DNA from: a virus
Length of the DNA: 64,000 nucleotides
IMG/VR virus record: IMGVR_UViG_3300020171_000022
Coordinates: 2,449 to 66,448 of that record
Strand: one strand, 5' to 3'
Part shown: piece after piece, positions 1-64,000 of the stretch
How the letters are laid out: each line of letters begins with the position of its first letter
Position numbering within the stretch: position 1 is the first letter of the stretch
The notes under the pieces: generated by a model
Told to the model about the DNA's origin: nothing
Database searches by the model: none
The model's input: only the letters and a program-made list of their open reading frames with translations
Translations under genes and position numbers: made by a program

Positions 1-455
1 CCAGTATTAGTCCCAGTATTTCACCATCCGTATCACCAAGTGTGAGTCCAAGTCTTTCTCCATCAGCTTCAGTATCTCCATCAATAAGCCCAAGCGTTAG
101 TCCATCGATTAGTCCCTCAATATCACCATCTATTTCTCCGTCTCTAAGTCCCAGTGCATCAATATCCCCAAGCGTGAGTCCAAGTGAAAGTCCGAGTTTA
201 TCCCCTTCGGCTTCCATGTCGCCGAGTGTTTCTCCCTCAATTTCACCATCAGTAAGTCCATCGTTATCACCATCGGCGAGTATATCTCCATCCATCAGTC
301 CTTCTGCATCACCTTCTGAAGTACCAGGGGAGGATGTCGGAAATTATTATTTCGGGCAGGAAGAAGTAAGGAGTAATCCTCAAAGTTATCCAATAGGGGA
401 TTCATATTATTATGACCAAATATATGTAGCCCAGGAGATTCAACATTATGTCTGA
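1..455 (+). CDS. C-terminal part of a Ser-Pro repeat virion-region protein (5' end lies outside the window)
   Basis: (SPS[V/I/L/A/E])n tract open from base 1; short Tyr-rich tail; stop overlaps the next start. Confidence 0.75.
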   Translation, partial: SISPSISPSVSPSVSPSLSPSASVSPSISPSVSPSISPSISPSISPSLSPSASISPSVSPSESPSLSPSASMSPSVSPSISPSVSPSLSPSASISPSISPSASPSEVPGEDVGNYYFGQEEVRSNPQSYPIGDSYYYDQIYVAQEIQHYV

Positions 456-1356
456 ACACTTTTTAAATATTAAGGCATTTTTAGGAACTGATAATACTTC
501 CGATCTTGCGTCGGTAAGTGTCCCACGCAAGGCTGGATTATTCTTTTATAAACTTGATAATGTGGATATTGACGATAACGGTAAGCCTCACCGAAGAGAT
601 GGATATGGTGATGCAGTTTATTCAGGAAGTAGTATAAGAAATCTGTGGGCGAATGACAAAATACGCTTATTTGCCGATGGAACAAATTTGAAATATCTCA
701 ATTCTAATAATATCTCTTTTAACCTTGTTACCGACATTGCTCTAACTGATACCTTTTCCTATGTGGAATATGGCAATCTTGTATTTTTTGCATCTAAATC
801 AATTGTCGGATACATTAATGCTGATACAGCAACACCCTATCCTTTCCCCGATCCTGCACAGACTTTCAAAGTTAAAATGGTCGGTGGTCAAATTCTTGAG
901 TTCTATAATAGCAGACTCTATGCGGCACATGGTTCTAATCTATTTTTTTCGGATGCAACAATACCTACAAGAATGGATACCCGCAAAAATGTCCTTGCAT
1001 TTCCAAGTCGTATCACTATGGTAAAGGTTGTGGATGACGGTATTTATGTAAGTGATAGTAATGGAGTTTATTTCATGGCAGGAAGAGACCCAATGTCTGA
1101 ATTCGTGCAAAGAAAAGTCCTTGATGTTCCTGCCATCGAAGGAATGTCTGCAACCGCAAAGATAAAGGGTAAGGTAATAAAGAAAACCGTTTACTGGATG
1201 ACAAAAAAAGGTGTTTATGCTGGGTATAATGAAGGTTTAGTATTTCCGCAGCAAAGAGGATTATTTTCTGTTGACGGTTTAGAATCAGGCACAGCCATTA
1301 TTAAAGATGGAACATATCAGCAATTATTAATGATTGGTAAATATAAGGAGATTTAA
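448..1356 (+). CDS. putative virion tail/stabilisation protein (beta-rich)
   Basis: 302 aa, translationally coupled in the structural operon, beta-strand-like periodicity. Confidence 0.55.
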   Translation: MSEHFLNIKAFLGTDNTSDLASVSVPRKAGLFFYKLDNVDIDDNGKPHRRDGYGDAVYSGSSIRNLWANDKIRLFADGTNLKYLNSNNISFNLVTDIALTDTFSYVEYGNLVFFASKSIVGYINADTATPYPFPDPAQTFKVKMVGGQILEFYNSRLYAAHGSNLFFSDATIPTRMDTRKNVLAFPSRITMVKVVDDGIYVSDSNGVYFMAGRDPMSEFVQRKVLDVPAIEGMSATAKIKGKVIKKTVYWMTKKGVYAGYNEGLVFPQQRGLFSVDGLESGTAIIKDGTYQQLLMIGKYKEI

Positions 1357-3290
1357 TGGCAGAATTTAAACCAGCCCAAAGTAGCGATGATTGTTATTTA
1401 AATGGCAGTCTCATCGACTTAACCAGCAATGATCTTCTTTTTGGAGATATTGATGGAGTAAGTCAAGACGCTGGGGTTAGGTTTACCAATGTAACTATTC
1501 CACAAGGAGCAACAATACTAGGAGCATACGTTACATTTCAGGCATATACTTCTTTAAGCGTCGATACATGTATTGTTTTTATAGAAGGAGAAGATGTTGA
1601 TAATGCAGCAACTTTTTTTACTCAGCCCGATTTTGTAGGTAGGGTGAGAACAACCGCCTCTGCAAATGAGGTTATGGGGGCCTGGTCTGCTGATGTTGAT
1701 TATAATTCTCCGAGTGTCATATCTATTATTCAGGAAATTGTCGATAGAGTTGGTTGGGTAAGTGGAAATAATTTAGTCTTATTTTTTACAAACTATTTTT
1801 CAGGCACTGGTGCCTACAGAGATTTCAAATCTTATGATGTCTCTACAACTTTATGTGCTAGATTAACTGTAACCTGGAGTTCTCCGAGCCCAAGTGCATC
1901 ACCAAGCATATCGCCAAGCAGTTCTCCCAGCCTAAGCCCCAGTGCATCTTTAAGTCCCAGTGAATCTCCGTCTTTAAGTCCCAGTGCATCTTTAAGTCCT
2001 TCGGCAAGTATATCTCCATCTGAATCTCCGTCATTATCTCCATCAGCTTCAGAAAGTCCAAGCGAATCACCATCTTTATCCCCTTCTGCATCGTTAAGCC
2101 CCTCTGAAAGTCCTTCGGAGAGTCCTTCCTTGAGCCCCAGTGCGTCATTATCGCCAAGTAAGTCTCCTAGCGTATCACCATCATTAAGTCCTTCTTTAAG
2201 TCCAAGTGTGAGTCCAAGCAAATCCCCCAGCGCATCACCCTCTTTGAGTCCAAGTGCCTCTATAAGCCCTAGTGTTTCACCAAGTAGGAGTCCGAGTATA
2301 TCGCCAAGTGCTTCTCCTTCTCTCAGTCCCAGTGCCTCCGTAAGTCCAAGTAAATCGCCATCAGCAAGTCCCAGTATATCGCCTAGTAGAAGTCCGAGCG
2401 TTTCTCCAAGTATTAGTCCTTCCGAGAGCCCCAGTGCATCGCCGAGTCGTAGTCCCAGCGTTTCCCCAAGCGCAAGTCCATCTTTAAGTCCAAGTGCTTC
2501 AATTTCTCCCAGCAGAAGCCCAAGTATTTCACCAAGTCCGAGTCCTTCTGTCAGCCCAAGCAAATCTCCGAGCAGAAGCCCAAGTGTTTCACCATCTATA
2601 AGTCCTTCTCCGAGCCCTAGTAAATCTCCGAGTGCCAGTCCCAGTAAGTCTCCTAGTGCCTCTCCATCTGCCAGTTGGAGTAGAAGTCCGTCCAGAAGTC
2701 CAAGTGTTTCACCAAGTCCAAGCCCCAGCCCATTGCCATCAATAGTTGTAAGTCCTTCATTGAGTCCAAGTATGTCACCATCCGTCTCGCCAAGCGCCAG
2801 TCCCAGTATAGAACCTGCGGAGACACATAAAGGCATTGCAATGAATTTATTCAATCAGGCCATATCAACTTATAGCAATTTTAATTTCAATTCCATTGCC
2901 TGTTTTAATGGAACATATTTCGGAGCAACAGATACTGGAATATATCCATTAGGCGGAGATACGGATAATGGAAGCGATATAGATTCAAAGATTAAAACAG
3001 GGTCTATGGATTTTGGAGATACGTTGATTAAATATATCAGGGATGTGTGGATTACACATAGAGCAGACGGGTATCTTAAACTTAAAATATTCGTGGATGA
3101 GGATACGACAACTACGGTTGAGAAACAGACCAGTATTGTCAGTGATGAAGTTAGAGAGGAAAGAATTAAACCCCCCCGTGGATTAAAGGGTAGATTTTAT
3201 ACGGTAGAACTTCAGAATATCGGAGGTGCAGACTTTGATATTGATAGTTTGAATCTGCTTGTGGAATCAATTCAAAGGAAGATTCGTTAG
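1356..3290 (+). CDS. virion protein with two globular domains joined by a ~310 aa Ser-Pro linker
   Basis: SPSx tetrapeptide repeats at about 1878-2810; RBS AAGGAG; coupled to the upstream gene. Confidence 0.8.
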   Translation: MAEFKPAQSSDDCYLNGSLIDLTSNDLLFGDIDGVSQDAGVRFTNVTIPQGATILGAYVTFQAYTSLSVDTCIVFIEGEDVDNAATFFTQPDFVGRVRTTASANEVMGAWSADVDYNSPSVISIIQEIVDRVGWVSGNNLVLFFTNYFSGTGAYRDFKSYDVSTTLCARLTVTWSSPSPSASPSISPSSSPSLSPSASLSPSESPSLSPSASLSPSASISPSESPSLSPSASESPSESPSLSPSASLSPSESPSESPSLSPSASLSPSKSPSVSPSLSPSLSPSVSPSKSPSASPSLSPSASISPSVSPSRSPSISPSASPSLSPSASVSPSKSPSASPSISPSRSPSVSPSISPSESPSASPSRSPSVSPSASPSLSPSASISPSRSPSISPSPSPSVSPSKSPSRSPSVSPSISPSPSPSKSPSASPSKSPSASPSASWSRSPSRSPSVSPSPSPSPLPSIVVSPSLSPSMSPSVSPSASPSIEPAETHKGIAMNLFNQAISTYSNFNFNSIACFNGTYFGATDTGIYPLGGDTDNGSDIDSKIKTGSMDFGDTLIKYIRDVWITHRADGYLKLKIFVDEDTTTTVEKQTSIVSDEVREERIKPPRGLKGRFYTVELQNIGGADFDIDSLNLLVESIQRKIR

Positions 3291-3291
3291 T

Positions 3292-4650
3292 ATGGTTGAT
3301 GAATGGATGAAACAGTATCCAAGTGTTTGGGTAACTCGATCCCATATAGGAGATAGGGAATATGCCAACCTGTTCTATGGAGAAGGGAATAAACTTCTTT
3401 ACCAGTTGAAGAATCAGATGAAGTTTAGAGATTTGGGTCAGTTAAAAATGACAAGGTTATTCACGGATGGAACAGTCCTCACTGCCTCTTCTGTATTTGG
3501 ACATGATCAAATTATTATTGATGTGTCTAAGTCTATTATTGTCGAAGTAGATTATTGTTGCCAAAAGGATCCTGCCGCAAGAGAGGTTTTTATCCTTGCC
3601 TTAAGGGAAGTCGTTAATGAATGGAGGGGGGGCTGTGAAGACCGTGGCGATTGTGAAAGTTACGGAGAATGTGATGAAACTTGGGATTGGTGTCCAGTTC
3701 CCGCAGAACTTCCATTTGATTCATTATTAGAAGAAACTTCCTTCCGTGCAAGACCCGAAGAAAAAGTGTTAGGTGAAGGGGAAACAAAACCTCCAGGAGA
3801 TGGATCGTGCCCCCCTTATGTGTGGGAATTTATTAGTTCGGAAAATGTTGGAAGCATTGAACCAAGCGGAGACTTCAAAGAATCTATGGTATATACTCCT
3901 CCAGAAAGTGGTAGTTGCAAAGATGATATAACAATCTCTGTTAAGGATCGATGCGAAACAGTCTATCTGGTACATCGATTACCTTGTTGTGATGAGGCTA
4001 AAGAGCTTGAAATAGGATATACATCCCTACAGATGTCGGTTAATACATCACAAACATTAACAGCAGAAGAGGGTTGTGCGCCATATTCTTGGGATTTAAC
4101 GGTTGGTGGTGGAACACTTACTCCATCTGGGGATACATTAACGGCCCTATATACTGCTCCAAGTTCTAACGTAAATTGCGACCAAAATCCCACAATAGTA
4201 TTGACTGACTGTTGTGGTAAAACTGCACAGATTAAAATAGGAATTGGAGCAGGATCTGATATGGCCGGATATCATTATATATTTCAATTAATTGATATTT
4301 GTTCAGGAGCATGGTGTTATATAGAGGGTTACTGTCCCGAGATGTTTCCTGGTTCAATTTACAGAATAAAAGTTGATATGTATAGAATTTTATGTGATAG
4401 TACGGAAACATATTTTCAAACTTCTTATGATTTTCCCTTTAAATTAGATGGTGGATTTAGCTCAATGCATGTATCACCAGGTGGAGATGATATTTATCAA
4501 ATGTGGAATTTTGCTCCTGGGTGTGGTCTTGGGGAGAGTGTTTGGTTTGGTAAAAATATTTCCACTCCACAAATGAGTGGGGATTTTTATTATGATTCAA
4601 GATCTGCGGAACAAAAACTTAATGGTTGCTGTCCATGGCAATTTGCATAG
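3292..4650 (+). CDS. Cys-rich putative virion protein
   Basis: long ORF with many Cys and CC pairs and Ig-like segments (YTPP, YTAP); ATG immediately after the upstream stop. Confidence 0.6.
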   Translation: MVDEWMKQYPSVWVTRSHIGDREYANLFYGEGNKLLYQLKNQMKFRDLGQLKMTRLFTDGTVLTASSVFGHDQIIIDVSKSIIVEVDYCCQKDPAAREVFILALREVVNEWRGGCEDRGDCESYGECDETWDWCPVPAELPFDSLLEETSFRARPEEKVLGEGETKPPGDGSCPPYVWEFISSENVGSIEPSGDFKESMVYTPPESGSCKDDITISVKDRCETVYLVHRLPCCDEAKELEIGYTSLQMSVNTSQTLTAEEGCAPYSWDLTVGGGTLTPSGDTLTALYTAPSSNVNCDQNPTIVLTDCCGKTAQIKIGIGAGSDMAGYHYIFQLIDICSGAWCYIEGYCPEMFPGSIYRIKVDMYRILCDSTETYFQTSYDFPFKLDGGFSSMHVSPGGDDIYQMWNFAPGCGLGESVWFGKNISTPQMSGDFYYDSRSAEQKLNGCCPWQFA

Positions 4651-4662
4651 TATTGAGGAAAT

Positions 4663-5139
4663 ATGGCCTTTAATCCAGAAATACATCAAGTTAAGTTAAT
4701 CATCATTAAGTGTGGTAAAGCATTGCGTGAAGCCAAAGGATTACCCGAAGAGAAAAACATCACTACGCTTTACGAAGAAGCCTCGGCCATATTAGGGATG
4801 CCTACAATTTCTACGACAACTCAAGATGCTGACCACCTTCCAGCACCACATGAGATGGTGAGGGAAAATGGGACTCCAATTATTCCTCTTAGAAAGTGTC
4901 CCCGGTGTGGAAAAGAAGCAATGCAGATGTTCGGGCTTTGCCATACCTGTAAGGATGCTGAGGGTGAGAATGGCGAAATAGGAAAATATAAGGTAAAGTT
5001 TGAATGTAAGGAATGTCAGTTTCAAGAGAAATCAGATAAACCCATGGTATTATGGCTTCAAGAAATGGGTGTGGACTTTGGGATGATGTCTAAGAAGAAC
5101 CTTGGGATTAAGACCATCACTGATGATGGAATTAAGTAA
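4663..5139 (+). CDS. hypothetical Zn-ribbon protein
   Basis: CPRC, CHTC and CKEC motifs; RBS GAGG. Confidence 0.6.
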   Translation: MAFNPEIHQVKLIIIKCGKALREAKGLPEEKNITTLYEEASAILGMPTISTTTQDADHLPAPHEMVRENGTPIIPLRKCPRCGKEAMQMFGLCHTCKDAEGENGEIGKYKVKFECKECQFQEKSDKPMVLWLQEMGVDFGMMSKKNLGIKTITDDGIK

Positions 5140-5150
5140 GGAGGTGTATT

Positions 5151-6167
5151 ATGGCTACAGCAACGGGATTTCAAAAACGTTGGTTTGCATTTGAGGAATC
5201 AGCGACGATTGTAAAAGAAAAATTTGAGGATGGAAGGTCATATGCGTTAAATGCCTTGAATCAGGCCAATGCAGTTATTGAGGACTTAAGGCAGGTGGGC
5301 AAGACATTAAATATAATTGATATTACCACAAGCATCAATTATATTACCCCTCCCGATTCTGGAAGTTTTACGGGAACCATACCTTCGAGTCCAAATACAG
5401 ATATTAATCTACCGACTGCTCCATCAGATACGGATGATTTACAGTATGTGGTGCGTAGTAAAATCATCAATGACATATCGAATCTATCTGCGGCGATTCC
5501 TGAATCTGTGGAGACTGCAATATTTAACCGTGAGACTGAACGTGCCTTACTGGTTCATCAGAATAATCTTGACAATATTAGTGCAGAATGGGCTAAACGT
5601 GGATTCACTTTGGCCAATGCAATACTGGGTCAACTTTTGGCTCAGGCTGAAATAGATTATGCCAACAAAAGATTGGATATAAGCAGGGATATTGCGATCA
5701 AGAATTTTGAACTTTCAGATGCCAATATCAAGTTTGCCGTTCAACAAGGTATTTCTTATATTGGATATAAGGTAACAATGTACAGCGCTCAAGTGAACAC
5801 CGAAATTGCAAGGATTGACTCGATAATCAGGAAATATCTTGGTGACCTTGATGCTTATAAAACATCAGCCCAAGTGTTTGCGTCTCTGGCTGAGATTAAT
5901 GTGAGGGAATTTGAGGCAGAGTTAAAACAAGAGTTAATGAAGGCCGAGTTGCTTATCAAAAATGTGGAGATAGATATTAAGAATTTTGAGGTAGAAATGA
6001 ATGTGAGATTGGAAGCGGCCAAGTCTATAGGAGGCATTAATTCTCAGGTAGTTGCCGGTGCATTGTCAAGCATTAGTGCATCTGCAAGTATATCGGCTGA
6101 CAACAAAGCTTCGCATAACAGTGCGTATCTGGTTGATTGGAGTTTTTTTGATCCATTAACCGTATAA
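5151..6167 (+). CDS. coiled-coil virion structural or internal protein
   Basis: 338 aa, Ala/Glu/Ile-rich helical; RBS AAGGAGG. Confidence 0.6.
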   Translation: MATATGFQKRWFAFEESATIVKEKFEDGRSYALNALNQANAVIEDLRQVGKTLNIIDITTSINYITPPDSGSFTGTIPSSPNTDINLPTAPSDTDDLQYVVRSKIINDISNLSAAIPESVETAIFNRETERALLVHQNNLDNISAEWAKRGFTLANAILGQLLAQAEIDYANKRLDISRDIAIKNFELSDANIKFAVQQGISYIGYKVTMYSAQVNTEIARIDSIIRKYLGDLDAYKTSAQVFASLAEINVREFEAELKQELMKAELLIKNVEIDIKNFEVEMNVRLEAAKSIGGINSQVVAGALSSISASASISADNKASHNSAYLVDWSFFDPLTV

Positions 6168-6170
6168 TTA

Positions 6171-8786
6171 GTGGAGGAATATATGAGAACAGATTGGTAC
6201 AAGGATGTTAATCCTAATTTGGATAGGTTAGCTCAAATCCTTGGGATGGCTACACGAGGGGGTGGAGGCGGAATGTCTAAACCTTCGCATGGATATACGA
6301 TAGCCGAGAAAGCCCCTGAAGTGGTGACAGCTCCTGGGGTCTACTTTCCTGCGGAAAAGGGAGAAGTTATACCGCTTGAATCCAGACAAGGTGGAGGTAG
6401 TGTATTTCCGTCATCATCCAAAGATAACGATACAAGAAAACTGGATATGCTTGAATCTATCCTTCGCAGTGTAAAACCATCCAATCTTGAGTCAAGGGAA
6501 TTGGGGGGATTGGTCATCCCTCCACATGGTGAACTGGAAAAATTAAAAATAGAGCAATCGAAATATGACATCCTCAAGTCAGCCATATCTGTTCTAAAAC
6601 CACAGGGACAGCAGAAGTCGGCCTCTAACGAACAGGGGCAGAAGAAGTCTCCTTCCAGCGAAGGGGGTATTCCGCTTGAGTCAAGACAGATGGGGGGAGG
6701 TACAAATCCTGGTTTCCGATCTCCAGAAAACCTTTGGGAGAGAAAGCAAATGAGTGATTGGGGGCCTGGGGCAAGCAGAATAGTCGATGGCAAAAGGGTT
6801 CAGTGGCAGGAAGGAATGACTACGCCCTTTGAAGTAAAAGAATCTACGGCAGATAAGGGGATAAGTGAAGGTAAAGGGACAATGTCAATCGGTTCAGAGA
6901 AGTTGGTTGCGGGTGGAAAACCATATTCAATGTTAAAACCGCCCTCTCTACCAGGTATCCCCGAACCTCCTACCGCACAAAGCTATGGGATACAGCCAGA
7001 AGCCACAAAGTTGGGGGTAGCAGATAAGGGAATAAGCGAAGGGGACTTGTTATGGCAGAAGAAAAGGAAGGAAGGTATGGCGGCAGGTCAATGGTCTATA
7101 CCTATGTTCTCCCGTACTAATGGTGGAGGTGTTAATTCATCTTACGGAGTTAGGGCAGATGGCACACAAAAAGGTAAGGGATTTTGGGGAGAGTTGCAAG
7201 GAGCAGAAGGGAAACCTTCAACCGAACTATCCATCGGTGTAAACTTTGACGGAAAAGAGACAGAGATACCAACCCTTGTCCCAACACTAACTCAACAAGA
7301 AATTGATTATTTGCTTGGTGGTGGAAAACCTACACTTGAAATAGTTGATAAAGCGGTGGAACATGCCAGACAAAGAATATTTCAAGGGAAGAGTCCATTC
7401 GCTCAAGAGGGTGAGCAGAAACCAATGACATTTGAGTCAAGACAATATGGTGGCACTGTTACGCCTCCCGATGATGAAAACGAACGTAGAAAGAAAGAAT
7501 TGGCGGAACTTATGACACCTCGTGCCGTTTCAACGCCTTCTCCTACACCTGAAATATCGATTCCTGCAGGACTCAAAGGGTTTATTACAGACATAAAAGA
7601 TACGCCGGCTGGGAGGGTTTATGCGGGGCCAGAAGGACAAGCGACTGTCGGGCCTGAGAGATTCTTTCTTGGAGATAAAGAAGTTCCCGCCGGAACTCCA
7701 GGGGCTATAAGTGGAGAAATATTAGCAAAAGAACAGTTATCTGCTGATATAAAGAAACAGGAGTCAGAGAGAGAATTGATTGCGAAAGGTATGGGTTTTG
7801 GAAGAGACCTTGGATACTGGGCGGCTCATCCAGAAGAAAAGGCAATGTATGATTTTGAGCAGATGCTTAGTAGGGGCCGTTATGCTGCCCCCCAACGTGC
7901 TGAACTTACAAAGCAATATATTGAGAGCAGGGAAGTAAAACCAGCAAAAGCACCTGCTCCTCATTTAGTCCAAAATGAAAAAGGTGAATATGTATGGGCG
8001 GTTCCTGGGGGAGTATTACCTGCTGGAATTATGGGAAAGCCACTGACTGAAACTTTACCAAGTTTTCAAGAGTATAAAAGAATACCTGGGAATGAAGGCA
8101 AAACTTATGAAGATTTCAGGAAATGGGAAACAAGTTTAAAAGAAAGAGAAATAGTGCCTTCTGGTATACGTGAATTTGAAATGGCGAGTGGGATGGAATC
8201 CACCAAAAGAGGGACTCCTGAGTATAGTAAATCTTATTTAGAGTTTCTCGGCGGGAAAAAAGAAGCAAATCCACTTGAACAAAAAAAATTGGGAGCAAAT
8301 TTAAGAAAAGAATTTAACAACTTACAACCCGTAAAGGATTATAGAGATATTGAAACAAGATTTAATATAATGGGCAAAGCAATAAAGGAATCTGAAATTA
8401 CTAAGAATTTTGTAGCCGTTGATCAGGCATTAATTACTATTTTTAATAAGATGACTGATCCCCAATCTGTTGTTAGGGAAAGTGAATATATCAGAACACC
8501 ACAGGACTTAGCGCTTTGGAATAAGATTAAGGGAAAGGTTTCAAAGATGGCTGCTGGTGGTGCTGGTCTAACTCCTGATGACAGGAATGCATTATACATA
8601 ATGGCAAAACAGTTTCAAATCGCATATGAATCGAAATTTAAGGAACTTCGGAATGAGTATAGGGGATATGCCGTAGATTATGGTCTTGATCCAGAGACTG
8701 TAATTAAATCAAAGACGGAAGTTGTAAAGAAAAAGGATTACAAATCTATGAGCAATGAGGAGTTATTGAAAGCATTGGAGGAATAA
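6171..8786 (+). CDS. putative internal virion (ejection) protein with repeated ESRxxGG motifs
   Basis: 871 aa, Gly/Pro/Glu-rich, position typical of podovirus ejection proteins. Confidence 0.6.
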   Translation: MEEYMRTDWYKDVNPNLDRLAQILGMATRGGGGGMSKPSHGYTIAEKAPEVVTAPGVYFPAEKGEVIPLESRQGGGSVFPSSSKDNDTRKLDMLESILRSVKPSNLESRELGGLVIPPHGELEKLKIEQSKYDILKSAISVLKPQGQQKSASNEQGQKKSPSSEGGIPLESRQMGGGTNPGFRSPENLWERKQMSDWGPGASRIVDGKRVQWQEGMTTPFEVKESTADKGISEGKGTMSIGSEKLVAGGKPYSMLKPPSLPGIPEPPTAQSYGIQPEATKLGVADKGISEGDLLWQKKRKEGMAAGQWSIPMFSRTNGGGVNSSYGVRADGTQKGKGFWGELQGAEGKPSTELSIGVNFDGKETEIPTLVPTLTQQEIDYLLGGGKPTLEIVDKAVEHARQRIFQGKSPFAQEGEQKPMTFESRQYGGTVTPPDDENERRKKELAELMTPRAVSTPSPTPEISIPAGLKGFITDIKDTPAGRVYAGPEGQATVGPERFFLGDKEVPAGTPGAISGEILAKEQLSADIKKQESERELIAKGMGFGRDLGYWAAHPEEKAMYDFEQMLSRGRYAAPQRAELTKQYIESREVKPAKAPAPHLVQNEKGEYVWAVPGGVLPAGIMGKPLTETLPSFQEYKRIPGNEGKTYEDFRKWETSLKEREIVPSGIREFEMASGMESTKRGTPEYSKSYLEFLGGKKEANPLEQKKLGANLRKEFNNLQPVKDYRDIETRFNIMGKAIKESEITKNFVAVDQALITIFNKMTDPQSVVRESEYIRTPQDLALWNKIKGKVSKMAAGGAGLTPDDRNALYIMAKQFQIAYESKFKELRNEYRGYAVDYGLDPETVIKSKTEVVKKKDYKSMSNEELLKALEE

Positions 8787-8787
8787 A

Positions 8788-10905
8788 ATGCCTGACTGGG
8801 AAGCCTACAAAGAAGCCTATGACAGAGGAGTTTTATCTGAAGAGAAAAAGGGTTTATATGAAGAGGCCATAAAAAGAAAATTAACTACAGGAGAACCGAC
8901 AACTTTACAACCTATTCAGGTAGGTGAAGAACCTGCTGGTGGTATGTTTGGTCTTCTTGGCAAATTAGGACTCAAAGAGAAACAGTTCATCACACCTCCG
9001 CCACCAGGAGGGCCTATTGAAGAACCCGGACTTAAACGCCCAGATATTGTCAGTGATCCAGTAGATGTAATACAAGGTATTTTGACTGGAGGAACTCTTG
9101 GGTTACTGAAAACCGGAGGAAAATTAACAAAGCCTGTTGCTGAAGAAGCATTGGCTTGGGCAACTTACAATGCTCCCGCTTTGGCCAAAAGTATCTATAA
9201 AGGCGTTTCTGGTGTAATCCCTGGTCTTTCTGCCAAAGCATTAGAGAAAACCATTCCCGTAGAAAAAGCTGCTCCGATAGCAATGCAGGTAGGAGAGAGT
9301 TTTCTTAGTAAGATTATACCTGGAATGGCTAAAGCAACCACCCCAGAAATGCAAGGGATTATTGATTTAGCAAAGAGAGAGAAAGTTTCAATCCTTGCTC
9401 CAGATGTTACGGGAAATAGAACACAAGCTCTTCTTTTTAATGCAGCGGATAAGGCAATAGGCGGTGCTGGTGTTACCCAAAAGGCAGCGGCAAGAACAAT
9501 TCAGGATATGAATGCTTATGGTCAAAGGGTTTTATCTGGATTGGGAGGAGAACTTGAAAAAGCTGGTTTAGGTGAAGTGGCAAGATTTGGGATGAAGACA
9601 AAATTTGATCCAGTAGAAAAATTTGGAGATAGTCTCTATGATATTGCAGCAAAAGAGGCAACAGGAACTCCAACGATCTTGAGTAATACTACAAAAATAG
9701 TAGATGAAATTAGGAAAACAAAAGATTTTCAGTATTTACCTGGGCCAATAAGATCAGTATTAAATAAAGTTTTTTCTGATATTAGTCCAGTTGCTAAAGT
9801 TACCGCTGGTACAAGATATGGAGGTATGCCACAAGATATTTTGGCTAAACTTCAAGAACAGGGAATTAGTAAAACAATGGATTTCTCCGAACTCGAATCT
9901 ATCCGAAGGGCTGTCTCAAAATTATCCTTTTATAAAGAAATCTCAGGGGATCAAGGTAATAGATTTGCCAAACAAGTTCTTGTGGCAATAGATAAGGATA
10001 TGGATTTAGCTGCCGCCAAGGCTGGTACACTCGCAAAGTCAGCTCTTGATGATGCAAGAAAATTCCAAAGGGAAGAAATATTCGGAGTATTTAAGGGTGA
10101 AACAGCATTAGGTAAGCCCTCCATTGGTAGAAGGATTTCCACAATTCAAAATGAGGATTTCCTAACTATTATCTCAAAGGGGAATCTAACAGAATTAAAA
10201 GATATGAAAAAGGTATTGCCTGAATCAACCATTCAAAATGTTAAGCAGGCATGGCTAACCGATTTGTTCTCTCGACATCAAAAAGACTTAATGACACCAC
10301 AGGGTATTGTAAAAGTTTTAAATGTTCCGGCGGCGGGTAGAGAAATAGATAAATTTGGGGATTTATACCTTAAAACTTTATTCAATAAACAAGAATTTCA
10401 AATGATAGACAACTTCAGAAAATTGTCTCAGCATATAGGGGCTGCCGAAAAAATAGCGGGCAACCCATCTGGTACAGCACAGACCATATATACTATCCAA
10501 CTAATTACAGGAGGATTATTGGCTGGATATGGGACATGGAAGGAAAGCCCTGTAAGTGCCGCCACGGGGTTAATTCTCACATTTGGAGGCCCCTATGGTA
10601 TCGCCAAATTTATGACATCCCCGACTGGATTTAGATATATGACTACAGGGATCGAGAAATCTCCTCTAATTAGGGATATTATTACTCAATCCCTAAAATC
10701 TGCTGCGATTGCGGGAACTCATGCAAATATAGATATAAGGCAAAGAGCTAGTATACCGATGGGAAAAACACCAACAGAATCAACCCAGATACCGATAATA
10801 CCAAGAGCAACCGGAGGCCCTGTTTCTCCTACGATAATAAAGAGTTCTATTGACAATATATTACCATTTGGTATTATATCTACAAGGGGGGCATTAAATA
10901 AGTGA
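8788..10905 (+). CDS. putative DNA transfer/ejection protein
   Basis: 705 aa, Ala/Gly-rich, NPSGTA followed by hydrophobic helices; last gene before the lysis module. Confidence 0.6.
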   Translation: MPDWEAYKEAYDRGVLSEEKKGLYEEAIKRKLTTGEPTTLQPIQVGEEPAGGMFGLLGKLGLKEKQFITPPPPGGPIEEPGLKRPDIVSDPVDVIQGILTGGTLGLLKTGGKLTKPVAEEALAWATYNAPALAKSIYKGVSGVIPGLSAKALEKTIPVEKAAPIAMQVGESFLSKIIPGMAKATTPEMQGIIDLAKREKVSILAPDVTGNRTQALLFNAADKAIGGAGVTQKAAARTIQDMNAYGQRVLSGLGGELEKAGLGEVARFGMKTKFDPVEKFGDSLYDIAAKEATGTPTILSNTTKIVDEIRKTKDFQYLPGPIRSVLNKVFSDISPVAKVTAGTRYGGMPQDILAKLQEQGISKTMDFSELESIRRAVSKLSFYKEISGDQGNRFAKQVLVAIDKDMDLAAAKAGTLAKSALDDARKFQREEIFGVFKGETALGKPSIGRRISTIQNEDFLTIISKGNLTELKDMKKVLPESTIQNVKQAWLTDLFSRHQKDLMTPQGIVKVLNVPAAGREIDKFGDLYLKTLFNKQEFQMIDNFRKLSQHIGAAEKIAGNPSGTAQTIYTIQLITGGLLAGYGTWKESPVSAATGLILTFGGPYGIAKFMTSPTGFRYMTTGIEKSPLIRDIITQSLKSAAIAGTHANIDIRQRASIPMGKTPTESTQIPIIPRATGGPVSPTIIKSSIDNILPFGIISTRGALNK

Positions 10906-12122
10906 CTACTCCCCTGAATAAATTCAGGGGCTTCTTGGGACAAGTCCCAGGCTCTGTAGTCCCAGAGCTAAAATATTTAAGGAGGCATTATAATCTCGAT
11001 GCAGACGAACATTACAAGTAGGGCATTGATGCCAACGGACAGACAAGTCTTTTTTGACTATAGTTCCGCATTGGCTACAAGTCTGACTTGTGCCTCTTGG
11101 GTTAATTGCTATAAACTGTCGAGCAGCTTCTTCCGCTTTCTGCGACAATATATTAGCAAATTGACTCCAGGCCACATCCGAAATAGATTTAGCCAGAAAA
11201 CCGTTTTGCAACATATTCTTGGTGTTAAGTTTTTCAATACAGATAATGCCAAATTTATTGACAATCTTTCTGGTTTCTTGGTGAATGAAATTATGTCGCC
11301 TATTAGAGATTCTCTCGTGGATACGAACAACAACTTTTTTAACCTTAGCTCTTTCAGAAGTGTTTTTAATTTGTTTAGACAATCTCCTTTGAGCCTTTGC
11401 AAGAGCCTTTTGGTCTGTCTTAAAAAAGCGAGGGTTCTTAATCTTCTCTTTAGTGGAAAAGGTGGCAAAATTCTCAAGTCCGACATCTATACCAACTGCT
11501 TTGGTAGTTTCAGACAATGGCTTAGGCTCATATTGAATAGAAAAACAGACATACCATTTTCCCGCTTGTTTTCTAATAATGCAAGTTTTAAGAGTTCCAA
11601 AAATAGGCCGATGTATTTTGATTTTAACAGAACCTATTTTAGAAAGTTTAAGACAATTAGTTTCTATATTCCAACCAAAGTCTGGCTGTTTATAGGTGAA
11701 ACTGTTATAACGGTCAAAATTTTTAAATCTTGGATACCCAGGGGTTTGTCCTTGTTTCACTCTACGAAAGAAATTTTGAAAGGCTTTGTCTATTCTGTCA
11801 GCCACATTTTGGAGGCTTTGCGAATAGACCTTGTTAAGAGAGGGTCTCTCTTTTTTCAAAGCAACAATAGATTTGCTTTGCTGAAAGTATCCTATGCTTT
11901 TCTTATCTTTTTCCCAGGAGTTCTTGCGTTCCTCCAGAAAATGATTATAGAGCCAGCGACACTCATCAAGAGTTTCTTGAAGAAGTCTTTGCTGTTTCTT
12001 GGTAGGATACAATCTATATTTAAGAGATTTATTCATATGTTAGATTATACCTTAAAGGAAAATAAATGTAAAGGGCAATTCATCCCCCGTTTAAAAACAG
12101 GGGCTTTCTTGCCCAATTAAAT
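10902..12122 (-). mobile_element. IS200/IS605-family non-autonomous element (tnpB only)
   Basis: left-end hairpin preceded by guide AAAG with target TTAC at 12123-12126 (- strand); right-end hairpin preceded by GAAG and ending TCAC; fits IS608-type guide/cleavage pairing. Confidence 0.85.
10924..12036 (-). CDS. tnpB: RNA-guided endonuclease TnpB
   Basis: KYRLYPT N-terminal HTH; RuvC motifs GIDVG, IEKL, RDYNASLNI; CSQC/CPTC Zn finger. Confidence 0.95.
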   Translation of the reverse strand: MNKSLKYRLYPTKKQQRLLQETLDECRWLYNHFLEERKNSWEKDKKSIGYFQQSKSIVALKKERPSLNKVYSQSLQNVADRIDKAFQNFFRRVKQGQTPGYPRFKNFDRYNSFTYKQPDFGWNIETNCLKLSKIGSVKIKIHRPIFGTLKTCIIRKQAGKWYVCFSIQYEPKPLSETTKAVGIDVGLENFATFSTKEKIKNPRFFKTDQKALAKAQRRLSKQIKNTSERAKVKKVVVRIHERISNRRHNFIHQETRKIVNKFGIICIEKLNTKNMLQNGFLAKSISDVAWSQFANILSQKAEEAARQFIAINPRGTSQTCSQCGTIVKKDLSVRWHQCPTCNVRLHRDYNASLNILALGLQSLGLVPRSP

Positions 12123-12143
12123 GTAAGAAATAGGGAGGACTAA

Positions 12144-12368
12144 ATGATAACCTTTGAATGGCTGATCGGAACAGGAATTTCCATTGTTGGGATTATCACA
12201 ATCATTATGGTATACCAGCATGGCGTTACCAGGAAGTGTCTTAATGCCAAACCGGATATAAAGCTTTGCGATGAGAGGCATGATGTGATAGACAGGGCCC
12301 TCGAAAAGCTTGACAGGATTAACGATATAGTGGTGAGGATAGAGACGATATTGAATGGGAAACGATAA
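12144..12368 (+). CDS. small membrane protein of the lysis module
   Basis: N-terminal transmembrane helix plus coiled tail, directly upstream of the endolysin. Confidence 0.55.
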   Translation: MITFEWLIGTGISIVGIITIIMVYQHGVTRKCLNAKPDIKLCDERHDVIDRALEKLDRINDIVVRIETILNGKR

Positions 12369-12727
12369 TGGGAGATTTAACAGAGAGCTTTTCACGTAAA
12401 GAGTTCGCCTGCCGTTGTCAATGCGGATTTGATGCTATCAATATTGGTTTAGTACATCGACTTCAGGTGGTGAGGGATATTGCGAGAGTGCCTATCAAGA
12501 TACTTTCTGCCTGTAGGTGTCCAAAGCATAATGAAAAAGTGGGTGGTAAACCAGAAAGTTATCATCTAAAAGGGGATGCTATAGATTGGTGTTTCTTTGA
12601 TGAGGAAGATAGTCTGCTTGAAAAGTTATGCACTAAACTCCTTGATAATTGGGCAGGTGGGTTTCATCACTACCCTCAAGGGAATTTTTGTCATTCGGAT
12701 GTTGGGCCAAGAAGAAGATGGGTATGA
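12368..12727 (+). CDS. peptidase M15A-type endolysin
   Basis: EFACRCQCG, SACRCPKHNEKVGG..SYHLKGDAID and HSD motifs. Confidence 0.9.
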   Translation: MGDLTESFSRKEFACRCQCGFDAINIGLVHRLQVVRDIARVPIKILSACRCPKHNEKVGGKPESYHLKGDAIDWCFFDEEDSLLEKLCTKLLDNWAGGFHHYPQGNFCHSDVGPRRRWV

Positions 12728-12813
12728 GCGGTCTTAACTTCCCCTGGTATCTGCGACTAATTTGCTGGATTGCGGGGAAGATTGAGAAATTATTGGGAAG
12801 GAGGTGAATTGAG

Positions 12814-12978
12814 ATGCTACAAGGAAACAGAACTTATTTGATGGCGGTGGTGATTATCATTCACCAAATCCTTAACGCTATGGGGATGAAGGATATTACT
12901 GGAGAACAATTATCGATGGCGATTGATGTTATTCTGGGGATAGGAGTTTTCATCTTCAGGAAACTTGCAAAAAAATGA
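12814..12978 (+). CDS. putative holin (54 aa; not in the ORF track)
   Basis: MLQGNRTYLMAVVIIIHQIL...VILGIGVFIFRKLAKK: two hydrophobic helices, basic C-terminus, RBS AAGGAGG. Confidence 0.6.
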   Translation: MLQGNRTYLMAVVIIIHQILNAMGMKDITGEQLSMAIDVILGIGVFIFRKLAKK

Positions 12979-12989
12979 AAGGAGGAGTT

Positions 12990-13538
12990 ATGAAAAGAAA
13001 AATCAGTCTATTTCTGGTGATGGCGGTAATGATGGCGATGGTGGTATCCTGTACAGGGGTGCAGGAGAAATGGAACGCTCTCACTCCTGATGAGAAGGCT
13101 AGGGTCGTGGTTAGCGACATCCAGGCTCAACTCAATACCCTTTTTGATACCGGAAAGGCTTATGTGACGGCTAATCCAAAGTATCAAGAAAAGTGGAAAG
13201 GACAGATCGTTCCAGCTTTCGATGTGGCAAACAAAGCCCTTGCTTCTTCCATGATTCTTGCTAAAGCAGGAAAAATTACTCCAGATCAGGTTTATGCTCA
13301 AGTTCAACCTGTTCTAAATTCAGTTATTACCTTATTGGTATCTATTGGAGCAGTTAAACCTATTACAGCAGCCGTAGATATTATGATTGTTTTGGCTCTG
13401 ATTAACGGGTTGATGGGATTAGCCTATAACGCATGGTCAACCATTAATAAGGTTAAGGGTGATCAGAAGATACCGACCTGGGATGAGATTTTAGAGGAAA
13501 ATAAGAAATTACAGGACAAAATTGATGCGGAGAAATAG
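12990..13538 (+). CDS. lipoprotein with C-terminal hydrophobic helices (spanin candidate)
   Basis: signal peptide with lipobox-like VVSC; end of lysis module. Confidence 0.55.
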   Translation: MKRKISLFLVMAVMMAMVVSCTGVQEKWNALTPDEKARVVVSDIQAQLNTLFDTGKAYVTANPKYQEKWKGQIVPAFDVANKALASSMILAKAGKITPDQVYAQVQPVLNSVITLLVSIGAVKPITAAVDIMIVLALINGLMGLAYNAWSTINKVKGDQKIPTWDEILEENKKLQDKIDAEK

Positions 13539-13548
13539 TCCGTGCGGT

Positions 13549-13590
13549 GCAGGGCTTCTTTGCTACAGGCAGGGAGGCCCTTGCTTTTTT
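13549..13590 (+). terminator. Rho-independent terminator between convergent operons
   Basis: GCAGGGCTTCTTTGC/GCAGGGAGGCCCTTGC hairpin followed by T6. Confidence 0.7.
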
Positions 13591-13600
13591 CTGACATTCC

Positions 13601-13619
13601 GCTTATTGCACTGTTAGCC
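13601..13619 (+). other. attI-like recombination site of array A
   Basis: GCTTATTGCACT-GTTAGCC; core is complementary to GGCTAAC of the first attC; near-identical to the site at 25370-25388. Confidence 0.7.
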
Positions 13620-13799
13620 CTTTATTAATGAACGATAATCTTTTAATTTTTCCCTAAATCTTTGCTTCATCATATATGCATCGTAATCATAATTCCAATG
13701 ATCATATTTCCGAGCCATATAGGATTCGGCAATATCTAACAACTGGGCTAACAAGTCATTCGAGCGGACGTTTGATAGTCCACTATTTTCTTTGGTCAT
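13614..13799 (-). CDS. cassette protein, start encoded inside attC (MTKENSG leader)
   Basis: GAGG + ATG in the attC loop; TAA overlaps the GTTA core. Confidence 0.65.
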   Translation of the reverse strand: MTKENSGLSNVRSNDLLAQLLDIAESYMARKYDHWNYDYDAYMMKQRFREKLKDYRSLIKG

Positions 13800-13825
13800 A
13801 AATGCCTCTTCCGCTCAATTCTGCG

Positions 13826-14011
13826 TTATGTTGATTCTAATTTACTACCACACTCAGGACAAAAATTAACATTTACTATTGATGCAGAATTTTCTTTGTC
13901 TGGATATCCTGGTAAATATTTCTGCCAAATGGGTTGAGGATTTATTAATTCACACCAACATAACAATTCATTCGAGCGGACGTTTGATAGTCCACTATTT
14001 TCTTTGGTCAT
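13826..14011 (-). CDS. cassette Zn-finger protein with MTKENSG leader
   Basis: CWC...FCPECG; no Met outside the attC. Confidence 0.65.
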   Translation of the reverse strand: MTKENSGLSNVRSNELLCWCELINPQPIWQKYLPGYPDKENSASIVNVNFCPECGSKLEST

Positions 14012-14046
14012 AAATGCCTCTTCCGCTCAATTCTGCGTTATATGGA

Positions 14047-14268
14047 TTAAATTCTAAATGTAGGTTGATCTTTCCCTTCTCTCCAGAAAATGAATCGTTG
14101 CCACCAAAATTCTTTGGAAGCATAATTATATTCACACACAGGGCAAGTATAAAGATTTGGAGCATCTGAATTGCACCGAGGACAAAAACCAAACACAAGT
14201 CTTATCTTGCCCAAAATTCTATTCCTATTTGTTTGCAGTGACATAAAAGGAAGCCTCCGTATAATCAT
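14047..14268 (-). CDS. cassette Zn-finger protein
   Basis: CPRC...CPVC; fills the interval between two attC sites. Confidence 0.6.
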   Translation of the reverse strand: MIIRRLPFMSLQTNRNRILGKIRLVFGFCPRCNSDAPNLYTCPVCEYNYASKEFWWQRFIFWREGKDQPTFRI

Positions 14269-14308
14269 TTATTCCAGCCGATGCTAAAAAGCACGGCTGA
14301 CCTCTACG

Positions 14309-14851
14309 TTATACCTCAAAATAATGAATCTCATTACCCCATTGTTCCCAACCTTCACGTTGCTCTCTACTGAATACATCCATCTTCACGGCTTCAGGAT
14401 ACCAAAGGCTTATCATCTTATACGCAATGTCAGGCTTCCTGCTGTGCTGTCTTGCCGGTTCTCTTATCACTGTCATAAACTTACCCCTTGTCTCAGTGCT
14501 CACTGGCTGAAATTTTGGTTTGTAGAACCATGTTAAGTATTCATGAGCATACCGAACAGAGAAGGCGGGAGCTACACCGTTGCATTTATCCCATATCAGC
14601 CTTGCATGTCTGCGATAGCCTCTCTGCTCCATCGCCAGTTCGCCTATCATCAAAAACTCGTCAATGCCCCACAGAAAAACAGAATGCGTCTTTGTCGCCA
14701 TTGGGAAAACTTCCTTGTCTAAAAGCCCGAAAATTGCCATAACATCAAGCGTGGCGTAATCAAGGTTTTTCCCTTGCCGTGGCCTTGCACTTCTCAGACC
14801 CCCCTTCTTTTTAGGCCAAGGGGGATCAATAACGAAAATATTAAATGACAT
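14309..14851 (-). CDS. MT-A70 family adenine methyltransferase (cassette)
   Basis: IDPPW, HSRKP, FSRE..GW..WGNE motifs. Confidence 0.9.
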   Translation of the reverse strand: MSFNIFVIDPPWPKKKGGLRSARPRQGKNLDYATLDVMAIFGLLDKEVFPMATKTHSVFLWGIDEFLMIGELAMEQRGYRRHARLIWDKCNGVAPAFSVRYAHEYLTWFYKPKFQPVSTETRGKFMTVIREPARQHSRKPDIAYKMISLWYPEAVKMDVFSREQREGWEQWGNEIHYFEV

Positions 14852-15172
14852 AACCAGCCAATCAACCCGACCGGGAATAGTCCTGGCGGGTTATCCGCAC
14901 GTTATTTTTCCTCTTCTTCCCCTTCACACTCATGCCCAATTTCGCCTGAAGTATCCGCCCCACATTTTAGGCAGACATACCCAGGCCCATTATCGATGAA
15001 AAATGAATACATATCTATTACTTTTCCTCTTTGTCATCAATTATTCGCCATCTAAGATGATAGGCAGCTATTTTTTTGATGTCGAACAAATGCCCATTTA
15101 ATACCTTCAATTCTTTGATTAATGCCTCAATCATTGGCAGAATCTTCTCTAAGTCAAGCATCTCTCACCTCA

Positions 15173-15358
15173 TCAATCTGGCAATTTGATATTGAAATCT
15201 CCCAATGCCTGATTCACTTTCAATAACAATTCTTTTCCATTTTCTATAAATTTTGCTTGCTCTTCGTTAATCGGGTCCTGACTTATCATCCAAAGCAATT
15301 TTGTTCGACAGTCAAGAAGGGCATTAATGAGCTCTTTGATTTCCGTGTTGGTCAACAT
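15173..15358 (-). CDS. hypothetical protein
   Basis: 61 aa, RBS GGGGAG, coupled to neighbouring small ORFs. Confidence 0.55.
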   Translation of the reverse strand: MLTNTEIKELINALLDCRTKLLWMISQDPINEEQAKFIENGKELLLKVNQALGDFNIKLPD

Positions 15359-15556
15359 TTATCTCCCCACCTCCCCCCTGTAAAGATCCTTCCAGTTATC
15401 CCTTGACTCCTTTAGGTTGGCAACCTCTGCCTCCAACTCCTTGATAATTGTCTCATCCCAATCATGCTTGGCAAGCAACTCCTTGATACGTTGAGTAAGT
15501 TGTTTTACATATTCATAATTTTTAGGCTTAGGTCTCATCTCTTCCCCCTTTATGTT

Positions 15557-15766
15557 CTAAATAGGAGTAGTCTCGTTATTGTTCACATTCTTTCGCCCCC
15601 TGAATCGCAATTCAAGGGCATTAGGCGTATTTCTGTATGCATCACACCTGTCCATGCGAATATGATCTTTTAGTCCAATCAAATCAAAATCTTTCTCACC
15701 GCAAAAGGGGCAACATAACAAGTCATTAGAGCGGACGTTTGATAGCCCGCTATTTTCTTTGGTCAT
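15557..15766 (-). CDS. cassette Zn-finger protein with MTKENSG leader
   Basis: GGAGG + ATG inside attC; CPFCG...H motif. Confidence 0.65.
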   Translation of the reverse strand: MTKENSGLSNVRSNDLLCCPFCGEKDFDLIGLKDHIRMDRCDAYRNTPNALELRFRGRKNVNNNETTPI

Positions 15767-15801
15767 TCATACCTCCGCCGCTCAATTTTACGTTGGGCGG
15801 A

Positions 15802-15981
15802 TCAATCATGGACATAATCCATAATCTCTCCGGTTGAACAAACACCCTCAAGTAGTTCGGCATTAGTGGGTGTAATAATCACCGAAACATGGGGGTGACA
15901 ATTATCGCACAGGAATTTAAGTAATGGGCGGCAAATGGTGTCAAACTCGGATCTTTGTTGGTCTGTCAGTATCATGGTCAT
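15802..15981 (-). CDS. cassette hypothetical protein (59 aa; not in the ORF track)
   Basis: MTMILTDQQRSEFDTICRPLLKFLCDNCHPHVSVII...; RBS AAGGAG. Confidence 0.6.
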   Translation of the reverse strand: MTMILTDQQRSEFDTICRPLLKFLCDNCHPHVSVIITPTNAELLEGVCSTGEIMDYVHD

Positions 15982-16062
15982 CTCCTTTTAAATTAAGGTT
16001 CTGGGCAAATCGCCCAACCAGCGGGTCCAGCGGATGGCCAAGAGCCACCCCTGACCCAGACG

Positions 16063-16224
16063 TTATGTGGAACTAAATGTTGGTTCTTCATCTCTCATCA
16101 CTATTGCCGATTGTTTGCCCTCACACTCGTCTGGGCATGTATAAATATCAAATCTTGAAAGTGGGTATAGTTGTCTTCCAAAAACCATTTCCTTTCCACA
16201 TTGTGGACATTTGGGTATTTCCAT
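16063..16224 (-). CDS. cassette Zn-ribbon protein
   Basis: MEIPKCPQCG...CPDEC; RBS GGAG; stop in the core site. Confidence 0.6.
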   Translation of the reverse strand: MEIPKCPQCGKEMVFGRQLYPLSRFDIYTCPDECEGKQSAIVMRDEEPTFSST

Positions 16225-16385
16225 GGTAATCTCCATTAAAAAATGATAAGACCTCCACATAACAAGTCAATCCAGCGGACGGTCAATAAGCAGGTATCTC
16301 GGCCCAAACATCATCCTGACCTTCTGTTATGCTTTCGCATTGGGCAAGGTGCTTTCGCCACTATTGGCCGCCGCTGATCTCTACG

Positions 16386-16616
16386 TTATCTGATAAAAAT
16401 TGCGAACAATCCCCCAATGGTGCATCCAACCAGAGCAGATCCGCCACCAATGCATTGCGCAACGATTGCGGAGGTTTCTGTCGTAAGCAATAAATGTGAT
16501 CCAAGTAATGTAAAAAATGCACCAAAAATAATAATACAAGAACAAAGAAAAAGAAGAGTATGATTATCCCGACAGATAACAACGGCATCGATCAGACGCC
16601 GAATAAAACTTGTCAT
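16386..16616 (-). CDS. cassette membrane protein, start inside attC
   Basis: two hydrophobic helices; ATG in the attC loop; TAA in the core site. Confidence 0.6.
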   Translation of the reverse strand: MTSFIRRLIDAVVICRDNHTLLFLCSCIIIFGAFFTLLGSHLLLTTETSAIVAQCIGGGSALVGCTIGGLFAIFIR

Positions 16617-16655
16617 TTTTTACCATCCCTTCTCCGGCGCAGATCATGCCGGACG

Positions 16656-16934
16656 TTAGGTGTCACAAATCAATAATTTGACTTTTGCATCGACAAGTCG
16701 CCTTTTTAAAAAGCTTATATCCCGCTCGAAACGCCGGATGATATATTGCCATGCATCATGTTTGCTTTGATAAATATCCCCGATGCGAAGACATTTTTTG
16801 ATGCCATCAAGATAAAGCCATCCAGATTTAGTTGTTTTAAGTATTAAATATGGTCCCTTGGGTTCTTGGCCCTCAATAATCCAACACCTAACAATCGGCT
16901 GCACTTGAGCCTTAACAACTCTTTTAGATTTCAT
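16656..16934 (-). CDS. cassette hypothetical protein, start inside attC
   Basis: AAGGAGG-AACC-ATG in the attC loop; TAA in the core site. Confidence 0.7.
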   Translation of the reverse strand: MKSKRVVKAQVQPIVRCWIIEGQEPKGPYLILKTTKSGWLYLDGIKKCLRIGDIYQSKHDAWQYIIRRFERDISFLKRRLVDAKVKLLICDT

Positions 16935-17038
16935 GGTTCCTCCTTACCGGCCAAGTGAGCCGGAACGTTATCTGACATTAAACAATTCATTCTCAAAAAA
17001 TATATATGATATGATGATGGAGAATGGTAGGTTCATGT

Positions 17039-17668
17039 TTATCCTTTTTTAATCTGTTTATTAAGATAATAAAAGTCTAAAAGTTTTAAAAATGCCTCAA
17101 AATGGAGGGATAAATCTGTTTTAACTTCTTCCTTGAAAGACTCATCCTCTGTCCGGGGAATGTTTAGGATACGATATCTCTGGATAGGTTCTGTAATCAA
17201 TTTGCCATACCCTGCCACCTGAAGCCACATCTCCTCATAAATCCCACTCCCAGTTTTAAAATCTACAATCTCAAGGGTTCCATCAATAAACCCATATAAA
17301 TCAAAGGCCCCACCATATTTATATTCTTCCGACACCGCTTGATGTTCCATTAAAATAGGTTCAATTTTATGCTGTTTCTCCCATTCCAAATAGGACAAGA
17401 ATGAATTTTCGGCGGCATCAATCTGATTCTTGCTGTAATCCTCTGTCTCTGGTTCACGCTTCGAGAGATGGGCAAGAATCATCTCGTGGGCAAGAGTTCC
17501 AATATCAGCTTTATCGTCTCGAAATTTACTTGAATCAATTCCTGCAAGTCCTAATTTATTCGCCCATATAATCAGGGCAGGTTTTGAAAGTTGACCCGTA
17601 ACAGTCGTTACACCAACGACTATTTCCCCTGATTCAAGTTTATATCTCTGATGTGCTTTAGATTTCAT
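17039..17668 (-). CDS. PD-(D/E)XK exonuclease (phage recombination nuclease)
   Basis: GVTTV, GTLAHE, GAFD...VDFKTG, QVAGY motifs. Confidence 0.85.
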   Translation of the reverse strand: MKSKAHQRYKLESGEIVVGVTTVTGQLSKPALIIWANKLGLAGIDSSKFRDDKADIGTLAHEMILAHLSKREPETEDYSKNQIDAAENSFLSYLEWEKQHKIEPILMEHQAVSEEYKYGGAFDLYGFIDGTLEIVDFKTGSGIYEEMWLQVAGYGKLITEPIQRYRILNIPRTEDESFKEEVKTDLSLHFEAFLKLLDFYYLNKQIKKG

Positions 17669-17676
17669 CTATCCTC

Positions 17677-17925
17677 CTAAAAGGGAACATTTTGTTCATC
17701 ATCCTTCAGTGATTGCTTATTCTGTTTTCCACCAAGAATATCCATTAAAAATCCTTTAAATTTCTCAAGGTGCTCATGCTTAATCGTGAGATTTTGATAC
17801 TTTTTGTTTTCCTTGAAGGTTGTAATTTTCTTTAAACTTACAAACGAATATTCTCTGCCATCCTTCTTGAAAGTAGCATCCTCATCCCATTCATATTCAA
17901 TTGTATCAAGGTGTAGCCTTAGCAT
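17677..17925 (-). CDS. small putative ssDNA-binding protein
   Basis: acidic DDEQNVPF C-terminus; located between ERF and exonuclease. Confidence 0.5.
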   Translation of the reverse strand: MLRLHLDTIEYEWDEDATFKKDGREYSFVSLKKITTFKENKKYQNLTIKHEHLEKFKGFLMDILGGKQNKQSLKDDEQNVPF

Positions 17926-18599
17926 TATTTCTTCTCCTCTGCAAATTGACTTTTTAGATGATCTTTGTAGGCCACCAGTTCGTTAAACTCTACCGCTGGT
18001 AATAGTTTTATGTCCGCTCCATGCTTCTTCCACCAGTTTTGTAATTCAAAAATGCTTTTAATATCATGCATTCGATTTTGATATTCTTCAAACGTTGAAG
18101 AGGCGGGCGGAGGCTGGTCACTGGAATCTTTTCTTATCCCCTTCGTCTCTTTTTTTAACTTATTCTTTGTCTCAATTCCCCTTCCCACAGCCCCCTCACC
18201 GTCATCATCTTCGGGCGCAATCCCCGCAATCGCAGCCAAAGTATACCTACGGGCATAGGTTAGGGCAGACCCAAGACTTTGGGGATCTTCTGATGCAGTC
18301 CAACCCTCCCCCTGTTTCTGTCTCATCGGATTAATGGGATATATTCCTGAAATGGATTCCCCACTAATATGAGAAAGGATTGTTTCAAGGTATAATTTCC
18401 CTTCGATCATTTTTGTAATCTGGATGACTGCAAGACCATTATCCGTCAATGGTTTTCGACAGGCTTCCCAGACGGAGGCAAGGTCGGCATATGAAGCCTT
18501 GAAATATGGGTTTTCAGAGTCTTTTATGGCTCCCTGAATTATGGATTGTGCTTTACTAAGAGCTTCGGTTAATTTACTTAACGCCTTACTCTCTTCCAT
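17925..18599 (-). CDS. erf: ERF-family single-strand annealing protein
   Basis: NPYFKASYADL and GSALTYARRYTLAAIAGIAPEDDDG motifs. Confidence 0.92.
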   Translation of the reverse strand: MEESKALSKLTEALSKAQSIIQGAIKDSENPYFKASYADLASVWEACRKPLTDNGLAVIQITKMIEGKLYLETILSHISGESISGIYPINPMRQKQGEGWTASEDPQSLGSALTYARRYTLAAIAGIAPEDDDGEGAVGRGIETKNKLKKETKGIRKDSSDQPPPASSTFEEYQNRMHDIKSIFELQNWWKKHGADIKLLPAVEFNELVAYKDHLKSQFAEEKK

Positions 18600-19119
18600 C
18601 TTCTTCCTCCTTTCTTATTTTTTCGTGAAGTTCACGATGGCAATTTGAGCAAAGAGAAATACATTTTTTTAATTCTTTTAATGTTCGTTCTGTCGGTTTA
18701 CTTGAAAAAATTTTTCCGCTCGGAGTTTCTTTTTGTCCGGGATTTATATGGTGAAGATCAATTGCACAAAATGAACGATTATATCCGCACACTGAACAAT
18801 GAATAAGATCGAGTTTATTTAATATTTGCATCCAATATTCTTTGTTTTTTTTGTAAAAATTAGCATTATGTTTTTTTTGAATCTCTCTGTTTCCAGGTAT
18901 GGAAAGCCACATATTTCTATGTTTAAGACGACCCTTTAAATTACAATCCTTACATTTTTTGGGATAACGGCGCTTGGGTTCATATCTTTTATATTTTTTA
19001 ATAAAAAATTCATTTAATGATTTTATTTCTCCGCACTTTGTGCATCTTTTCTCGGTCAAAGTAATACGACTTGCATTTAGGACACCTTCTAACATCGGAA
19101 CATCTGGGATACCATCCAT
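18586..19119 (-). CDS. HNH-type homing endonuclease
   Basis: KRCTKCGEIK, CSVCG, DLHHINP, LCSNCHRELH. Confidence 0.8.
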   Translation of the reverse strand: MDGIPDVPMLEGVLNASRITLTEKRCTKCGEIKSLNEFFIKKYKRYEPKRRYPKKCKDCNLKGRLKHRNMWLSIPGNREIQKKHNANFYKKNKEYWMQILNKLDLIHCSVCGYNRSFCAIDLHHINPGQKETPSGKIFSSKPTERTLKELKKCISLCSNCHRELHEKIRKEEEDGRE

Positions 19120-19273
19120 GACCGCACCTCAGACATTTGACACTTTGAATTTTAATCTTCATGGTTTAATTGTATCCCTTATAAGTAAGTTTGTCAAGTT
19201 TTATTTTTCCATCGAAAATGCCCGCCTCCGGATCCCCTCTTCTAAGTTCCGGTTAAAGCCAGGCGGGGATGGC

Positions 19274-19498
19274 TTATTTGTCCCACTCTGCACGTTTAGA
19301 AATTTCAGCCTCGATTAGGGGCAATATTCTTTTTATTTCCCGAATTCTAATTTCAAAAGAGCTTAACAAACCCTTTCCATCCTTTAAGGATTCTTGCCAA
19401 CCCTCTAGGGTTAAATACCCATATTGATCTTTTTTCCAATGCCAACTGAAATGCCACGAGGAATCTATGATGTCATAAATTTCAGATTCTAAGCTCAT
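19274..19498 (-). CDS. hypothetical protein
   Basis: 74 aa in the leftward operon, RBS AGGGGAG. Confidence 0.55.
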   Translation of the reverse strand: MSLESEIYDIIDSSWHFSWHWKKDQYGYLTLEGWQESLKDGKGLLSSFEIRIREIKRILPLIEAEISKRAEWDK

Positions 19499-19510
19499 CT
19501 CCCTGTCTCC

Positions 19511-19699
19511 TTATTTCTTAATCTTCAAGGTCGTCTCTAAACCCGTTATCCTTCCTGTCAAACTCCCAATGTCTTTATCGTTCTGGTATACCATTTTTCT
19601 TATCTCATCTGCTTTCCAATCTCGCCAAATATAGCCTGCTTCAAAACTTGACAACATAAGGGCCAAGATAAATATTATCCAAACAATTGTCTCTCTCAA
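19511..19699 (-). CDS. small membrane protein
   Basis: N-terminal transmembrane helix. Confidence 0.55.
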   Translation of the reverse strand: MRETIVWIIFILALMLSSFEAGYIWRDWKADEIRKMVYQNDKDIGSLTGRITGLETTLKIKK

Positions 19700-19886
19700 G
19701 TTCCATCACCTCCAGCGCTAAATTTAATTCCTGAAGCTTCAGGGCTATCTCCGCCTGCATCTCAAGCAGAACCCCAATATCCCCCTGGAAAGACTGATCG
19801 ATTTGGAGGCTTCTCCAGGTGAAGCCTATTGCAACCCCCAGAAGCAATATCAGGAATATTTTTATAACTTTCTCCCACATAAACAT
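19641..19886 (-). CDS. small membrane protein
   Basis: N-terminal transmembrane helix plus coiled coil; RBS AAGGAGG. Confidence 0.5.
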   Translation of the reverse strand: MFMWEKVIKIFLILLLGVAIGFTWRSLQIDQSFQGDIGVLLEMQAEIALKLQELNLALEVMELERDNCLDNIYLGPYVVKF

Positions 19887-19964
19887 TCAACCTCCTTAAT
19901 AGCCATAAGATAAGTTTGAGCTTCCGATAATGGATGAAATTTTTGATTCTAAACATCAAACGAA

Positions 19965-20312
19965 TCATTCTATTCCCTCGTCGGTGGGTTCATATGGGGC
20001 AACTTTTTTCTTTCTCCCTTTTTTCGGTTTGACATAAAAAGGACTTTTATCTTCGGAAAGACTTTTTAACGTTTCAGGAAACTTTTCGGCATGTTCTACG
20101 GGAGGAACATCCCGAAATCTTCCAGAATCAGAAGTTCCTTTTGCCGCCTCAATTTCTGCCTTCTTCCGCCTATTTCTTCTTGGCTTCGGAGGTTCCGGGC
20201 GATTGATTTCGCCGATGAGAACTTTGGTTTCGATGGCATGAAGAGCAATTGCAAGAGACCTTTGCGCCTCCAATATAAGCCGCTTGATTTCCGATAAGTT
20301 AATCGTTTCCAT
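19965..20312 (-). CDS. hypothetical basic protein
   Basis: 115 aa, RBS AAGGAGG. Confidence 0.65.
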   Translation of the reverse strand: METINLSEIKRLILEAQRSLAIALHAIETKVLIGEINRPEPPKPRRNRRKKAEIEAAKGTSDSGRFRDVPPVEHAEKFPETLKSLSEDKSPFYVKPKKGRKKKVAPYEPTDEGIE

Positions 20313-20712
20313 GATTTACCTCCTTTTTATGTTTTGTGATATGGTAATTATTACATCTTGGGCACTGATAAATCTTAAAGCTCGTCCAGTCCGCCGTTTT
20401 TTGACCATACTTCATTTTGGTAGCAATTGCGGTGACAGCATCAATCTCTGAATCGTAACTTTGCTTCTTCCCGCAGAGGCCTTTTGATAGAATCTCTTTT
20501 ACCTCCTTCCTGGGCAGGCATCCTTGACTTTAGACACCTGCCCCTTTGCTAGCCTCCCCCTTCTGCCGACTCTCACGACTTGAAGGTTAACCCCTCCGTT
20601 GCCTTATCGGCTGTCCCCTGCCCCTGCCCCGAAGGTCGATGAGGTCTTATGTATGGACACGGAGGTGATGGTCGTTTATATGCCTTTTGCCTTCCCTTTT
20701 CCTTTTGTTTAC

Positions 20713-20741
20713 ATTAAAGCATATTTTTTACCTGTTGTCAA
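20713..20741 (-). promoter_or_regulatory. sigma70-type leftward promoter
   Basis: TTGACA-17 bp-TTTAAT with extended TG; faces the recombination operon and array A. Confidence 0.65.
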
Positions 20742-20807
20742 GAGAAATCTTCACTTTTTAAAAAATAATTCAACAAGGGTATTGACAAGAACTAAAAAGT
20801 ATGATAT

Positions 20808-20993
20808 ATGAATTACATGAAACAATTAGAATTGGCTAAAAAGATAGGCATTTCAAGGACTTATTTGAACGGTATCTTGAATGAAAAAAGGATTCCTGGA
20901 ATTGAATTAGCAAAAAGAATAAGTAAAATTACCGGCAAAGATTTCTTTGAGATGAGAAAAGATATAAAAAAATTGTTAAAGGAGCTACTGTAG
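20808..20993 (+). CDS. Cro/CI-type HTH regulator
   Basis: QLELAKKIGISRTYLNGILNEKRIPG; TTGACA at 20782 just upstream, divergent from the leftward promoter. Confidence 0.85.
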   Translation: MNYMKQLELAKKIGISRTYLNGILNEKRIPGIELAKRISKITGKDFFEMRKDIKKLLKELL

Positions 20994-20994
20994 A

Positions 20995-21819
20995 ATGAAT
21001 GAACTTCAAACTCAAATAAACCTTAAACAAAAATTAGATAAGATCGATAAACAGGTCTACGGAGAAGTGTTTGAGGGTTTCTGTGGATCAAGGTTGAGAA
21101 TCTTAATTGCAATGTGGGAGAAGGGGGAGGTGATTATTTCGGATTTTAGGGGAGGTAAAATCCGAACTTGGAATAAATTATCCATTGAAACTGGTAGGAG
21201 TGATAAATCTCTCAAACGCTGGCATGATCTTTATAAGAAATGTCCTGATAAGGAAAAATATATAAGAATCGCAGAAAAGCAAGCCGAGGAATGGACGGAA
21301 AAGGTGTTAAAACTTGGCTGGGAAGCCCTTCTATTGTCCGGTTCAAAGGAATGGTATACACCAAAGGAATATATCGATTCGGTTTATGAAGTCCTATCCG
21401 AAATAGATTTAGACCCCGCCTCATGTAAAGAAGCTAATCGAACCGTTAAAGCCAAGAAATTTTATTCAAAAGAAGATGATGCTCTCTCTTGTTCATGGAT
21501 AGGTAAGATATTTTTAAATCCACCATACGGCAATGACGGCCCTCCTTTTGTTGAAAAGTTAATTCAAGAAATTAAAGCCGGAAATGTTATCGAAGCTATC
21601 TTACTGGTCAATTCCAGGGCCACAGATGCAGAATGGTATCAACCTCTTTATAATGGACTTATTTGTTTTACGGATCACCGTATAGATTTTGATTCACCTG
21701 ATGAAAAAAATACGAGTTCGACTCATGGCAGTTGTTTTATTTATTTTGGGCCTAATGAAAAAAAATTTGCTGATTCATTTTCAAAACATGGAAGCATTTT
21801 AAAGAGATTTAATGGGTAA
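20995..21819 (+). CDS. phage DNA N6-adenine methyltransferase
   Basis: EWYTP, DLDPAS, FLNPPY motifs; extra N-terminal helical domain. Confidence 0.88.
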   Translation: MNELQTQINLKQKLDKIDKQVYGEVFEGFCGSRLRILIAMWEKGEVIISDFRGGKIRTWNKLSIETGRSDKSLKRWHDLYKKCPDKEKYIRIAEKQAEEWTEKVLKLGWEALLLSGSKEWYTPKEYIDSVYEVLSEIDLDPASCKEANRTVKAKKFYSKEDDALSCSWIGKIFLNPPYGNDGPPFVEKLIQEIKAGNVIEAILLVNSRATDAEWYQPLYNGLICFTDHRIDFDSPDEKNTSSTHGSCFIYFGPNEKKFADSFSKHGSILKRFNG

Positions 21820-22210
21820 TATAAAGAATCAAAAAGCACATTCTGAAATAAGGGTGGATTGGGAATTTTTAAACGATTGTTTTCCAAGAAATATTCGGGT
21901 TACAGATTTGGATGGTTTTATCGAAATAAATTCCAGGGTTTTAATTTTGGAACATAAACAAAAAAATCAAGAAATTCCATATGGACAGGCAATGGCGTTT
22001 ACGAAGATAATAGAAAAAAATAAAATTAAAGTGATTGTTTTCTGGGCAGATTTAGATAATATGGGAAATATAGTTAAACTTTATCAAACAAGAATTTTTG
22101 ATTCAACAGATTCAAATGTTTCGATAAAAAATGATTATTGGCCAAATATCCAGAATTTAAAAGACAAAATTAAAGCATGGGTAAAATGGGCGGAGGAACA
22201 AGAAAAATAA
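21812..22210 (+). CDS. putative PD-(D/E)XK nuclease-fold protein
   Basis: TDLDG...ILEHK...GQ pattern. Confidence 0.55.
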   Translation: MGNIKNQKAHSEIRVDWEFLNDCFPRNIRVTDLDGFIEINSRVLILEHKQKNQEIPYGQAMAFTKIIEKNKIKVIVFWADLDNMGNIVKLYQTRIFDSTDSNVSIKNDYWPNIQNLKDKIKAWVKWAEEQEK

Positions 22211-22524
22211 GTGACTTTATCATTCTACGGAAGGCTATCGGGATAACCCATGAATCCCATAACCACGGTTTATCGCCTAAAATTAAGGGGTTATAATCTC
22301 GCCGATATTGCAAGGGAGGTAAAAACATCACGGCAACTTGTGCGGGCAACCATTTATACGAATCCGCAGAGGGGAAAGATAATGATGAAGATCAGGAAAA
22401 GGATTGAGGAAATCCTGAATAATTAAAGGAGGTAACATGTTCTTAACCGGACTCATCATCGGCCTATTTATTGGAGCATTTATAGGCATCCTCACGGTGT
22501 GCATATTGAGGGTGAGCAACGACG

Positions 22525-22731
22525 ATGCCTAAATGCTTCTTCTGCCAGGCTCTGATCGATCCCCTCACTTCGAGATGCATAAATGGTCATTCAATCGATG
22601 TCGCCTACGTTTTGAGAGTTCGAGCCGAACAGGCCAAGCATACCATTAAACGCCATACCTTCTGGGGAGACTATAAAACTCGGAAGAGGGGAAGGAAGAA
22701 AAAATTAGATAAACTTTTAGAAAAGGATTAA
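22525..22731 (+). CDS. hypothetical protein
   Basis: 68 aa, CxxC...CxxxH, basic tail. Confidence 0.5.
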   Translation: MPKCFFCQALIDPLTSRCINGHSIDVAYVLRVRAEQAKHTIKRHTFWGDYKTRKRGRKKKLDKLLEKD

Positions 22732-23023
22732 GGGAGATCATCGAGGGCATCTACTTCTAGTGAGTTGCGGCCAATAGGGTGAAAACCAAAATAAGAGATT
22801 GCATAAGACAATCCATATGAGTGAAAGGCTCTTCTATTGGCCGTCAACTCCAGTGATTTGTTATCTTGCTTGACTCAATAGGAATGACAAAAAGTGCTAA
22901 CCCGAATAACACTGACAAATCATTCGGCTGACGGGCAGCAAACCGGAACCGTAATAGTTTCGGGGTTAAGCAAGATAACGTAGAGGTCAGCGGCGCTTTG
23001 GGTGTCCGCTGGAGTGATTGGTT

Positions 23024-23209
23024 ATGCCAGATATAATCCAAGAGATCCACCAAATCGAAGAAATTGCGTGGCAATGGTTTGCAGAGATATATCCACATGA
23101 ATGCTATGCCAGTTGGCCTGACCGATTCTGGGACTTCTTCCATATCAAATGTCCTAATGTGACACGTGAACAGATGGAACGGATACTTTCAGAAACGGAT
23201 GATGCATAA
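23024..23209 (+). CDS. cassette hypothetical protein
   Basis: ATG within GTTATGC box; TAA within GCATAAC. Confidence 0.6.
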   Translation: MPDIIQEIHQIEEIAWQWFAEIYPHECYASWPDRFWDFFHIKCPNVTREQMERILSETDDA

Positions 23210-23280
23210 CGTAGAGGTCAGCGGCGCTTTGGGTGTCCGCTGGAGTGATTGGTTAGGCGAAAACCACGAAAGGAGATTAT

Positions 23281-23469
23281 ATGGAAGATAACGAAAAATG
23301 TACAGTGCAATGTGACTCAAGGGTTGGTTCAGTATGTATGAAATATGCAAAAATGATTATGCGAAATAAAGAATCAAATAAATATGACCATGTTAATTCC
23401 ACAGAAGTAGGGATAAAAGTCCCGCAATGTTTATTTGCCGATAGTAAACGGCAAGGACACGTTGCCTAA
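23281..23469 (+). CDS. cassette Cys-rich protein
   Basis: RBS AAGGAG; stop in GCCTAAC. Confidence 0.65.
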   Translation: MEDNEKCTVQCDSRVGSVCMKYAKMIMRNKESNKYDHVNSTEVGIKVPQCLFADSKRQGHVA

Positions 23470-23525
23470 CGTAGAAATCAGCGGGAGCCTTTGGCAATCC
23501 GCTGGATTGACTGGTTAGGTGATTT

Positions 23526-23744
23526 ATGACCTTTGAATTATTTAATTGCACCCAAGTTCTTTTACGAGAGATTGCCATGCCCAAAGTAAGGCAAAAAGAT
23601 ATTTCTGCTACCTATGCTCTTGCGCTGCGGAGTTCCGATCCAACTGATTGGAAATCTGTAAATGAGGCAATCATAAAAAGATGGAGCCTATCTGGGTTAA
23701 AGCGAATTAAAGATATGGCTTGGTCTGGAAAATGTTTCACCTAA
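23526..23744 (+). CDS. cassette hypothetical protein
   Basis: 72 aa; RBS AGGTGA overlaps the attC box; stop in ACCTAAC. Confidence 0.7.
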   Translation: MTFELFNCTQVLLREIAMPKVRQKDISATYALALRSSDPTDWKSVNEAIIKRWSLSGLKRIKDMAWSGKCFT

Positions 23745-23818
23745 CGCAAAGGTCAGCGGCGTGTCGCACGTCCGCTGGAGTGACTTGTTATATTTTTTAT
23801 TAAAGTGAGGGAAGAAAA

Positions 23819-23965
23819 ATGAAATGCACCGATTGCGGCAAAGAACTTTCCAAGGAACAAGAAAAACATAATGAAGAAATAGCAGTAAAATCAGGAACAA
23901 AGAAATTAGATATGTGTGGTAATTGTTGGGCAGATTATTGCCGGCACGCTGAAACGGGTCAATGA
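23819..23965 (+). CDS. cassette Zn-finger protein (48 aa; not in the ORF track)
   Basis: MKCTDCGKEL...MCGNCW. Confidence 0.6.
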   Translation: MKCTDCGKELSKEQEKHNEEIAVKSGTKKLDMCGNCWADYCRHAETGQ

Positions 23966-24031
23966 ATATAACGTGCGGATAACCCGCCGCTATTGGCGGT
24001 CGGGTTGATTGACTGGTTATACGGAGGTCTT

Positions 24032-24184
24032 ATGTCTTTATTTTCTGATGAAGAGATTTGTATCGGTTGTAAATATGCCATGTTTCACGATTGTTGCCAT
24101 AAATTTTGTTTTTGTGATGAAAACCATGAAAGTGATAGAGACCATGTTTGTGGCAAGTGCCCATATAAAATTAATTCCACATAA
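24032..24184 (+). CDS. cassette Cys-rich protein
   Basis: RBS GGAGG; eight Cys in 50 aa; stop in ACATAAC. Confidence 0.6.
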   Translation: MSLFSDEEICIGCKYAMFHDCCHKFCFCDENHESDRDHVCGKCPYKINST

Positions 24185-24254
24185 CGTAGAGATCAGCGGT
24201 GCTTTAAGCATCCGCTGGAGTGATTGGTTATCTGATCTTTATACGGGAGGATAT

Positions 24255-24425
24255 ATGACTGATAAAGAAAAATTGGTGGGGATACGACAAGCATTGAAAG
24301 ACATAATAGCCTATCCTAAAGAAGGGGGTTATCCTTCCGAGGTAGTTTACGATAAGTTTGCGTATAAACGTATCGTGAAATCGTATCGTGATGGGCTTAA
24401 ACAAGTTCTTCGTGACTACAGATAA
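24255..24425 (+). CDS. cassette hypothetical protein
   Basis: RBS GGAGG; MTDKEKL...; stop in AGATAAC. Confidence 0.65.
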   Translation: MTDKEKLVGIRQALKDIIAYPKEGGYPSEVVYDKFAYKRIVKSYRDGLKQVLRDYR

Positions 24426-24451
24426 CGATGAAGATAAGCGGGCGGGCACAA

Positions 24452-25048
24452 ATGATGAATGAAAATAAAAGGGCTATTTCCGCTCCGCTTGATCGCCTTG
24501 TTATACCTCATGGGGGTTTCCGGTGTATCGTGGCCGATCCGCCGTGGCATTATGGCGTATGGGGCGGGGGTAGCGGAAGAGGATCGCGAGGTCTTGTTTT
24601 GGATGGGAAAAGTGTTCCGATGCCTTATCCAACTATGACAATTGATGAAATCGCCGCACTCCCCGTTGATAGATGCGCCGCAAATAATTGCGACCTGTAT
24701 CTATGGACAACGCAGAAATACTTGCCAGATGGTTTCAGGATTATGCAAATATGGGGCTTCCGGTATTGTCAAACCTTGACTTGGTGTAAGATTCCGCGAG
24801 GACTTGGGCAAGGCGGATTGTTCTGTCCGACAACAGAATTTATACTATTGGGGCGCAAAGGAACAATGCCACAGGGTAAGCGGCGTATTGATTCGACATG
24901 GTGGCAAGTCAAACGCCCGCATAACTCGCACAGCACAAAGCCTGAATTTTTTCAAGATTTGATTGAACAGGTGAGCAATGAGCCACGGCTGGAATTGTTT
25001 GCCCGCCGTTTTCGTTTAGGATGGACGGTATGGGGTAATGAGGTATAA
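24452..25048 (+). CDS. MT-A70 family adenine methyltransferase (cassette, start inside attC)
   Basis: ADPPW, YPTM, HSTKP, ELFAR..GW..WGNE; no Met between the attC and DPPW. Confidence 0.9.
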   Translation: MMNENKRAISAPLDRLVIPHGGFRCIVADPPWHYGVWGGGSGRGSRGLVLDGKSVPMPYPTMTIDEIAALPVDRCAANNCDLYLWTTQKYLPDGFRIMQIWGFRYCQTLTWCKIPRGLGQGGLFCPTTEFILLGRKGTMPQGKRRIDSTWWQVKRPHNSHSTKPEFFQDLIEQVSNEPRLELFARRFRLGWTVWGNEV

Positions 25049-25129
25049 CGTAGAGGTCAGCCGCACTTTTGAGTGTCGGCTGGAGTGACTGGTTATACGT
25101 TTTTTAATTTTATCATGGAGGTTAAAAAC

Positions 25130-25375
25130 ATGGCAACACAATTATCAAGAGAGAAAGTAGCACAAGCATGGTGCAAGCCTACAACGAGTCATAAAGTGAT
25201 GGATGTAGAGTTGGCAGAAGCCTTCGCCGAGATTCTTGATGAAATATGGTCTAAGCCCTGGCTCGGAAATGCCACTACGGACGAATTGCTGACTGAAATC
25301 AGAACACGCATTGAGATGGATGGTAAACTTCAATACCGAACTATTGATGTAGTTTTTACATCTCATTCTGTATAA
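25130..25375 (+). CDS. cassette hypothetical protein
   Basis: RBS GGAGG; stop in GTATAAC of the attI-like site. Confidence 0.7.
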   Translation: MATQLSREKVAQAWCKPTTSHKVMDVELAEAFAEILDEIWSKPWLGNATTDELLTEIRTRIEMDGKLQYRTIDVVFTSHSV

Positions 25376-25388
25376 CAGTGTAATAAGC
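25370..25388 (-). other. attI-like recombination site of array B
   Basis: - strand GCTTATTACACT-GTTATAC; matches 13601-13619 at 15 of the first 16 nt. Confidence 0.7.
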
Positions 25389-25623
25389 TGGCAGAGATGA
25401 TGAGGAAGATTTAGGGGAGATTCACGTGGGCATCCTACTCCGCAAAGCCGGTCCCCTGGAAAAGGGGAAGGGACGAGCGAACCTGGAATCTTTCCTGACG
25501 TTGCCTGACGAAAAACAGGATGGGCCACCTTCCGGCGTAACCTGATTAAAGTAGGTATGGTGGGACGGCCATGGGCCAATCACATCATTAAGCCGGTCAT
25601 TTAAAATAAGGGCCTGATTCTTT

Positions 25624-27024
25624 ATGATAATAAAAGCTGATTCTCGACATATCCCATTATCTGACCAGTCCGTGAACTGCATTATCACATCTCCACCTTA
25701 TTGGTCTTTGCGGAAATATGACATTCCCGATTTGATTTGGGATGGGGATGAAAAATGTGAACATAATTTTGATTTGAAGAGTTTGGAAATCCCTACTGGA
25801 ACTGGTGGAAATTGGCAACAAGCAAATAACGGTCCTGGATTGGCAATGGGTAAAGATCAGACTCGCTTTAAAGGTGATTGCAGAGAAGCAAATAAAGTCG
25901 ACACGGTAAAGATTCAACAAGGGTTCTGTCTTAAATGTAGTGCCTGGCGTGGTCAACTTGGCCTTGAACCCACCATTGAACTCTACCTGAAACATCTTCT
26001 TCAGATTATGGATGAGTGTAAGAGAGTGCTGAGGGATGATGGGACGATGTTTATCAACTTAGGCGACTCCTATTATGGTGGTAAGGGCATGAGTTCTCAG
26101 GCATGGTCAACAGATCATCAGGATCGCGAAACTCTTCAAAAGTCTCAACATCAAATTTGTGGAATGGGTGAAGCAAGACCAGCAGATTTACCGCAAGGAA
26201 ATATTCTTCCTAAATCCCTCTGCCTCATTCCTGAACGGTTCGCTATTGAGATGGTCAACCAGGGATGGATACTCAGAAATAAGATAATATGGAAAAAGCC
26301 AAATTGTATGCCTTCGTCAGCAAAAGATAGATTTACGGTCGACTGGGAAGGAATTTTCTTCTTTGTGAAGAGTAAGAAATATTGGTTTGAGCAACAGTAT
26401 GAACCTTTTTTGACAGAAAGTAATGCCGAGCGTCCACGAATGGGACAGGGAAATCAAACTATTTACAATCAAAAAAGGCGGGGTTTAATAAAAGGCAATG
26501 TTCAAATAGGAAGCGAACAGAGACACTCCGCCAATATAAATTACGGCTTAAAGGGCCGTAACCGTCGCTGTGTCTGGACAATAAGCACGGCCGCTTACTC
26601 CGAGGCCCATTTTGCAACCTTCCCAGAAGCCCTTGTCGAACCGATGATTAGGGCAGGATGTCCTAAATTCGTTTGTAATAAGTGTGGGAAGGCGAGGGAG
26701 AAGATTGTTGATGTTGAATATATTAAAAATAGACCGTCGGCGGGCAACGATCCACGAAGTAGGAATGAGGATAAACTGGCTGGAGGTAGGGGACCAGGTG
26801 GATATCGTGGGAATAATCTTCTTAAACAAACTAAAGAAATTGGCCTCACCGATTGCGGTTGTAACGCTGGTTTCCGGCCTGGAATAGTCCTTGATCCATT
26901 CTGCGGAAGTGGAACAGTCTTAAGGGTAGCTGAGAGGTTAGGCAGGCAGGTTATAGGGATTGACTTGGGATATGAGGAATTAGCAGATAAGAGAATATCT
27001 TGGAATCAGATGGAGTTAATTTAA
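25624..27024 (+). CDS. DNA methyltransferase (N4-cytosine/N6-adenine family)
   Basis: ITSPPYW, HFATFP, VLDPFCGSGT. Confidence 0.92.
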   Translation: MIIKADSRHIPLSDQSVNCIITSPPYWSLRKYDIPDLIWDGDEKCEHNFDLKSLEIPTGTGGNWQQANNGPGLAMGKDQTRFKGDCREANKVDTVKIQQGFCLKCSAWRGQLGLEPTIELYLKHLLQIMDECKRVLRDDGTMFINLGDSYYGGKGMSSQAWSTDHQDRETLQKSQHQICGMGEARPADLPQGNILPKSLCLIPERFAIEMVNQGWILRNKIIWKKPNCMPSSAKDRFTVDWEGIFFFVKSKKYWFEQQYEPFLTESNAERPRMGQGNQTIYNQKRRGLIKGNVQIGSEQRHSANINYGLKGRNRRCVWTISTAAYSEAHFATFPEALVEPMIRAGCPKFVCNKCGKAREKIVDVEYIKNRPSAGNDPRSRNEDKLAGGRGPGGYRGNNLLKQTKEIGLTDCGCNAGFRPGIVLDPFCGSGTVLRVAERLGRQVIGIDLGYEELADKRISWNQMELI

Positions 27025-27033
27025 AATTATCTC

Positions 27034-27062
27034 TTGACATTTGGATGTGAATGGTTTAGGAT
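27034..27062 (+). promoter_or_regulatory. sigma70-type promoter
   Basis: TTGACA-17 bp-TAGGAT. Confidence 0.6.
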
Positions 27063-27069
27063 GGGGATA

Positions 27070-27182
27070 GGCGGTGTAAGATGGACAGGAACCATAAAAC
27101 TAAAATTAGCCGATTAAAGACCTCCTCACGGAAGCACCGCCAATGCTTACTGTCCAAACCGTGTAGGGGGTTTTTTTTCGGC
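27070..27182 (+). ncRNA. structured leader RNA resembling c4/CI antisense systems
   Basis: long stem 27109-27182 whose loops CACCGCC and CTGTCCA are complementary to upstream GGCGGTG and TGGACAG. Confidence 0.5.
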
Positions 27183-27196
27183 TATTGAGGTAAACC

Positions 27197-27553
27197 ATGC
27201 CCACCTTTAAATGCTTCTTTTGTGATCAGCCTGCCTCGTTAGTTGCTTTCTACAGTAAAGCCTGTGGGTCCCGAATGGGTCGAACGCTAGAAAATCCTGA
27301 GTTGGTCTGTGAGACCTGCTACCGATCCCCTCGAATAATTAATCAACTATCCCCTATGCGTGGTGGGGATGAAGGGATGTTCTCTTTTAAATTTGAAGCT
27401 ATCGCAAGATGGAGCAAGAAAGAATTGGCTTGGCATCTATCAAAGAAGTTTTATGAGATAAACCATTTATCGAGTAAGCATTGGAGACGTATAATATGGA
27501 GAATTTTCTATCTTCATCAGAAACCAAAAAAGGTTCCGAATGAAATCACTTAA
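27197..27553 (+). CDS. hypothetical Zn-binding protein
   Basis: CFFC...CETC; RBS GAGG. Confidence 0.6.
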   Translation: MPTFKCFFCDQPASLVAFYSKACGSRMGRTLENPELVCETCYRSPRIINQLSPMRGGDEGMFSFKFEAIARWSKKELAWHLSKKFYEINHLSSKHWRRIIWRIFYLHQKPKKVPNEIT

Positions 27554-28325
27554 AGATTATCTCTTTTATCAAGATTGTTGGGCAACGATCTATTGTGGAG
27601 ATTGTCTTGAAGTGATGCCGATGCTTGAGGAAAAAATTAATATGATACTCTGCGATTTACCTTACGGAACTACCGCCTGTTCGTGGGATACCATAATTCC
27701 TTTTGAGTCGCTTTGGAAGGAATATAAGCGGCTAATAAAGGATAACGGAGCGATTATCCTGACGGCAAGCCAACCATTCACAAGTGCACTGGTGATGAGT
27801 AATATCAAGATGTTTAAGTATGAATGGATATGGGAAAAAGACAAAGGGGCAAATTTTGCGTTGTGTAAAAAAACACCAATGAAAACGCACGAAAATATAT
27901 TAGTGTTTGGTGGTGGGAAATACTTCCCTCAAATGAAAGAAAGGCCACCTGAAAATATTAGGCAAAATAAACCACGAGTGAACAAGTCAAGCCAGACAGG
28001 AACGGTGTGGCTTTGTGGAAAAAGCAAAGGTTCTCTTATTATGAAATATCCAGAAAGCATTTTGAACTTTAATGCTTGCCGTGAATATCTTCACCCCACC
28101 CAGAAGCCCGTTGCCCTCTTTGAATACCTTATTCACACCTACACGAATGAAGGGGATACGGTGATAGATAACTGTTTGGGAAGTGGCACAACCCTTGTAG
28201 CATCAACAAACCTCAACCGGAAGTCCATTGGTATAGAGATTAACCCAAAATACTGTGAGATAGCAGTTAAGAGATTGCGCCAAGAGGTATTCGACTTTAG
28301 GAAATTGCATGAACCAATTCCTTGA
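27540..28325 (+). CDS. DNA adenine methyltransferase
   Basis: CDLPYG, HPTQKPVAL, DNCLGSGTT. Confidence 0.92.
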   Translation: MKSLKDYLFYQDCWATIYCGDCLEVMPMLEEKINMILCDLPYGTTACSWDTIIPFESLWKEYKRLIKDNGAIILTASQPFTSALVMSNIKMFKYEWIWEKDKGANFALCKKTPMKTHENILVFGGGKYFPQMKERPPENIRQNKPRVNKSSQTGTVWLCGKSKGSLIMKYPESILNFNACREYLHPTQKPVALFEYLIHTYTNEGDTVIDNCLGSGTTLVASTNLNRKSIGIEINPKYCEIAVKRLRQEVFDFRKLHEPIP

Positions 28326-29949
28326 ATCTGCATTAAAATATCAGGCAAAAGGTTATTCCGTTATTCCTGTCAATCCTTCGATGGAAAAGGATAAGGGTAA
28401 GAAACCTCTCGTTAAGTGGGAATGGTTTCAGTCAAGGATCGCCTCCGAGGATGAAATTACAGCATGGTGGGTGAAATATCCAAAGGCAATGATCGGGGTG
28501 GTGTGCGGTAAAACTTCAAACATAATATCCATTGATGCCGATACCCCAGAAGCAATTGAGAAGATGGAAGGATTTTTACCGGATAGTCTGATCGTTCCTA
28601 CCGTCCAAACTCCAAGGGGAGGACGACATTACGATTTTCAATATACCAGCGGGATAAGAAACTCAAATAATGGCTTATTACATACACGGGGCGAGGGTGG
28701 ATTTATCATCGTTCCCCCATCATGCAGGAGCGATGGCGTACCTTATGTGTGGATATGCGAGGGCGATCCGCCCATCCTGCCCGAAATACTCTTGAAGTAT
28801 TTAAAAGATATGCAAGGTTTATATATATGGGAACAAGAAAAAACATCTTCCTTGTCGTCAGAAGTCGTCAGGATGTTTGGAGATCATAGGAAGGATGAAG
28901 ACCTTTTTCATACTGCTAATTGCCTAATAAAAGGTGGAATGCCTATTCGAGAAATCTCTCAAGTTCTTGAAGCTATTATGAATTCTTGGGGGGAAGGGTT
29001 TGATGAAAAATGGAGAGAAGAAAAAATTCAAAGTGCTTTGAAACGTGCAGAAAAGAAAGAAAGAAATTTAGCAGAAGAGGTTAGAGAATGGATTTTGTCG
29101 TCATCTGGCGTCTTTTTGTCGTCAGAAGTCGTCAGGAGTCTACATTTGTCGTCAAGAGACGAGGGAAAAAATCTGTCAAAAACACTAGAAAGGCTTTGTG
29201 AACAAGGACTTATAGAGAAATATGGTAACAAGAGGGGAAACTTTAGAACAGTAGAGAAAGACTGCCAAGAAATAAACTTCCTCGATGTCGAGGATAACCC
29301 TGTTAATATTCAATGGCCCTTTGAGATCGAACGGTATGTGTTAACCTATCCTAAAAATATCGTTGTGATAGCCGGAGTCCAGAATGCGGGTAAGACTGGA
29401 TTCCTTCTCAATACTGCACTTGCGAATAAAGAGAGATTTAAGATTAACTATTTCTCTTCGGAGATGGGAGCAATGGAGTTAAAGATAAGACTCCAAAAGT
29501 TTAGGGAGCCTTTAAAACAATGGAAGACCGTAAATTTCAGGGAGCGATCCTCAAATTTCGTTGATGTGGTAGAGCCGGATGAAGTAAATATTATCGATTT
29601 TCTTGAAATTACAGAGGAATTTTATAAAATTGCCGCTATTTTAAAGGAAATTTATGAGAAATTAAAGAATGGAATAGCCATTATTGCAATCCAGAAAGAT
29701 CCCAAAAAAGAATATGGCAGGGGTGGAACAATGGGACTTGAGAAGCCGAGGCTTTATCTTAATATCGAATATGGAAAGTTGGAGATTATAAAGGCTAAAA
29801 ACTGGGCCAACGTAGAAATCAATCCAAATGGATTATCAAGGGAGTTTAAGATAGTCCAGGGAGCAAAGTTTATTATGATGGATGAATGGAAATCGAAAGA
29901 TTCCAAAAAACCCGAAAGGAAATCGTGGTATGAAGGGAGGAATGAATGA
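28309..29949 (+). CDS. primase-polymerase (Prim-Pol) fused to a helicase-like ATPase
   Basis: GYSVIPV, KKPLVKW, IDAD, TPRGGRH, RGEGGFIIVPPS; Walker A GVQNAGKT. Confidence 0.88.
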   Translation: MNQFLESALKYQAKGYSVIPVNPSMEKDKGKKPLVKWEWFQSRIASEDEITAWWVKYPKAMIGVVCGKTSNIISIDADTPEAIEKMEGFLPDSLIVPTVQTPRGGRHYDFQYTSGIRNSNNGLLHTRGEGGFIIVPPSCRSDGVPYVWICEGDPPILPEILLKYLKDMQGLYIWEQEKTSSLSSEVVRMFGDHRKDEDLFHTANCLIKGGMPIREISQVLEAIMNSWGEGFDEKWREEKIQSALKRAEKKERNLAEEVREWILSSSGVFLSSEVVRSLHLSSRDEGKNLSKTLERLCEQGLIEKYGNKRGNFRTVEKDCQEINFLDVEDNPVNIQWPFEIERYVLTYPKNIVVIAGVQNAGKTGFLLNTALANKERFKINYFSSEMGAMELKIRLQKFREPLKQWKTVNFRERSSNFVDVVEPDEVNIIDFLEITEEFYKIAAILKEIYEKLKNGIAIIAIQKDPKKEYGRGGTMGLEKPRLYLNIEYGKLEIIKAKNWANVEINPNGLSREFKIVQGAKFIMMDEWKSKDSKKPERKSWYEGRNE

Positions 29950-30206
29950 AGAGCTGCCAAAATTGTCGGTGGGATAGATTAAATTCACAAAACCAGAAAA
30001 TGATTTCCTGTGAGCAAGGCCATATAAGGACGTTTCAAGGGATAATTAAAGATTGTCATGCTTGGGGGGAAAAGAAAATACTCGCCTGCAAGCTCATCAA
30101 TCCTCAAGGCCAATGCCAGGACTGGGAGTTAAAGATTCAAAAGAATTGGTGTAAAGAATGTATAAACCACATTTTTGTAATGCCCAAATTAGAGGAGGAA
30201 ACATGA
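29946..30206 (+). CDS. Cys-rich hypothetical protein
   Basis: KSCQNC start; coupled to the primase stop. Confidence 0.55.
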   Translation: MKSCQNCRWDRLNSQNQKMISCEQGHIRTFQGIIKDCHAWGEKKILACKLINPQGQCQDWELKIQKNWCKECINHIFVMPKLEEET

Positions 30207-30424
30207 TCTGTAAAGCATGTAGGGCCGATGCCCTAATCCATGTGGCAAGGTATGGGAATATGCCAAAAAAGATCGAATGTTCTCATGGATTGTGTTGGTG
30301 CGCTTATCCAAAAGATAAACGCAATAATTGGAATGTGTCTGTGCAGGATACAGAAGGTGTCCCGGATCCTGTCTGGGAGATCGTTTTTTGTCCTATCTGT
30401 GGTCGGAAATTGGAAGGGAACTGA

Positions 30425-30778
30425 ATGACATCAAATCGTTCTAAAGGCTTAGCCTATATCCGTGAGGTGCGGAAAATATTGGAGGTTCACGGACATACTT
30501 GCGAAGGCCCTGGGTATGCTCCAATGTGGACACCAAAAGGTATGATAGCCTGCCATCGAGATTATTTTGATGTCTGGGATTTGCTTTCCTTTACTGATAC
30601 CAACGGAATTCACGGCCACCAGGTCTGCACAAAGGATAATAAATTGAGAAATGTGAAGAAAATTCAGGCAGTTGGATTATCGGGATACCTTTGGGTTAGG
30701 CTGCCAGGTGGAAAATATGATAAATATTGGGTGGAAAAGGACAAGATAACCATCGAAGAATGGGAAAAAGACCCATAA
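30425..30778 (+). CDS. putative Holliday junction resolvase-like nuclease
   Basis: SNRSKG...E..KILE..G; DYFDVWD...QV. Confidence 0.55.
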   Translation: MTSNRSKGLAYIREVRKILEVHGHTCEGPGYAPMWTPKGMIACHRDYFDVWDLLSFTDTNGIHGHQVCTKDNKLRNVKKIQAVGLSGYLWVRLPGGKYDKYWVEKDKITIEEWEKDP

Positions 30779-30845
30779 AAGCGCCTCCAGTGAAGCAGGA
30801 GACCCCTCTATGACGATATTTCATCATGAGTTTGTCAATACCCTC

Positions 30846-33430
30846 CTAACACTTCCCGCAGCCAGGGCACTCCCCCATAATCTCTGTGCACAATTCCATT
30901 TCCTCTTTGGCAAGATCAGACAGTAAGGAATGCGCCTTGTCTTTCGCTTCTATGAACCTTTCAATGTAAAGGGGATATTTCTCCACGTCCACTACGGCGC
31001 AAAAGGCTTGCCACATTTCGTTTAAACATTCCATAAACTCCTGTTTTTTATTCATTTTTCATTCCCTCCCTTCTTTATATCCCAACTTATCAAAACATTT
31101 AGGACATAATGTTTTATATGTTTCGCTGGTCAATTCCGAATCTGGTGTTTCGAGCCATCTTCGAGCGGTTCCGTTGTCGAAATCTTTCCAAGGTATAAAC
31201 TTCCCGCAAATATCACATTTCAGCGTTACTGGAAATGCCCTGTTATATGACCTAATATCAAGCCTTACGGTTCCATCTTTATCAATTTCTGCTCCTGTTA
31301 ATCTGTCTTTCATTTCATTCCCTCCCTTCTAATTCATTTTTGTCAAAACCTGCATAAAAGGCATCCCCATCCAGCAGGACGCCATAGTCATATATTTTGG
31401 CTTTGTGTGATTCAAACCCTATCCGAGCAATCACCCCCTCATGGCCTGCCTTCCAATATCCATGATCCACTTTAATTTTGATCTTATCTCCTATTTCCAT
31501 CCCTCACCCCTCCTTTTTAACTGGTTCGATCCAGTCAATGTCTAAACTAATTCTGCCGCCATAATCGCCATTCCTTCCTGTCCGTTCCTGCACTTCTCTT
31601 GATAGTTTGCTGTATTCCTCTTGCCATTTGTTTTTGCACAGATGACATCGGTCAATCTGCCCATACTGGTTAAATTTGCAATAACAATCCTGAGGCCGGT
31701 GGATATAAACCGCAATGCCCAACCAACCCCAAGCAGTTCCGCGGTGATGATGGACTTTTACATTCTCATACCTTTGGGAAATCAAGAATTTCTTAACCTC
31801 TTTTGATTCAGTCTTTCGGTCTGTCCATTTCATTTTATCCTCCCTTCTGCCTTATTTATGGCTTGTTGTAAAATGTCAAGACATTTCTGGGGTGGCGTAA
31901 CTGTTTGAATATCATCGGCTACCATTTTGGAAACATATCTCACCGCCAGCTTACAGGCCCTCAATAACTCCTGGAATATTTCATCCTTTTTCTCTTTAAA
32001 TTCTTGTGTTTCCATTTTATCCTCCGTCCCGGTGATCTGTCGGGTGAGTCTGGGGTTAAAAGGTTAAACCGGTATAATCCACTGAAAACCTGGTAATTGC
32101 TCGACTTGTGCGAATAGCCTGGCTGCCGCTGTGTATTGCTGTTTGACATCATTCAGATAATGCCCTTTATTCATTAATTTGATTGCTCTTTCAGGTTCAT
32201 TACAAATGGCTACATCAAAACTTTCATACTGATCAAATTGAACTATCTTCTTTCCGACTGCCTTATATTCCATTTTATTTCCTCCCTTCTCCCCGTATGG
32301 CCATGGGGTCACAATTTTTACAATCTTTTCCAAACAATCCCTTTGATGGGCAGACTGAAGGACGATGTTTAATTTTTAATATCTCTTGGTAATGATCCAT
32401 ATGACATTTTCCCCAAATATTATGAAGATTTCTCTTACACACTCCACATGAAATTATTAATCCTTTTTTACATTTCATCTCAATCTCCATTCTCCCCGTG
32501 CGGCCGATAGGACAGCCGGTTCTGAGTTAGTTGATTCTGATCGTTTCAAATTCATTCGCCTTTTCGATCTTGGCTTCTGCTGTTGGATTCCCGTTTCTAA
32601 GATCATGTAAGCGATAACAAGGCCAGCAGGCCACGAGGCCAACAGCCTTATAGCCATCACAAAGCGGACATCGATTTGAAGCCCTCACATTTTCGTTGTC
32701 AATTTTCATTTTAAACCTCCTTCTCTGTCATGCCGAGGACAGTCTAAGGTTAGATTGTCTCTGCAATTTCTTTTATTGTGGATTCAAGATGTTTGGATAT
32801 AATATGTCGGAGATTAGTAATTTTATAACCAAGTTCCCATAGACGGCATTGAAGTTTATCTTCCTTTTCCGTCCATCCACAAGTTTGGGCTTCTTTTATT
32901 GTTAACCCTGCAAATCTTTCAAGAGCCTTTTTGATGGCCAGAGCTTCCGCCTCATACTCTCTTAATATATCTTTCATTTTATACCTCTTTCTAGGCAGTT
33001 TATTGACTTGCCTAGGTCAAGGTTGAGGGTTTATTCAGGTAATTTATTAATAATTCTTGAGCAATAATATTGCCCTGCGGTCTTTCTAAGATAATCACAT
33101 TTTTTGCTTTTCTTCGATGAATTAGAAAAGCAATGTTTAGTTTTGCAATATTCTATAATCTCTTTTAAACTCTTCATCTTAATCCCCTTTCCAGCAGTTT
33201 TGTGTCATGCTGAGGACGGCTGAGGGTTAATCCCCTTAGCTATTATTTGATGGTTTGAATTGAGAAGCCTTTCTTAACATTGCTAATCCTTCTCGTGCTC
33301 CTTCACCGATAGGATCATATTTTCTTTTGGGTTTTGGGGTTAATCTTTTTAACCCCTCTATTTTCCCAAACTCTTTTAAAATTTGTTTTCTTCTATTCAT
33401 TTTCTTCCCCTTATCACCCTGGTGCGGCAA
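30846..33430 (-). other. cluster of about 10 small leftward early genes (60-110 aa)
   Basis: closely packed ORFs with strong RBS, e.g. 30846-31055, 31059-31313, 31315-31500, 31504-31833, 31830-32015, 32527-32709, 32750-32977. Confidence 0.7.
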
Positions 33431-33774
33431 GCCAATTATTGGGCTTTACCACACCACGTACACCAGGTCTGGGTCCCGTATACCGGCATCCCGCAGTGCC
33501 GGCAAGGTTTAGATTTGATCATCTTTTCCTCCTTTTTAGTTTTTACTTTATTAATATCTGCATGAGCCGTGCCAAAAACTTTATTCTTTTTTTCACACCC
33601 ATTATCGTTGAAATCATTAAGCAATTCCCTTTTTTGAATGTCTGATAATATTTCCGATATTCCAAAAGTGACGCAATTTGCGGCTCAAGTGACAATTTTT
33701 GTACGATTGAATCTAAAAAAACTCTTAAAAAGGAACCTGCGCTCACGCGTCTATCAGGCACAGGCTCGAGGGCC

Positions 33775-33852
33775 TTGACAAAACAAAATAATGTTTTATA
33801 ATGTTGAACACTAAAAAAAATCTCTTGACAAATCAAAAAAAAGGTTTAAGAT
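33775..33852 (+). promoter_or_regulatory. tandem sigma70-type promoters
   Basis: TTGACA-16 bp-TATAAT (33775-33802) and TTGACA-16 bp-TAAGAT (33825-33852). Confidence 0.6.
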
Positions 33853-33971
33853 AGATGGTAATGAAGATCCGCTATGCTGGTAGCGGAATAAAAGCCATCC
33901 AGCAGGCTTAACCGAGCCTGAGCCATGAGACGTCGAACATACGTAGTTGCCTCTATTAATCGGTAAATAAT

Positions 33972-34424
33972 ATGGGTAGACTCCTACAAAACACCTGGAT
34001 TTACAGACTTCACAACGAGCCTAATAATAGAACCCTGCCTTTTGGACGTAAGAAGCACCGTAAAAGAACTCAATTAAATTCCGTCTCTTTAAGAGAATGT
34101 GCAGTTGAAAAACAGGAGAGAACATCGGCTCGTTACTGGAACTGGCGAAAGAGAGTATTGACCCGTGACCATTTCGCCTGCACAGTATGCGGGAATACGG
34201 GACGCAAAGTAAAATTAGAAGCACATCATATCAAACCCTGGTTCGACTTCCCCGCTAAACGCTTCATGCTGGATAACGGAATAACACTCTGCTTTGATTG
34301 CCACAACTCAAAACATCCTTGGAGATTTGATAAACCCACTAAAATTATTCAACAATTCGATCATATAACACAAGAACTCATTAAAAAAAGACTGTCTAAA
34401 ATGCCTTTATGGATGAATAAATAA
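33972..34424 (+). CDS. HNH endonuclease
   Basis: WRKRVLTRDHFACTVCG, LEAHHIKP, NGITLCFDCH. Confidence 0.9.
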   Translation: MGRLLQNTWIYRLHNEPNNRTLPFGRKKHRKRTQLNSVSLRECAVEKQERTSARYWNWRKRVLTRDHFACTVCGNTGRKVKLEAHHIKPWFDFPAKRFMLDNGITLCFDCHNSKHPWRFDKPTKIIQQFDHITQELIKKRLSKMPLWMNK

Positions 34425-34540
34425 TCACTCTTACACCTTGCCTCCATCACACAACCATAACCCCACAAACAATCCATCATCGCACACCATCCCCAAAATA
34501 ACTCTTGACAACCCTAAAAAAATATGTTTTATACTCGATT

Positions 34541-34993
34541 ATGGTAAAATTAACACTGAAACAACGTAAATTTTGGAAACATTACCAGATTCATCATAAT
34601 GGCGCTGCCGCTGCTAAATATGCTGGTAGCAATGGTAAAAATGGGAATAGCCTAAAAGTTGCAGGGTCACTACTTTTAACATCGTTAAACCTATCGATGC
34701 CAGAACTACTTAATGCACAGGGATTAACCGATGAAGCCTTAGCTCAGCCCCTCAAGGATGGGATGCAGGCCAAGAAGCCTCTAATCGCTACCTGGGAAGG
34801 TAAGATCACAGACCGGATCGACGTTGATGATCATCCTACCCGCCTCAAGGCTGCGGAATTAATCGGGAGGATGAAAGGAGTTTTCGTCGACCGACACGAG
34901 TTGACCGGCAGGGATGGAGGGGATATCATCCTCCAAGTTAAGATCCCTAAAGGTAAGGGGCACCGGCAAACCATCGAGGTGGGGGAGGAGTGA
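34541..34993 (+). CDS. terS: terminase small subunit
   Basis: KLTLKQRKF...NGAAAAKYAG, RLKAAELIG, HELTGRDGG. Confidence 0.8.
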   Translation: MVKLTLKQRKFWKHYQIHHNGAAAAKYAGSNGKNGNSLKVAGSLLLTSLNLSMPELLNAQGLTDEALAQPLKDGMQAKKPLIATWEGKITDRIDVDDHPTRLKAAELIGRMKGVFVDRHELTGRDGGDIILQVKIPKGKGHRQTIEVGEE

Positions 34994-35409
34994 GACATTT
35001 TGTCTTCGATTTCAACATTTTCCTAGAACTCACAATGTGACAACCATGCATGTTTGCGGGTCGTTTATAATGTGGATAAGTAAGGATGCTGTAACCATGC
35101 GGGTTAGCGGGTGAAAATTAATAACATAATGTCCGTTATCAGACGCTATGTAAGTATATTTCACATCATTTTTGGCAGGCGGTGTGATCGGGCAGGTGCA
35201 TCAGTGGGGTCAAATACGGTGATCGATATCGGGGGGCCAGAATCAAAAACCCATATTGACCCCCTTCTTCCTCGCCGGTATACATATATATTACCCCCTT
35301 CATATATCCAGTCTTTTCAGTCTCTCCCAGAATTTTTTTCTTACAGGATTCATCTGAAATTTTTTTATCTTTTGGATTGGCTGAAAAATTTTCTATATAG
35401 AGAGGATTT

Positions 35410-38022
35410 ATGGGTTTACCAATTAGGGTATCGTTTGAGCCATCGGAGACGCAGTGGGAGTTTATAAGTTGTCAGAAGCCGGAGGTTTGTTTGGTGGGGC
35501 CCCGGGGCGAGGGGAAATCGGATTCTGGAATTATGGCGATGAGTTATCATGCTTCGTTGCAGGACAAGAAGTATAAGCCTATTCCTTGGGCGATAGTAAG
35601 GGATACCTGGAAGAATTTAGAGAGGACGACGTTGAGGAGTTTTCTTTTTCCATCTGAGAAGTCATTTATGGCACAAATTAGAAGTAGGCTCAGGATGCGG
35701 GATGGGGGGAGGTTTTTGGAGTTGCCTGGGGTATGGACGGCGTTTTTATTTGGGGTGGATACACCGGACGATCTTAATCAGCTTCAGTCCATGCAGTTGG
35801 GGGGGCTTTGGATAGAGGAGGCGGCTCCGGCGATGCAGGAGGAGATTGGGAGAGGGGTAGCGGAAGAGGTTTGGAGTATTGGGATTACTTCTCTTAGGCA
35901 TCCGCTTATGTCAGAAAATGCTTCTGGGTGGCTAAAAGAAGTTTGCCTGCCTGTGCTCTGGCAGACAGGCCTGCCTGTGCTTGTCCGCACGCAGGCGGGC
36001 GGGAACAATGGTGGATTGGGACTTCTTAATCCGAAAGAGATTAAAGAAGGTTTGCTTCTTGGTGCATTAACGAGAGATCCCGAGGGGGGATTGGTTATAA
36101 GAAATAGGAGGGCTCAGCTTACCCAAAACTATCCTTCGGAAGACCATTGGAGTTGGATGAGGTTTCATGAAGATCCTACCCCCGATAGGGCATTGTTCAG
36201 GATTCCCCGCGGCGAAAATATTTATGTGGACGATCAGTATCGTGAGACGATGAAAAGGGCCCTGGAGAATAGGCCAGATTTACTAGATCGCCTTGTTATC
36301 GGTAGACCAGCTCACGTGCAGGTTGGGGAAAAAGTTACTCCTGAGTATAATGAAAGTTTACATCGTTCTAAAGAAAATCTAAATCCTATGCCCCAGTTAA
36401 CAACTTTCAGATTTTGGGACGGGGGACTTTCTCCAAGTTGCGTTTTTGCTCAACTTACTTCACGGGGTAAATTTATCGTTACCGATACTTTGCGTGGATC
36501 AAATGTCGGGATGAAACAGTTTATAGGAATGTTCGTGAAACCTCTTTTGGCGGAAAGGTATGTTAAGATAGATAAATGGAGAGACATAGGAGACCCATCC
36601 TTAAAAGAACGTGACCAGAGTGATTCTACCGTAACGGCGGCAAAAATTATCGAGGAAGAGCTTCAAACTACGTTTGAGGCAGGGATAGCCTCATGGCAGT
36701 CAAGACTGGAAGCCATGAGAGAATTACTTTCAAGATTGGTAGATGGTGAACCGATGTTTGTGGTGAGTAAACATGAGAGAATACTGCACAGGGCGCTCTC
36801 TGGAGGATGGCATTATCATAGGGATTCGGCAGGGAGAGTTTTAAGAGACCTTCCCGTTAAAGACGTCCACTGTGTCGATGAGAAAACAGAATGTCTTACT
36901 GTGGATGGATGGAAAAATTATAATGGAATTAAATTGGGGCAGAAAATCTACGGATACGATTTTAAATCTGGGGACTTAACGTTGGATGAAATTAAGGATG
37001 TTCATTATTATGAGGGAAACCATCCTGTTTTATCTTTTAAAAACTTACAGATGGATATGGTATGCACTCCAAAACACAACTGTGTTATGGCAAGAAGAAC
37101 AAGAAATCATAATGGGACTGAAAATTTTTATCCTCCAGCTTTTGTCCTTGCCCAAAATATCCACACTGGTCATCAACATCTAAGGGTTGCTCCAATTTCT
37201 CAATATGTAAGGCGTCCAAAAGATAAAGAGTATTCAAATGAATTTATACGACTATGTGCATGGGTAATGACAGAAGGAACATATAGAGATACAGGACAAA
37301 TCTGGATTTCTCAATCATTTTGTGCTAATCCAGAATATTGCGAACAGATTAAGCGATTAATTAAAGTATTCCCCAATACATATTTCAGGACTGAAAAAAA
37401 AGGATCAAGACCAATGCTTAATGCGATCCTAAAGTGGGAGATTGCATATCTGATTAAAAAACTTATGCCAGATAAATATCCTTCTCCAGAGTTTATTTCT
37501 CAAATGACTAATTCACAAAAAAGATTATTTCTGTTTGAAGCAATTAAGGGAGACGGGGATAATCCCATAGTACTTCCAGATATACGTAATATTTCTCGAT
37601 TAAGAGATTTTTGGCATCAAGATACAACCCCCCGAATAGCAAATGGCAATAAGGGGGAGTCGGACGCCATTCAGCATATAGCTACACTTGTTGGTATCCG
37701 TTCGATTCTGCACGAAAAAAAAGGAAGAGGTTGTAGCCATGTATCATTAACAAAACTTGGGCAATATAGTCATTATAAGGAAAAACCCGTTCGGGGTGAA
37801 GTTAATGGAATTTGGTGTCCAGAAACAATAACCCATACATGGATAGCCAGAAGGAATGGGCAGGTATTTATTACTGGTAATTCTCACCCCTCAGATGCCC
37901 TCTCGCATGGGATCGCTAAAATATTCAGGTATCAGAATGAGGCAAAAATAAAACTGCCTGCGTCGAGGAAGAATATAGCCATAGGATCATCGGTGCAACC
38001 GTTATTCGTAAGCGGGAGGTAG
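35410..38022 (+). CDS. terL: terminase large subunit containing an intein
   Basis: Walker A GPRGEGKS, Walker B WIEEA, nuclease WDGG and SHPSDAL; located between terS and portal. Confidence 0.9.
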   Translation: MGLPIRVSFEPSETQWEFISCQKPEVCLVGPRGEGKSDSGIMAMSYHASLQDKKYKPIPWAIVRDTWKNLERTTLRSFLFPSEKSFMAQIRSRLRMRDGGRFLELPGVWTAFLFGVDTPDDLNQLQSMQLGGLWIEEAAPAMQEEIGRGVAEEVWSIGITSLRHPLMSENASGWLKEVCLPVLWQTGLPVLVRTQAGGNNGGLGLLNPKEIKEGLLLGALTRDPEGGLVIRNRRAQLTQNYPSEDHWSWMRFHEDPTPDRALFRIPRGENIYVDDQYRETMKRALENRPDLLDRLVIGRPAHVQVGEKVTPEYNESLHRSKENLNPMPQLTTFRFWDGGLSPSCVFAQLTSRGKFIVTDTLRGSNVGMKQFIGMFVKPLLAERYVKIDKWRDIGDPSLKERDQSDSTVTAAKIIEEELQTTFEAGIASWQSRLEAMRELLSRLVDGEPMFVVSKHERILHRALSGGWHYHRDSAGRVLRDLPVKDVHCVDEKTECLTVDGWKNYNGIKLGQKIYGYDFKSGDLTLDEIKDVHYYEGNHPVLSFKNLQMDMVCTPKHNCVMARRTRNHNGTENFYPPAFVLAQNIHTGHQHLRVAPISQYVRRPKDKEYSNEFIRLCAWVMTEGTYRDTGQIWISQSFCANPEYCEQIKRLIKVFPNTYFRTEKKGSRPMLNAILKWEIAYLIKKLMPDKYPSPEFISQMTNSQKRLFLFEAIKGDGDNPIVLPDIRNISRLRDFWHQDTTPRIANGNKGESDAIQHIATLVGIRSILHEKKGRGCSHVSLTKLGQYSHYKEKPVRGEVNGIWCPETITHTWIARRNGQVFITGNSHPSDALSHGIAKIFRYQNEAKIKLPASRKNIAIGSSVQPLFVSGR
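35946..35999. repeat. two tandem in-frame CCTGCCTG...CAGRCRGG mini-palindromes
   Basis: 24 bp and 30 bp GC-rich inverted-repeat units inside terL. Confidence 0.6.
36871..37881 (+). mobile_element. intein with LAGLIDADG-type endonuclease domain (337 aa)
   Basis: starts CVDEKTECLT..GW; block B CTPKH; LCAWVMTEG and FEAIKGDG; ends HTWIARRNGQVFITGN followed by Ser. Confidence 0.9.
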
Positions 38023-38053
38023 CCCCATGAATGGGTTAAAAGATGTATCCAAA

Positions 38054-39281
38054 GTAAACTACCCCACAGTAGAACTGTGGGGCATTGCAGTTCCAAGAGA
38101 AAGAGATTTTAGAGATTCAGGGTGGACTGCGATAGGCAAGTTTACGCTTGCCCTTTGAGAAATATTAATAGCGCCATTGAGGTCGGCATGACAAGAAAAA
38201 CCACAACATTGGCAGACAAACTCGGATTGAGACTTACGATTGGATTTGGAGATATGGCCACAATCGGAACACATCCTGGAAGTATTTCTTGGATTAACGA
38301 AAGATACTGGAATTCCTGCCAATTTAGCCTTATAGGAGATAAATTTTCCAAGCTCGTCAAACGACCATTTTCCGAATTGCTCTCTTTGCTGTTTCCTAAC
38401 CGAGACCCGAAATCCTTTAAGATTTTCAAGGGCTATTCCCCTTCGGGTGTCTTTAGCAATTTGAACAATTTTCTTCGCAATGGTGTGATTGATTTGTTTC
38501 TTGAAGCGTCGCTCCCTTCCAGAAATTTTTTTCAGATGTCTTTTAGCAGATTTGGAACCTTTCTTTTGCAAAGCTTTTTTGATTTTAGTCATTTTCTTGC
38601 GAACAGTATCAACCTCTTCACCGGAAAAGTTTTCTCCATCAGAAGTGGTGGCAAGATTTACGATTCCCAAATCTACTCCGATAAAACTTTCAATATCCTT
38701 AACATTATCTTCGGGAACCTCGCAAACCTGAAACAGATAAAATTTCCCCTTCTTGCAGATAAGATCAGCCTCTCCCTTAATGTAAGGCAGATATTTAGGA
38801 TTGTGGCAGATAAAAGGGATTCTCAATCTATTATCAATAGACCAGATGGAAATAGAATCTTCTTTATAGGAGAGGATACGAATATCGTAAGTAATTGCAC
38901 CAGTTGGCTTAAAGACTCGCTTCGATTTCTTATCGGGTTTGTAAGCGTTAACCACTTTAGAAATACATCTTACGACCATTTGTGCCGAAAGATTAGAAGA
39001 ATCACGGATGATACGATAAATAAGATGGTGAAGCCTGAATTGATTAAATTCTCTCTTCTCCCACGCAACGTCAGAAATCTTATTGCAGGCAACATTGGAA
39101 ACCTTCATGGTATCCAAAAGAGATTGTGCCTGTTCTTTGGTCGGGAGAAGTTTTATCTGAAGGGTCAGTTTCATAGTTTAAATATAACTCATATATTTGA
39201 GATTGTCAAGAATAGATTTGGGAAGGGGGCGCGGGCATTCCTCCCCGCAGTAAACTGACGGGGTATCCTGCCCGAAATTTT
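38054..39281 (-). mobile_element. IS200/IS605-family non-autonomous element (tnpB only) interrupting a small gene
   Basis: left-end guide GATA with target TCAT (39282-39285, - strand); right-end guide AATG ending TTAC; excision rejoins MNGLKDVSK to MTDTERK in frame. Confidence 0.85.
38059..39174 (-). CDS. tnpB: RNA-guided endonuclease TnpB
   Basis: GVDLG, IALENL, HADLNGAINI; CSDC/CQCC Zn finger. Confidence 0.95.
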   Translation of the reverse strand: MKLTLQIKLLPTKEQAQSLLDTMKVSNVACNKISDVAWEKREFNQFRLHHLIYRIIRDSSNLSAQMVVRCISKVVNAYKPDKKSKRVFKPTGAITYDIRILSYKEDSISIWSIDNRLRIPFICHNPKYLPYIKGEADLICKKGKFYLFQVCEVPEDNVKDIESFIGVDLGIVNLATTSDGENFSGEEVDTVRKKMTKIKKALQKKGSKSAKRHLKKISGRERRFKKQINHTIAKKIVQIAKDTRRGIALENLKGFRVSVRKQQREQFGKWSFDELGKFISYKAKLAGIPVSFVNPRNTSRMCSDCGHISKSNRKSQSEFVCQCCGFSCHADLNGAINISQRASVNLPIAVHPESLKSLSLGTAMPHSSTVG

Positions 39282-39470
39282 ATGACGGATACTGAGAGAA
39301 AGATTGAATCAGGAATTGATGCCCAGAGGAGAGCCAATAATTGTTTGGTGGATATTAAGAATGTTCTTGCCAAATGGAAATGCACCATTGATCCTATTAT
39401 TCAGATATCCAGTCAGGGGATCGGGAGAAGTTATGCGATTATTCCGTTAGTGGAGAGGCCGATGGGATGA
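39282..39470 (+). CDS. hypothetical protein; original 5' end at 38027-38053 is separated by the IS
   Basis: RBS GGGAGGT and 9 codons upstream of the IS are in frame with this ORF. Confidence 0.6.
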   Translation: MTDTERKIESGIDAQRRANNCLVDIKNVLAKWKCTIDPIIQISSQGIGRSYAIIPLVERPMG

Positions 39471-40315
39471 ATTGTCGATGCGGGAGACCAACGCTTACCG
39501 ATGATACGCTCTGTGCAAGATGTAGATATTACCAGAATGTGTTCAGTCCTCCAACGCCTTTGTTTGAAAGTAAAAGAGAGAGGGCGTTAAAGGCGATAAC
39601 GATGAAGAGGATGATGAAAAGTTCATCCAAAATAATGGTGGTGGAATGAAAGGCAAATGGACGGAAATATTCACCCGTTGCAAGAAATGTATTCTGGAAA
39701 TTCGTTTGTACTTTAGTGATTTTTTATTGGAACTTGCATTTTTGGTTGTTCCAAAAAATAGAGAAGATATAGAGTTTATTAAGAAATCCTGCGAATGGCA
39801 TCTATGGAATGTTAAAGATTTTATGAAATGTAAATGGGAGTTATTTATTGAAAGGAAAGTGGACTGAAATTTATACTCGTCGAGAAAAGGACATCTCTGG
39901 TCATTTAGAAAAGACAGACGGGATTGACCACGGGCAGGGATGGGCTTGCACCTGTGGATGTAATAAACGTGTGCCTCATCGAAAACATAGTGATGGACAA
40001 CCAAAGGATGTTTGTGTTAATGGATATATACCGACTACGGGTGGAGCGAGTGAGATGTATCGGGAAAATTACGATCTGATAGATTGGTCAATTGAATGAA
40101 ATGTAAACGGTGTGAATGCGAATTGGAAGATATGGGGGATTATGAGCGATGAGCGAATTCGAGAAGAAACTCATTATTGATATTTTAAAGGCATTAAAAG
40201 GAGTACAAAAGAAACTTCAAGAATTAATAAGTAAGTAGCCTAACACTCAGTAATGCACGAGACTAAAGGCCGCACGGTGTGAACCGATGTGGTCTTTTTT
40301 TATGGAAGGAATGAG

Positions 40316-42211
40316 ATGGCAGAAAATATAGAGAATATTGACGACAAAGAATTGAAGGAACGAGAAGAAGCGACAGATGCTCTTGCAGGAGAAGACGAGA
40401 AACATTTCGTTGATTATTGCATCGAATCAGCAAGGGAGTCCCGTGATTCCCGCAGGGATGTCCTCAACGCTATGTCCCTTCTCTGGGATGCCTACCAGAA
40501 CATGATGGATTTCGGAGATAAGGAAGAATGGCAGTCCAGGGTGGTGACGAACAAACCATTTGCTGCAGTAGAGCGTGCCATCGCCATTATCCGCAAGGCG
40601 TTTAAGAATCCCAATTATATTACCGCTGAAGGAATAGAGGTTGAGGACAAGGATATGTCCGAGGAAGTAAAGAAGGCCATGATTTACTGGTGTTCTCCTC
40701 AGAAAGTAGACTTCCCCAGAAAGTTCTCCAACGCAGGCAGGATGGCAATGGCGGTTGGGCTGTCCCTGGAATTAATTCCAAGATGGGAAAATCAACTTGT
40801 GTTGGATTGGACGGAACCGTGGAAGATACTTCGTGACCCTGATGCACTTCCTGGGGAACCCTGGTCTGGAAATTACTGGATTCACGAAGAATGGATAGAC
40901 AAATGGAAACTGGAGGAAGAAGGTAAAAAAGGATACTACATTAATATTGATGAGGTAAAAGAAGGGGGAACGGAAACTGGTCTGGAATCCAACAAGGAAG
41001 AAATTGAGAGACGGAAGAAGATGTTCTGGACGAGATCATCCTTCAGAAAATCCGTCCTTGTTCGAGAATTTAACGGTGTGGTGCTTGATAAAAAAGGCAA
41101 ATTGCTTCTTCCTAACGCCAAATATACAGTAGCGGCAGAAACACTTATTCGTAAACCCTCCGTCATTCCTTTCGTTAATATCCGGTGGCCTGGCAGTTCT
41201 TTTTCTCCGCTTCCTCATATCCTTCGTTATGATGGTAGGGGATTGATCGAAGGCGTTTTTGAGATTTGGAAGATGCTTAACAAAATGCTGTCTCTTACGA
41301 TGGATGATTTTTCATGGGTCGTGAACAGGATGAGGGAAATAGTTCCCGAATTACTCCTTGATCCCACCGATTTGGAGATATATCCAGGAAAAGACTTATA
41401 TCGTTCCACCGACCAGTTGGATCAACCCGTAGTTCGTGACCTTCTTGTAAACTCCAACATTGATAAAATCCTTGCCGTTGCGCAATACATGGCTCAGCAG
41501 ATTGATAATGGAGACTTTGTATCCGAATTTGTATCAGGACTGCCCGGGAGCCGGTCACAAATTACAAAAGGAGAGGTAGAGATTAAGACGGAGCAGAATC
41601 TTGGAATATTTGACTCCATCGGGACAGAGGTGGAGTCTGGCGCTGTAAATGCGGGTTATGCAATGTATGAGACTATGATACTAAATTGGAATAAGGAATC
41701 TCGTCCATCTCCAGTCAGAGTGTTGGGAGAAAATCCATTTACACTATTTCTCGAAGGTGCGAGTCTCGATGAGAAGAAGGAGTTCCTGAAAGAGAATTGC
41801 GATATCCGTATTGTAGGGATTTCAGCACAGTTACAGAGAGAGGAAAAAGTGAAACTGTTAATGGCTCTGAAACAATATGCGGAGAGTCCGTTATTTAATC
41901 CTTTCTTCAAACCAAAAGAATTACTGGATGAGACGGTTGGAGCATTAGGAATGTATCGAGCACCATTTATTAAGACAGAACAAGAATTAATGCAGACACA
42001 AACCGGACAACAATTAGTTGAGATTCTCGGTAAGTTGGCCGCCTCCGGTGGGCCTGAAGTTAAGGCAAGGATACAGCAGTTCATAAGTTCGGTTTCTGGA
42101 GGCGGTGGAATGGCTCCAGAGGTTGGCGGAGGTAATGGTGGAGAGGCTGGTGGAGGTTTACCCACTGGTGGTGAAATTCCAGTTCCTCCAGAACAAACAC
42201 CTACCGTATAA
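40316..42211 (+). CDS. portal protein
   Basis: ~630 aa after terminase; WQSRV, helical and acidic, Gly/Pro-rich tail typical of podovirus portals. Confidence 0.8.
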   Translation: MAENIENIDDKELKEREEATDALAGEDEKHFVDYCIESARESRDSRRDVLNAMSLLWDAYQNMMDFGDKEEWQSRVVTNKPFAAVERAIAIIRKAFKNPNYITAEGIEVEDKDMSEEVKKAMIYWCSPQKVDFPRKFSNAGRMAMAVGLSLELIPRWENQLVLDWTEPWKILRDPDALPGEPWSGNYWIHEEWIDKWKLEEEGKKGYYINIDEVKEGGTETGLESNKEEIERRKKMFWTRSSFRKSVLVREFNGVVLDKKGKLLLPNAKYTVAAETLIRKPSVIPFVNIRWPGSSFSPLPHILRYDGRGLIEGVFEIWKMLNKMLSLTMDDFSWVVNRMREIVPELLLDPTDLEIYPGKDLYRSTDQLDQPVVRDLLVNSNIDKILAVAQYMAQQIDNGDFVSEFVSGLPGSRSQITKGEVEIKTEQNLGIFDSIGTEVESGAVNAGYAMYETMILNWNKESRPSPVRVLGENPFTLFLEGASLDEKKEFLKENCDIRIVGISAQLQREEKVKLLMALKQYAESPLFNPFFKPKELLDETVGALGMYRAPFIKTEQELMQTQTGQQLVEILGKLAASGGPEVKARIQQFISSVSGGGGMAPEVGGGNGGEAGGGLPTGGEIPVPPEQTPTV

Positions 42212-42230
42212 AAAATAGGAGGATCGTAAA

Positions 42231-42731
42231 ATGGGTATAGGAAGATATATAGTAACAGGTTGCGATAGTTCCGAAATAACCTCGAACAAAGATGGTTCAG
42301 TAATGGAAAGACTTGAGGAATTGCGTAATCTCATATTGTTTATAGGGGGAAAAGGTTCTCCGAGCCTGAGTCCATCGGTCTCTCCGTCGGTATCCCCAAG
42401 TGGGTCTCCATCTGTGTCTCCATCTATATCACCAAGTTTATCTCCGTCGGAATCGCCAAGTGGATCGCCCTCAGTTTCGCCATCTTTTTCTCCAAGTGTG
42501 AGTCCTTCAGGGTCTCCGTCAGAATCACCGAGTTTGTCGCTGAGTCTCAGTCCCTCTGAATCACCATCTGAGTCACCGAGTCTCAGTCCAAGTGCTTCTG
42601 AGTCTCCAAGTGTATCAGCCTCGGCGAGTCCAAGTGAATCTCCCAGTGAATCTCCAAGTCTGAGTCCAAGTGCTTCAGTATCGCCTTCTGAATCACCCTC
42701 AGCATCACCGTCAGTTTCACCCAGTACTTAA
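42231..42731 (+). CDS. Ser-Pro repeat protein
   Basis: ~40 aa head followed by ~120 aa SPSx repeat. Confidence 0.75.
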   Translation: MGIGRYIVTGCDSSEITSNKDGSVMERLEELRNLILFIGGKGSPSLSPSVSPSVSPSGSPSVSPSISPSLSPSESPSGSPSVSPSFSPSVSPSGSPSESPSLSLSLSPSESPSESPSLSPSASESPSVSASASPSESPSESPSLSPSASVSPSESPSASPSVSPST

Positions 42732-43096
42732 TGGGAGATAATAGAGTGGAAAATAACGTAACAAGTTCAGGTAGTTGTCGCAGATGCGGAAATTGTTGTA
42801 GATATCATATTTTTGAGCCATGGCAGTTCAAAAATGATATGGAATGGCTAAAAGTTAGACAGGGTTGGATGTCTGGCAAACTTGCCGTAGTTCCAACACT
42901 CCCGTGTCAACATCTCAAGGGTAATGATTGTATGATTCACGACCGTAAACCCTCATTTTGTAAGGATTATCCTGGTAAGCAAGAGGACTGTATCCCTGAG
43001 TGGATGGATGCAATGGGATGTAAATTCTTTGAGGAGGAAGAGAATGGGAAAAAAGAGTTTAAAAGGACAGAAGAAAGTGCAAGTAGTAATGCATGA
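42731..43096 (+). CDS. YkgJ-like Cys-cluster protein
   Basis: CRRCGNCC...CQHL...CMIHDRKPSFCKDYP. Confidence 0.8.
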   Translation: MGDNRVENNVTSSGSCRRCGNCCRYHIFEPWQFKNDMEWLKVRQGWMSGKLAVVPTLPCQHLKGNDCMIHDRKPSFCKDYPGKQEDCIPEWMDAMGCKFFEEEENGKKEFKRTEESASSNA

Positions 43097-43268
43097 ATTC
43101 AAAAAAGGAACTCTTCATTCTGGTAGTGGGGAGATAGTTAAAAACCCAAAACAGGCGATAGCAATCGCAATGTCTGAAGCAGGATTAAGCAAATCACAAA
43201 AGAAATCAACCAAAGGCAGTCCAGAATTCACCGATACAGAAATGTGTCAAGGTTACAGAAAAATATAG
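43044..43268 (+). CDS. small basic protein (DUF6496-like)
   Basis: KKVQVVMHEFKKGTLHSGSG...QAIAIAMSEAG. Confidence 0.75.
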   Translation: MGKKSLKGQKKVQVVMHEFKKGTLHSGSGEIVKNPKQAIAIAMSEAGLSKSQKKSTKGSPEFTDTEMCQGYRKI

Positions 43269-43488
43269 GAGGTAGAAAGATGGCAAAGCAGAGTGTGGAA
43301 TCAGATGTATCGAGCGTAGAGGGAGCGTTGGCCCAGGTAAACCAGACAACTGGAGCAAGGAAGCCGAGAAGTAAAATCCTTGCACAAAATGATCCCGTAA
43401 CCCCGAAGGGATATACCAAGTTGGGATCAGGTGGGTTTCCCAGAGACGGTAAACCTCATGCCACGGACAATCGTGGGGAGGGAAGTGC

Positions 43489-43932
43489 ATGATGGCCGAC
43501 TTGTACGGCTATTCAACCAGAGAACCTTTTGAATCGGAGACAAAGTATTTTAGTGAGAATCCGAATATTGCGGGGATGGGCACCGAGGACAAAAAGATAA
43601 TACTTAATCCCCACAGGACTTTTACTGATGTTGAGAAACAATCTGTACTCAAGAATGAGGCAATCAGGTTATGGATGAAGGACAGAAATATAACTCCAGA
43701 TTTTGAACTTACCCCTGAGCAGGTGAAGACATTTAAGGGGACTCCTTACGAGAAGGATGAACTGGCTCTCAAACACTCTATCATATCAAGGATATTGAGT
43801 GGAGATCCTTCTGCGGGGGTTATAACTCCAGATCAACAGGGTTGGGCTGACAAGGTAAAGGTAATGCTGGAGAAAAAGGACACCTTAGGGGGCATGATTG
43901 ATTCTGTTAATAATTCACGAATTTTAAAGTGA
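43489..43932 (+). CDS. hypothetical protein
   Basis: 147 aa in the late operon. Confidence 0.6.
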   Translation: MMADLYGYSTREPFESETKYFSENPNIAGMGTEDKKIILNPHRTFTDVEKQSVLKNEAIRLWMKDRNITPDFELTPEQVKTFKGTPYEKDELALKHSIISRILSGDPSAGVITPDQQGWADKVKVMLEKKDTLGGMIDSVNNSRILK

Positions 43933-43941
43933 GGCGACATT

Positions 43942-44250
43942 GTGACTGAAGTTAATCCGGTAACCGGATACCCGAAGGAAGAATCAGAGAAGGATGGTAA
44001 CGTCGAGAAGTATAATCGGCTTAATGACCAGAAGGGGCGGTCTGACCAGTTACAGGCCGATTTGGAAAGCGAAAGCGGGAAGACGATCCTTAACTGTATT
44101 CAGGAGCAATTATTGGCGAGGGTGAATCATCTCATAGAATCTGACCCAGAATCCATGGCTCTGAAGAGACTTATTATCTCAATGGGTTTGACGCTAAATA
44201 TTGGGGCGAAAGCGGTAGAATCATTAATGAAAATTTTAACTAAGAAATAG
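43942..44250 (+). CDS. hypothetical protein
   Basis: 102 aa helical protein between portal and scaffold. Confidence 0.6.
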   Translation: MTEVNPVTGYPKEESEKDGNVEKYNRLNDQKGRSDQLQADLESESGKTILNCIQEQLLARVNHLIESDPESMALKRLIISMGLTLNIGAKAVESLMKILTKK

Positions 44251-44784
44251 ATTGGGATAGTGTTTTTTATTATAGTATCTGTTTCTTTCGTATTGGATAG
44301 CACAGACTTTGTGGTAAGAATTGGAGACGTTTTGTGGCTGGTCATATTGCTTACAGTATTTACACTTGCGCCAGTTGGAATGTCCACAGGCGTTTAATGC
44401 TCTCATTCGTTGGTGTAGCACCCTATGATAGGCATCACTTTCACATATAATCAAATCGGTAGCGTTTTTTATCGAGGGATGATGATGAATGACAACGCCT
44501 CTCGGAAGTGGGTGACCGAGGACTTTTTCGGCAATCAAGATATGCTCAAATACATACCCCCTGCTTGCCCTTGGGTGATTCGGAGATTTGACCATTACAT
44601 AGCCTTGGCGTTTTACGCTTTTTCCACCATTCCAGTTGTGATGTTTTGGGCCACGATAAGACGTATTTTTATGGGATTCGCTCATCTTTTGTCTTGTCTC
44701 AAACGAGAGAATTGTTCCTTCTTTAGCTTCACTAAGTTTTTTCTTGGTTTCATCAGAATGGTGAAATCCTTTAGCTCTGGGCAT
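44236..44784 (-). CDS. NUMOD3-HNH homing endonuclease
   Basis: HSDETKKKLSEA, ETRQKMSESH, HHNWNGG, GYVFEHILIAEKVLG. Confidence 0.88.
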   Translation of the reverse strand: MPRAKGFHHSDETKKKLSEAKEGTILSFETRQKMSESHKNTSYRGPKHHNWNGGKSVKRQGYVMVKSPNHPRASRGYVFEHILIAEKVLGHPLPRGVVIHHHPSIKNATDLIICESDAYHRVLHQRMRALNACGHSNWRKCKYCKQYDQPQNVSNSYHKVCAIQYERNRYYNKKHYPNLFLS

Positions 44785-44954
44785 ATCTTATTTCTCCTTT
44801 TTCGCTTTGTCCCACCAAGCCGTTTTACACTTGGGGCATTTGCGAACATCTTCCATTCTTGGAATCCAAGAATAGTTGCATCGTTTACAATGAAGTTTTG
44901 GAGGAAGTTTTATTTTCATACTTTTACTATACCTTATAAGGAATATTTTGTCAA

Positions 44955-45577
44955 GTGGGCCTGAATAAGATACCCCACATTATTGGAAGTGGCCCCGAAA
45001 GGATACGCCAAGACGATTAACAATTTGATGCTCCGAAGTCTAACGGGAGATTTTATGCTCCCAAGCGATAAGGGGAATAAGGAGAAAATAAAATGGCAGA
45101 GTCAGCAAGTTTAAGTCCAAGTGTAAGCCCAAGTGTATCGCCAAGCGCAAGTCCCAGCGCAAGTCCCAGTGCTTCACCTTCTCCGATTCCTGCTGCTGGA
45201 GTAACTTATACGATTCGTGAAAGGATAAGGATTGGGAAAAAATATATGGTTTTTGCTGCAATAGTATTCGGGGGCACTAACGAATATTATCCAAATGGTG
45301 GGATAGCATTAACGACAGGAAGCCTTGGATTAAGAGATACTGTGAATGCTGTAGTAATCCTGGAGTCTAATGCAACCGCATATGATTATGAATGGGATAG
45401 ATCAGCAAACACTATTCGCATGAAAGATAATACTCATGCGGAGATTGATGATGCTTCATTAGCATCGGAGATCACTCTTGAATTACTAGTGATTGGCTGG
45501 TAGTAAAATCTTAACCCAGCGAACCTTTATGTAGATACTTCGCTGGAAATATCCCCCCAGTCAATGGGATACGGATA
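44955..45577 (+). promoter_or_regulatory. four ATAC-bulge hairpins in head-gene leaders
   Basis: copies at 44955-44978, 44990-45010, 45516-45546, 45550-45577 with different stems and the same bulge. Confidence 0.55.
45093..45503 (+). CDS. putative head decoration protein with N-terminal Ser-Pro tract
   Basis: SPSx repeat then YPNGGIAL beta-rich domain. Confidence 0.65.
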   Translation: MAESASLSPSVSPSVSPSASPSASPSASPSPIPAAGVTYTIRERIRIGKKYMVFAAIVFGGTNEYYPNGGIALTTGSLGLRDTVNAVVILESNATAYDYEWDRSANTIRMKDNTHAEIDDASLASEITLELLVIGW

Positions 45578-45588
45578 AGGAGGATAAT

Positions 45589-46452
45589 ATGGCAGGAAAA
45601 GTATTAACAGAAGACGATTTCAACAAAGGTGGAGACCCTACGAAAGAGGATACTTCTTCACAATCCATACCCGCCGATCAGAAGTTTGATCAAGACGGTA
45701 AGGCAATTGTAGAAGAACCCGAAAAGGTTGAGACTCCCAAAGAGGAAGAAGCCAAGGTAGAACCTCTACCTAAACCTTCAGATGAATTTAAACCCAAACA
45801 TAAAACTTGGGAAGAAACGGAAAAGGCTCGCGTAGAACTGGAACGGGGATTTCACGATAAGTCCATGCGAGCATCTGAGCTTGAGAAGAAGGTTGCTCAA
45901 TACGAGAAACCTGTGGAGAAGCCAGTTCCCACCGAGGATGAACGTATTGCTGAGATCACGGATGAAGCACTTGCGAAGATCAATGCCTTACCTGCGGACT
46001 CTCTAACAAGGGATAGGGATGCGGCTATCGTTTGGGGAAAGGCTCAACGCAAGATATCCAGATTAGAGATTGATGAAACCAACAAACAGTTTCAGTCCGA
46101 GAGAGAGATAGTGACTAAGACATACGAAAAAGCGCAGAGAGAAGGCATTAAGACAGACGCGGAACTTCGTATTCTTGGTTTTGAGTATTCAAAAACAGAC
46201 GCATTTCTTGGTTCGGATGAAAGAATCAATCAAGCCGTGGAGAGCACCAAAGGGATTCTGGCACAGATTCGTGAAGGGTTTGTCAGAGATCAGGAACGGG
46301 ATAAAAAAGAGAAAGATGATCTGAAGGTATTAGGTAGGGGTTCTACCCGAAAGGAAACAAAAGAAGAAAAAGAAGGTAAGCCAGTAACGATGTCACAACA
46401 GCTGGCTGAACTTAACGAGAAGCGGAGGATGACGAAAGATGACCTCCGCTAA
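45589..46452 (+). CDS. capsid scaffolding protein
   Basis: acidic coiled coil directly upstream of the capsid gene. Confidence 0.7.
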   Translation: MAGKVLTEDDFNKGGDPTKEDTSSQSIPADQKFDQDGKAIVEEPEKVETPKEEEAKVEPLPKPSDEFKPKHKTWEETEKARVELERGFHDKSMRASELEKKVAQYEKPVEKPVPTEDERIAEITDEALAKINALPADSLTRDRDAAIVWGKAQRKISRLEIDETNKQFQSEREIVTKTYEKAQREGIKTDAELRILGFEYSKTDAFLGSDERINQAVESTKGILAQIREGFVRDQERDKKEKDDLKVLGRGSTRKETKEEKEGKPVTMSQQLAELNEKRRMTKDDLR

Positions 46453-46469
46453 TAAAAAGGAGGATTATT

Positions 46470-47429
46470 ATGGGTGCTTTTACATGGGTAGGATCATTTG
46501 CAAGTGGTGTGCTGAAAAGCCACGCTCTTTCAAAAGAATTAAGATATGCGGCAGTTGCAGAATTTGAAATTGCTCAGTTCTGTCGCTCGGAACCAGGTTT
46601 CGGCCGCAAATTGGGTGATACTATCACTATCACAAAAATCAAGAACCTTGCTGTCCCTACTTCGGCAGCATTGTCGGAACATGAGGACATTCCGATTGAT
46701 ACTTTGTCAATCGGGACAACCGGAATCACAGTGGCAGCCCTCGGTCGTGGGGTTGAATACACATCCCTCGCTGATGAATTGTCATTCTTCGAGATCAAGA
46801 CTCCGATTCAGAAGAAGTTACGGGATCAGTTATCGCAGGTCAACGATAACCTCGCAGCCACAGCCTTCAAGACTACTTATGTTGTTGCCACTCCAGTCTC
46901 AGCCACCGGAATTACATGGTTGAAAGATGGAACAGCTACTACGGTTGCAACAAACAATATGAGCGTGGCTCATTGTGGGGTAATAAGGGATTATCTCAAG
47001 GATACCCTACTTGTTCCTGCATATGAGAAGGGTAACTTCATCGGACTTGGTTCCACAAAGTTACTTCGTGGAATTAAAAACGACCCCGATTTTCAAATCT
47101 GGAGACAGTGGCTCCGGCCTGGGGATGTTCTGTTCAACTCCGAAGTTGGGATGGTTGAGCAGATCAGGTGGATCGAGATCAACAACACATCCGCCCTTTC
47201 CAATGCTAAGGGAGTCGCAGGAGTATTAGGTGAAGGACTCGTTTTCGGGGATGATGGAGTAGCGCTCGCCGAGGTGGAAACACCAGAGTTAAGGGCTGCA
47301 ATCCCTGGTAACTTCGGTAGGTATCAAGCAGTAGCGTGGTACGGAGTTTTAGCTTACGGCTTGATATGGTCATTAACGAGTTCGGCAGGTGAGTGCAGAG
47401 TGGTGTATATAACTGGAGCCGCTGCGTAA
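46470..47429 (+). CDS. major capsid protein
   Basis: 319 aa; GDTITI, SEVG..EQIRWIE, NFGRYQAVAWYG pattern of N4-gp56-like capsids. Confidence 0.85.
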   Translation: MGAFTWVGSFASGVLKSHALSKELRYAAVAEFEIAQFCRSEPGFGRKLGDTITITKIKNLAVPTSAALSEHEDIPIDTLSIGTTGITVAALGRGVEYTSLADELSFFEIKTPIQKKLRDQLSQVNDNLAATAFKTTYVVATPVSATGITWLKDGTATTVATNNMSVAHCGVIRDYLKDTLLVPAYEKGNFIGLGSTKLLRGIKNDPDFQIWRQWLRPGDVLFNSEVGMVEQIRWIEINNTSALSNAKGVAGVLGEGLVFGDDGVALAEVETPELRAAIPGNFGRYQAVAWYGVLAYGLIWSLTSSAGECRVVYITGAAA

Positions 47430-47496
47430 GCCTTGACATTCCTTTCCCAACTTGAAACTGAGTTGGCAAAACTAAAAGAGTAAAAGGAGGTTTATT

Positions 47497-47958
47497 ATGT
47501 GGGGTGGAAAGCAATTGAAAACATTTGAAGGAGGAGGTGCGGCAGGAGCTGCACAGTCACTTACGTCAGGTGCTACAATTCATACGTGGACAATTCCGGT
47601 TAGGTGTAGACCTATCCGAGTTGGGTTCACTCTAACAACCGCTGTCACAGTCCAGTCTGCTATTCTGCGGTTCGATGTGATTAATCGTACGGTTGCCGCA
47701 GTTGCACAGACCACTACGTCTGGAGGTTGTGGCACAATTACCATGCCCGTTTCTACGGCAGGAATTGGGAAAGCCTATTACGAAAATACCGACTATGTTG
47801 CAGCAGGGACAGGAGCATGGAACGAGTATCTTGAAGAAGGTGATCGGGTTGCCGCCGTGGTTAGTCAGGCATCTACGGCAGGTGCAGGAGTTCCTTTCCT
47901 GGTTGTAGAAATTGATCCCGAACAACCTGCTAACAATAGTTCGATGATTGCTGGCTAA
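47497..47958 (+). CDS. putative capsid decoration protein
   Basis: Ala/Thr/Gly-rich beta protein after the capsid gene. Confidence 0.55.
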   Translation: MWGGKQLKTFEGGGAAGAAQSLTSGATIHTWTIPVRCRPIRVGFTLTTAVTVQSAILRFDVINRTVAAVAQTTTSGGCGTITMPVSTAGIGKAYYENTDYVAAGTGAWNEYLEEGDRVAAVVSQASTAGAGVPFLVVEIDPEQPANNSSMIAG

Positions 47959-48038
47959 TCGTCAGTAAGTATTTAATCAATGGGGGAGGATACGAGGTTC
48001 GCCTCCCCTCCCTCAAATTTAATTAAACGGGAGGTTTT

Positions 48039-48773
48039 ATGGCACAGGCACAAGTAAGGACGTTCCCTGGATATGGTGTGGTTTATCCAGATGGGGTATC
48101 AGGGATTAAAGTGGTAGGAACATTTACGCAGGGGCCGTTGAAGATTGTCAATCCAGACGGTAGTGTGGCGTATACTACTCCTGCTCCCACTATCCATGAA
48201 CTATTCGGAGGTGGTTTTGTATATTCCAGTGGTAGTCCCGTAACCAAAAGAGAACATCTGGAGATATTGCCAGGTGGAATGCGTGAGAGAGCACTTAAAT
48301 GGTTTGATGGGAGTGGGGAACTATCGGTTGTTGCAAAGGAAGATATTCCACCTCTCAATCTGGATGAGAAGCAAAGGCCTGAACCTGTTTATGTACTTTC
48401 TTCTGAATTACCTATGAAGAAGGATGTAATAAGAGAAGATTTAGATATTCAGGCATTAAGCGGTCCGCCTCCAGTCGATTTTCCAAAAATAATTAATTCG
48501 GTTTTTGATGCAATTAAAGACCTTACTAATACGTTAAGGGAACAGGGGAAGCAAATAGTGGAACTCAAGAAACGTCCGAAGGCTCCGAGAAGGATGGCTA
48601 TCAGCGAAGCAAAGCATGGTAAACAATCTTTGGCAATGAAAGCCAGATGGGCTGATCCTGTGTATAAAGCCAAGATGACCTCCAAAGGAATGTTGGCAAA
48701 ATGGAAGGATAAGGGGGTAGGAGAGAATTTAAGAGATAAAAAGAGGGATGAGAATGGGAAAGACGCTACCTAA
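48039..48773 (+). CDS. hypothetical protein
   Basis: 244 aa, RBS GGAGG. Confidence 0.65.
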   Translation: MAQAQVRTFPGYGVVYPDGVSGIKVVGTFTQGPLKIVNPDGSVAYTTPAPTIHELFGGGFVYSSGSPVTKREHLEILPGGMRERALKWFDGSGELSVVAKEDIPPLNLDEKQRPEPVYVLSSELPMKKDVIREDLDIQALSGPPPVDFPKIINSVFDAIKDLTNTLREQGKQIVELKKRPKAPRRMAISEAKHGKQSLAMKARWADPVYKAKMTSKGMLAKWKDKGVGENLRDKKRDENGKDAT

Positions 48774-48860
48774 ACCAGTTAAGATATGTAGGAAGTGTAA
48801 ACAGATTTTTGTGGACGATGACTTGTATCGTGGAACTTGCCCAAACTGCGGGAGTAAATC

Positions 48861-49415
48861 GTGATCGTGGGAAATGGGGATATCGCAACTGCTATACGAG
48901 ATGGAGGTTTAGATAAGGATAAATTTATCTTCTTCTGTTCAGGGGTTTCTAATAGTGCAGAAATTCGTGAATCCGAATATCAGAGGGAGATTGACTTGCT
49001 CTGGGAACAGGATATATCAAAACATCTGGTTTACTTTAGTTCATTATCAATTTTTTATTCTGATTCTCGTTATGCACATCATAAGAAGAAAATGGAATTA
49101 TTGGTTAAGGGAAGTTTTGAACACTACACAATTACCAGGATGGGAAATATCACATGGGGCTCAAATCCCTGCACTCTTATAAACTTTATAAGGAACAAAA
49201 TCAGAACCCGAGAGCCATTCGATGTCAAGGATGTCTACCGATACGTTCTGGAAAAGGATGAGTTTCTTTACTGGATTAATCTGATTCCCGATTGGTCATG
49301 CGAGATGAATATTATTGGAAAACGCATGAAGGTTAAAGACATCATCAAGGAATATTGTTATCCATGGAGATTCGATGGCTCTATTGAGTATAATTATACC
49401 TTCTCGCAACTGTAA
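48861..49415 (+). CDS. truncated NAD-dependent epimerase-like protein
   Basis: MIVGNGDIA, SGVSNS, VYFSS, YAHHK. Confidence 0.7.
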   Translation: MIVGNGDIATAIRDGGLDKDKFIFFCSGVSNSAEIRESEYQREIDLLWEQDISKHLVYFSSLSIFYSDSRYAHHKKKMELLVKGSFEHYTITRMGNITWGSNPCTLINFIRNKIRTREPFDVKDVYRYVLEKDEFLYWINLIPDWSCEMNIIGKRMKVKDIIKEYCYPWRFDGSIEYNYTFSQL

Positions 49416-50367
49416 ATATGTCTCAAGAACTGTAGATGACATTTTTGAGAATGCCACAGGCTTGATCGAGTGCATAGTCCTTTTAGATGGATACTGGCCT
49501 GACCCACCCATCAAAGATTATCCAAATCTAACAATCATCCATAAGGCAGAAGTAACGGGGATGCGAAACAGTGTCAACCTTGGGGCCAATCTCGCCAAGG
49601 GTAAATATATAATGAAGTGTGATGACCATTGCATGTTTGGTAAGGGATTTGATGAAATACTTCAGAAGGATATGCAGGATGATTGGCTGGTGAATCCCAG
49701 TCGATATGCCATGGATGTTGAGAAATGGGAAAGAACACGTGGGCCTACGGAATATCTATTTATAACCTATCCTTACATCAAGGATAATCTCTATGGCAAT
49801 GGACTCCACGGGAAGAAATGGATTGGTGAAGATGGTATTGGAATCAATATGGGAGTTCAGCAATTCTACTGGAAGGAAGATCACCGAAGGAATATTCCCA
49901 TTGACGATATGATGACATTTCAGGGAAGTTGTTGGTTTATGAGCAGGGATCATTATTTTAGAATCGGGGGACTTGATGAAAAACACTGTGACTTGATGGA
50001 GAATGAACCTCAAGAATTAGGATTTAAGACTTGGTTATCCGGTGGTCGGTGCGTGGTGAACAAAACTGCCTGGTATGCCCATATGCACAAGAACGAAAGG
50101 GAACTGGATAATCGTGGTAGGAGTTGGAAACTTTCTTGGGAAGCAATGAGGGCTACGGGAAGATTCCAGACATGGTATTGGATGAACGATAAGTGGCCAT
50201 TGGCAACAAGAAAGATGAAATGGTTTGTAGACCATTTTTGGCCGATTCCTGGATGGCCGGAGAACTGGGAAGAGGACAAGATACGATACGAGAAAGAGCA
50301 TCCTGAATTTTGTGGGAACTTCAGAATATTTGATGAGGATGGGATAGATTCACTTCAATGGACATAA
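49375..50367 (+). CDS. glycosyltransferase family 2
   Basis: LSIIIPSRN, VLLDG, KCDDH, FQGSCWFM. Confidence 0.9.
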   Translation: MALLSIIIPSRNCKYVSRTVDDIFENATGLIECIVLLDGYWPDPPIKDYPNLTIIHKAEVTGMRNSVNLGANLAKGKYIMKCDDHCMFGKGFDEILQKDMQDDWLVNPSRYAMDVEKWERTRGPTEYLFITYPYIKDNLYGNGLHGKKWIGEDGIGINMGVQQFYWKEDHRRNIPIDDMMTFQGSCWFMSRDHYFRIGGLDEKHCDLMENEPQELGFKTWLSGGRCVVNKTAWYAHMHKNERELDNRGRSWKLSWEAMRATGRFQTWYWMNDKWPLATRKMKWFVDHFWPIPGWPENWEEDKIRYEKEHPEFCGNFRIFDEDGIDSLQWT

Positions 50368-51035
50368 GCATCTTATACTATACTTGTAATAGGATTGATG
50401 AATCTTTTGCCAATAGGGTGAGGAATCATCTGTTGGAGTCATCTAATGGAATTCCTATTATCAGCGTCTCTCATAAAGGTTTAGATTTCGGAGAGAATAT
50501 TCGTGTGATAGATTTTGAGTCTTGCATCTACAATGTTTATAAGCAGATCCTCATTGGAGTTAAGATAGTTGAAACTAAATTTGTGGCTTGTGTGGAAGAT
50601 GATTCTCTTTATACTCCAGAGCATTTTGCTTTCAGGCCGAAAGAAGATGCGTTTTATTATAATGCAAACAGATGGATGGTTCTTAACGATTCGTTTATGT
50701 TTAAACATCGAAAGGGAGCAACGTCCACGGGTATGTGGAATTGTATTGCACCAACGGAACTTATGGTTAAGACTCTCGGACTAAGATATGAGAAATATCC
50801 AGTTAAAGGGTCTCAGATTGGTTGGGGAGAACCCGGAAGGTATGAGTATAAATTAGGACTTCCTCCCGTGAAAGCATTGGCCTTTAGGACAGAGATTCCT
50901 AATATTACCTTTGCACATAGGACAAGTTTGGGAGGGATTAGAAGAATAGGCCCAAACGATACCATATCAAAAGAATTGCCTTACTGGGGAAGTGCAAGAG
51001 AGTTAAGGGAAAGAATGTGGAATGGAACTGGATGA
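50358..51035 (+). CDS. GT-A fold glycosyltransferase
   Basis: ILYYT, VACVEDDSLY. Confidence 0.7.
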   Translation: MDISILYYTCNRIDESFANRVRNHLLESSNGIPIISVSHKGLDFGENIRVIDFESCIYNVYKQILIGVKIVETKFVACVEDDSLYTPEHFAFRPKEDAFYYNANRWMVLNDSFMFKHRKGATSTGMWNCIAPTELMVKTLGLRYEKYPVKGSQIGWGEPGRYEYKLGLPPVKALAFRTEIPNITFAHRTSLGGIRRIGPNDTISKELPYWGSARELRERMWNGTG

Positions 51036-51606
51036 CTTAATAGTTAAGAGATTCAAGATAATACAAATGGATTCGTTGCCGTTTAAATCCGATGGAGGAA
51101 CAAGGGAAATGCTTGCTGAGTTTATGGGTGAGATAGGATATAAGACAGGTGCGGAGATAGGAGTCAATAGGGGGGCATACTCGGAAGTCCTTTGTAGGTC
51201 AATTTCTAGCCTGAAATTAAAATGTATTGACCCATGGGCTCCGTTCAGGAGAAATTCCAAAGAAAAAATGGAAGGACATTTTATCCGTGCCTGCAAGAGA
51301 TTGAGATCCTATGATGCAGAGATTATCAGAAAACCAAGCATGGAAGCCGTCAGGGACATTCCAGATAAGTCCCTTGACTTTATTTACATTGATGCGATGC
51401 ACGAATTCGACCCCGTGATGCTTGACCTTATTCTCTGGAGCGACAAGATCCGACCTGGCGGTATGGTTGCAGGACATGATTATTCTGAACCTAATTGGTG
51501 GAATGGTGTGATGTCGGCAGTGAATAACTATACCAAGGAACACAATATCTTGAAGTGGTACATAACAGATGAAGAAGACCCGTCATTTTTTTGGATAAAA
51601 GCATAA
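51022..51606 (+). CDS. class I SAM methyltransferase
   Basis: AEIGV..G, IDPW, DFIYIDAMH, GGMVAGHDY. Confidence 0.9.
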   Translation: MELDDLIVKRFKIIQMDSLPFKSDGGTREMLAEFMGEIGYKTGAEIGVNRGAYSEVLCRSISSLKLKCIDPWAPFRRNSKEKMEGHFIRACKRLRSYDAEIIRKPSMEAVRDIPDKSLDFIYIDAMHEFDPVMLDLILWSDKIRPGGMVAGHDYSEPNWWNGVMSAVNNYTKEHNILKWYITDEEDPSFFWIKA

Positions 51607-52109
51607 TGGATGGTCTATGTTATGGATTGATGGGAAGTTTCGTCAGAAGATATTTGAGGAAAAAGAGAGGATTATTTGTTTGTGATATTGGAAGTTGTGA
51701 TATTAATGGATCATTCAAACCCTTATTTGGGAGACATAAATATTTGGGGTTAGATATCAAAGAGGGGCCGAATGTTGATATTATCTCAGAAGATTTATAC
51801 AGATATCCATTTGAGAATGAGACATTTGATGTCGTTATCTCTGGTTCTACGGTTGAGCATGTGAAGAATATGTTTAGATGGATTGTGGAACTGAAAAGAA
51901 TCGTAAAAAGAGAAGGTTTAATTTGCATTATTGCACCATCGGTATTTCGTATGAATCATCCGCATCCAGTGGACTGTTGGAGGATTTATCCAGATGGGAT
52001 GAGGTTCTTATTGGAAATGATTGCAGGACTTGAAGTGTTGAAGATAAGAAGTAGTGGCTCAAAAAGAGGAACGATAATGTGTATGGGAATAGGTAAGAAA
52101 TATGATTGA
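51606..52109 (+). CDS. class I SAM methyltransferase
   Basis: DIGSCDING, FDVVISGSTVEH, PVDCWR. Confidence 0.88.
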   Translation: MDGLCYGLMGSFVRRYLRKKRGLFVCDIGSCDINGSFKPLFGRHKYLGLDIKEGPNVDIISEDLYRYPFENETFDVVISGSTVEHVKNMFRWIVELKRIVKREGLICIIAPSVFRMNHPHPVDCWRIYPDGMRFLLEMIAGLEVLKIRSSGSKRGTIMCMGIGKKYD

Positions 52110-52818
52110 TGCATTGGTTATATCCATAGACGAACCTCAACTTAACAGATGCTTAAAGGCTGTAGAAAACCAGACCGTTCCGTTCTTAAGGGTCATTCAT
52201 ATAAACGGGATTGTGCCTGAAAGTGAGGCCGTGAACCATGCCCTAAAAAAGGTTTCTTCGGAATGGGTGATGAAGGTGGACGGAGACATTATTCTTTATC
52301 CCAATGCCCTTGAAACTGTCATGAAATACATGGAAAAGGACTTGTCTCCTCAGGTATGCGGATATTACTTCGGACTAAAGGATACCTTTATGGATTGCGA
52401 TATTGGTTTCTGTGGAGTCCTGAGAACTCAACCTTATCGGTCCGTGAAGCGTAAAGATAAGATGAATGGGGATTTAAACGTGGTGATCGAACTTCGTAAA
52501 CAGGGCTGGTTTGTCCGAAAGTTACTCAAGGAAGGGATCATTATCGGGACTCACTTTGATAAGCCAGATGAATTTCAGGTGTTTGGGAGATTTTATCGCA
52601 GCGGGAAAAGAGCAGATGACAATACATTTGAGATAAATCAGTTGACTGGACTCTTAAATAAGACTGGTAATTCTCTATATGGAATTGCTCTTGATGCTAT
52701 TCGGTTCGCAAAGACAAAGGACAGGTATTATATAGGAAGTCGAAACGTGGACTTTGATAAAAAGTTGTATGAGGAATTCAAAGATAATGAAAATTTCTGT
52801 GGTTATAGCCGTGCTTAA
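52102..52818 (+). CDS. glycosyltransferase (GT2-like)
   Basis: CLKAVENQT, WVMKVDGD. Confidence 0.75.
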   Translation: MIDALVISIDEPQLNRCLKAVENQTVPFLRVIHINGIVPESEAVNHALKKVSSEWVMKVDGDIILYPNALETVMKYMEKDLSPQVCGYYFGLKDTFMDCDIGFCGVLRTQPYRSVKRKDKMNGDLNVVIELRKQGWFVRKLLKEGIIIGTHFDKPDEFQVFGRFYRSGKRADDNTFEINQLTGLLNKTGNSLYGIALDAIRFAKTKDRYYIGSRNVDFDKKLYEEFKDNENFCGYSRA

Positions 52819-53539
52819 TTCTCATGAAGTTGTCAGAAGGCAAATTGAGCATTTTAAGATGATGAATTTGTCTGATGAGGTTGAGTTTATTTTCGTGGAT
52901 GATGGGAGCGAACCACCATTAAATAATGGAATGGTAAAAGGTGAGATAAAGAATTTGAGTTTCTATTTTACTAACGATAAACGTCCATGGACACAGGGAT
53001 TGGCAAGGAACATGGGAGCATCTAAGGCAACAGGAGAATACCTATTCTTTACGGATATTGACCACATTATTACAAAGGAAGTCATAGATGACGTCCTCAG
53101 ATTCGATGGAGATAAGATGGTATTTCCACGATACTTTGGGATACTGGATGAAAAAGGAAACATTGTCAGTGATGCTGAATCCATGATTGAATTTGGGTTG
53201 CATCCAAGAAGACTAAGGACTCGCAGGGGAATTATGTGTGCAGGATTCCATGGAAATACCTATGCCATAAGGAAGACCATTTTTGAAAAGATGGGAGGGT
53301 ATGATCCCCGTTATTGTCAGTCCATGTTTCATGTTGGTGGAAGATTTCAGTCTGAGGAAAGCAAGTTTAATAGCAAGTATAGACAACTTATTATCAGGGG
53401 AGAAGTTGAAGGAGATGTTGTTGGTTCAAAGCTTTACTGTTATCCAGTGAGTAAGTTTAGGGTTGACAGAGATAATAATCCATTTGGCCTATTCCATAAT
53501 TTAAGTTTGGAGCAGGTTCCGCAACCAATGATGAAGTGA
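52787..53539 (+). CDS. glycosyltransferase family 2
   Basis: ISVVIAV, VDDGS, ARNMGA, FTDIDH, GGYD. Confidence 0.9.
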   Translation: MKISVVIAVLNSHEVVRRQIEHFKMMNLSDEVEFIFVDDGSEPPLNNGMVKGEIKNLSFYFTNDKRPWTQGLARNMGASKATGEYLFFTDIDHIITKEVIDDVLRFDGDKMVFPRYFGILDEKGNIVSDAESMIEFGLHPRRLRTRRGIMCAGFHGNTYAIRKTIFEKMGGYDPRYCQSMFHVGGRFQSEESKFNSKYRQLIIRGEVEGDVVGSKLYCYPVSKFRVDRDNNPFGLFHNLSLEQVPQPMMK

Positions 53540-53540
53540 G

Positions 53541-54155
53541 ATGGAAACTTACGAACATAAAAATTATGAATGGTATACGGCAGTTCAAAAAAAACTTACT
53601 GCAAAGAAAACTGATCATGGCAACAGTTCTTTGTCATGGATTGATGAGGAGGGTTTGGTGGTGGTAAATAAATTGATACATTCTCATGTTAACGACATCA
53701 AAGTCGTTGTATGTCATGGATGCAGGAGCGGGGTTGAGGTGGATGTTCTTCAGAGATTAAATCCAGACGCAAGAGTATTCGGAACTGATCTGTATGGTGA
53801 AGCCTATAAGTACAACAGAACATATTTTAGGGAGATGGACTTCGATGATGTTCCACCAGAATGGGTAGGATACTTCGATGTCATTTATTCTAATTCCATA
53901 GACCATAGTAGGAATCCCATAAATACCCTGATGGCATGGAAATCTGAATTGAAAAATAATGGAATTTGCTTTGTAAATTTTCATTGGGGAAGAGGAGTAA
54001 GCAGGGAAGATTGCTTTCACCTTGATCCGGCAAGATATGAGGAAGAAATCAAGGAAATAGCCGAAAAGATTGGGATGAAGGTTCTCTATATTTCAACCCC
54101 ATATTCATTTGCTGATGGGGCCAGTTGTGCGGATGTAATTCTGGAGAAGGCATGA
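53541..54155 (+). CDS. putative SAM methyltransferase
   Basis: CHGCRSG, FDVIYSNSIDH. Confidence 0.75.
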   Translation: METYEHKNYEWYTAVQKKLTAKKTDHGNSSLSWIDEEGLVVVNKLIHSHVNDIKVVVCHGCRSGVEVDVLQRLNPDARVFGTDLYGEAYKYNRTYFREMDFDDVPPEWVGYFDVIYSNSIDHSRNPINTLMAWKSELKNNGICFVNFHWGRGVSREDCFHLDPARYEEEIKEIAEKIGMKVLYISTPYSFADGASCADVILEKA

Positions 54156-55105
54156 AAGCACTTGTTACGGGTGGATGCGGATTTATCGGTTCTTACTTGT
54201 GCGAATATCTAATTAATAAAGGATATTCGGTTAAAGTGATTGATGACCTTTCAACGGGACGTTATGAGAATATTGCACATTTGGAAGATAATGAAAGGTT
54301 TGAACTCATTATTGACACCATATTAAATAAATCTTTGGTTGAAAAGTTAGTCAGGGAAGTTGATGTTATTTTCCACTTGGCTTCGGCGGTAGGAGTAAGA
54401 CTTATCATCGAAAAACCCGTTAAAACAATAGAGACGATTATCGAGGGAACAAATATTATTTTATCCCAAGCAAGAAAATATCGAAAAAATGTTCTCATTA
54501 CTTCATCTTCGGAAGTTTACGGTAAGGGTAGTAAAATTCCATTTTCAGAACAAGATGATACCTTATTAGGCTATACAGGCACACGGCGATGGGCTTATGG
54601 AGCGGCTAAAGGAATAAATGAATTCCTTGCCTTTGCACATTGGCACGAGACAAAGTTGCCTGTCATCTGTGTTCGCTTATTTAATACCGTAGGCCCTCGA
54701 CAGACAGGTCAGTATGGAATGGTTATTCCAACTTTCATTGAACAGGCATTGCAAGGAAAGGATATTACGGTATATGGACATGGTTGTCAAACTCGTTCAT
54801 TCTGTGATGTTAGGGATGTAGTTCCTGCTTTATTTGATTTGATGAATTGTGAGGATGCTGTTGGCAGGGTAGTCAATATAGGGAGTGATGAAGAGGTTTC
54901 GATCAATCATCTTGCAGAGAGAATAAAGGAACTTACTGGATCAACATCTCAAATAATCTATATTCCCTACGAAAAGGCTTATATGGAAGGATTTGAGGAT
55001 ATGGTGAGAAGGGTTCCTAATATAAATTTGGCTAAAAAACTCATAGGATTCAAGCCTCAATATAGTCTTGATGAAACTTTAAAATTCATTTTAGATAGAT
55101 ATTAA
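54152..55105 (+). CDS. NAD-dependent nucleotide-sugar epimerase/dehydratase
   Basis: LVTGGCGFIGS, SSSEVYG, YGAAK, RLFNTVGPRQ. Confidence 0.95.
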   Translation: MKALVTGGCGFIGSYLCEYLINKGYSVKVIDDLSTGRYENIAHLEDNERFELIIDTILNKSLVEKLVREVDVIFHLASAVGVRLIIEKPVKTIETIIEGTNIILSQARKYRKNVLITSSSEVYGKGSKIPFSEQDDTLLGYTGTRRWAYGAAKGINEFLAFAHWHETKLPVICVRLFNTVGPRQTGQYGMVIPTFIEQALQGKDITVYGHGCQTRSFCDVRDVVPALFDLMNCEDAVGRVVNIGSDEEVSINHLAERIKELTGSTSQIIYIPYEKAYMEGFEDMVRRVPNINLAKKLIGFKPQYSLDETLKFILDRY

Positions 55106-55857
55106 TGGAAAAGATAACTGTTATCTCCCATTTTTATAACGAAGAACTTCTTGCTCCATTGTTCTTTAATCATTACAGATATTGTGATGAAGTACGCATT
55201 CTGCTTGATACGGATACCAATGATAGGACAAGGGAGATAGCGTCAGGGTATCCCAATGTCATCATTCAGGACGTTCATTGTCCTGATAATATGGACAATA
55301 TTCAGATGCTTGCCAACATCAATCAGTCTATCTCTGAAGTTAAAGATGGTTGGATATATATGGTAGATGCGGATGAGTTCATCTTTCCAGAATACCATGA
55401 AGACCCGCAGACCTTCTTGGCAAGGCAGACTGCCGAGGTGGTGAATTGTCTTTATTTTCATGTTTACCGCCATGTTACGGAGAAGGATATTGATTATATG
55501 CAAGACCCTATTCCGCAAAGAGTCCATGCTTATGGTTGGGGAGAAAACTTCAGGGATTACTTTGTGAAGCCCAGTGTGTTTAGGGCTTCCACTAAGATTG
55601 TCTTAACCATTGGGAACCATGGTTATGTGGGAATACATTCAGTATCCAGCGAGAGATACATAGGCGCTCATTGGAAGCAGGCTGATTATGAAATTTGTAT
55701 CCGTAGAAGATTATCTAACAAAATAAGACATAGTCAGCATGACCATAAGAAAGGATGGGGAAATCACGATTTTAATATCACGGAAGAGAGGTTAAGGGCA
55801 CAGTTGGAGAAGAACTCCAATCTTCCGGAGTTGAAGTATTTTACGGAGAGAAGATAA
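55105..55857 (+). CDS. glycosyltransferase (GT2-like)
   Basis: YNEELL..FFNHY, WIYMVDADEF. Confidence 0.8.
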   Translation: MEKITVISHFYNEELLAPLFFNHYRYCDEVRILLDTDTNDRTREIASGYPNVIIQDVHCPDNMDNIQMLANINQSISEVKDGWIYMVDADEFIFPEYHEDPQTFLARQTAEVVNCLYFHVYRHVTEKDIDYMQDPIPQRVHAYGWGENFRDYFVKPSVFRASTKIVLTIGNHGYVGIHSVSSERYIGAHWKQADYEICIRRRLSNKIRHSQHDHKKGWGNHDFNITEERLRAQLEKNSNLPELKYFTERR

Positions 55858-56333
55858 TGCTAAGATCAGAAGTAAGGAAAAATGCAGAGTCATTTATGTT
55901 GCGTTATAAGGATTTTTTCGATGGGAAAAGAGTAATAGATTTTGGTGCTGGTCGTTTCAGGCAATACAAAGATTTTTTCAATTATGCCGAATATATTCCG
56001 TTAGACAAAGCCCTTAATGGTGTAGACATCTGTAAAAAGATGGATGTAGTCGGAGATTGCGGAATCTGTATCGCAGTTCTTGAACATTGTATAGACCCAG
56101 TTTCGGCACTCAAGAACATTAAGGAATGTATCGGGAATGGCTATTTCTTGCTTTCTGTTTCGGTAAAATATGTGCCTCATATGCTTCCAGATGACTATTA
56201 TAGATTTACCCCAGAGTTCTGGAGAGTGGTAGAAAGTTGTGGATTTAAAGTAATTGATAAGGCTGAAGTAACAGGAAAGGGTTTAGACGGTAGTGAAAGT
56301 TCGATGCTGACAATGTTTTGCAAGGGGAAATAA
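55857..56333 (+). CDS. SAM methyltransferase
   Basis: VIDFGAG, VLEH, PDDYYRFT. Confidence 0.82.
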   Translation: MLRSEVRKNAESFMLRYKDFFDGKRVIDFGAGRFRQYKDFFNYAEYIPLDKALNGVDICKKMDVVGDCGICIAVLEHCIDPVSALKNIKECIGNGYFLLSVSVKYVPHMLPDDYYRFTPEFWRVVESCGFKVIDKAEVTGKGLDGSESSMLTMFCKGK

Positions 56334-57211
56334 TGAAAATTCTATTAGTTGGTTTAGGAAGATGGGGAAAGAATCACCTACAGGTATTGAAAACTCTGGT
56401 AGATGAGGTCTACGTGGCCGAATCAGACATGGACCGATTAATGAGTTGTGAAGGAATTCCTCCCTATCATTTATTTACAGATTACTTTGAAGCCTTGGAA
56501 GATGTAGATTGTGTTGACGTAGTAACTCCTGCTGACAGTCATTTTGAGATTGTAATGGAGAGTCTATCGGCTGGCAAGGATGTGTTTGTTGAGAAACCTA
56601 TCGCTATGACTACGGCTGAGGCCAGAGAGATGATGCGATGTCAAGATGGACATATACTCCAAGTGGGACATATCTACCGCTATCATCCAATAGTGATAGA
56701 AATAAAAAAAATTCTTAATGAGGGACAACTTGGGAAAATTCAATATGCGTCTGCCCATTTTCTTGATTGTAAGCCACCGAGGAAAGATGTAGGTGTGATA
56801 CAGACAGATGCAATTCATTTCTTTGATATGTTTAACTACCTATTTTATGAGACTCCAGATTCAGTGACATCGGTTGTAGGGAACCATATTGCGGGTTCCA
56901 CGTTTGACAATGTTTCTATGTCGATTCTCCATTATTCAGACAAGGCAGTTCATATCGAGGCAAGCTGTATGGCACACGAGAGACAACGGGATTTCTGTAT
57001 TGTGGGAGATAAGGGGTCTATTTACCGAAACCTTCTTCTTCCCGTATATTCCCCTTCACCTCTGGAAACTGAACTCAGGGCTTTCATTGATTCAGTAAAG
57101 AATAGAACCACACCTCTTGCCGACTGGAAAGCAGGCTACAATGCATTGAAAATCGTTGAGGCGTGTTATGAGTCCTCAATCACAGGAAGGAGAATAGCGA
57201 TTCAATGGTAA
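56333..57211 (+). CDS. Gfo/Idh/MocA oxidoreductase
   Basis: VGLGRWG, TPADSH, VFVEKP, DAIHFFD. Confidence 0.92.
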   Translation: MKILLVGLGRWGKNHLQVLKTLVDEVYVAESDMDRLMSCEGIPPYHLFTDYFEALEDVDCVDVVTPADSHFEIVMESLSAGKDVFVEKPIAMTTAEAREMMRCQDGHILQVGHIYRYHPIVIEIKKILNEGQLGKIQYASAHFLDCKPPRKDVGVIQTDAIHFFDMFNYLFYETPDSVTSVVGNHIAGSTFDNVSMSILHYSDKAVHIEASCMAHERQRDFCIVGDKGSIYRNLLLPVYSPSPLETELRAFIDSVKNRTTPLADWKAGYNALKIVEACYESSITGRRIAIQW

Positions 57212-58323
57212 TCCCTCTTTCAAAACCATATGTGGATCAGGAAATCAAAGACAGTATTCTGAAAGTCATTGATTCAGGGCATTATGTCCTTGGAAACGAA
57301 TGTAAGGCGTTTGAGAAGGAATTTGCCCAGTTTATTGGTGTAAAACATGCGATTCTCACTTCTTCTGGGACATCTGCCATTTTTTTATGTTTGAAGGCGC
57401 TTGGAGTTGGCCCTGGCGATGGAATTCTTGTGCCTTCCCTTACGGCCTTCCCCACAATTGAACCTATCTTCCATGTGGGAGCCAAACCTATTTTTGTCGA
57501 TATTGATGAGACATTTACGATGGATTCTCAATACATAGAAGTTATTTTAGAGAATAGTCGTTCATGGTCGGGAAAGATAAAAGGAATTTTGCCTGTTCAC
57601 CTCTATGGGCATCCGGCAGATATGGGATCAATACTTCATTTGGCAAGGCAATATGGACTTTTTGTTCTGGAGGATTGCTGCCAGGCCCATGGAGCAAGGT
57701 ATAAAGGAAAACGGGTAGGATCAATGGGAATTGCTGGTTGTTTCTCATTTTATCCTTCAAAGAACTTAACGGTTCTTGGAGACGGGGGAATGATTGTTAC
57801 GTTGGATGATAGGATAGCTGAGATTTGCCGAATGCTAAGAGATCATGGGCGAAGAGAAAAGTACGAACATGAATTGATCGGGTACAATTTGAGATTTAAT
57901 GAGATCCAAGCGGCGATAGGTTGTCTTCAGCTTCGCAAGTTGGATGAATTTAATGAAATGAGGAGGGATATTGCTCGATGGTACAATGATGGGTTGAGGG
58001 GAACCCCTATAATCACGCCCAAGGTAAAGGGTTGGGCTGAATCTGTTTACCATCTCTATGTGATTCAGACCCCTGACAGGGATAAACTTACTACTTTTTT
58101 AAGAGAGAAGGAGATTCAAACAGGAATCCATTATCCTATTCCTTGTCATCAGCAGCCACCCGTTCGGAATGTTCTTGGCCCACAGCGGAAATTAGTGAAG
58201 ACCGAAGAAACAGTTAACAAAATTCTTTCTCTCCCAATGTATCCAGGGCTTAGGAGAGAAGATGTGGATTATATTTGTGATAATATTAAGGAGTTTTTTA
58301 GAGACCCAATATCGGAGCGATGA
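57205..58323 (+). CDS. DegT/DnrJ/EryC1/StrS sugar aminotransferase
   Basis: SSGTSA, PVHLYG, EDCCQAHGA, FSFYPSKNL. Confidence 0.95.
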   Translation: MVIPLSKPYVDQEIKDSILKVIDSGHYVLGNECKAFEKEFAQFIGVKHAILTSSGTSAIFLCLKALGVGPGDGILVPSLTAFPTIEPIFHVGAKPIFVDIDETFTMDSQYIEVILENSRSWSGKIKGILPVHLYGHPADMGSILHLARQYGLFVLEDCCQAHGARYKGKRVGSMGIAGCFSFYPSKNLTVLGDGGMIVTLDDRIAEICRMLRDHGRREKYEHELIGYNLRFNEIQAAIGCLQLRKLDEFNEMRRDIARWYNDGLRGTPIITPKVKGWAESVYHLYVIQTPDRDKLTTFLREKEIQTGIHYPIPCHQQPPVRNVLGPQRKLVKTEETVNKILSLPMYPGLRREDVDYICDNIKEFFRDPISER

Positions 58324-58324
58324 A

Positions 58325-60571
58325 ATGGCAAAAATTGATTTGAGTATTATAATTCCCAGCAGGCAGGAGATGTTCCTGAAAAGAACCGTAGAGGACATTC
58401 TCAAGAATATGAGGGGAAATTCGGAAGTTATAGTCGGCTTAGATGGCGATTGGGCTGACCCTCCATTGGACGATCATCCCAAAGTCCATATCATTCATCA
58501 TAGTAAGTCTATTGGACAAAGGGCAATTTGTAATGAGATGGCCAGGTTATCGAGGGCAAAATATTTAATGAAGTGTGATGCACATTGTTCTTTTGATGAA
58601 GGTTTTGACATAAAGCTGATACAGGACATGCAACCAGATTGGTGTTTAGTGCCCGTGATGAGAAACCTTTGGGTGTTCTCATGGATTTGTCCAGATGGAC
58701 ATACGAGATATCAAGGACCTTCTGGGGTCTGCAAAGAATGTGGGAAGCCTACGACGATGGAAATTAAGTGGGTTGCAAAGACAAACCCACAAAGTACCTT
58801 CTATGTGTTCGACCCGGAACCTCATTTCCAGTACGGAAATGCCATCAAAAGCAGGCCCGAGTATAAGAAAGCGATCGTGGAAACAGGCCTAACAGAAACG
58901 ATGTCTCTACAAGGTTCGTGCTTCATGATAGAAAGGGATAGATACCTCGAACTGAATTTGAATGATGAGGCTTTCGGGAGTTGGGGTAGCCAAGGCTTGG
59001 AGACTGCAATTAAAGTTTGGACAAGTGGGGGAAGAGTACTATGTAGTCACAAAACTTGGTATGGTCATTGCTTTAGAACTCAAGGTGGCGATTTTGGTTT
59101 CCCTTATGAAATATCCGGGAGACAGGTAGAGCGTGCTAAAAAACGGGCAAGGCGGATTTTCTTTGAGGAAAAGTGGGGGCCTCGGCAGGTACATCCTGTG
59201 TCATGGTTGGTGGAAAGATTTTGGCCTACTCCCTTTTGGAAGGAAGAAGACTTAAGGGTTCTCAAGGAGAAGGAGGCGAAGTTTTTCTCTACGCCTTTTA
59301 TCATAGACTCTTCTTTCAATAAGGTGAGTATGATCGTAGTCCCTCTTGCAAATTATGCAAGTCCGCATGAGGCGGCCGGTGGTGTTGATACGCTTATGTG
59401 TAGGCAAGAGATGCCCTCTGATACAGTGGGTCTTTCTTCTATTGATGGCGGCTCCGACAGTGGAACGAAACATATTGTCGGAATCACTGACCAGGGTAAC
59501 ATGAAAGGGGTTGCAACACGAAGTATTGTTACAAACAGTATGGTCAAGGACGGGAATGCTCTTGCACCTGCCCTTGGGGAGAGAACCAATGAGCCAAGCA
59601 TACGTGAATCGGTGAGAGAGGATATGTTCATTAAACCAGAAACGTCCGTATCCTTGCTTGTCCCTAAAGTTCTTCCAAATCCAACACCCAGTATGTTCTT
59701 CGACTCTGACCTTAGAAAAAAAGCGATCAATAACTCTTGTGGAAAGGGTAGGAATAATGAGATAATCAATATCAGCCATGATTCATCCTCCAGTGATGGA
59801 TTAGGGTTAGGAATGGAACGGTGCGATGAACATCGTTCCATTCTGAACACTATAACACAAGACAAAAAAATACGCAAGTGCGTGATATATTATTCTGATT
59901 GCCGCCTTGATCCAACGATCATGCAGGCAGTCCAAAAAAAACTACTTAAATCCCTCAATGGCAACGAACTAATCTCTATAACCCTCAAACCAATAGACTT
60001 CGGTAGAAATATTGTCCTTCCTCTTCAACGTAGCCACTTGAGTATGGCACGCCAACAACTTGCAGGGTTGGAAGCAACCACAGCAGACGTAATATTTTTT
60101 GCGGAACATGATTGCCTATATCCAAAAGAGCATTTTTACTTTACACCTCCAAGGAAAGATATCTTCTGGTATGACCTGAACTGGTGGAAAGTAAGAACGA
60201 GTGACGGTCAAGCTCTCCATTTTAAGGCCAAACAGGTATCAGGATTATGTGCCTATAGGGATATTCTGATTGACTACTACCGTAAAAGGGTCGCAATGAT
60301 AGAGATTGGGGAGATTGGTGGCAGGAGGCACTTTGAACCTGGGGGTCATCATCGCGATGCTTACAATAAACTCACCAATTTAGGTTTTGATACTTGGTTT
60401 TCGGAGATTCCCTATGTGGATATTAGACATGATACAACCGTAACCAGAAACATTTTTGACCCATCAGGATACAGGGGTCAAGTAACGGACTGGACTATGG
60501 CTGACGAAATTCCTGGGTGGGGTAGAACTAAAGGACGTTTCAACGACTTCTTAAGGGAGATTACTGCATGA
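58325..60571 (+). CDS. two-domain glycosyltransferase with an antisense HNH gene in the linker
   Basis: N-domain paralogous to 49375-50367 (KCDAH, QGSCF); C-domain paralogous to 50358-51035 (IYYS, FFAEHDCLY). Confidence 0.85.
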   Translation: MAKIDLSIIIPSRQEMFLKRTVEDILKNMRGNSEVIVGLDGDWADPPLDDHPKVHIIHHSKSIGQRAICNEMARLSRAKYLMKCDAHCSFDEGFDIKLIQDMQPDWCLVPVMRNLWVFSWICPDGHTRYQGPSGVCKECGKPTTMEIKWVAKTNPQSTFYVFDPEPHFQYGNAIKSRPEYKKAIVETGLTETMSLQGSCFMIERDRYLELNLNDEAFGSWGSQGLETAIKVWTSGGRVLCSHKTWYGHCFRTQGGDFGFPYEISGRQVERAKKRARRIFFEEKWGPRQVHPVSWLVERFWPTPFWKEEDLRVLKEKEAKFFSTPFIIDSSFNKVSMIVVPLANYASPHEAAGGVDTLMCRQEMPSDTVGLSSIDGGSDSGTKHIVGITDQGNMKGVATRSIVTNSMVKDGNALAPALGERTNEPSIRESVREDMFIKPETSVSLLVPKVLPNPTPSMFFDSDLRKKAINNSCGKGRNNEIINISHDSSSSDGLGLGMERCDEHRSILNTITQDKKIRKCVIYYSDCRLDPTIMQAVQKKLLKSLNGNELISITLKPIDFGRNIVLPLQRSHLSMARQQLAGLEATTADVIFFAEHDCLYPKEHFYFTPPRKDIFWYDLNWWKVRTSDGQALHFKAKQVSGLCAYRDILIDYYRKRVAMIEIGEIGGRRHFEPGGHHRDAYNKLTNLGFDTWFSEIPYVDIRHDTTVTRNIFDPSGYRGQVTDWTMADEIPGWGRTKGRFNDFLREITA
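59252..59779 (-). CDS. HNH homing endonuclease nested antisense in the glycosyltransferase
   Basis: RFFSKV..GCWIW..GYGRF, HRFTY, LDHTVCNNTSCCNPFH, KTHCIRGH; RBS GGAGG. Confidence 0.88.
   Translation of the reverse strand: MADIDYLIIPTLSTRVIDRFFSKVRVEEHTGCWIWKNFRDKQGYGRFWFNEHILSHRFTYAWLIGSLPKGRCKSIPVLDHTVCNNTSCCNPFHVTLVSDSDNMFRSTVGAAINRRKTHCIRGHLLPTHKRINTTGRLMRTCIICKRDYDHTHLIERRVYDKRRREKLRLLLLENP
59849..59877 (-). promoter_or_regulatory. sigma70-type promoter of the nested HNH gene
   Basis: TTGCGT-17 bp-TATAGT with extended TG, followed by a long hairpin at about 59809-59844. Confidence 0.6.
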
Positions 60572-60843
60572 CATATGAATGTGAATGGTGTGATGGAGAA
60601 CTAAGGGAGATCATTAATAGCAAAAAGGCTATCTGTTCTCAATGTATGGCCGAACACTATTGGAATGACTCTGTATATAAACCTGTTTGGAAAAACCATC
60701 ATACAATATGTCAGATACTCCGAGAAATCCATTCATTAACAGAGAATGAAGAAATTCGATCAAGATGCAAGTTGGCCATAACAATGTCCAAAAAGATGCA
60801 CGAAAAATTAAAACAATATAAATCTAAGGAAATTTCAGAATGA
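60568..60843 (+). CDS. small protein, paralog 1 of 3
   Basis: HTICQILREI...CKLAITMSKKM..KL motif plus N-terminal Zn ribbon. Confidence 0.65.
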   Translation: MTYECEWCDGELREIINSKKAICSQCMAEHYWNDSVYKPVWKNHHTICQILREIHSLTENEEIRSRCKLAITMSKKMHEKLKQYKSKEISE

Positions 60844-61073
60844 TAGATGGAATCCCTGAACCTGTTAGTAGAAGAGAAATGAGAACTACGAAATTCGTAG
60901 GGAACAGCACTATTTGCCAGACATTAAGGGATATATACGCTATAACAAAAAGAAAGAGAATTAAGACGAAGTGTAGGATTGCAATGGCTATGGCGAAGGC
61001 TATGGATAATAAGTTGCAAGAATATAAAATGATAATGGATTTGACTAATGGAATTAGAAGAAGCAATGAGTAA
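60840..61073 (+). CDS. small protein, paralog 2 of 3
   Basis: STICQTLRDIY...CRIAMAMAKAM..KL. Confidence 0.65.
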   Translation: MIDGIPEPVSRREMRTTKFVGNSTICQTLRDIYAITKRKRIKTKCRIAMAMAKAMDNKLQEYKMIMDLTNGIRRSNE

Positions 61074-61530
61074 AAGGAAATCTGTGAGAAGTTTTAGCGA
61101 TGAACCATTATCCAAAGAGGATATTAATCAGCTTCTCTGGGCAGGTTTGAAGTGTCCGTCGGCAGGAGGAATCCATCCACTTATGATTCTTGTGATTAAC
61201 GATAAGGAAACAAAGGAAAAGCTATGTATTGCGGCTCTTAATCAGGAAGCTATTAGGAGAGCTCCCGTAGTTCTTGTGGTAGCTGCCGATTTCGCAAGGA
61301 TGGTTAATCGCTATCACAAGAGGGGATACCGCTATTGCTATATGGAAGCAGGACATATAGGACAAAACATATCCTTAATGGCTGTATCACTTGGATTGGG
61401 ATGTGTAATGATTGGAGCTTTCAGGGATGCGGAAGTGAAAACAGTATTAGGTATTGAGGAAGATCCAATATACATTATTCCGGTTGGGAGGATGAAAAAT
61501 GCCTTATCAACGTCGGTCTCCCGTTCCTGA
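61048..61530 (+). CDS. nitroreductase family protein (SagB/ThcOx-like)
   Basis: KRKSVRSF, PSAGG, MEAGHIGQNI.L.A..LGLG...IGAF. Confidence 0.9.
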   Translation: MELEEAMSKRKSVRSFSDEPLSKEDINQLLWAGLKCPSAGGIHPLMILVINDKETKEKLCIAALNQEAIRRAPVVLVVAADFARMVNRYHKRGYRYCYMEAGHIGQNISLMAVSLGLGCVMIGAFRDAEVKTVLGIEEDPIYIIPVGRMKNALSTSVSRS

Positions 61531-61714
61531 ATCCGAGATGGATAGGACAATATATGATGGACATCATTCTGTATGCCAGATGTTAAGGGATATTTACCAT
61601 CTGACGGATAACCCTGATGCAAAACTGAAGTGCCGTATTGCGATGGCAATGACAAAAGCCATGAATGATAAATTAAAATGGTATAGCCAACAAAAACAGG
61701 AGAAAATGACATGA
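61499..61714 (+). CDS. small protein, paralog 3 of 3
   Basis: HSVCQMLRDIY...CRIAMAMTKAM..KL. Confidence 0.65.
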   Translation: MPYQRRSPVPESEMDRTIYDGHHSVCQMLRDIYHLTDNPDAKLKCRIAMAMTKAMNDKLKWYSQQKQEKMT

Positions 61715-62634
61715 CTACCGTAGCTGATGTAATAAGTCTGACAAGGGAATCCGTGCTTGATGACAGCGATTCGCAGAAGTATCTCTGGAGCAATACCGAA
61801 TTAATATACCTTCTTAATCGGTGCTACAATGAACTGATTAAGTCGGCATTGCCTATCACTGACCAATCTACTGCTGCCATCACTCAGATTAAACTCCTCA
61901 GTAATGTCGGGATATATGCCCTTGATTCAAGGGTGATTCAGGTGACTAATGCAAGGTTGAATAGTGATACTGCAAATTTGGTTAAAACTATAGAGGCTAG
62001 GTTAAATCAGACAGTATCAGATTGGAGGAATGAGACTGGGACTCCACGAGAGTATTGTCCTGGTGCATACTCTGGTTATTTATCCGTCTATCCAAAATTT
62101 GATGACACATGGGAATATGTAGGAGACTCTGATATATCCTTTGTGGCATTAACCAAAACGATCTCTCAGACGGGAGGTGATTTCTCTGGATTGGTAGCGG
62201 GAGATGAAGTCTATGTATCGGATACGGTGGCGGCAAATAATGGTTACCGAACCGTGGTTACAGTCGGCACTGATTCCTTTACGGTGAGCGAAACCATCGT
62301 TGATGGGACAATCACAAGTGCAACCATCCGCAAGGTTCGTGATACCCTGCTAATGACCGTTAGTCGTCTTCCGACTGCAAGATTTACAGTCACGGATATT
62401 ACCGGTGAGACGGTAATAACCGACATCAGAGATGACCATATAGACGGACTTGCGGATGGTATAGCAAAGAGAGCTTTTTTGAAACCTGATACCTACACCT
62501 ATTACCCACAGAAAGCTGAGTATCACCGTGGACTATTCGAGGAGTTTAAGAAGGAAGTGAGACGGGATATGATCCTACTTAATAAGCCGGATAGATCACG
62601 TGTGCCGAGGTCAGGCACGAGCATTTATTACTAA
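61711..62634 (+). CDS. putative head-tail adaptor / tail tubular protein
   Basis: R..LDD...WSNTELIYLLN, GTPREY, YP motifs. Confidence 0.7.
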   Translation: MTTVADVISLTRESVLDDSDSQKYLWSNTELIYLLNRCYNELIKSALPITDQSTAAITQIKLLSNVGIYALDSRVIQVTNARLNSDTANLVKTIEARLNQTVSDWRNETGTPREYCPGAYSGYLSVYPKFDDTWEYVGDSDISFVALTKTISQTGGDFSGLVAGDEVYVSDTVAANNGYRTVVTVGTDSFTVSETIVDGTITSATIRKVRDTLLMTVSRLPTARFTVTDITGETVITDIRDDHIDGLADGIAKRAFLKPDTYTYYPQKAEYHRGLFEEFKKEVRRDMILLNKPDRSRVPRSGTSIYY

Positions 62635-62742
62635 TTAAGGAGTTTAATAGATGACTGAAGATATTAAAATTGTTCAAGATTTAAAAATGATGTTTATCTA
62701 TTGGTTCAGACAACGAGATAAGAAAAGGATATAGAATAAACA

Positions 62743-64000
62743 ATGCCTCCTATTTTAGATCAAACTGGCTCAACCTTCAACCGTGGTGACCTTACTGCCA
62801 CTAATGCCTTCTTCTGGTCATCTCTTGACCTATCCCCTTATGCTGGTACAGACTTAGGCTCCACACCTTATTACATTGAAGTTTTAGACGGTGCTGGCAA
62901 GAAAGCCACTGGATACCTTGGAGCAGTTGGAGCAGGGGAGACATTGGGGAGTGAACAGATTGTAAATGGAAATATGGAACTTGATAGTGATTGGGCTGAT
63001 TATGGAACTCCATCAGTAAATGTCCGCAGCAACGAGCAGGCTCATGGGGGAACATATTCTCGCAAATTTGTGACGGATTCCACCGATTGGGAAGGAATAC
63101 GCCAGGATGGAATAATAACTGTTACTGGTCAATTATTTAAGTGGTCGGTATGGGGATATTGCTCTGCAAGTTCCCTTAGAATCGCAAGAACAATGGGGGG
63201 TGGTGGTAGTTATAGTACAATTACTGAAACAATGGTTGTTAATACGTGGACTCAGACTTCTCTTCGTTATTACACAGAAATTTTAGGTGGGAATAATGCG
63301 GGCATTATATTATTTTCTACGGTAAGTGGGATCACTGATTATATTGATGATGTTACTTCAAGGCGTGTCACCGATTGCCCAGTGACCGCAGTCCATATCG
63401 TCTCCTCTCTCAATGGCACAACAAGGAATTGGACAAGCATAGATAGTGGATTTAATCCAAATACGATAACGAGTTGGGGAATATATGACTCCTCTACGTT
63501 ATTGTCTCCCTCGGCATCTCCCTCGGCATCTCCCTCGGTCAGTCCAAGTGCTTCCGTAAGTCCGAGTGTTTCACCAAGTGCCTCTCCATCGGTAAGTCCC
63601 AGTATTAGTCCAAGTTTATCCCCATCGGCTTCTGTATCGCCTTCGGCATCTCCTTCGGCATCTCCCTCGGCATCACCTTCTCTGAGTCCTTCAGCGAGTC
63701 CAAGTGTATCTCCCAGTCCAAGTCCAGGTTCTCCAGGCAGTAAAGGGGATTTTACCAATGGAAACGCCTTTTTCTGGGCATTAATGGATCTTTCTCCTTA
63801 TGCTGGGACGGATGTAGGATATACCCCCTACCGTATTGTAGTGACAGATAGTGGTGCAAAGACTGCCACTGGCTACCTTGGAGCAGTTGGAGCAGGGGAG
63901 ACATTGGGGAGTGAACAGATTGTAAATGGAAATATGGAACTTGATAGTGATTGGGCTGATTATGGAACTCCATCAGTAAATGTCCGCAGCAACGAGCAGG
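62743..64000 (+). CDS. virion-region protein with duplicated domain and Ser-Pro linker (3' end outside the window; not in the ORF track)
   Basis: MPPILDQ... frame appears open to the window end; SPSx tract at about 63505-63730; domain repeated with 960 bp offset. Confidence 0.75.
   Translation, partial: MPPILDQTGSTFNRGDLTATNAFFWSSLDLSPYAGTDLGSTPYYIEVLDGAGKKATGYLGAVGAGETLGSEQIVNGNMELDSDWADYGTPSVNVRSNEQAHGGTYSRKFVTDSTDWEGIRQDGIITVTGQLFKWSVWGYCSASSLRIARTMGGGGSYSTITETMVVNTWTQTSLRYYTEILGGNNAGIILFSTVSGITDYIDDVTSRRVTDCPVTAVHIVSSLNGTTRNWTSIDSGFNPNTITSWGIYDSSTLLSPSASPSASPSVSPSASVSPSVSPSASPSVSPSISPSLSPSASVSPSASPSASPSASPSLSPSASPSVSPSPSPGSPGSKGDFTNGNAFFWALMDLSPYAGTDVGYTPYRIVVTDSGAKTATGYLGAVGAGETLGSEQIVNGNMELDSDWADYGTPSVNVRSNEQ
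62905..64000 (+). repeat. near-identical direct repeat (62905-63040 vs 63865-64000)
   Basis: 136 bp with one visible mismatch; second copy runs off the window edge. Confidence 0.85.

Follow-up and report, generated by a model that had tools for sequence, protein, structure and literature searches.

The window, by which we mean the whole 64 kb stretch of DNA that we analysed, comes from an uncultured groundwater phage and carries two clusters of hairpin-forming sites interspersed with small genes (Table 1). Searching it with R2, a covariance model trained on 25 attC sites from published integrons (a class 1 integron, a Vibrio integron, a Shewanella integron and phage TJE1) with the window sequence excluded, returned exactly 17 attC sites at E values of 4e-9 to 0.016, with no further match at E<=1. 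Nine of these sites occupy 13746-16972 (minus strand) and the other eight 22974-25098 (plus strand). The alignment underlying R2 was laid out by R1, a model built from 14 of the window sites, so that its register leans on the window model while its sequences are independent of the window. R1 itself gave 15 strong matches in the window (51-72 bits, E<=1.1e-10) and two weak ones at 16886-16972 (E 0.0037) and 16574-16660 (E 0.028), the next match having an E value of 0.13. The 17 attC-like palindromes of 55-135 bp that had been predicted from the sequence are therefore all recovered by both models, as matches 54-134 nt long. IntegronFinder defines a CALIN as at least two attC sites close together with no intI nearby, and the two arrays take this form, with 9 and 8 sites, neighbours 54-860 nt apart and no intI. 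Two attC sites are also the CALIN minimum in Qi et al. (2023).

As the original prediction had it, the cassettes mostly hold single small genes, with one ORF in 16 of the 17 and about five in the exception at 15792-14902. Besides two MT-A70 DNA methyltransferases, the cargo consists of many small proteins with no assigned function, several of which have CxxC pairs. The 81-aa protein of cassette B8 shows 14 invariant columns in an alignment of 25 homologues, and a homologue that is 70% identical likewise sits between complementary cores in another viral contig (L191). Each array ends, at its promoter-distal side, on the same anchor half-site, TAA|CAGTGYAATAAGC. This motif occurs twice in the window versus 0.09 occurrences expected, and the 16-nt half-site recurs in three other contigs (L008, L150 and L204). 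Promoter-like sites were not in excess (39 versus 34.5 +/- 6.2 expected).

Table 1. Positions of the arrays, attC sites, cassettes and anchors in the window
Feature	Position	Strand	Remarks
Array A	13601..16972	-	nine cassettes and terminal anchor half-site; genes leftwards to anchor; supported by R1, R2 and core pairing
Array A terminal anchor	13601..13616	-	TAA|C, 6-nt spacer and L'-like box; second arm absent; attI-like half-site
attC A1	13746..13830	-	near-identical to A2; R1 59.4 bits; R2 45.1 bits
attC A2	13958..14042	-	start codon in loop; the aadA-like example; R1 60.6 bits; R2 44.9 bits
attC A3	14259..14313	-	degenerate R'' (ATTA for GTTA); R1 61.8 bits; R2 E 0.0075
Cassette A4 cargo	14309..14851	-	MT-A70 family DNA methyltransferase, 180 aa; PF05063, E 1.2e-12, 48.6 bits, above cut-off
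attC A4	14848..14906	-	R1 58.2 bits; R2 33.2 bits; fold has T and G bulges on 3' arm
Cassette A5	14902..15792	-	sole multi-gene cassette, about five small co-oriented ORFs; end cores match 6/7
attC A5	15713..15797	-	start codon in loop; R' CAAC; R1 59.7 bits; R2 41.1 bits
attC A6	16012..16067	-	R1 57.9 bits; R2 E 0.0043
attC A7	16257..16390	-	127-nt core-to-core span; R1 66.1 bits; R2 49.8 bits, E 4e-9
attC A8	16574..16660	-	long, weakest match; R1 E 0.028; R2 E 0.016
attC A9	16886..16972	-	long; RBS and ATG in loop; R1 22.2 bits, E 0.0037; R2 26.3 bits, E 0.0011
Array B	22974..25388	+	eight cassettes and terminal anchor half-site; genes rightwards to anchor; mirror image of array A
attC B1	22974..23027	+	47-nt core-to-core stretch identical to that of B2; R1 66.7 bits; R2 32.6 bits
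Cassette B1	22979..23209	+	231 nt; missing from contig of second groundwater sample
attC B2	23205..23258	+	R1 65.4 bits though outside R1 training set; R2 34.3 bits
attC B3	23465..23520	+	R1 and R2 matches
attC B4	23740..23793	+	R1 and R2 matches
attC B5	23967..24022	+	R1 and R2 matches; fold z -3.26
attC B6	24180..24233	+	R1 and R2 matches
attC B7	24421..24506	+	long site; R1 51 bits; R2 41.7 bits
Cassette B7 cargo	24452..25048	+	MT-A70 family DNA methyltransferase, 198 aa; PF05063, E 3.9e-23
attC B8	25044..25098	+	R1 72.3 bits; R2 37.4 bits; fold z -4.18
Cassette B8 cargo	25130..25375	+	conserved 81-aa protein without known function; 318 homologues
Array B terminal anchor	25373..25388	+	half-site motif as at array A

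Site anatomy and the footprint of cassette integration

The sites have the anatomy of attC. Inverse R' and R'' cores with the conserved AAC and GTT are present, AAC being invariant in all 14 aligned sites and GTT found in 13, the exception being A3 where ATTA replaces GTTA. Relative to the core consensus given by Nivina et al. (2016), R' 5'-RYYYAAC-3' and R'' 5'-GTTRRRY-3', the window 7-mers are RNNTAAC/GTTANNY-like and thus looser than RYYYAAC at positions 2-3. Pairing in the site alignment (alignment A1) covers 89.8% of cells versus 77.5 +/- 1.9 after shuffling (none of 500 shuffles reached 89.8%), six pairs covary with both sides changed, and pairing falls to 27-45% when the partners are slid out of register. 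Folded as single-stranded DNA, the sites form an R helix with an internal loop of 8-9 nt, and their 3' arm carries T (and G) bulges; together these give the hairpin expected of attC, with L boxes, a central spacer that is unpaired and an L'' arm that bears extrahelical bases. The T and G bulges are 7 nt apart and invariant or nearly so in the 14 aligned sites, and their spacing and position agree with G16 and T23, the extrahelical bases near L'' in the aadA7 attC described by Nivina et al. (2016). The claimed likeness to the aadA-type top strand also held, since A1 and A2 (sites 13746 and 13958), read on the plus strand, can be aligned base by base to the top strands of three class 1 attC sites, giving 31 invariant columns. 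The long site A8 has cores that pair with the ends of the adjoining cassettes, and the stretch of A9 is 88-90% identical in three other viral records.

We read the core heptamers from the sequence by eye and compared them across cassettes. As had been claimed, 13 of the 17 cassettes carry perfectly complementary 7-bp cores at their ends, and these comprise 10 distinct cores; shuffling the cassette ends 100,000 times gave a mean of 2.06 perfect pairs (sd 1.33, maximum 9). Cassettes A3, A4, A5 and B5 lack perfect pairing. Within single attC sites the cores are perfectly complementary in only 1 of 17. Complementary cores at cassette ends arise because the circle was opened inside the core, and this pattern is the classic footprint of cassette integration. 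Regarding the breakpoints predicted at G|TT, the one mappable flank junction, at the anchor end, does fall on the core, as does a cassette-sized deletion in a second sample, but the exact crossover cannot be read from within the invariant TAAC/GTTA; its assignment to G|TT is made because the IntI cleavage site is known (Nivina et al., 2016). Finally, the overlap of stop codons and cores that had been noted was found in 14 of the 17 cassettes, in which an ORF has the TAA of the core TAA|C as its stop codon.

Gene orientation relative to attC

In the textbook view, an integron is a bacterial device whose promoterless genes point away from one promoter. In canonical cassettes a promoterless gene on the top strand precedes its attC and is read from Pc, and this arrangement is not what the window shows. 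Specifically, the attC bottom strand is the coding strand at all 17 sites, therefore each gene stands behind its attC and not before it. The MT-A70 Pfam matches sit on this co-oriented strand. In addition R1, which represents the window coding strand, matches published integron attC sites solely on the strand that does not carry their cassette genes. We compared gene strands by a rule, applied by hand to the window, other viral loci and annotated integrons, that takes the longest ORF between neighbouring attC sites and calls its strand only if it is >1.3-fold longer than that of the other strand. Relative to the attC bottom strand, the longest ORF in the window is on the same strand in 10 intervals, opposite in 1 and ambiguous in 4 (n=15), and the other viral loci behave alike (same 16, opposite 1, ambiguous 6; n=23). 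In contrast, annotated integrons gave same 1, opposite 15 and ambiguous 3 (n=19), and bacterial and archaeal loci with the attC family of the window gave same 0, opposite 36 and ambiguous 6 (n=42). Both the strand on which R1 and R2 score the sites and the comparison with annotated integrons thus bear out the gene reversal that had been proposed. The reversed layout recurs in other viral contigs, whereas arrays of this attC family in bacteria have the canonical one; among the arrays sampled, an all-reversed gene set on integron-type sites is seen in phages only.

Reversed genes do occur in bacterial arrays, mostly as toxin-antitoxin cassettes with their own promoters. These resemble the window cassettes in that the gene is not on its usual strand with respect to attC, but they are single exceptions in canonical arrays, whereas every cassette of both window arrays, and likewise the other viral arrays that we examined, is reversed. 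Nivina et al. (2016) refer to cassettes that are not promoterless as 'few exceptions'. Regarding classical integrons as a whole, both mobile and sedentary chromosomal, the window shares with them the R'/R'' cores, L boxes, extrahelical bases, unpaired central spacer and variable loop of attC, as well as cassette-wise core complementarity and single-gene cassettes in variable order. It differs in that the arrays lack intI and Pc, the genes are on the bottom strand, and transcription runs towards the attI-like end, so that a cassette newly added at the anchor would come last in the operon instead of first. A further likeness is to attG sites and SALINs, where IntI acting in trans can seed cassettes in integron-free DNA, a route to small CALINs (Loot and co-workers, bioRxiv 10.1101/2022.09.11.507474). 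However, attG is a loose 5'-GWT-3' context used on either strand, whereas both window arrays are anchored by a specific 16-nt half-site.

Cassette turnover and the source of the integrase

Comparison with relatives revealed gain, loss and replacement of cassettes, as would be expected if the original prediction were right. The contig L204, which shares both flanks with the window and has 87% aa identity in a neighbouring gene, has two cassettes versus nine in array A, and its homology resumes exactly at base 13616, the T of the anchor TAAC, and thus on the core. In two other contigs, L003 and L007, 7,131 nt are 99.93% identical but the whole array is swapped, with 456 nt versus 2,845 nt of different cassettes. 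In the second groundwater sample (run X2), a joint from 22974 to 23206 skips the 231 nt of cassette B1, the shorter side of the joint being 191 letters; as the attC sites on either side of this deletion are identical, it may also have come about through homologous recombination or slippage during replication. Many of the inter-attC joints in run X1 were flagged as unreliable, their sides being only 20-42 letters long, and at least those between opposite strands are accounted for by attC halves held in common. Which attC travels with the gene is only weakly settled by four homologous cassette pairs, where the upstream attC is more alike in two, the downstream one in one and one is neutral.

Consistent with the claimed absence of a tyrosine recombinase from the window, TIGR02249 and PF00589 had no matches in the whole 66,448-nt record, which is 58% complete by CheckV estimate, and so no intI adjoining attI was found in this incomplete record. 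An integron integrase of the phage itself could be encoded in the missing ~42% of the genome, in which case the arrays would belong to a full integron carried by the phage. Complete integrons are known in phages (Qi et al., 2023, Table 1), and in Virus Rctr41k canonical attC sites adjoin an IntI-like gene. We nevertheless regard a phage-encoded integrase as improbable, given that none of five other viral records with these attC sites, three of them rated 100% complete, has an IntI-like match at E<=0.001. Moreover, intI abuts attI in canonical integrons, whereas the DNA adjoining both anchor half-sites has no recombinase gene. IntI scores above the NCBIfam cut-off in four of five bacterial genomes that carry the attC family of the window, and such bacteria are possible suppliers of the integrase. 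With no integron integrase found in the record or in three complete phages that have the same sites, we infer that a host IntI mobilises the phage cassettes.

Less probable still is that the arrays are fossils, once integrated by IntI and now immobile, with hairpins that persist as RNA or DNA structures between genes, for example transcript stabilisers or translation-start modules. The sites do lie in 5' leaders, supply stop codons and Shine-Dalgarno-like GGAG, provide the start codon in at least five cases, and include degenerate members (A3, A8, A9 and flanking hairpins). However, wholly different cassette sets between near-identical flanks, a second sample that differs by exactly one cassette, 13 core pairs that are still perfect and (nearly) invariant T and G bulges all argue against decay. 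We give least credence of all, and very little, to the hairpins not being integrase substrates at all but a convergent repeat, such as IS200/IS605 ends tied to TnpB-like genes or the sites of an unknown phage recombinase. Hairpin-bounded mini-elements of the IS200/IS605 family exist, and the window has two TnpB-like genes (phrog_506, E 9.7e-115 and 1.4e-52), yet these are outside both arrays. A model trained solely on published attC sites recovers all 17 sites and nothing else, the match of A1 and A2 to class 1 sites extends base by base, and the same sequence family is arrayed in bacterial genomes, four of five of which encode an IntI above the cut-off.

The best explanation, which we consider probable, is thus that these are two genuine integron cassette arrays in the early region of a tailed phage, mobilised by a host IntI. 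Site identity, strand, integration footprint, turnover between relatives and the lack of intI in the phage records searched are observed, and they uphold the original interpretation overall, in which host IntI catalysis and the exact crossover point are the parts still inferred. Each cassette would consist of a folded attC site and, after it, a single small gene that usually takes its stop codon from the TAA of the core that follows (TAA|C). The attC bottom strand is the one folded and cut by integron integrases. The same attI-like half-site (R box, spacer, L box) would be the starting point from which both arrays grow, and the arrays would be transcribed by read-through within two divergent phage operons, while the IntI of the infected cell may insert, excise and swap cassettes during infection.

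How a gene is oriented to attC is fixed by the cassette itself, which suggests a phage-side pool distinct from the bacterial one. A wider reading, whose parts taken jointly we hold at slightly worse than even chances, is that a pan-viral pool of reversed cassettes exists, attC first and gene second; that orientation separates it from the bacterial pool; that host integrases mobilise these cassettes during infection into attI-like anchors ending early operons; that with the bottom strand as the non-template strand, which is probably the lagging-strand template as well, hairpin folding and hence cassette turnover are maximised; and that host cassettes caught by accident stay antisense and silent. 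The arrays as observed point to a phage counterpart of the system by which bacteria swap genes. If the phage-only pattern holds, accessory genes would be traded among phages via a host recombinase, the methyltransferases suggesting anti-restriction functions among them. Cassettes could then also be created in either orientation, a point of relevance to the unsolved problem of how they arise.

Clusters of attC sites in phages have already been published by Qi et al. (2023), who report that IntI1 recombined phage attC sites with attI1. Their virulent phages resemble the window in having attC clusters without intI and in carrying DNA methyltransferases among the cargo, but the window differs in that all 17 cassettes are reversed and form two mirror-image arrays (9 + 8) with a common anchor half-site. 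Phage TJE1, for example, is canonical, with three R1 matches on the minus strand and its genes on the plus strand. Among the papers that we found, none describes the reversed gene layout, the paired arrays or the anchor site. Finally, Polaribacter phage P12002L has one weak R2 match (21.2 bits, E 0.013) between two methyltransferase genes, and as this match is on the gene strand, one published phage may already show the reversed layout without comment.

attC hairpins and the strand of their genes

We aligned 14 hairpins of the window on the coding strand, counting as structure a 4-bp R helix and a 10-bp L helix. Paired cells make up 89.8% of this alignment versus 77.5 ± 1.9 in shuffles, a value reached by 0/500 of them; six pairs show changes on both sides, and pairing falls to 27-45% when partners are slid by 1-3 columns. 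A covariance model built from these sites (R1) recovers 15 strong sites in the window, one of them outside the training set, and two weak ones (E 0.0037 and E 0.028), the next match having an E of 0.13. A second model (R2) was trained on 25 sites of published integrons alone, none from the window; its alignment was laid out by R1 and its register leans on R1. The original prediction had claimed seventeen attC sites with every gene inverted relative to them, to be checked by scoring site strand with an attC model. R2 returns the same 17 sites as R1 (E 4e-9 to 0.016), all 17/17 on the gene strand, with no further match in the window at E<=1. The likeness to aadA-type sites also holds: when the plus strand of sites 13746 and 13958 is aligned with three class 1 attC sites, read along their top strand, 31 columns are invariant. 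Three sites folded as single-stranded DNA form an R helix, an 8-9 nt internal loop and an L stem (z -2.4 to -4.3). On the 3' arm, a T and a G bulge out 7 nt apart, matching the place near L'' of the extrahelical bases G16 and T23 that are named for the aadA7 attC in the relevant part of Nivina et al., 2016 (PMC5027507). By sequence and predicted fold, these hairpins are attC sites with their bottom strand on the gene strand.

Note that the repeat finder overlooked most sites because their arms carry bulges, and that a loose motif scan gave many chance matches on both strands, with solely the top scores clustered in the arrays; covariance models were therefore used instead. Hairpins of the IS200/IS605 type were rejected as an identity for these elements, since R2 from published attC sites finds all 17 and the two TnpB-like genes lie outside the arrays. 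The promoter-proximal edge of each array has a degenerate attC-like hairpin, which may be a decayed outermost site; the one beside array B scores 16.4 bits with R1 (E 0.13) and has no R2 match. Just upstream of site B1 there is also an imperfect palindrome of ~118 nt, GTTATCTTGCTT...AAGCAAGATAAC, with complementary cores and no ORF, which resembles an empty cassette body.

Published integrons from Qi et al., 2023 (PMC9892861, Tables 1 and 2) served as the strand reference, with a Vibrio anguillarum phage carrying IntIA and an array (L011), Shewanella phage M16-3 with an annotated integron integrase, an array and a CALIN (L012), a P1 isolate with class 1 cassettes (L013) and the virulent phage TJE1 (L149). 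Wherever R1, which represents the coding strand of the window, matches one of these published sites (best 39.6 bits, E 3.4e-7), the annotated cassette genes are on the other strand. Specifically, genes on the plus strand have R1 on the minus strand, and the converse is seen for the Shewanella array and the dfrA cassette. For the counts tabulated below, each gap between neighbouring sites was represented by its longest ORF, whose strand we called if it was >1.3-fold longer than that of the other strand. This rule was applied by hand to the window, the other viral loci and three annotated integrons, and a script scored the bacterial and archaeal row, using gaps of 100-1,600 nt between sites. The lone opposite call in the window (24180-24506) sets a 73-aa GTG frame against a 56-aa gene whose ribosome-binding site is strong and which stops on the core TAA.

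Strand of cassette genes relative to the attC bottom strand
Loci	Same	Opposite	Ambiguous	Total
Window	10	1	4	15
Other viral loci	16	1	6	23
Three annotated integrons	1	15	3	19
Bacterial and archaeal loci of the same attC family, among the matches listed	0	36	6	42

Insertion of canonical cassettes by their top strand was considered as the cause of the reversal and rejected, because the orientation of a gene to its own attC is independent of the direction of insertion. The reversal thus belongs to the cassettes themselves, whatever the insertion route, which sets their pool apart from the bacterial one. The attC-family pattern itself matched at least 120 stretches in very diverse bacterial and archaeal assemblies. 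Among the matches listed, R1 gave 135 matches at E<=0.001 in 80 bacterial or archaeal loci, all on one strand within each locus, and IntI scored above the NCBIfam cut-off (265 bits) in 4/5 bacterial genomes tested. From the cell and phage loci compared, one hairpin family therefore occurs both in canonical cell integrons and in reversed phage arrays.

A screen of 10,705 phage genomes has yielded 3 complete integrons, one In0 element and 17 CALINs, so phage CALINs are already published; that study also noted five methyltransferase cassettes in phages and found that 5/6 phage attC sites recombine with attI1 (Qi et al., 2023, PMC9892861). Its text holds no discussion of gene strand versus attC strand. 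TJE1 is canonical by our strand test, in contrast to the reversed window cassettes. In P12002L, one weak R2 match (E 0.013) falls on the gene strand between two methyltransferase genes, and the reversed layout may thus already be present, without comment, in one published phage. Full-text and cassette-orientation searches, at the level of listings and abstracts, found no paper on reversed phage cassettes.

Integration footprint, anchor and source of the integrase

A circular cassette is opened within the R' core, which sends half of that core to the far end. Because the circle opens there, the two ends of a cassette are expected to be complementary, whereas the two cores of one site need not be. 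With heptamers read by eye, perfectly complementary 7-mers are found at 13/17 cassettes (10 different cores) versus 1/17 sites, the same cassette count as originally claimed; shuffled ends averaged 2.06 (sd 1.33) and never exceeded 9 in 100,000 trials. The imperfectly paired cassettes are A5 (6/7 positions), A4, A3 and B5. An automatic, partly mis-parsed count over six arrays gave 21/31 cassette-wise versus 3/37 site-wise. The gene stop is the TAA of the core TAAC in 14/17 cassettes, in agreement with the claim that most stops overlap the core. A crossover between G and TT had also been read from the cores; their pattern does place it in one of the two cores, but fixes neither which core nor the position in the invariant TAAC/GTTA. 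Crossover between AA and C in R' of the bottom strand follows instead from the known mechanism, as given in the pertinent part of Nivina et al., 2016 (PMC5027507). Comparison of cassettes lends thin support on which core recombines: the upstream attC is more alike in two homologous pairs (0.87 versus 0.58 and 0.75 versus 0.53), the downstream site is more alike in one remote pair, and one further pair is neutral.

Both arrays close at their promoter-distal side in TAA followed by CAGTGYAATAAGC. This 16-nt anchor motif occurs twice in the window, both times at array ends, versus 0.09 expected, and consists of an R box, a 6-nt spacer and an L'-like box with no second arm. It reads as an attI-like simple site, placed where attI would be in top-strand terms. 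In L008, L150 and L204, three other contigs, a cassette likewise ends in this motif. Among 36 viral stretches that match it, attC adjoins it only in L008 and L150; the other 34, about the chance number and with no attC beside them, were set aside.

The claimed absence of a tyrosine recombinase extends record-wide, as neither TIGR02249 nor PF00589 has a match in the linear 66,448-nt IMG/VR record, which is 58% complete by CheckV estimate. At a looser E-value the TIGR02249 search was positive in 14/14 control genomes, and would therefore also see ordinary tyrosine recombinases. TIGR02249 was likewise found in 0/5 other viral records with these sites, three of which are rated 100% complete; R2 finds 18 sites in these five, and one complete phage has two opposite-strand arrays.

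The best reading is a phage-side integron, in which an attI-like anchor would be the base of each array, cassettes would have the form attC-gene-TAA, their genes would be expressed by read-through of early operons, and recombination would be performed by IntI supplied by the cell. One idea for the reversal is that it may place the bottom strand on the non-template strand; if replication started between the arrays, the bottom strand would also lie on the lagging-strand template of both, and either placement would favour hairpin extrusion.

Virus Rctr41k (L014, KX853513), from a methane-oxidising/anammox enrichment, has an IntI-like gene in region 4680-10113 whose protein is 39% identical to the Shewanella phage IntI. 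This gene is co-oriented with the genes downstream, which are followed by canonical top-strand attC-like sites (e.g. 8421-8567). The region looks like a complete phage integron and is absent from Table 1 of Qi et al., 2023 (PMC9892861).

Gene neighbourhood and turnover in relatives

The source of the window is a tailed phage, and a primase, large terminase, head-tail adaptor and the two TnpB-like genes were assigned in it with PHROGs. Genes run leftwards from ~20.3 kb to 13.6 kb and rightwards from ~20.6 kb, so arrays A and B sit in two divergent operons. Promoter-like sites show no enrichment (39 versus 34.5 ± 6.2 expected), the window holds 0 Rfam families at gathering thresholds, and 13-26 kb has no megablast match in the GenBank phage collection. 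Just past array A, between its end and a convergent gene, lies a strong bidirectional terminator-like hairpin with a 14-bp stem and T runs on both sides, whose sequence is kept in the related contig L204.

Features in and around the arrays
Feature	Position	Detail
TnpB-like gene (phrog_506)	10924-12036 (-)	E 9.7e-115
Convergent gene	12975-13538	
Terminator-like hairpin	13551-13581	
Anchor, array A	13601-13616 (-)	
Leader-bearing attC sites	13746-13830, 13958-14042, 15713-15797	78 nt
Cassette genes with one metagenome homologue each	14047-14268, 15173-15358	
attC sites after MT-A70 genes	14259-14313, 25044-25098	
MT-A70 gene, array A	14309-14851	Pfam, E 1.2e-12
Site A9	16886-16972	weak site
Edge hairpin, array A	16975-17037	
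PD-(D/E)XK nuclease-like	17039-17668	Pfam, weak match
ERF recombinase	17925-18599	Pfam
Dam methylase	20995-21819	Pfam
Edge hairpin, array B	22756-22866	
Imperfect palindrome	22862-22979	
B1 start codon region	23010-23030	GTTATGC
MT-A70 gene, array B	24452-25048	Pfam, E 3.9e-23
B8 gene	25130-25375	81 aa
Anchor, array B	25373-25388 (+)	
N6_N4 methylase	25624-27024	Pfam
TnpB-like gene (phrog_506)	38059-39174 (-)	E 1.4e-52

Related contigs, proposed earlier as a check for cassette gain or loss, do differ in content. Metagenome contig L204, whose neighbouring-gene protein is 87% identical to that of the window, shares 77.8% over 17970-17043 and 80.3% over 13616-13551, with homology resuming at 13616, the T of the anchor TAAC. 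Between these shared flanks the window has 3,426 nt with nine cassettes and L204 has 1,272 nt with two. L241 (91% over the part compared) has other cassettes directly behind the same neighbouring gene, and L216 (62%) has two arrays on opposite strands around core genes as in the window (2852-4004 (-) and 7353-8892 (+)). No R1 site was found in L206 and L211 (~80%), nor within 10 kb in four viral relatives with ~50% identity in the neighbouring gene. Two viral contigs, L003 and L007, share flanks of 7,131 nt (99.93% identity) and 479 nt (98.7%), which enclose 456 nt versus 2,845 nt of different cassettes. Since G001, an unrelated complete phage of 93.8 kb, also has arrays at 16.9-18.6 kb (+) and 90.4-92.6 kb (-), as L216 has its pair, paired opposite-strand arrays are recurrent.

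In run X2, from a second groundwater sample, cassette B1 (231 nt) is missing from one contig, in which 22974 is followed directly by 23206; the shorter side of this joint has 191 letters. Its 50 ambiguous letters are the identical attC sites of B1 and B2, so the deletion could also be due to homologous recombination. One contig of the same run leaves the window sequence right after the A9 core, at 16971. Run X1 gave many joints between attC sites with sides of 20-42 letters, none of which we counted as evidence; its opposite-strand joints (14311/24503 and 14312/25088) are explained by identical 5' halves of A3, B7 and B8.

Cassette cargo and embedded leaders

Searches of the small cassette proteins against Pfam and PHROGs gave, above curated cut-offs, only the two MT-A70 matches, both on the co-oriented strand. 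The two MT-A70 proteins are 26% identical to each other, and the attC sites that follow their genes have the same 5' half of ~20 nt. The B8 gene has 318 homologues, with 14 invariant columns in an alignment of 25. Nineteen viral loci contain such homologues, and R1 gives six matches at E<=0.05 in five of them. One B8-homologue locus (L191) has a more divergent reversed array, judged by eye, which indicates that R1 undercounts divergent sites. By tblastn the window cassette proteins have no cassette homologue in the comparison loci; two cassette genes of array A have one homologue each in metagenome contigs.

Several attC sites also carry the start of the gene. Three near-identical 78-nt sites have a ribosome-binding site and an ATG in the loop; the proteins that start there have their first 18 residues in common (MTKENSGLSNVRSN...) and continue into three unrelated bodies, and likeness among these cassettes ends at the R'' core. 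A leader related to MTKENSGLSNVRSN is found in another phage (L008, 1454-1536). Site A9, one of the two weak matches, is a long attC that contains a gene start. Its leader (MKSKR..AQVQP.V) also begins cassettes whose bodies differ, in at least two further viral contigs (L006 near ~7500 and L010 near ~2750), and three records match its DNA at 88-90% identity over ~95 nt. In cassette B1 the start codon lies inside the R'' core, with the GGAG of the L'' box ~10 nt upstream, and this attC itself would supply the translation start signals.

Follow-up and report, generated by a model that had tools for sequence, protein, structure and literature searches.

A phage whose sequenced record holds no integron integrase appears to carry a minimal attI core at the heads of two gene cassette arrays, and it is likely that a host integron integrase uses this core to exchange cassettes. 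In other words, the phage probably borrows an enzyme of its host to swap genes. The proposal is drawn from sequence comparison. The window, that is, the whole stretch of 64,000 nt analysed here, spans positions 2,449-66,448 of IMG/VR record IMGVR_UViG_3300020171_000022. In the full record (66,448 bases, estimated to be 58% complete), no match to the integron integrase model TIGR02249 was found, and hence no adjacent divergent intI of the kind that accompanies an attI in the same replicon.

Phage marks in the window, identified through PHROG matches, comprise a virion structural protein, an Erf-type annealing protein and an exonuclease (Table 1); DNA methyltransferases are a further mark. No tRNA was found in the window, and a megablast search with window positions 1-20000 retrieved no close relative among deposited phage genomes. 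Genes between 17039 and 20312 run leftward and those from 20995 run rightward, so arrays A and B sit in two divergent operons, each with one copy of the site, as the preliminary description had stated. The attC bottom strand carries all the cassette genes, which are co-directional with the flanking phage operon.

A covariance model (R1) was built from ten short attC sites of the window, and these ten, scoring 57-80 bits, match by construction. Three are the strong matches on the + strand of array A (14259-14314, 14848-14907 and 16012-16068), and seven lie on the - strand of array B (62-80 bits). The longer attC types matched more weakly, and nothing comparable was detected elsewhere in the window. 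Independent support for R1 comes from 23 sites retrieved at E<=1e-5 on other contigs. With at least two attC sites per strand in the array and no TIGR02249 match in the record, the arrays qualify as CALINs, i.e. integrase-less attC clusters. Two genes of the attC-free stretch inside array A have homologues in the array-bearing contigs L173 (49-72%) and L119 (67%).

At 14 of the 18 junctions, the TTRRRY with which a cassette begins complements that cassette's own R'' box perfectly, though the boxes themselves differ (for example, TTGGGC with GCCCAAC). The 14 include both junctions that adjoin the 13-mer described below, and in array B alone the count is eight of nine. Circular cassettes cut at G^TT (the caret marks the crossover) predict such own-end complementarity, which the opposite strand assignment does not; crossovers thus happen at these G^TT points. 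Extra bases on the 5' arm of the top strand are the rule in attC sites, and in the attC folds this arm carries an unpaired C and then, after a 6-bp stem, a bulged A. Complementary ends and extra bases together uphold the cassette boundaries and strand assignment first proposed.

Table 1. Positions of the features discussed; all lie in the window except the last, which is numbered on its own contig
Feature	Position	Strand	Remarks
Terminator (GC-rich hairpin and T-run)	13549-13590	.	Between convergent gene 12975-13538 (+) and array A
Candidate attI core, copy A	13596-13619	+	ATTCC-GCTTATT (L-box-like), GCACT 5-nt spacer, G^TTAGCC R box; crossover 13613/13614
Cassette array A	13614-16973	+	attC top strand +, ORFs -; nine recognisable attC sites
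MT-A70 cassette, array A	14309-14851
attC-free stretch inside array A	14908-15712	-	About 800 nt, four small genes
Last junction of array A, G^TTATCT	16967-16973	+	66 nt AT-rich spacer to exonuclease stop
Exonuclease gene	17039-17668	-	Phage mark
Erf-type annealing protein	17925-18599	-	Phage mark
Cassette array B	22755-25375	-	attC top strand -, ORFs +; cassettes B1-B8 and ORF-less B9
Cassette B9, ORF-less	22755-22972	-	Starts TTATCTTGCTT; R'' region AAGCAAGATAAC at 22866-22877 complements start
MT-A70 cassette, array B	24428-25048
Candidate attI core, copy B	25370-25392	-	(gCCA)GCTTATTACACTG^TTATAC; crossover between 25376 and 25375
Solitary attC (L130)	2516-2571	+	35 bits; downstream of acetolactate synthase genes; GC-rich Lentisphaeria MAG

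The letters with which the arrays had been said to open are correct: 13601-13619 (+) reads GCTTATTGCACTGTTAGCC and 25370-25388 (-) reads GCTTATTACACTGTTATAC. Common to both heads is the R-degenerate 13-mer GCTTATTRCACTG, which occurs exactly twice in the 64 kb, each time at an array head and abutting the first G^TT. About 0.004 exact matches would be expected by chance (2 strands x 64,000 x 2/4^13), and its presence at the two heads is far beyond chance. A search of the accessible literature returned the 13-mer in neither orientation. In array A the conserved block amounts to 18 nt, ATTCCGCTTATTGCACTG, that is, the 13-mer and the preceding ATTCC. At 4 of 17 positions copy B departs from the TTCCGCTTATTGCACTG consensus; it may be decaying or weaker. 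As in an attI, both copies are followed directly by the first cassette and the crossover falls at the G^TT of a GTTRRRY box, and the hexamers at the two heads (TTAGCC and TTATAC) perfectly complement the R'' box of the first cassette (GGCTAAC and GTATAAC, respectively).

The preliminary description had suggested looking for the site next to intI genes. A metagenome scan with the 18-mer CCGCTTATTGCACTGTTA returned 40 loci, in which all 18 letters are fixed by the query and the flanks and separately found variants are the independent part; about 12 of the 40 look like chance matches, being inside genes or representing one sequence found three times. In contig L155, the motif core (6524-6541, +) was found beside a divergent intI gene that starts at 6370 (-) and encodes a protein of 334 aa, scoring 433.2 bits against TIGR02249 (cut-off 265). 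From the crossover G to the intI start codon there are 168 nt. L155 is 86.7 kb long and its next large gene encodes a sigma-54-dependent activator, which identifies it as a bacterial chromosome; its G+C content is 53%, against 41% in the window. The stretch between intI and the motif contains the box AATAAGTGGA three times; this box is an inverted version of the motif's own TCCACTTATT/TCCGCTTATT box.

The platform of L155, about 190 nt long, is shared by L145, L152, L161 and L176, where it ends in ATTCCGCTTATTGCACTG^TTA; copy A of the window equals these four letter for letter over ATTCCGCTTATTGCACTG plus TTA. The hexamers that follow the crossover G of the platforms differ (TTAGAC, TTATAC, TTAACT and TTAGGT, respectively). 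Platforms have one to three inverted AATAAG[CT]GGA boxes at most 135 nt upstream of the core. In three of them intI remnants comprise the first 15-29 codons only (L152 1106-1192, L161 6551-6595 and L176 2289-2354), and integrase-dead platforms of the L155 family seem to be common. Since the motif stands beside the intI of L155 and the platform is common to four more loci, the motif is, as judged from these alignments, the end of attI nearest the recombination point in a natural integron family, and the window motif is the same as the attI of an integron with an adjacent integrase. The L155-type integrase family has 7,582 proteins at E<=1e-60, the best 120 of which are 79-100% identical. We found no experimental work on this family in the literature.

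Two arrangements in this material deserve mention on their own account. In L152, positions 1343-2990 hold a tandem duplication of the attI core with one 819-nt cassette; the second core joins the cassette end at ...GGCCCTGCAC^AAAATTCC, as expected if the core can act inside an array. In L175 (about 430-477) and L172 (about 661-705, -), an inverted box (AATAAGTGGA and AATAGGTGGAA, respectively) lies some 6 nt upstream of the core, resulting in a near-palindrome.

An attC half would share part of this architecture. The motif could represent either one half (L'-spacer-R') of a special attC or a hybrid site travelling with cassettes and used as a folded single strand, and its layout (7-nt box, 5-nt spacer, GTTRRRY) indeed equals the 3' half of an attC; cassette B2, for instance, ends GCTTATC-TTCATC-GTTATCT. 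The 3' arm of a long hairpin often precedes the core (L119, L163 and L151), an R''-like ATAAC lies 35-55 nt upstream of it in L159, L173, L179 and L143, and the core recurs inside the arrays of the phage-like contigs L158, L164, L173, L179 and L180, so it may also travel as part of cassettes. In the window, no complementary L''/R'' partner was found upstream of either copy, and neither forms the imperfect palindrome, folding as a single strand, that characterizes an attC. No stable hairpin was predicted at either copy: the 140 nt ending at the site fold no better than shuffled sequences (z -0.49 for A and +0.30 for B), and the site is unpaired in both centroid structures. Moreover, the same letters end the platform beside intI, where an attI is expected. 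We therefore consider an attC half quite improbable; in these folding models, the window copies look like the double-stranded attI-type partner.

The attI core is also met in other phages. The exact 19-mer has a single match in IMG/VR, contig L001, where three R1 sites lie on the same strand (L160 seems to be the same contig). In L119 the array head reads ATTCCACTTATTACACTG^TTAGCG. L001 has no protein in common with the window at E<1e-5, and L119 only two small ones; the same core thus stands at the head of cassette arrays in unrelated phage contigs. As a control, a 15-mer of the site was sought in viral contigs, giving at least 116 stretches, and no attC was detected in any of the 80 screened. 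With a 17-mer of the attC 3' end, 14 viral stretches were retrieved, and nine of the 13 new ones, L119 among them, had an R1 match. Among the 40 metagenome loci, 17 had an attC-model match, and in all 17 the attC is on the strand of the site, with one downstream. Integrase searches of 10 other viral records, nine of them with array matches, gave no TIGR02249 match in nine, including G005 (100% complete).

Other elements were noticed in these contigs. L001 contains a second repeat family, hairpins of about 100-125 nt (2187-2311 and 1165-1262, both -) that lack an unpaired spacer and whose 11-bp ends, AACAGGGTCGG...CCGACCCTGTT, are perfect; they are R1-negative and precede the ribosome sites of bottom-strand genes, one of them directly upstream of the attI core. 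L123 (6440-6462, +) and L124 (about 10985-11010, -) have attC sites of the same family with another head motif, CTG(T)ATAATCAAT[TG]G^TTATA, in which the left box is nearly an inverted R box and the spacer has 5 nt. Possibly the motif represents the attI core of a different integron family. The record of L123 (93.8 kb, rated 100% complete) has no integron-integrase match.

Relatives of the window phage, all retrieved by the metagenome scan with the 18-mer, carry the core at orthologous positions. L146 encodes an exonuclease 86.6% identical to that of the window and a neighbouring gene at 63.9%; L164 shares two genes at 49-56%, and L167 three genes at 39-50%. The left flank of array A, comprising the terminator hairpin and the core, is common to the window, L146, L163 and L150 up to G^TT(A), after which the four diverge (TTAGCC, TTATAC, TTATCA and TTAGAT) and a different cassette follows in each relative. 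The hairpin, directly left of copy A and kept in all three relatives, has a 15-bp stem in the minimum-energy and centroid structures alike. Upstream of the core of array B, about 200 nt align with L164 (77% column identity) and homology ends after CACTG^TTA; the orthologous core of L164, TTCCAATTATTGCACTG^TTAGAT, is followed by a different cassette. In L167, the core lies directly before the homologue of 27197-27553. The putative core therefore sits where cassette content changes in phages.

To our knowledge, only GTT is strictly common to att sites. Integrase-mediated insertion outside att sites has been reported (bioRxiv 10.1101/2022.09.11.507474), and the cassettes might have entered ordinary secondary sites (attG-like, GTT), with a merely coincidental likeness of the left flanks. 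This is scarcely credible: the chance of 12 matching letters out of 13 at two junctions fixed beforehand is about 6e-7, and the core is met again at the array heads of other contigs and next to intI. The preliminary description had argued against random insertion at secondary sites, and the shared core at array heads and the end of flank homology at G^TT bear this out. The 13-mer, array-head and L155 results refute the secondary-site reading unless the loci prove to be assembly artefacts.

The likeness between phage and bacterial sites is confined to the core. In 27 non-redundant phage-like sites, the only conserved letters are (T)TTCC and the 13-mer, with no conservation further upstream; for most of the 27 the query itself sets CC and the 13-mer, though not TT. 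Conservation among platforms reaches much further upstream than in these phage-like contexts. No accessory AATAAG[CT]GGA box was found upstream of copy A or B with up to two mismatches, and with the upstream boxes absent the phage site is a bare core, whose efficiency could be low. Behind the bacterial platforms (L145, L152, L155, L161 and L176), genes are on the top strand at six of six sites. Behind phage-type copies they are on the bottom strand in 15 of 17 loci, the exceptions being L150 and L151, although this measure, the longest-ORF cover up to 2.5 kb downstream, is crude. The bottom-strand set comprises the window, L119, L143, L144, L146, L158, L159, L164, L169, L173, L177, L179 and L180. 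L165, a contig of 56% G+C with a platform-like upstream region, shows mixed polarity.

These comparisons bear on whether the core is a passive scar, left when illegitimate or homologous recombination brought in a piece of an integron (attI end and cassettes) as a block. The core matches the bacterial attI end exactly, the phage record has no integrase, several bacterial platforms are integrase-dead, so such fragments exist, and copy B has diverged, all as a relic would have it. However, at 27 of 27 phage-like sites, in many different flanks, the likeness to the platform breaks off some 18 nt upstream of the crossover, and the cassettes of relatives differ from exactly G^TT onward. The opposite coding polarity, bottom strand in the phage loci versus top strand behind the five platforms, shows further that the phage arrays are not copied bacterial arrays, which weakens block capture. 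We regard a relic as unlikely and favour a core that a host integrase uses.

The right half of the proposed empty site fared differently. The closing letters are as first described, GTTATCT at 16967-16973 (+) and 22973-22979 (-), and the statement that the two reconstructed sites are identical at 18 of 19 positions is arithmetically right; as evidence it falls short, since just 13 left letters are informative. Array B does not close at 22973 as had been thought: the TTATCT there opens a further cassette, B9, and the array ends near 22755. The long attC of B9 (22755-22876) has a 16-bp stem with one bulged A (fold -19.5 kcal/mol) and a degenerate R' (about G^TAGATG). B9 is the real promoter-proximal end of array B.

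ORF-less units of the B9 type were also seen in L181 (1139-1292), L146 (4440-4575, -) and L119 (445-575, -), in addition to that of the window at 22755-22972 (-). They begin TTATCTTGC..., end in the complementary ...GCAAGATAAC and continue into a long hairpin without a GTT R' box, GAGTTG-A-CGGCC... pairing with ...GGCCG-CAACTC. The unit occupies the promoter-proximal array end in the window and in L146; in L181 it directly follows the attI core, and in L119 the hairpin closely precedes the core.

TTATCT also stands 3' of internal attC sites (16385-16391 and 24420-24426), the sequences after its occurrences being unrelated to one another. It is the commonest hexamer after the crossover G in the window-type attC family (6 of 25 non-redundant ends), and the probability that both array ends read TTATCT is about 0.06. 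With the B9 start, the internal recurrences and this frequency, TTATCT is unsupported as a native right half. Array A has no further R'' box beyond its last junction (16967-16973), and nothing there assigns the TTATCT of this junction. The end of L146 beside the exonuclease gene differs from that of the window and has no equivalent flank, so the native right half of array A cannot be confirmed from it. On the bottom strand TTATCT reads AGA-TAA, and coding constraints may explain its frequency or shape the R-box letters. The stop codon of a bottom-strand cassette gene often falls in the crossover, as the TAA of G^TTA (13614-13616, 25373-25375 and most junctions).

An empty allele had been predicted in relatives, and none of L146, L163, L150, L164 and L167 has an empty site; nor did the searches yield an empty or polymorphic allele of the window phage itself. 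Searches by synteny gave four viral loci for the exonuclease gene (48-52% identity) with almost nothing else in common, no core and no significant attC-model match (best E=1); for the 546-aa protein of 28309-29949, no relative was found. The exact 19-mer of L001 was considered as an empty site and rejected. There, TTATCT begins a real cassette with the R'' box AGATAAC, and the ORF of this cassette ends in the crossover.

In the mechanism that we propose, the core would comprise the L-box-like GCTTATT and, after a 5-nt spacer (GCACT), the G of the R box, G^TTRRRY. During infection, a host integron integrase would bind the double-stranded phage core, which would recombine with the folded bottom strand of the attC of a circular cassette, the insertion falling exactly at G^TT. 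Repeated insertion and excision would build, shuffle and replace the arrays. With the core at the promoter-distal end of an array and antisense to the operon, bottom-strand cassette genes would be read by the two divergent early operons. The core alone would suffice as substrate. Gonzales Machuca et al. 2026 (PMC12901181) described delta-attI-type cassettes in which attI remnants down to 11 bp are functional with IntI1, which makes a bare phage core a plausible substrate.

The site had also been expected to predict the host. The integrase clade offers a lead only: the few named members of the L155-type integrase family come from MAGs labelled Desulfomonilia, Syntrophaceae, Syntrophales, Deltaproteobacteria and 'Proteobacteria bacterium'. 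Relatives of the L155 integrase in viral contigs reach 46% identity only. A scan for the attC subtype in one genome per prokaryote species detected one solitary site, in a Lentisphaeria MAG (Table 1) with no integron integrase above the cut-off. Solitary as it is, and in a MAG without integrase, this site is unconvincing as evidence for Lentisphaeria as the host.

A wider reading can be offered tentatively; taken as a whole, we rate its chances as somewhat short of even. Uncultured phages would form a guild of parasites on the host integron integrase, the hosts perhaps being Desulfobacterota of the Syntrophales/Desulfomonilia type. One or several decoy copies of the host attI core, 17-20 nt long, would run a separate phage cassette pool, whose genes lie on the bottom strand, with the attC supplying the ribosome site and start codon. 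Such cassettes would be expressed in phage operons, and would be antisense, and hence silent, if captured by the host integron. One docking core would then serve two gene pools of opposite polarity.

If a short attI copy does suffice, integrons would also be exploited by viruses, which would exchange anti-restriction and other small genes; each array of the window contains an MT-A70 methyltransferase. The core would provide a sequence link from uncultured phages to the integron family, and hence the host clade, on which they depend. It would also define, for an environmental integrase family with thousands of members, a naturally occurring attI substrate of about 18 nt. It could serve as a marker for phage cassette arrays missed by attC-based tools.

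Among known recombination sites, attI1 contains a 'simple site' of L and R boxes, to which full attI1 adds DR1 and DR2. The L155-type platform is similarly built, with a two-box core around the crossover and accessory upstream repeats, of which the phage keeps the core only. Unlike attI1, to which there is no sequence likeness, the L155-type accessory boxes are inverted relative to the core box; we infer that these AATAAG[CT]GGA boxes would bind integrase as their counterparts do. attG sites are not known to have much in common beyond GTT. Here, in contrast, 17-18 nt are conserved and equal the attI core. What the phage arrays would share with attG sites (bioRxiv 10.1101/2022.09.11.507474) is a trans-acting integrase that inserts cassettes outside a complete integron. 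Delta-attI cassettes, which may sit inside arrays (PMC12901181), resemble the internal cores of L158, L164, L173, L179 and L180. Those cassettes carry attI1 or attI2 remnants in clinical class 1 and 2 integrons with an integrase; they are non-phage and unrelated in sequence.

The nearest comparison in phages is provided by Qi et al. 2023 (PMC9892861), who described phage CALINs with DNA methyltransferase cassettes. The virulent Tetrasphaera phage TJE1 and Pseudoalteromonas phage PH101 have integrase-less attC clusters with methyltransferase cassettes, as the window does, and GTTRRRY is noted at the array boundaries (PMC9892861). Unlike those of the window, their cassettes have the typical bacterial orientation, and the accessible text of that study describes for them no conserved attI core matched to an intI-linked attI. 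In the Shewanella prophage M16-3 (PMC9892861), an attI near-identical to that of a bacterial integron heads the CALIN. A host-type attI at the start of an integrase-less cassette cluster in phage DNA is thus common to M16-3 and the window. M16-3, an inactive prophage, additionally contains a complete integron and the IntI belonging to it, in contrast to the window record, which is without integrase. The window phage, with virion and recombination genes, has only about 18 nt of the attI, in two copies in divergent operons, and its cassette genes are all on the attC bottom strand. Relative to the accessible text of Qi et al. 2023 (PMC9892861), four points are new: the core of about 18 nt alone, matching an intI-linked environmental attI letter for letter; its two copies in divergent operons of an integrase-less phage; its reappearance in unrelated phages and, at orthologous positions, in relatives; and its association with cassettes of inverted polarity.

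Follow-up and report, generated by a model that had tools for sequence, protein, structure and literature searches.

Probable loop-borne start codons in long attC sites of two reversed-polarity cassette arrays in a groundwater tailed phage

A window of 64,000 nt from a groundwater tailed-phage contig (IMG/VR record IMGVR_UViG_3300020171_000022; the window is the whole 64-kb stretch that was analysed) was found to carry two arrays of integron-type gene cassettes with 17 attC sites in total. The arrays are best read, with a probability that we put at roughly 0.75, as attC-first cassettes of reversed polarity in which enlarged attC loops hold a Shine-Dalgarno sequence (SD) and the start of the cassette's own open reading frame (ORF). 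The minus-strand array has nine attC sites within 3.4 kb and the plus-strand array (22977-25094, +) eight within 2.1 kb, at 22977-23023, 23208-23254, 23468-23516, 23743-23789, 23970-24018, 24183-24229, 24424-24502 and 25047-25094; one array lies at the far end of each of two divergent early operons. Both have at least two attC sites close together and no intI nearby, and were classed as CALINs. A complete integron, with an intI adjoining attI and an array, was not found: the 66-kb record, rated 58% complete, gave no match to tyrosine recombinase (PF00589) or integron integrase (TIGR02249), and a related phage record rated 100% complete gave none to PF00589. Sites range from 47 to 127 nt and fall into at least six sequence families in the window, so that structure is conserved while sequence and length vary. 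The cargo includes two MT-A70 methyltransferases, both identified with Pfam on the proposed sense strand.

A sequence-only reading of the window had described six long attC sites of 86-88 nt, each with a loop ATG reading in frame into the cassette ORF. All six are present, measuring 78-80 nt from AAC to GTT and 86-88 nt with the extended boxes, they are integron-type attC hairpins by structure, and in every one an in-frame loop ATG opens into the next ORF. Site E1 (13750-13827, -) has GAGG-N5-ATG in the loop with the ATG at 13799, from which a 61-aa ORF (13614-13799, -) runs in the last cassette of the minus-strand array. Site E2 (13962-14039, -) has the same motif with the ATG at 14011 and opens a 61-aa zinc-ribbon-like ORF (13826-14011, -), whose match to Zn_Ribbon_1 is weak and below the cut-off. 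In E3 (15717-15794, -) the loop holds GGAGG and an ATG at 15766, where the first (15557-15766, 69 aa) of five consecutive small ORFs between E3 and the short site S2 begins (14902-15766, -). E1, E2 and E3 are copies of one family, 87-97% identical, and the window therefore holds four independent long families rather than six independent cases. Site E5 (16890-16969, -; 80 nt from AAC to GTT) carries AAGGAGG-N4-ATG with the ATG at 16934 and opens a 92-aa ORF (16656-16934, -), which stops at a TAA inside the next TAAC box. The SD proposed for these four sites was thus recovered at each.

The other two long sites are less clear, and the lack of a good SD before their loop ATGs counts against our reading. 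In E4 (16578-16657, -; 80 nt) the loop ATG at 16616 has a weak SD, and the SD with the best spacing belongs to another ATG, at 16626, which is out of frame; the ORF from the loop encodes 76 aa and is hydrophobic (16386-16616, -). Site P4 (24424-24502, +; 79 nt) has an in-frame ATG at 24428, immediately 3' of the AACG box, and loop ATGs in the same frame at 24452/24455; its frame is already open from 24428, and a clear SD is absent before the loop ATGs. The ORF starting inside P4 (24428-25048, +) encodes an MT-A70 methyltransferase (PF05063, E 4.5e-23, domain from residue 31) and ends with a TAA in the next TAAC box. The loop ATG is the sole in-frame ATG of the ORFs opened in E2 and E5, as had been claimed, and also of that opened in E4. 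Among the predicted N-termini encoded by attC are MTKENSGLSNVR... and MKSKR.... For the 92-aa ORF, the protein collection returned an identical gene call and no other homologue, and hence no N-terminus for comparison.

Cassettes with short attC sites start differently, in agreement with the sequence-only reading: 8 of the 11 have their own SD and an ATG downstream, as at S3 (16016-16064, -), where the next ORF has the SD AAAGGAG, and the other three have an ATG at the GTTATG box (14851, 16260 and 23024). The first of these follows S2 (14852-14903, -) and opens an MT-A70 DNA methyltransferase cassette (14309-14851, -; PF05063, E 1.2e-12) with its TAA stop inside a TAAC box. S1 (14262-14310, -) is a degenerate short site with GATT in place of GTT as the 3' box. 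A seventh long site, S4 (16261-16387, -; 127 nt), had been overlooked. Its loop ATGs open no more than a 15-codon upstream ORF, which stops inside the 3' arm, 6 nt ahead of the GTTATG box.

Conservation of SD, ATG and frame was assessed in homologous sites, the check that the sequence-only reading had itself proposed; the sites were sought by hairpin-arm patterns containing neither SD nor ATG. E1-type sites kept all three, with a frame open into an ORF of 61-135 aa, in 12 of 12 distinct contexts and before at least 10 different ORFs; the copy in contig L085 stays in frame despite a deletion of 1 nt from its 3' arm. Copies of E5 were found in L156, L157 and L082, and in E5-type sites the outcome was mixed: SD and ATG are present in 4/4 phage contigs, one copy retaining both despite having no 5' arm, and the ATG is in frame in three of the four. 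The early codons of E5-type copies change non-synonymously (V/A, V/I, K/Q/P), and since DNA pairing shapes the residues encoded by attC, a conserved 3' arm is little evidence about the peptide itself. The start module is also kept in both P4-type sites, the homologous long site in L086 preceding a different ORF, and the last cassette of L082, which belongs to a further long family, has its loop start in frame (1/1). A loop start was thus seen in five independent long families (E1, E4, E5, the P4 type and the last L082 cassette) and is absent from the S4 family.

The most serious alternative, although we consider it unlikely, is that the loop SD and ATG make up a leader ORF and nothing more: ribosomes entering at the loop would open the hairpin and either stop translating or be coupled to the true start, at the GTT box or beyond it, and the in-frame fusions would be tolerated by-products. 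Published examples of such a mechanism are the small ORFs of attC and ORF-11 of attI1 (PMC8876359, sections 3.1 and 3.2; PMC11511950). Two sites have the pattern of a leader ORF that ends before or overlaps the next gene start, namely S4, with its 15 codons ending 6 nt ahead of the box ATG, and the E5-type copy in L156, which opens only a 24-codon ORF; the TGA of this ORF overlaps the SD belonging to a methyltransferase-like gene with its own start (a DPPY motif was seen by eye, and Pfam gave no match). L157 has a further in-frame ATG, at the GTTATG box. The six long sites are unlike leader ORFs, however, because each runs in frame into its cassette ORF. Coupling alone would not demand that the E1-type frame be open for 61-135 codons in every context, nor that it survive the L085 deletion, and the three window ORFs with a single in-frame ATG have no SD near the box.

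It is improbable in the extreme that the in-frame ATGs are functionless products of chance, or of inheritance along with copies of a small number of attC families. One family does account for three of the six sites, and when each loop was shuffled the chance of an in-frame open ATG per site was 0.13-0.16, which is not negligible (0.02-0.06 when an SD-like motif was also required). Against this, the feature recurs in five independent families, S4 excepted, and the ORFs differ between copies while the frame is kept in 12/12, 3/4 and 2/2 cases, where inheritance of the attC alone would leave about one third in frame.

The proposed dual use of one sequence, as recombination hairpin on single-stranded DNA and as start region on the message, held in part. 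The hairpins are genuine attC structures and the loop SD and ATG are conserved as a start, but this is no rule for long attC sites, as S4 and L156 show; a rough automated survey, whose script mis-assigned at least one known site, placed the start downstream in 5 of 15 long attC sites. The sequence-only reading had further suggested that the hairpin may gate initiation. In predicted RNA folds the AUG lies in the terminal loop with an unpaired probability of about 0.8-0.9 for stable sites (E5: 0.78, with a fold of -25 kcal/mol). As modelled, this exposure points to display of the start codon rather than its occlusion. The stretch was also looked for among RNA runs, and no run contains it.

Polarity had been missed by the sequence-only reading. 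In all 17 window cassettes the bottom strand of attC is the one that carries the gene, contrary to the classical arrangement, and each attC is therefore the 5' part of its ORF's own cassette and not the 3' end of the preceding one; the classical layout of an ORF on the top strand with the attC at its 3' end was not found. Codon-usage log-odds favoured the sense strand in 16 of the 17 cassette intervals (sums of 214 vs -1.4 bits), the sole exception being the cassette of the 76-aa ORF, and in 14/17 cassettes the last ORF stops at the TAA of a TAAC box. As a control, intervals with the same attC family in bacteria were scored, in which ORFs were top-sense in 7, bottom-sense in 2, in neither sense in 7 and in both in 1. 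Cassette boundaries were further visible in the metagenome contigs L163 and L173, which have one cassette in common, identical from the GATAAC of an E1-type attC to ...TCTAAC past the stop codon; beyond it, L163 has the terminal motif described below and L173 another attC. In run X2, one contig lacks exactly one 231-nt unit of attC plus ORF, with 191 nt on the shorter side; this deletion sits between identical 50-nt repeats, and plain homologous recombination could equally yield it. Complementary boxes of 8-15 nt flank the ORFs. Such boxes around an ORF are a signature of circular cassettes.

We give very little weight to the possibility that polarity is classical after all, each hairpin belonging to the upstream ORF and lending its start module to the neighbouring cassette. 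The complementarity of the flanking boxes is compatible with both polarities, and S1 and P5 are 85% identical and each lie 3' of an MT-A70 gene. The two MT-A70 proteins are only 24% identical, however, so this link does not reflect co-descent; the bulged bases and the common terminal half-site indicate the opposite polarity, and the homology between L163 and L173 takes in the upstream attC and stops at the TAAC past the ORF.

The identification of the sites as attC rests on hairpin architecture. Inverted AAC...GTT core boxes close an imperfect hairpin in 16 of the 17 sites, the exception being S1 with its GATT. Window sites have an unpaired spacer of 5-6 nt, and the arm facing AAC bears two bulged bases, usually G followed by T, with six base pairs between them. 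This layout marks the attC bottom strand (Nivina 2016, PMC5027507) and was seen likewise in the bottom strand of the aadA1 attC of plasmid R100, used as a control. A strict scan for the bulge motif picked up 12/17 sites, nine with G/T bulges and the rest with the variants C/T, T/T and G/A. Extra bases were commoner on the 3' arm of the gene-sense strand at 14/17 sites, with one tie and two opposite cases (S1 among them, aligned 2 nt out of register). The gene-sense strand gave the more stable fold at 12/17 sites, and its purine fraction exceeded 0.5 at 15/17. The short attC family is present in 69 bacterial or archaeal genome contigs, and all five tested genomes carrying it have an IntI above the TIGR02249 cut-off. 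Recombination of the window sites by an integron integrase, with crossover at AA|C of the bottom strand, would fit three indirect observations: the limits of homology at TAAC in L163 and L173, the common terminal half-site that begins after AAC, and the contig short of one cassette unit in run X2.

It is hardly credible that the phage hairpins act as signals at the RNA level (as terminators, processing sites or translational operators) and merely resemble attC: they follow gene sense in both operons, form stable RNA folds and lack an accompanying integrase, but the G-6 bp-T bulges and AAC/GTT boxes are integrase-binding features with no known RNA role, the same attC family occurs in genomes with an integron integrase, the ORFs are flanked by the complementary boxes, and no U-tracts follow the hairpins, a terminator scan being near chance (17 found vs 12.1 +/- 3.7 expected).

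Under the attC-first reading, the mobile unit in the sense of the gene is C-attC-(SD)-ORF-TAA, the hairpin being a 5' leader that travels with its gene. The variable terminal loop is enlarged to about 35-40 nt in at least four attC families, where it bears SD and ATG. Site architecture, strand, cassette limits and the retention of SD, ATG and frame are observed features. Ribosomes would begin translation in the loop and cross the 3' arm and the GTT box to enter the cassette ORF, the hairpin dictating an addition of 15-25 N-terminal residues. With no recombinase of its own in the phage, a host integron integrase would presumably move the cassettes.

Clusters of attC sites in phages are already known in kind, as are small ORFs inside attC or attI, and the cassettes described here are a variant of these. 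The classical cassette aadA1 (In2/Tn21, plasmid R100) shares the AAC/GTT boxes, the unpaired central spacer and the extrahelical G and T separated by 6 bp; also in common are the variable length of the terminal loop and the complementary boxes flanking each ORF. It differs in having the gene on the top strand and the attC at the 3' end, as set out in PMC11511950, whereas phage cassettes use the bottom strand with the attC 5'. A classical integron also has intI and Pc, while the phage arrays have neither and are read from the far end toward an attI-like site. [quoted passage not shown] 2023 (PMC9892861), and these resemble the window arrays in that attC sites cluster in virulent phages with no intI, that some cassettes encode methyltransferases and that attC directions diverge; the abstract and section 3.4 of that paper are silent on gene polarity relative to the attC strand, on starts inside attC and on a common terminal site.

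Small ORFs within attC relieve the stem-loop barrier according to Jacquier et al. 2009 (as cited in PMC8876359, section 3.2, and PMC11511950). There, too, a short ORF in attC affects translation of the next gene, and S4 and the L156 copy resemble these cases; in the cases so cited the attC is part of the cassette upstream and the short ORF terminates ahead of the next gene, whereas the phage ATG is mostly fused in frame to its own ORF. ORF-11, ORF-17 and ORF-18 in attI1 supply SD and ATG to cassettes without their own initiation region, and N-terminal fusions are known (PMC8876359, section 3.1). Those ORFs lie in a double-stranded platform site and serve the first cassette only, in contrast to the phage module, which as part of the mobile attC accompanies its gene. 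Synthetic attC sites have been embedded in arbitrary sequence (Nivina et al. 2020, PMC7439510), and since recognition is structural, as described there, attC can overlay other sequence information. Those sites were engineered, whereas the phage loop, 3' arm and box are a natural case encoding SD and N-terminus.

The window sites would thus offer natural overlapping codes, in which the fold that a recombinase recognises on single-stranded DNA contains, in addition, a ribosome-binding site and 15-25 codons; in the literature sections cited here, such overlap occurs by design, in synthetic attC sites, or at the platform site attI1. Software for integrons or gene calling that regards attC as 3' non-coding DNA would assign such genes a wrong start or overlook them, since their start codon sits within attC. 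Accessory early genes, the two MT-A70 methyltransferases among them, are packaged as reversed-polarity, integron-type cassettes at early-operon ends, and the end site common to phage contigs points to integrase-driven exchange of phage accessory genes.

More tentatively, and at somewhat less than even odds, phages may keep a mirror-image pool of attC-first units (a hairpin leader, often with built-in SD and ATG, and an exact end at the TAA stop) that a host integron integrase appends to early operons at their 3' end, where a conserved attI-like half-site, AACAGTGYAATAAGC, would receive them. On this proposal the recombining DNA and the message would have the same fold, because the mRNA has the bottom-strand sequence. 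Phage cassettes would be antisense, and hence silent, in a bacterial integron and bacterial ones silent in a phage, and the two pools would stay apart while using one common recombinase.

The half-site at the end of the minus-strand array is AACAGTGCAATAAGC (13601-13615, -), which has no hairpin after it and is a candidate attI-like insertion point; that at the end of the plus-strand array is AACAGTGTAATAAGC (25374-25388, +). Both arrays end in TAACAGTGYAATAAGC(G/T)G, which begins after AAC and is identical at 17 of 19 positions between unrelated flanks, and this common half-site may be the insertion point. The terminal motif also follows the last cassette in L085, L163 and L175.

The site search combined an arm-alignment scan with a strict motif scan, and gave 17 attC sites: nine in minus sense (13750-16969) and eight in plus sense (22977-25094), each laid out in gene sense as xTAAC-G, a spacer of 5-6 nt, stem, loop, return stem and TTGTTAx. 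Generic hairpin scans were unfit for attC (one found a single site, the other 85 mostly spurious matches), an ungapped inverted-repeat search overlooked bulged attCs, and MAFFT on all 13 sites wrongly aligned the 5' arms. When the 5' arm was aligned to the 3' arm, extra bases fell on the 3' arm at 14 of the 17 sites, typically a G followed by a T six pairs further on; one further site was a tie and two were opposite, one of these two being the short site S1 (14262-14310), whose register was off by 2 nt. The G-6 bp-T pattern is common to the phage sites and the bottom strand of the reference aadA1 attC from plasmid R100 (gene-sense strand TCTAACAATTCG...GCGTTAGAT). Extrahelical bases lie on the AAC's own arm on the top strand and on the opposite arm on the bottom strand, and bottom strands are purine-rich with more stable folds (Nivina et al. 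2016, PMC5027507). Here the gene-sense strand gave the more stable fold at 12 of 17 sites, and its purine fraction exceeded 0.5 at 15 of 17. The short attC family (GTCAGCGG...TCCGCTGGAGTGA) was present in 69 genome contigs, mostly from Syntrophales, Nitrospirota, Acidobacteriota and Planctomycetota, and all five genomes tested with this family encoded an integron integrase scoring higher than the curated cut-off. Because of the bulge layout, the strand bias in stability and purines, and the occurrence of the short family in integrase-bearing genomes, the sites are genuine attCs in integrase-less clusters. Such clusters have already been reported in phages (PMC9892861).

The virus record is linear, and neither an integron integrase nor any other tyrosine recombinase was found in it (66.4 kb, 64 kb of them in the window; completeness rating 58%). 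A virion protein, large terminase, portal or adaptor protein, primase, ERF recombinase and exonuclease are encoded in the window, with early-type minus-strand genes running from ~20.4 kb down to 13.6 kb and plus-strand genes from ~20.6 kb onward. GenBank phages gave no match to the minus-strand array, Pfam gave only sub-threshold matches for eight cassette ORFs, a promoter scan was at chance level (39 observed versus 34.4 +/- 7.5 expected), and no RNA run containing the window sequence was present among the sequencing runs looked through.

In the window it is the attC bottom strand that carries the cassette genes. Pfam supports both MT-A70 methyltransferase genes there, codon-usage log-odds favoured this strand in 16 of 17 cassette intervals (214 versus -1.4 bits), an SD motif precedes nearly all sense ORFs, and 14 of 17 stop at the TAA within the TAAC box that comes next. 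As a control, the same detector was run on bacterial loci with the same attC family, where seven intervals were assigned to the top strand, two to the bottom, seven were unclear and one was open on both; the polarity of these loci is classical. Classical polarity was also considered for the window, as S1 and P5, a short attC of the plus-strand array, each lie behind an MT-A70 gene; it was rejected, as the two MT-A70 proteins are only 24% identical and the cassette boundaries in contigs L163 and L173 run contrary to it. When all open frames were compared with the fetched loci by tblastn, the single meaningful match was between the window ORF 14050-14268 and positions 1927-2159(+) of L121 (49% identity). 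L121 is 2.2 kb long and was binned to a Pseudomonadota MAG; it carries this homologue directly behind an attC, in bottom-sense layout as in the window, and the contig may therefore be phage-derived. In L086, 9385-9630(-), an ORF runs in frame straight across a short attC, since the box TAA falls outside its frame there, and an HNH-like gene is next.

On either side of each ORF stand complementary boxes of 8-15 nt (GTTxxxxx ... x'x'x'x'x'AAC), which are compatible with both polarities, so the decision rested on the terminal half-site and on the L163/L173 homology. Both arrays end, in gene sense, at their 3' side with a common half-site, TAAC followed by AGTGYAATAAGC(G/T)G, in which 17 of 19 positions match while the flanks are unrelated and no hairpin comes after. 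The motif of this half-site (AACAGTGCAATAAGCGG) also stands behind the last cassette in L085, L163 and L175. In viral contigs it had 36 matches, about the estimated chance number, and its extended ...GCGG form occurred only in L085, L175 and L177. One homologous cassette is common to L163 and L173, with identity running from the GATAAC of the upstream E1-type attC to ...TCTAAC past the stop codon; beyond it L163 has the terminal motif and L173 another attC. The common half-site and these limits of identity indicate that the mobile unit is an attC followed by its ORF, with a predicted crossover between AA and C of the gene-sense strand, where bottom-strand cleavage would put it. One contig of sequencing run X2 is missing precisely one unit of 231 nt, bounded by two identical attCs; this is a presence/absence polymorphism, though plain homologous recombination could also have produced it. 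Most joints in run X1 had sides of <30 nt at repeated attCs and were left out of the evidence, as repeat artefacts are possible.

The sequence-only reading had proposed that six long attCs double as translation-start modules, and reading of the sequence bore out all six sites with the loop ATGs and SD motifs that it described, and a separate check of the reading frames agreed. The in-frame ATGs are at 13799, 14011, 15766, 16616, 16934 and 24452/24455, and from each the frame runs on across the 3' arm and GTT box to join the following ORF; three of these ORFs have no second in-frame ATG. The expected attC-encoded N-termini of the cassette proteins are MTKENSGLSNVR... or MKSKR.... In shuffled loops an in-frame ATG arose with a chance of 0.13-0.16 per site, and together with an SD-like motif of 0.02-0.06. 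The sites at 13746, 13958 and 15713 (E1, 13750-13827; E2, 13962-14039; E3, 15717-15794) are three copies of a single family, which leaves four independent families in the window. An additional 127-nt attC at 16261-16387 (S4), absent from that earlier list, has only a 15-codon ORF, which ends inside the 3' arm.

Homologous sites were searched with arm sequences only as baits, leaving out SD and ATG. A metagenome scan for the E1 type gave 12 loci, including one chance match, one cut off at the end and two duplicates; distinct E1-type contexts, with the three window copies included, number 12. SD and ATG are kept in 12/12 and open into ORFs of 61-135 aa, at least ten of them different; in L085 the ORF is in frame despite a 1-nt deletion in the 3' arm. 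Between E1 and E3, three of 51 coding nt differ, all synonymously, versus seven of the 28 nt from AAC to ATG. The type of E5 (16890-16969) occurs in four phage contigs (the window, L156, L157 and L082), where all four copies keep the SD, its spacing, the ATG and the 13 nt behind it, the downstream ORFs are all different, and in three of the four a long ORF continues the frame of the ATG. In L156 the frame closes after 24 codons with a TGA, and this stop codon overlaps the SD of a gene resembling a methyltransferase (a DPPY motif was seen by eye; Pfam gave no match). The L082 copy keeps SD and ATG and has no hairpin, because its 5' arm is gone. The type of P4 (24424-24502) stands before MT-A70 in the window and, in identical frame, before another ORF of 180 aa in L086, and the last L082 cassette carries AAGGAGG-N5-ATG in the loop, in frame. 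Taken together, conservation in the E1, E5 and P4 types and in the last L082 cassette indicates that the reading frame is under selection and that translation most likely starts at the loop ATG in these sites. An exact search of viral contigs for the E1 loop pattern gave 0 matches; homologues of a 92-aa ORF were limited to the protein itself, so there was no N-terminus to compare.

The proposed dual use is partly supported: SD, ATG and frame are conserved across homologues, and it is no general rule, as long loops are not always start modules. An automated survey of 39 attCs, noisy in part, put the start of long sites (≥70 nt) at a loop ATG in six, a downstream ATG in five and an ATG at the box in two, with no ORF in two; for short sites the numbers were one in the loop, 13 downstream, three at the box and seven with no assignable start. 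RNA folds of E4 (16578-16657), E5, P4 and the last L082 site were stable (-22 to -31 kcal/mol), with the AUG in the terminal loop at an unpaired probability of 0.78-0.92 and the SD partly open; E1 to E3 folded weakly. The modelled folds argue for a hairpin that would display the start site rather than gate it.

Small ORFs inside attC sites help the cassette that follows to be translated (Jacquier 2009, cited through PMC8876359 and PMC11511950), attI1 carries SD and ATG modules with ORF-11 (PMC8876359), and engineered attCs have been overlaid on other sequence (PMC7439510). Three features seem novel: arrays whose polarity is reversed throughout, start codons in the attC loop that are fused in frame to the ORF and conserved among phages, and an array-end site common to arrays. 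A limited literature search, covering papers without their supplements, found none on any of these; for arrays with reversed ORF polarity this is no proof of absence.

A stretch of 13 kb contains four genes for DNA methyltransferases (14309-14851(-), 20995-21819(+), 24428-25048(+) and 25624-27024(+); Pfam: two MT-A70, one Dam-like, one N6_N4), two of them as cassettes, which looks like a stock of anti-restriction genes. Contigs in both X1 and X2 skip 1686 nt across the divergent promoter region (19045-20732), a weak signal given sides of only 21 nt. In X1, contigs link 14311/14312, where the minus-strand MT-A70 cassette ends, with 24503/25088 in the plus-strand array; the linked parts are on opposite strands (depths of 8 and 42, sides of 39 and 32 nt), and this could be inter-array exchange at attCs or a repeat artefact. 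Five small ORFs lie between two attCs at 14902-15766(-), unusual for one cassette, and an X1 contig skips 154 nt within this region, from 15123 to 15278. The extended terminal motif in L177 (TAACAGTGCAATAAGCGG, 4832-4847(-)) has no obvious attC upstream and may be an unoccupied insertion site. About 230 nt past the plus-strand array (25390-25620) are without a convincing ORF, the sole candidate being a 144-aa minus-strand frame with a TTG start and no Pfam match. A decayed long attC-like hairpin at ~22760-22866 has GGCCAATAG...CTATTGGCC in common with S4, and 3' of it, in the region 22740-22976, is an ORF-less unit of ~115 nt with 15-nt complementary boxes on its two sides (GTTATCTTGCTTGAC and GTTAAGCAAGATAAC). 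Long AAC...GTT hairpins in L085 (1160-1265 and 2190-2295) contain a GNRA-like element, GGTGGCGAAAGC, also found in the S4 loop, and may represent with S4 a structured long-attC family or another RNA element.

What the first reader, a model, noticed from the sequence alone, without database searches (positions are those of the whole stretch)
13746..15798. Three unrelated cassettes share the attC-encoded leader MTKENSGLSNVRSN(D/E)LL
Seen: near-identical attC sites at 13746, 13958 and 15713 are joined to three unrelated bodies in the same frame, and similarity stops at the box. Established: how cassettes are created is unresolved. Inference: this may be a snapshot of cassette genesis, in which one attC-plus-start module is repeatedly attached to headless phage gene fragments.
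Basis: partly seen in the sequence, partly recalled or inferred. Interest (0 to 1): 0.7.

Follow-up and report, generated by a model that had tools for sequence, protein, structure and literature searches.

The report
Phage gene cassettes sharing attC-encoded start
Three small phage genes start inside nearly identical copies of an integron recombination site that supplies their ribosome-binding site, start codon and first 17 codons, which is a new twist on a known kind of mobile gene cassette and not clear evidence of how cassettes are born.

Summary
Three 86-nt repeats (13746-13831, 13958-14043, 15713-15798; 97% and 83% identical) each carry a Shine-Dalgarno sequence and an ATG. Each opens an ORF beginning MTKENSGLSNVRSN(D/E)LL that runs in frame into an unrelated body.

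The repeats are true integron-type attC sites. They are 3 of at least 15 such sites in two integrase-less arrays (CALINs) in a groundwater phage fragment. A covariance model built from them also finds the attC sites of aadA1, ereA2, aac(6')-IIc and blaIMP-1.

Those control hits always fall on the strand opposite the cassette gene. In the phage the hits fall on the coding strand. So the phage genes lie on the attC bottom strand, and each cassette carries its own attC, leader and body. The stop codon is usually the TAA at the crossover point.

The same leader occurs on at least four more bodies elsewhere (L018, L036, P0002, P0005).

The "cassette genesis from headless fragments" reading is only partly supported. 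Lar-like cargo behind attC-internal starts has a near-complete domain. A homologue of body 1 keeps the same junction behind a different leader. Near-identical attCs on unrelated cargo are normal for arrays.

Phage CALINs are already published. The inverted layout and the in-frame attC leader appear to be new. The scan's own notes on this same window (e1-6179833, e1-6179835, e1-6179837) said the same, and I tested them here.

The parts
13746..13831 (-). Leader attC copy 1. Read on the minus strand: R' box ACATAAC, 5-nt spacer, 3-bp helix, L stem GAGCGGA, SD AAGAGG, ATG at 13799-13797, leader codons, L stem TCCGCTC, bulged G, AAT, spacer, R'' box GTTAGCC.
   Evidence: (61.6 bits)
13614..13799 (-). 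ORF 1 (61 aa): the leader MTKENSGLSNVRSNDLL plus body AQLLDIAESYMARKYDHW... The stop TAA lies in a remnant CTAAC box. The cassette unit spans 13614-13825 (212 nt).
   Evidence: homologue P0006
13958..14043 (-). Leader attC copy 2 (97% identical to copy 1), ATG at 14011-14009.
   Evidence: (61.8 bits)
13826..14011 (-). ORF 2 (61 aa): the leader plus a Cys-rich body (CWC...CPEC). The stop TAA is the TTA of the G|TTA core of copy 1. The cassette unit spans 13826-14037 (212 nt).
15713..15798 (-). Leader attC copy 3 (83% identical to copy 1). SD GGAGG, ATG at 15766-15764, R' box degenerate (CCCAAC), bulged T in place of G.
   Evidence: (58 bits)
15557..15766 (-). ORF 3 (69 aa): the leader plus body CCPFCGEKDF... 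It is the first of five small ORFs in one 891-nt cassette unit (14902-15792).
13614..16661 (-). Array 1. Eight attC sites on the minus strand (model strand): 13746-13831, 13958-14043, 14259-14314, 14848-14907, 15713-15798, 16012-16068, 16257-16391, and a weaker one at 16574-16661. A possible ninth lies just outside these bounds at 16886-16973 (17.6 bits, E 0.07). Cargo includes an MT-A70 methyltransferase (14309-14851) and small Zn-ribbon ORFs.
22973..25098 (+). Array 2. Eight attC sites on the plus strand (model strand): 22973-23027, 23204-23258, 23464-23520, 23739-23793, 23966-24022, 24179-24233, 24420-24506, 25043-25098. The site at 24420-24506 also holds start codons that read into the MT-A70 gene (24428-25048).

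Best explanation
The three repeats are paralogous members of a long (86-nt) subfamily of integron attC recombination sites. They sit in one of two integrase-less cassette arrays in the early-gene regions of an uncultured groundwater phage. In these phage arrays the genes are encoded on the strand that equals the attC bottom strand, which is the strand integron integrases recombine. Each cassette therefore has its own attC in front of its gene, and its stop codon is usually the TAA of the xTAA|C crossover box at its far end.

In the long subfamily the normally free loop of the attC hairpin (the variable terminal structure) holds a Shine-Dalgarno sequence and an ATG. Translation then runs through the 3' arm (L and R boxes, read as ...VRSNDLL) in a fixed phase into the cargo. 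The attC thus doubles as a portable translation-initiation region plus a 17-residue N-terminal leader.

What is shown: the attC anatomy and strand, the in-frame fusions, the recurrence of the module on at least 7 bodies, and the conserved SD and ATG. What is inferred: that the leader ATG is the start used, that a host integron integrase supplied in trans moves the cassettes, and that the cargo (two MT-A70 methyltransferases in the window, small zinc-ribbon proteins, Lar-like proteins in related contigs) serves anti-restriction. The shared leader reflects common descent and homogeneity of attC sites within a cassette pool, as is usual for arrays. It does not reflect three fresh fusions to truncated genes.
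For: attC identity.
- Fifteen window sites align with a conserved R box, a 5-nt spacer, a 3-bp helix, one bulged base, a 6-bp stem and an invariant bulged T.
- Covariation supports this fold.
- Model R1, built from these sites, finds the aadA1 attC of R100 (39.5 bits, E 7e-7). It also finds attC-position sites in three further class 1 integrons (5 of 5 hits with E<0.05).

Strand.
- All 6 of those control hits lie on the strand opposite the cassette gene.
- The same polarity holds in four bacterial loci: L028 and L030 next to IntI, and L013 and L015.
- In the window all 15 sites lie on the coding strand, including both Pfam-supported MT-A70 genes.
- The bulged G, 6-bp stem and bulged T on the arm opposite 5'-AAC-3' match the bottom-strand description in Nivina 2016 (PMC5027507, passages read).
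- G skew is positive on the model strand in 15 of 15 sites, as that paper reports for bottom strands.

Leader.
- The SD and ATG are conserved while the spacer between them varies among five DNA copies.
- All 5 DNA-ascertained copies are in frame with an ORF that runs to the next xTAAC box. If frames were random, this would have probability (1/3)^5, about 0.004.
- The Cys motifs of bodies 2 and 3 begin right after the leader, with no other ATG, GTG or TTG start in frame.
- The leader recurs on other bodies: L018, L036, P0002 and P0005.
- Other long attC sites also hold in-frame starts: 24420-24506, 16574-16661, L018 9709-9832 and 10279-10377, and L005 6879-6972.

No integrase.
- There is no PF00589 match in the 66-kb record, nor in a related contig (G006) that also carries an array and that CheckV rates 100% complete.
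Against: - No experiment or RNA data show that the leader ATG is used. No RNA run holds the stretch.
- The leader attC hairpins are weak as DNA: -7 to -9.5 kcal/mol, z about -0.3 to -0.9. Their competence for recombination is therefore unproven.
- No integron integrase is linked to this phage or its unknown host.
- The two MT-A70 cassettes share the rarer CAGCCG stem variant in the attC that follows them in the sense direction (84% identity, against 51% for the attC that precedes them). That pattern would fit the opposite gene-attC pairing. It is weak evidence, because the proteins are only 27% identical and the variant also occurs in other contigs.
- The record is only 58% complete, so an integrase could lie on the missing part.
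Confidence: 0.72

Rival explanations
1. Cassette genesis in progress. One attC-plus-start module is repeatedly attached to 5'-truncated phage genes, and the three copies are recent products of that process.
For: One module sits on at least 7 unrelated bodies, with similarity ending at GTTA. With genes on the bottom strand, the attC-body junction is not the normal crossover point, so some other joining process is needed. Copies 1 and 2 are 97% identical and adjacent.
Against: Where the cargo behind an attC-internal start can be assigned, the Lar domain is nearly complete. P0006 keeps the SNDLLA junction at 56% identity to body 1 behind a different leader, so that junction is old. No homologue with a native N-terminus outside a cassette was found for any body. 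attC homogeneity across unrelated cargo is a general property of arrays (recalled, not tested here).
Confidence: 0.12
2. Secondary spread of the module among pre-existing cassettes. Homologous recombination or gene conversion between similar attC sites, or rare integrase crossovers on the top strand at the R'' box (G|TTA on the coding strand), move the leader-bearing attC in front of other bodies. Only in-frame products survive.
For: Similarity ends exactly at GTTA, where a top-strand crossover would fall. Top-strand recombination occurs at about 1000-10,000 times lower frequency (Nivina 2016, passage read). The phage encodes an ERF recombinase. Several long attC sites share the same reading phase through ...RSNDLL, so bodies would be interchangeable. 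A contig in run X2 lacks exactly one attC-to-attC unit.
Against: Both ends of any attC are constrained boxes, so the breakpoints do not discriminate between mechanisms. ORF 1 and P0005 share three residues (AQL) beyond the box. No direct recombinant was seen. The X2 joint could be an assembly collapse across a 50-nt repeat.
Confidence: 0.3
3. The leader is not translated. The real starts lie downstream, and the open frame through the attC arm is a by-product of sequence constraints on the hairpin.
For: Two of the three frames through the 3' arm are open. Short ORFs inside attC or attI sites that act only by translational coupling are known (review PMC8876359, sections 3.1-3.2 read). Some long sites here hold short ORFs that stop in the arm: 16257-16391 and L008 8665-8752.
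Against: All 5 DNA-ascertained copies are in frame with the body. There is no alternative start before the first Cys pair in bodies 2 and 3. A conserved SD lies 5-6 nt before the ATG while the spacer varies.
Confidence: 0.1
4. The repeats are not integron sites. They are phage-specific intergenic regulatory hairpins (for example terminator, promoter or processing cassettes) that merely resemble attC.
For: No integrase is in the record. The hairpins are thermodynamically weak. Rfam gives no match, though whether Rfam holds an attC family was not checked.
Against: The geometry is shared in detail with aadA1 attC: T bulge, 6 bp, G bulge, 3 bp, 5-nt spacer, GTTA. The model cross-hits four different resistance-cassette attC sites and bacterial arrays beside IntI. 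The exact 19-nt arm motif is present in 6 bacterial genome loci. The model confirms an attC there in 3 of the 6, L013, L015 and L016, and three of five of those genomes searched (G001, G002, G005) encode an integron integrase above the family cut-off.
Confidence: 0.05

Closest known systems
Integron attC sites and gene cassettes (e.g. the aadA1 cassette of In2 on plasmid R100)
   Same: Imperfect inverted repeats with RYYYAAC/GTTRRRY-type boxes, an unpaired spacer, an L stem, extrahelical G and T separated by 6 bp, and a variable loop. One site per small promoterless gene. Arrays of such units. Checked against the real aadA1 site.
   Different: In the class 1 integrons examined, the gene lies on the top strand with attC after its stop (6 of 6 control sites). 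Here the genes lie on the bottom strand, with attC in the 5' leader. No integrase or attI is present. The hairpins are AT-richer and weaker.
CALINs in bacteriophage genomes (Qi et al. 2023, PMC9892861; abstract, sections 2.1 and 3.4 read)
   Same: Clusters of attC sites without an integrase in phage genomes, including virulent ones. Methyltransferase cargo. Proposed access to anti-restriction genes.
   Different: That survey of 10,705 GenBank phages found 17 CALINs, each required to hold at least two sites. In the sections I read it does not describe genes lying on the bottom strand or start codons inside attC. Its figures and supplements were not seen. This phage has at least 15 sites in two arrays. 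blastn of array 2 found no match in 50,697 GenBank phage records.
ORF-11/ORF-18 of attI1 and short ORFs within attC sites (review PMC8876359, sections 3.1-3.2 read)
   Same: A recombination site that carries its own SD and ATG, whose reading frame runs into the adjacent cassette and promotes its translation.
   Different: Those ORFs are described there as short peptides that act by translational coupling. ORF-11 spans the crossover point of attI1 on the top strand. Here the start lies in the attC loop on the bottom strand, belongs to the same cassette as the gene, and is fused in frame as the gene's own N-terminus.
Homogeneous attC families of sedentary chromosomal integrons, such as Vibrio cholerae repeats (recalled, not tested here)
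   Same: Many unrelated cassettes in one array or lineage carry nearly the same attC.
   Different: The conserved part here includes the loop, which is normally the variable part, and it is coding.

Membership tests
Integron attC recombination site | Inverted R''/R' core boxes with the conserved AAC/GTT triplets | tested here: met
   AAC is invariant and the GTT triplet is kept in 14 of the 15 aligned sites (14259-14314 has ATT). The three innermost R-box pairs are standard in 15, 15 and 14 of 15 sites.
Integron attC recombination site | L boxes forming a stem, with extrahelical bases (usually G, then a conserved T after a 6-bp stem) on the arm opposite 5'-AAC-3' of the recombined strand, and an unpaired central spacer of 5-6 nt | tested here: met
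   Alignment A1 shows a bulged base (G in 14 of 15 sites, T in copy 3), a 6-bp stem with covariation, an invariant T and 5-nt spacers. The description comes from Nivina 2016. The geometry matches the real aadA1 fold.
Integron attC recombination site | Similarity in sequence and structure to accepted attC sites | tested here: met
   Model R1 hits the attC sites of aadA1, ereA2, aac(6')-IIc and blaIMP-1: 6 of 6 attC-position hits at 18-40 bits. Only one other weak hit appeared in 45 kb.
Integron attC recombination site | Recombined by an integron integrase | not testable with these tools
   This needs a suicide-conjugation or excision assay.
Complete integron | intI gene and attI site next to the array | tested here: not met
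   No PF00589 match in the 66,448-b record, which is only 58% complete. None in the related complete contig G006. G007 has a generic tyrosine recombinase scoring 36.7 bits against TIGR02249, whose cut-off is 265.
CALIN (cluster of attC sites lacking an integrase) | Two or more attC sites close together with no integron integrase nearby | tested here: met
   Eight and eight sites spaced 200-900 nt apart. No integrase.
Canonical integron gene cassette | Gene on the attC top strand, with attC downstream of the stop codon | tested here: not met
   All 15 window sites match R1 on the coding strand. In class 1 integrons and four bacterial loci, R1 matches the strand opposite the genes.
ORF-11-type translational coupler | A short ORF in the recombination site that ends before or near the cassette gene's own start | tested here: not met
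   The leader ORF continues for 61-69 codons to the cassette end, with no separate start for the body.

The most novel reading that the evidence does not exclude
A lineage of environmental phages keeps its own pool of 'reverse-sense' integron cassettes. Genes sit on the attC bottom strand. The ORF fills the unit from the attC loop to the TAA at the crossover point. A standard reading phase through the attC arm (...RSNDLL | body) makes cargo interchangeable behind a common attC-encoded translation start. Such cassettes could be shuffled between co-infecting phages by a host integrase or by the phage's own ERF recombinase. They would be silent if captured by a bacterial integron, and bacterial cassettes would be silent in the phage. 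This would amount to a private exchange system for counter-defence genes.
Probability: 0.3. Interest if true: 0.8.

Novelty: new variant of a known kind. Interest (0 to 1): 0.6.

Why it matters
Integron cassettes are normally described as a promoterless gene followed by its attC, and how gene and attC come together is unknown. Here the attC lies in front of the gene, on the recombined strand, and in one subfamily it encodes the gene's ribosome-binding site and N-terminus.

This gives an in-frame junction that can be read off the sequence and followed across many cassettes. Tracing how attC sites and cargo are paired and re-paired therefore becomes tractable.

It also extends the recent finding of integron parts in phages. 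The arrays here are much larger, sit in uncultured groundwater phages, and carry probable anti-restriction cargo. That points to integron-style shuffling on the phage side of the arms race.

If the inverted layout is general for phage arrays, cassette finders that assume gene-then-attC will pair each phage cassette gene with the wrong attC.

Tried and rejected
- Rfam scan of the window at gathering thresholds: 0 matches. Whether Rfam holds an attC family was not checked, so this says little.
- My first regex scans for sites used the wrong spacing and were discarded. and model R1 replaced them.
- I first read the coding strand as the attC top strand, because stops fall in xTAAC boxes. That would have made the leader a gift of the upstream cassette. 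I rejected it after the strand controls.
- Homologue searches for the three bodies found only the window's own proteins, leader-only hits (P0002, P0005) and one cassette homologue (P0006). No non-cassette relative turned up. These searches cover limited length ranges and small proteins, so absence is weak evidence.
- Pfam and PHROGs gave nothing above threshold for the three bodies or for P0002, P0005, P0006 and the L036 body.
- I tried to decide by comparison which flanking attC travels with a gene. Only the two MT-A70 genes and one membrane protein were informative, and they gave no clear answer.
- blastn of array 2 against GenBank phages: no match.
- No RNA holder was listed for the stretch, so expression could not be examined.
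- Parts of the laid stretch without cover in runs X2 and X3 are not interpreted.
- I found no paper describing bottom-strand (inverted) cassette arrays in phages or attC-encoded in-frame leaders in searches. Supplements and figures of Qi et al. 2023 were not seen and may show gene orientation.
- The exact 19-nt arm motif occurs in MAGs of several phyla, so it does not identify a host.
Full report
**What is there**

The window is part of an IMG/VR virus record of 66,448 bases, rated 58% complete. Its genes are phage genes:
- an ERF recombinase, a primase-polymerase/helicase and Dam and N6/N4 methyltransferases;
- an M15 endolysin and a TnpB;
- a large terminase and a portal or adaptor-like protein.

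Two short regions hold arrays of imperfect palindromes: 13.6-16.7 kb, with genes on the minus strand, and 22.97-25.1 kb, with genes on the plus strand. The palindromes separate small ORFs.

The finding concerns three of these palindromes. One search shows one 88-nt repeat family at 13749-13836, 13961-14048 (97%) and 15716-15803 (83%). One search shows that the ORFs 13614-13799, 13826-14011 and 15557-15766 all begin MTKENSGLSNVRSN(D/E)LL and then diverge. Their only mutual similarity is the leader.

**The repeats are attC sites**

Fifteen sites from both arrays align, on the coding strand, in this order:
- xxATAAC;
- a 5-nt spacer;
- a 3-bp helix;
- a 6-bp GC-rich stem;
- a loop of 10 to about 90 nt;
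- an invariant T;
- the other half of the stem;
- one bulged base;
- the other half of the 3-bp helix;
- a 5-nt spacer;
- GTTAxxx.

Pair counts support the fold: 86.7% of cells are paired, against at most 42% when partners are slid. Seven of 16 pairs change on both sides, for example CAGCGG/CCGCTG, GAGCGG/CCGCTC and AACCCG/CGGGTT.

I built covariance model R1 from these sites. In the window it finds the 15 training sites, one further site at 16574-16661 (21.8 bits), and weak candidates at 16886-16973 and 22749-22866. Outside the window it finds:
- the aadA1 attC of plasmid R100 (39.5 bits, E 7e-7);
- in three other class 1 integrons, the sites behind ereA2, aadA1, aac(6')-IIc (twice) and blaIMP-1, which are 5 of 5 hits with E<0.05;
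- sites in bacterial contigs beside integron integrase genes.

The real aadA1 site, read from R100 and folded, has the same geometry: T bulge, 6 bp, G bulge, 3 bp, 5-nt spacer, GTTA.

No tyrosine recombinase is present in the record. The arrays are therefore clusters of attC sites lacking an integrase (CALINs).

**Which strand**

This decides how the leader should be read. Three independent lines agree.

1. In every canonical control, the R1 hit lies on the strand opposite the cassette gene. This holds for R100 and three other plasmids, 6 of 6 sites. It also holds for four bacterial loci, two of them next to IntI with the array running away from it. In the phage all 15 sites lie on the coding strand, and that includes the two Pfam-supported MT-A70 genes.

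2. Nivina et al. [quoted passage not shown] They describe a G, a 6-bp stem and a conserved T. That is the arrangement on the phage coding strand.

3. The same paper reports G enrichment of the bottom strand. GC skew is positive on the coding strand in 15 of 15 sites.

So the phage genes lie on the attC bottom strand. The bottom-strand crossover is at xTAA|C. One cassette, read in the sense direction, is therefore: the C of the crossover box, then the rest of the attC, then the gene, ending ...xTAA.

The leader, its SD and the body belong to the same unit, and no ORF crosses a crossover point. In my reading, the gene's stop codon is the TAA of that box at 12 of the 15 sites, and also at the remnant box that ends ORF 1. 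Cassette units 1 and 2 are each 212 nt.

Related viral contigs (L001, L005, L007, L008, L018) show the same co-orientation. In 32 of 42 inter-site intervals the longest ORF is on the model strand, in 9 it is on the opposite strand, and 1 is a tie. This is a crude count, and I left out L004 because it duplicates L001.

**The leader as a translation start**

In the three copies, and in two more DNA copies from other contigs (L018 9270-9355 and L036), a purine-rich SD (AAGAGG, GGAGG or GGGAG) lies 5-6 nt before the ATG. The SD and ATG are conserved while the spacer between them varies. The 51 nt from the ATG to GTTA differ at only 5 columns.

All five DNA-ascertained copies are in frame with an ORF that runs to the next xTAAC box. 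If the frames were random, the chance would be about 0.004. Bodies 2 and 3 begin their Cys motifs directly after the leader and have no other start codon in frame.

Protein searches found two more leader fusions:
- P0002 (65 aa), which to my eye resembles Lar-family proteins but has no Pfam hit;
- P0005 (94 aa), which is Cys-rich.

The module is thus joined to at least seven different bodies.

It is not the only such site. Other long attC sites also contain starts that read through the arm into the cargo:
- 24420-24506, in front of an MT-A70 gene;
- 16574-16661;
- L018 9709-9832 and L018 10279-10377;
- L005 6879-6972.

The two long L018 sites use the same phase and end in ...RSNDLL. Three long sites instead hold short ORFs that stop in the arm or in the R'' box (by my reading; L001 6147-6236 would have to start at TTG).

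**Does this show cassette genesis?**

Only weakly.

Points in favour:
- On the bottom strand, the attC-body junction is not the normal crossover point. Ordinary cassette shuffling therefore cannot explain one attC sitting on seven bodies.
- Similarity ends exactly at GTTA.

Points against a fresh fusion to headless fragments:
- No leader-family body could be assigned to a family. In two cassettes that start inside other long attC sites and do have a family-level assignment, the Lar restriction-alleviation domain is nearly complete. Profile positions 2-55 of 58 match in L018 at 28.9 bits. Positions 3-58 of 58 match in L005 at 23.2 bits, below the cut-off.
- The one homologue of body 1 found by an exhaustive search (P0006, 56% identity) keeps the junction SNDLLA but has a different loop-encoded leader. 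That junction predates considerable divergence.
- A homologous membrane-protein cassette starts inside the attC in the window but downstream of it in L018. This suggests that starts also shift in place.
- None of the three bodies has a detectable non-cassette relative.

Exchange among existing sites remains open. Possible routes are homologous recombination, since the phage has an ERF recombinase, and rare top-strand integrase crossovers. Nivina 2016 puts the latter at 1000-10,000 times lower frequency, and they would cut exactly at G|TTA.

**Population data**

Contigs of three groundwater runs were laid on 13000-26000. In run X2, from a different study, one contig is identical to the window on both sides but skips 22975-23205. 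That is exactly one attC-to-attC unit, and the joint is ambiguous over the 50 nt of the repeat. This fits loss or gain of a cassette, but an assembler could also collapse such a repeat.

In run X1, which is probably the source sample, contigs break at attC sites. Many joints and loose ends are anchored in attC arms. One loose end at 15715 continues into the body seen in L036. A diverse cassette pool therefore shares these arms.

**Comparison with what is known**

Phage CALINs with methyltransferase cargo are already published (Qi et al. 2023, PMC9892861; abstract and sections 2.1 and 3.4 read). Phage-borne attC sites were shown there to recombine with IntI1.

Recombination sites that carry a translation start are also known. 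ORF-11 and ORF-18 of attI1, and short ORFs within attC sites, act by translational coupling (review PMC8876359, sections 3.1-3.2 read).

Three things were not described in the papers and passages I read, nor in any paper listed by searches:
- whole arrays with genes on the bottom strand;
- an attC loop that encodes the in-frame N-terminus of the cassette's own gene;
- its reuse on many bodies.

The scan's own first-reader notes on this same window (e1-6179833, e1-6179835, e1-6179837) state the inverted layout, the start-module idea and the cargo. I reached the same points with tools before reading those notes, and I tested them here.

**Verdict**

The elements are integron-type attC sites in phage CALINs. 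The shared leader is an attC-encoded translation start and N-terminal extension on the bottom strand. The genesis reading is possible but unproven, and its 'headless fragment' part is not supported.

I class this as a new variant of a known kind, of moderate to high interest. Its main value is that it provides a sequence-readable, in-frame attC-gene junction for studying how cassettes are assembled and exchanged in phages.

Noticed in passing
window 22975-23205: A contig in a groundwater run from another study (X2) matches the window exactly on both sides but lacks this 231-nt attC-to-attC unit. It is either a cassette presence/absence variant or an assembly collapse across the 50-nt repeat.
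   Followed up: partly
window 14902-15792: The cassette unit behind leader copy 3 is 891 nt and holds five small ORFs in a row (69, 59, 61, 47 and 36 aa) with no attC between them. One of them (15359-15538) resembles the C-terminal end of a 268-aa protein in the related contig (L033 136-942).
   Followed up: no
L036 (minus strand), after the leader-fused ORF: The next gene (MITKLAV...) follows directly after an ATAACG remnant, with no attC. In L018 the homologous gene is preceded by a full attC (9998-10052). This looks like loss of an attC that fused two cassettes.
   Followed up: no
window 13515-13622: Array 1 ends with an attC-like left half (CTAAC...AAGCGG) that runs into the convergent terminator hairpin after the lysis-region gene 12975-13538. 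Model R1 did not call it.
   Followed up: no
window 10924-12036 and 38059-39174: Two minus-strand ORFs of about 370 aa sit inside plus-strand late-gene regions. Each has a near full-length open frame on the opposite strand (10999-12120 and 38122-39258). The first ORF is TnpB by Pfam. The second was not scanned here and is named only in an earlier scan note.
   Followed up: no
G006 (contig of L007, 93,790 b): A phage contig rated 100% complete by CheckV carries at least 7 attC sites of the same type (L007 7354-9590) and has no tyrosine recombinase match.
   Followed up: partly
window array ORF C-termini: Several cassette proteins in the window and in L018 end in ...ST (five of them in ...EST, ...SST or ...NST), because the box before the crossover reads (TC[A/C]) ACA TAA. 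The last residues are therefore also set by the recombination site.
   Followed up: no
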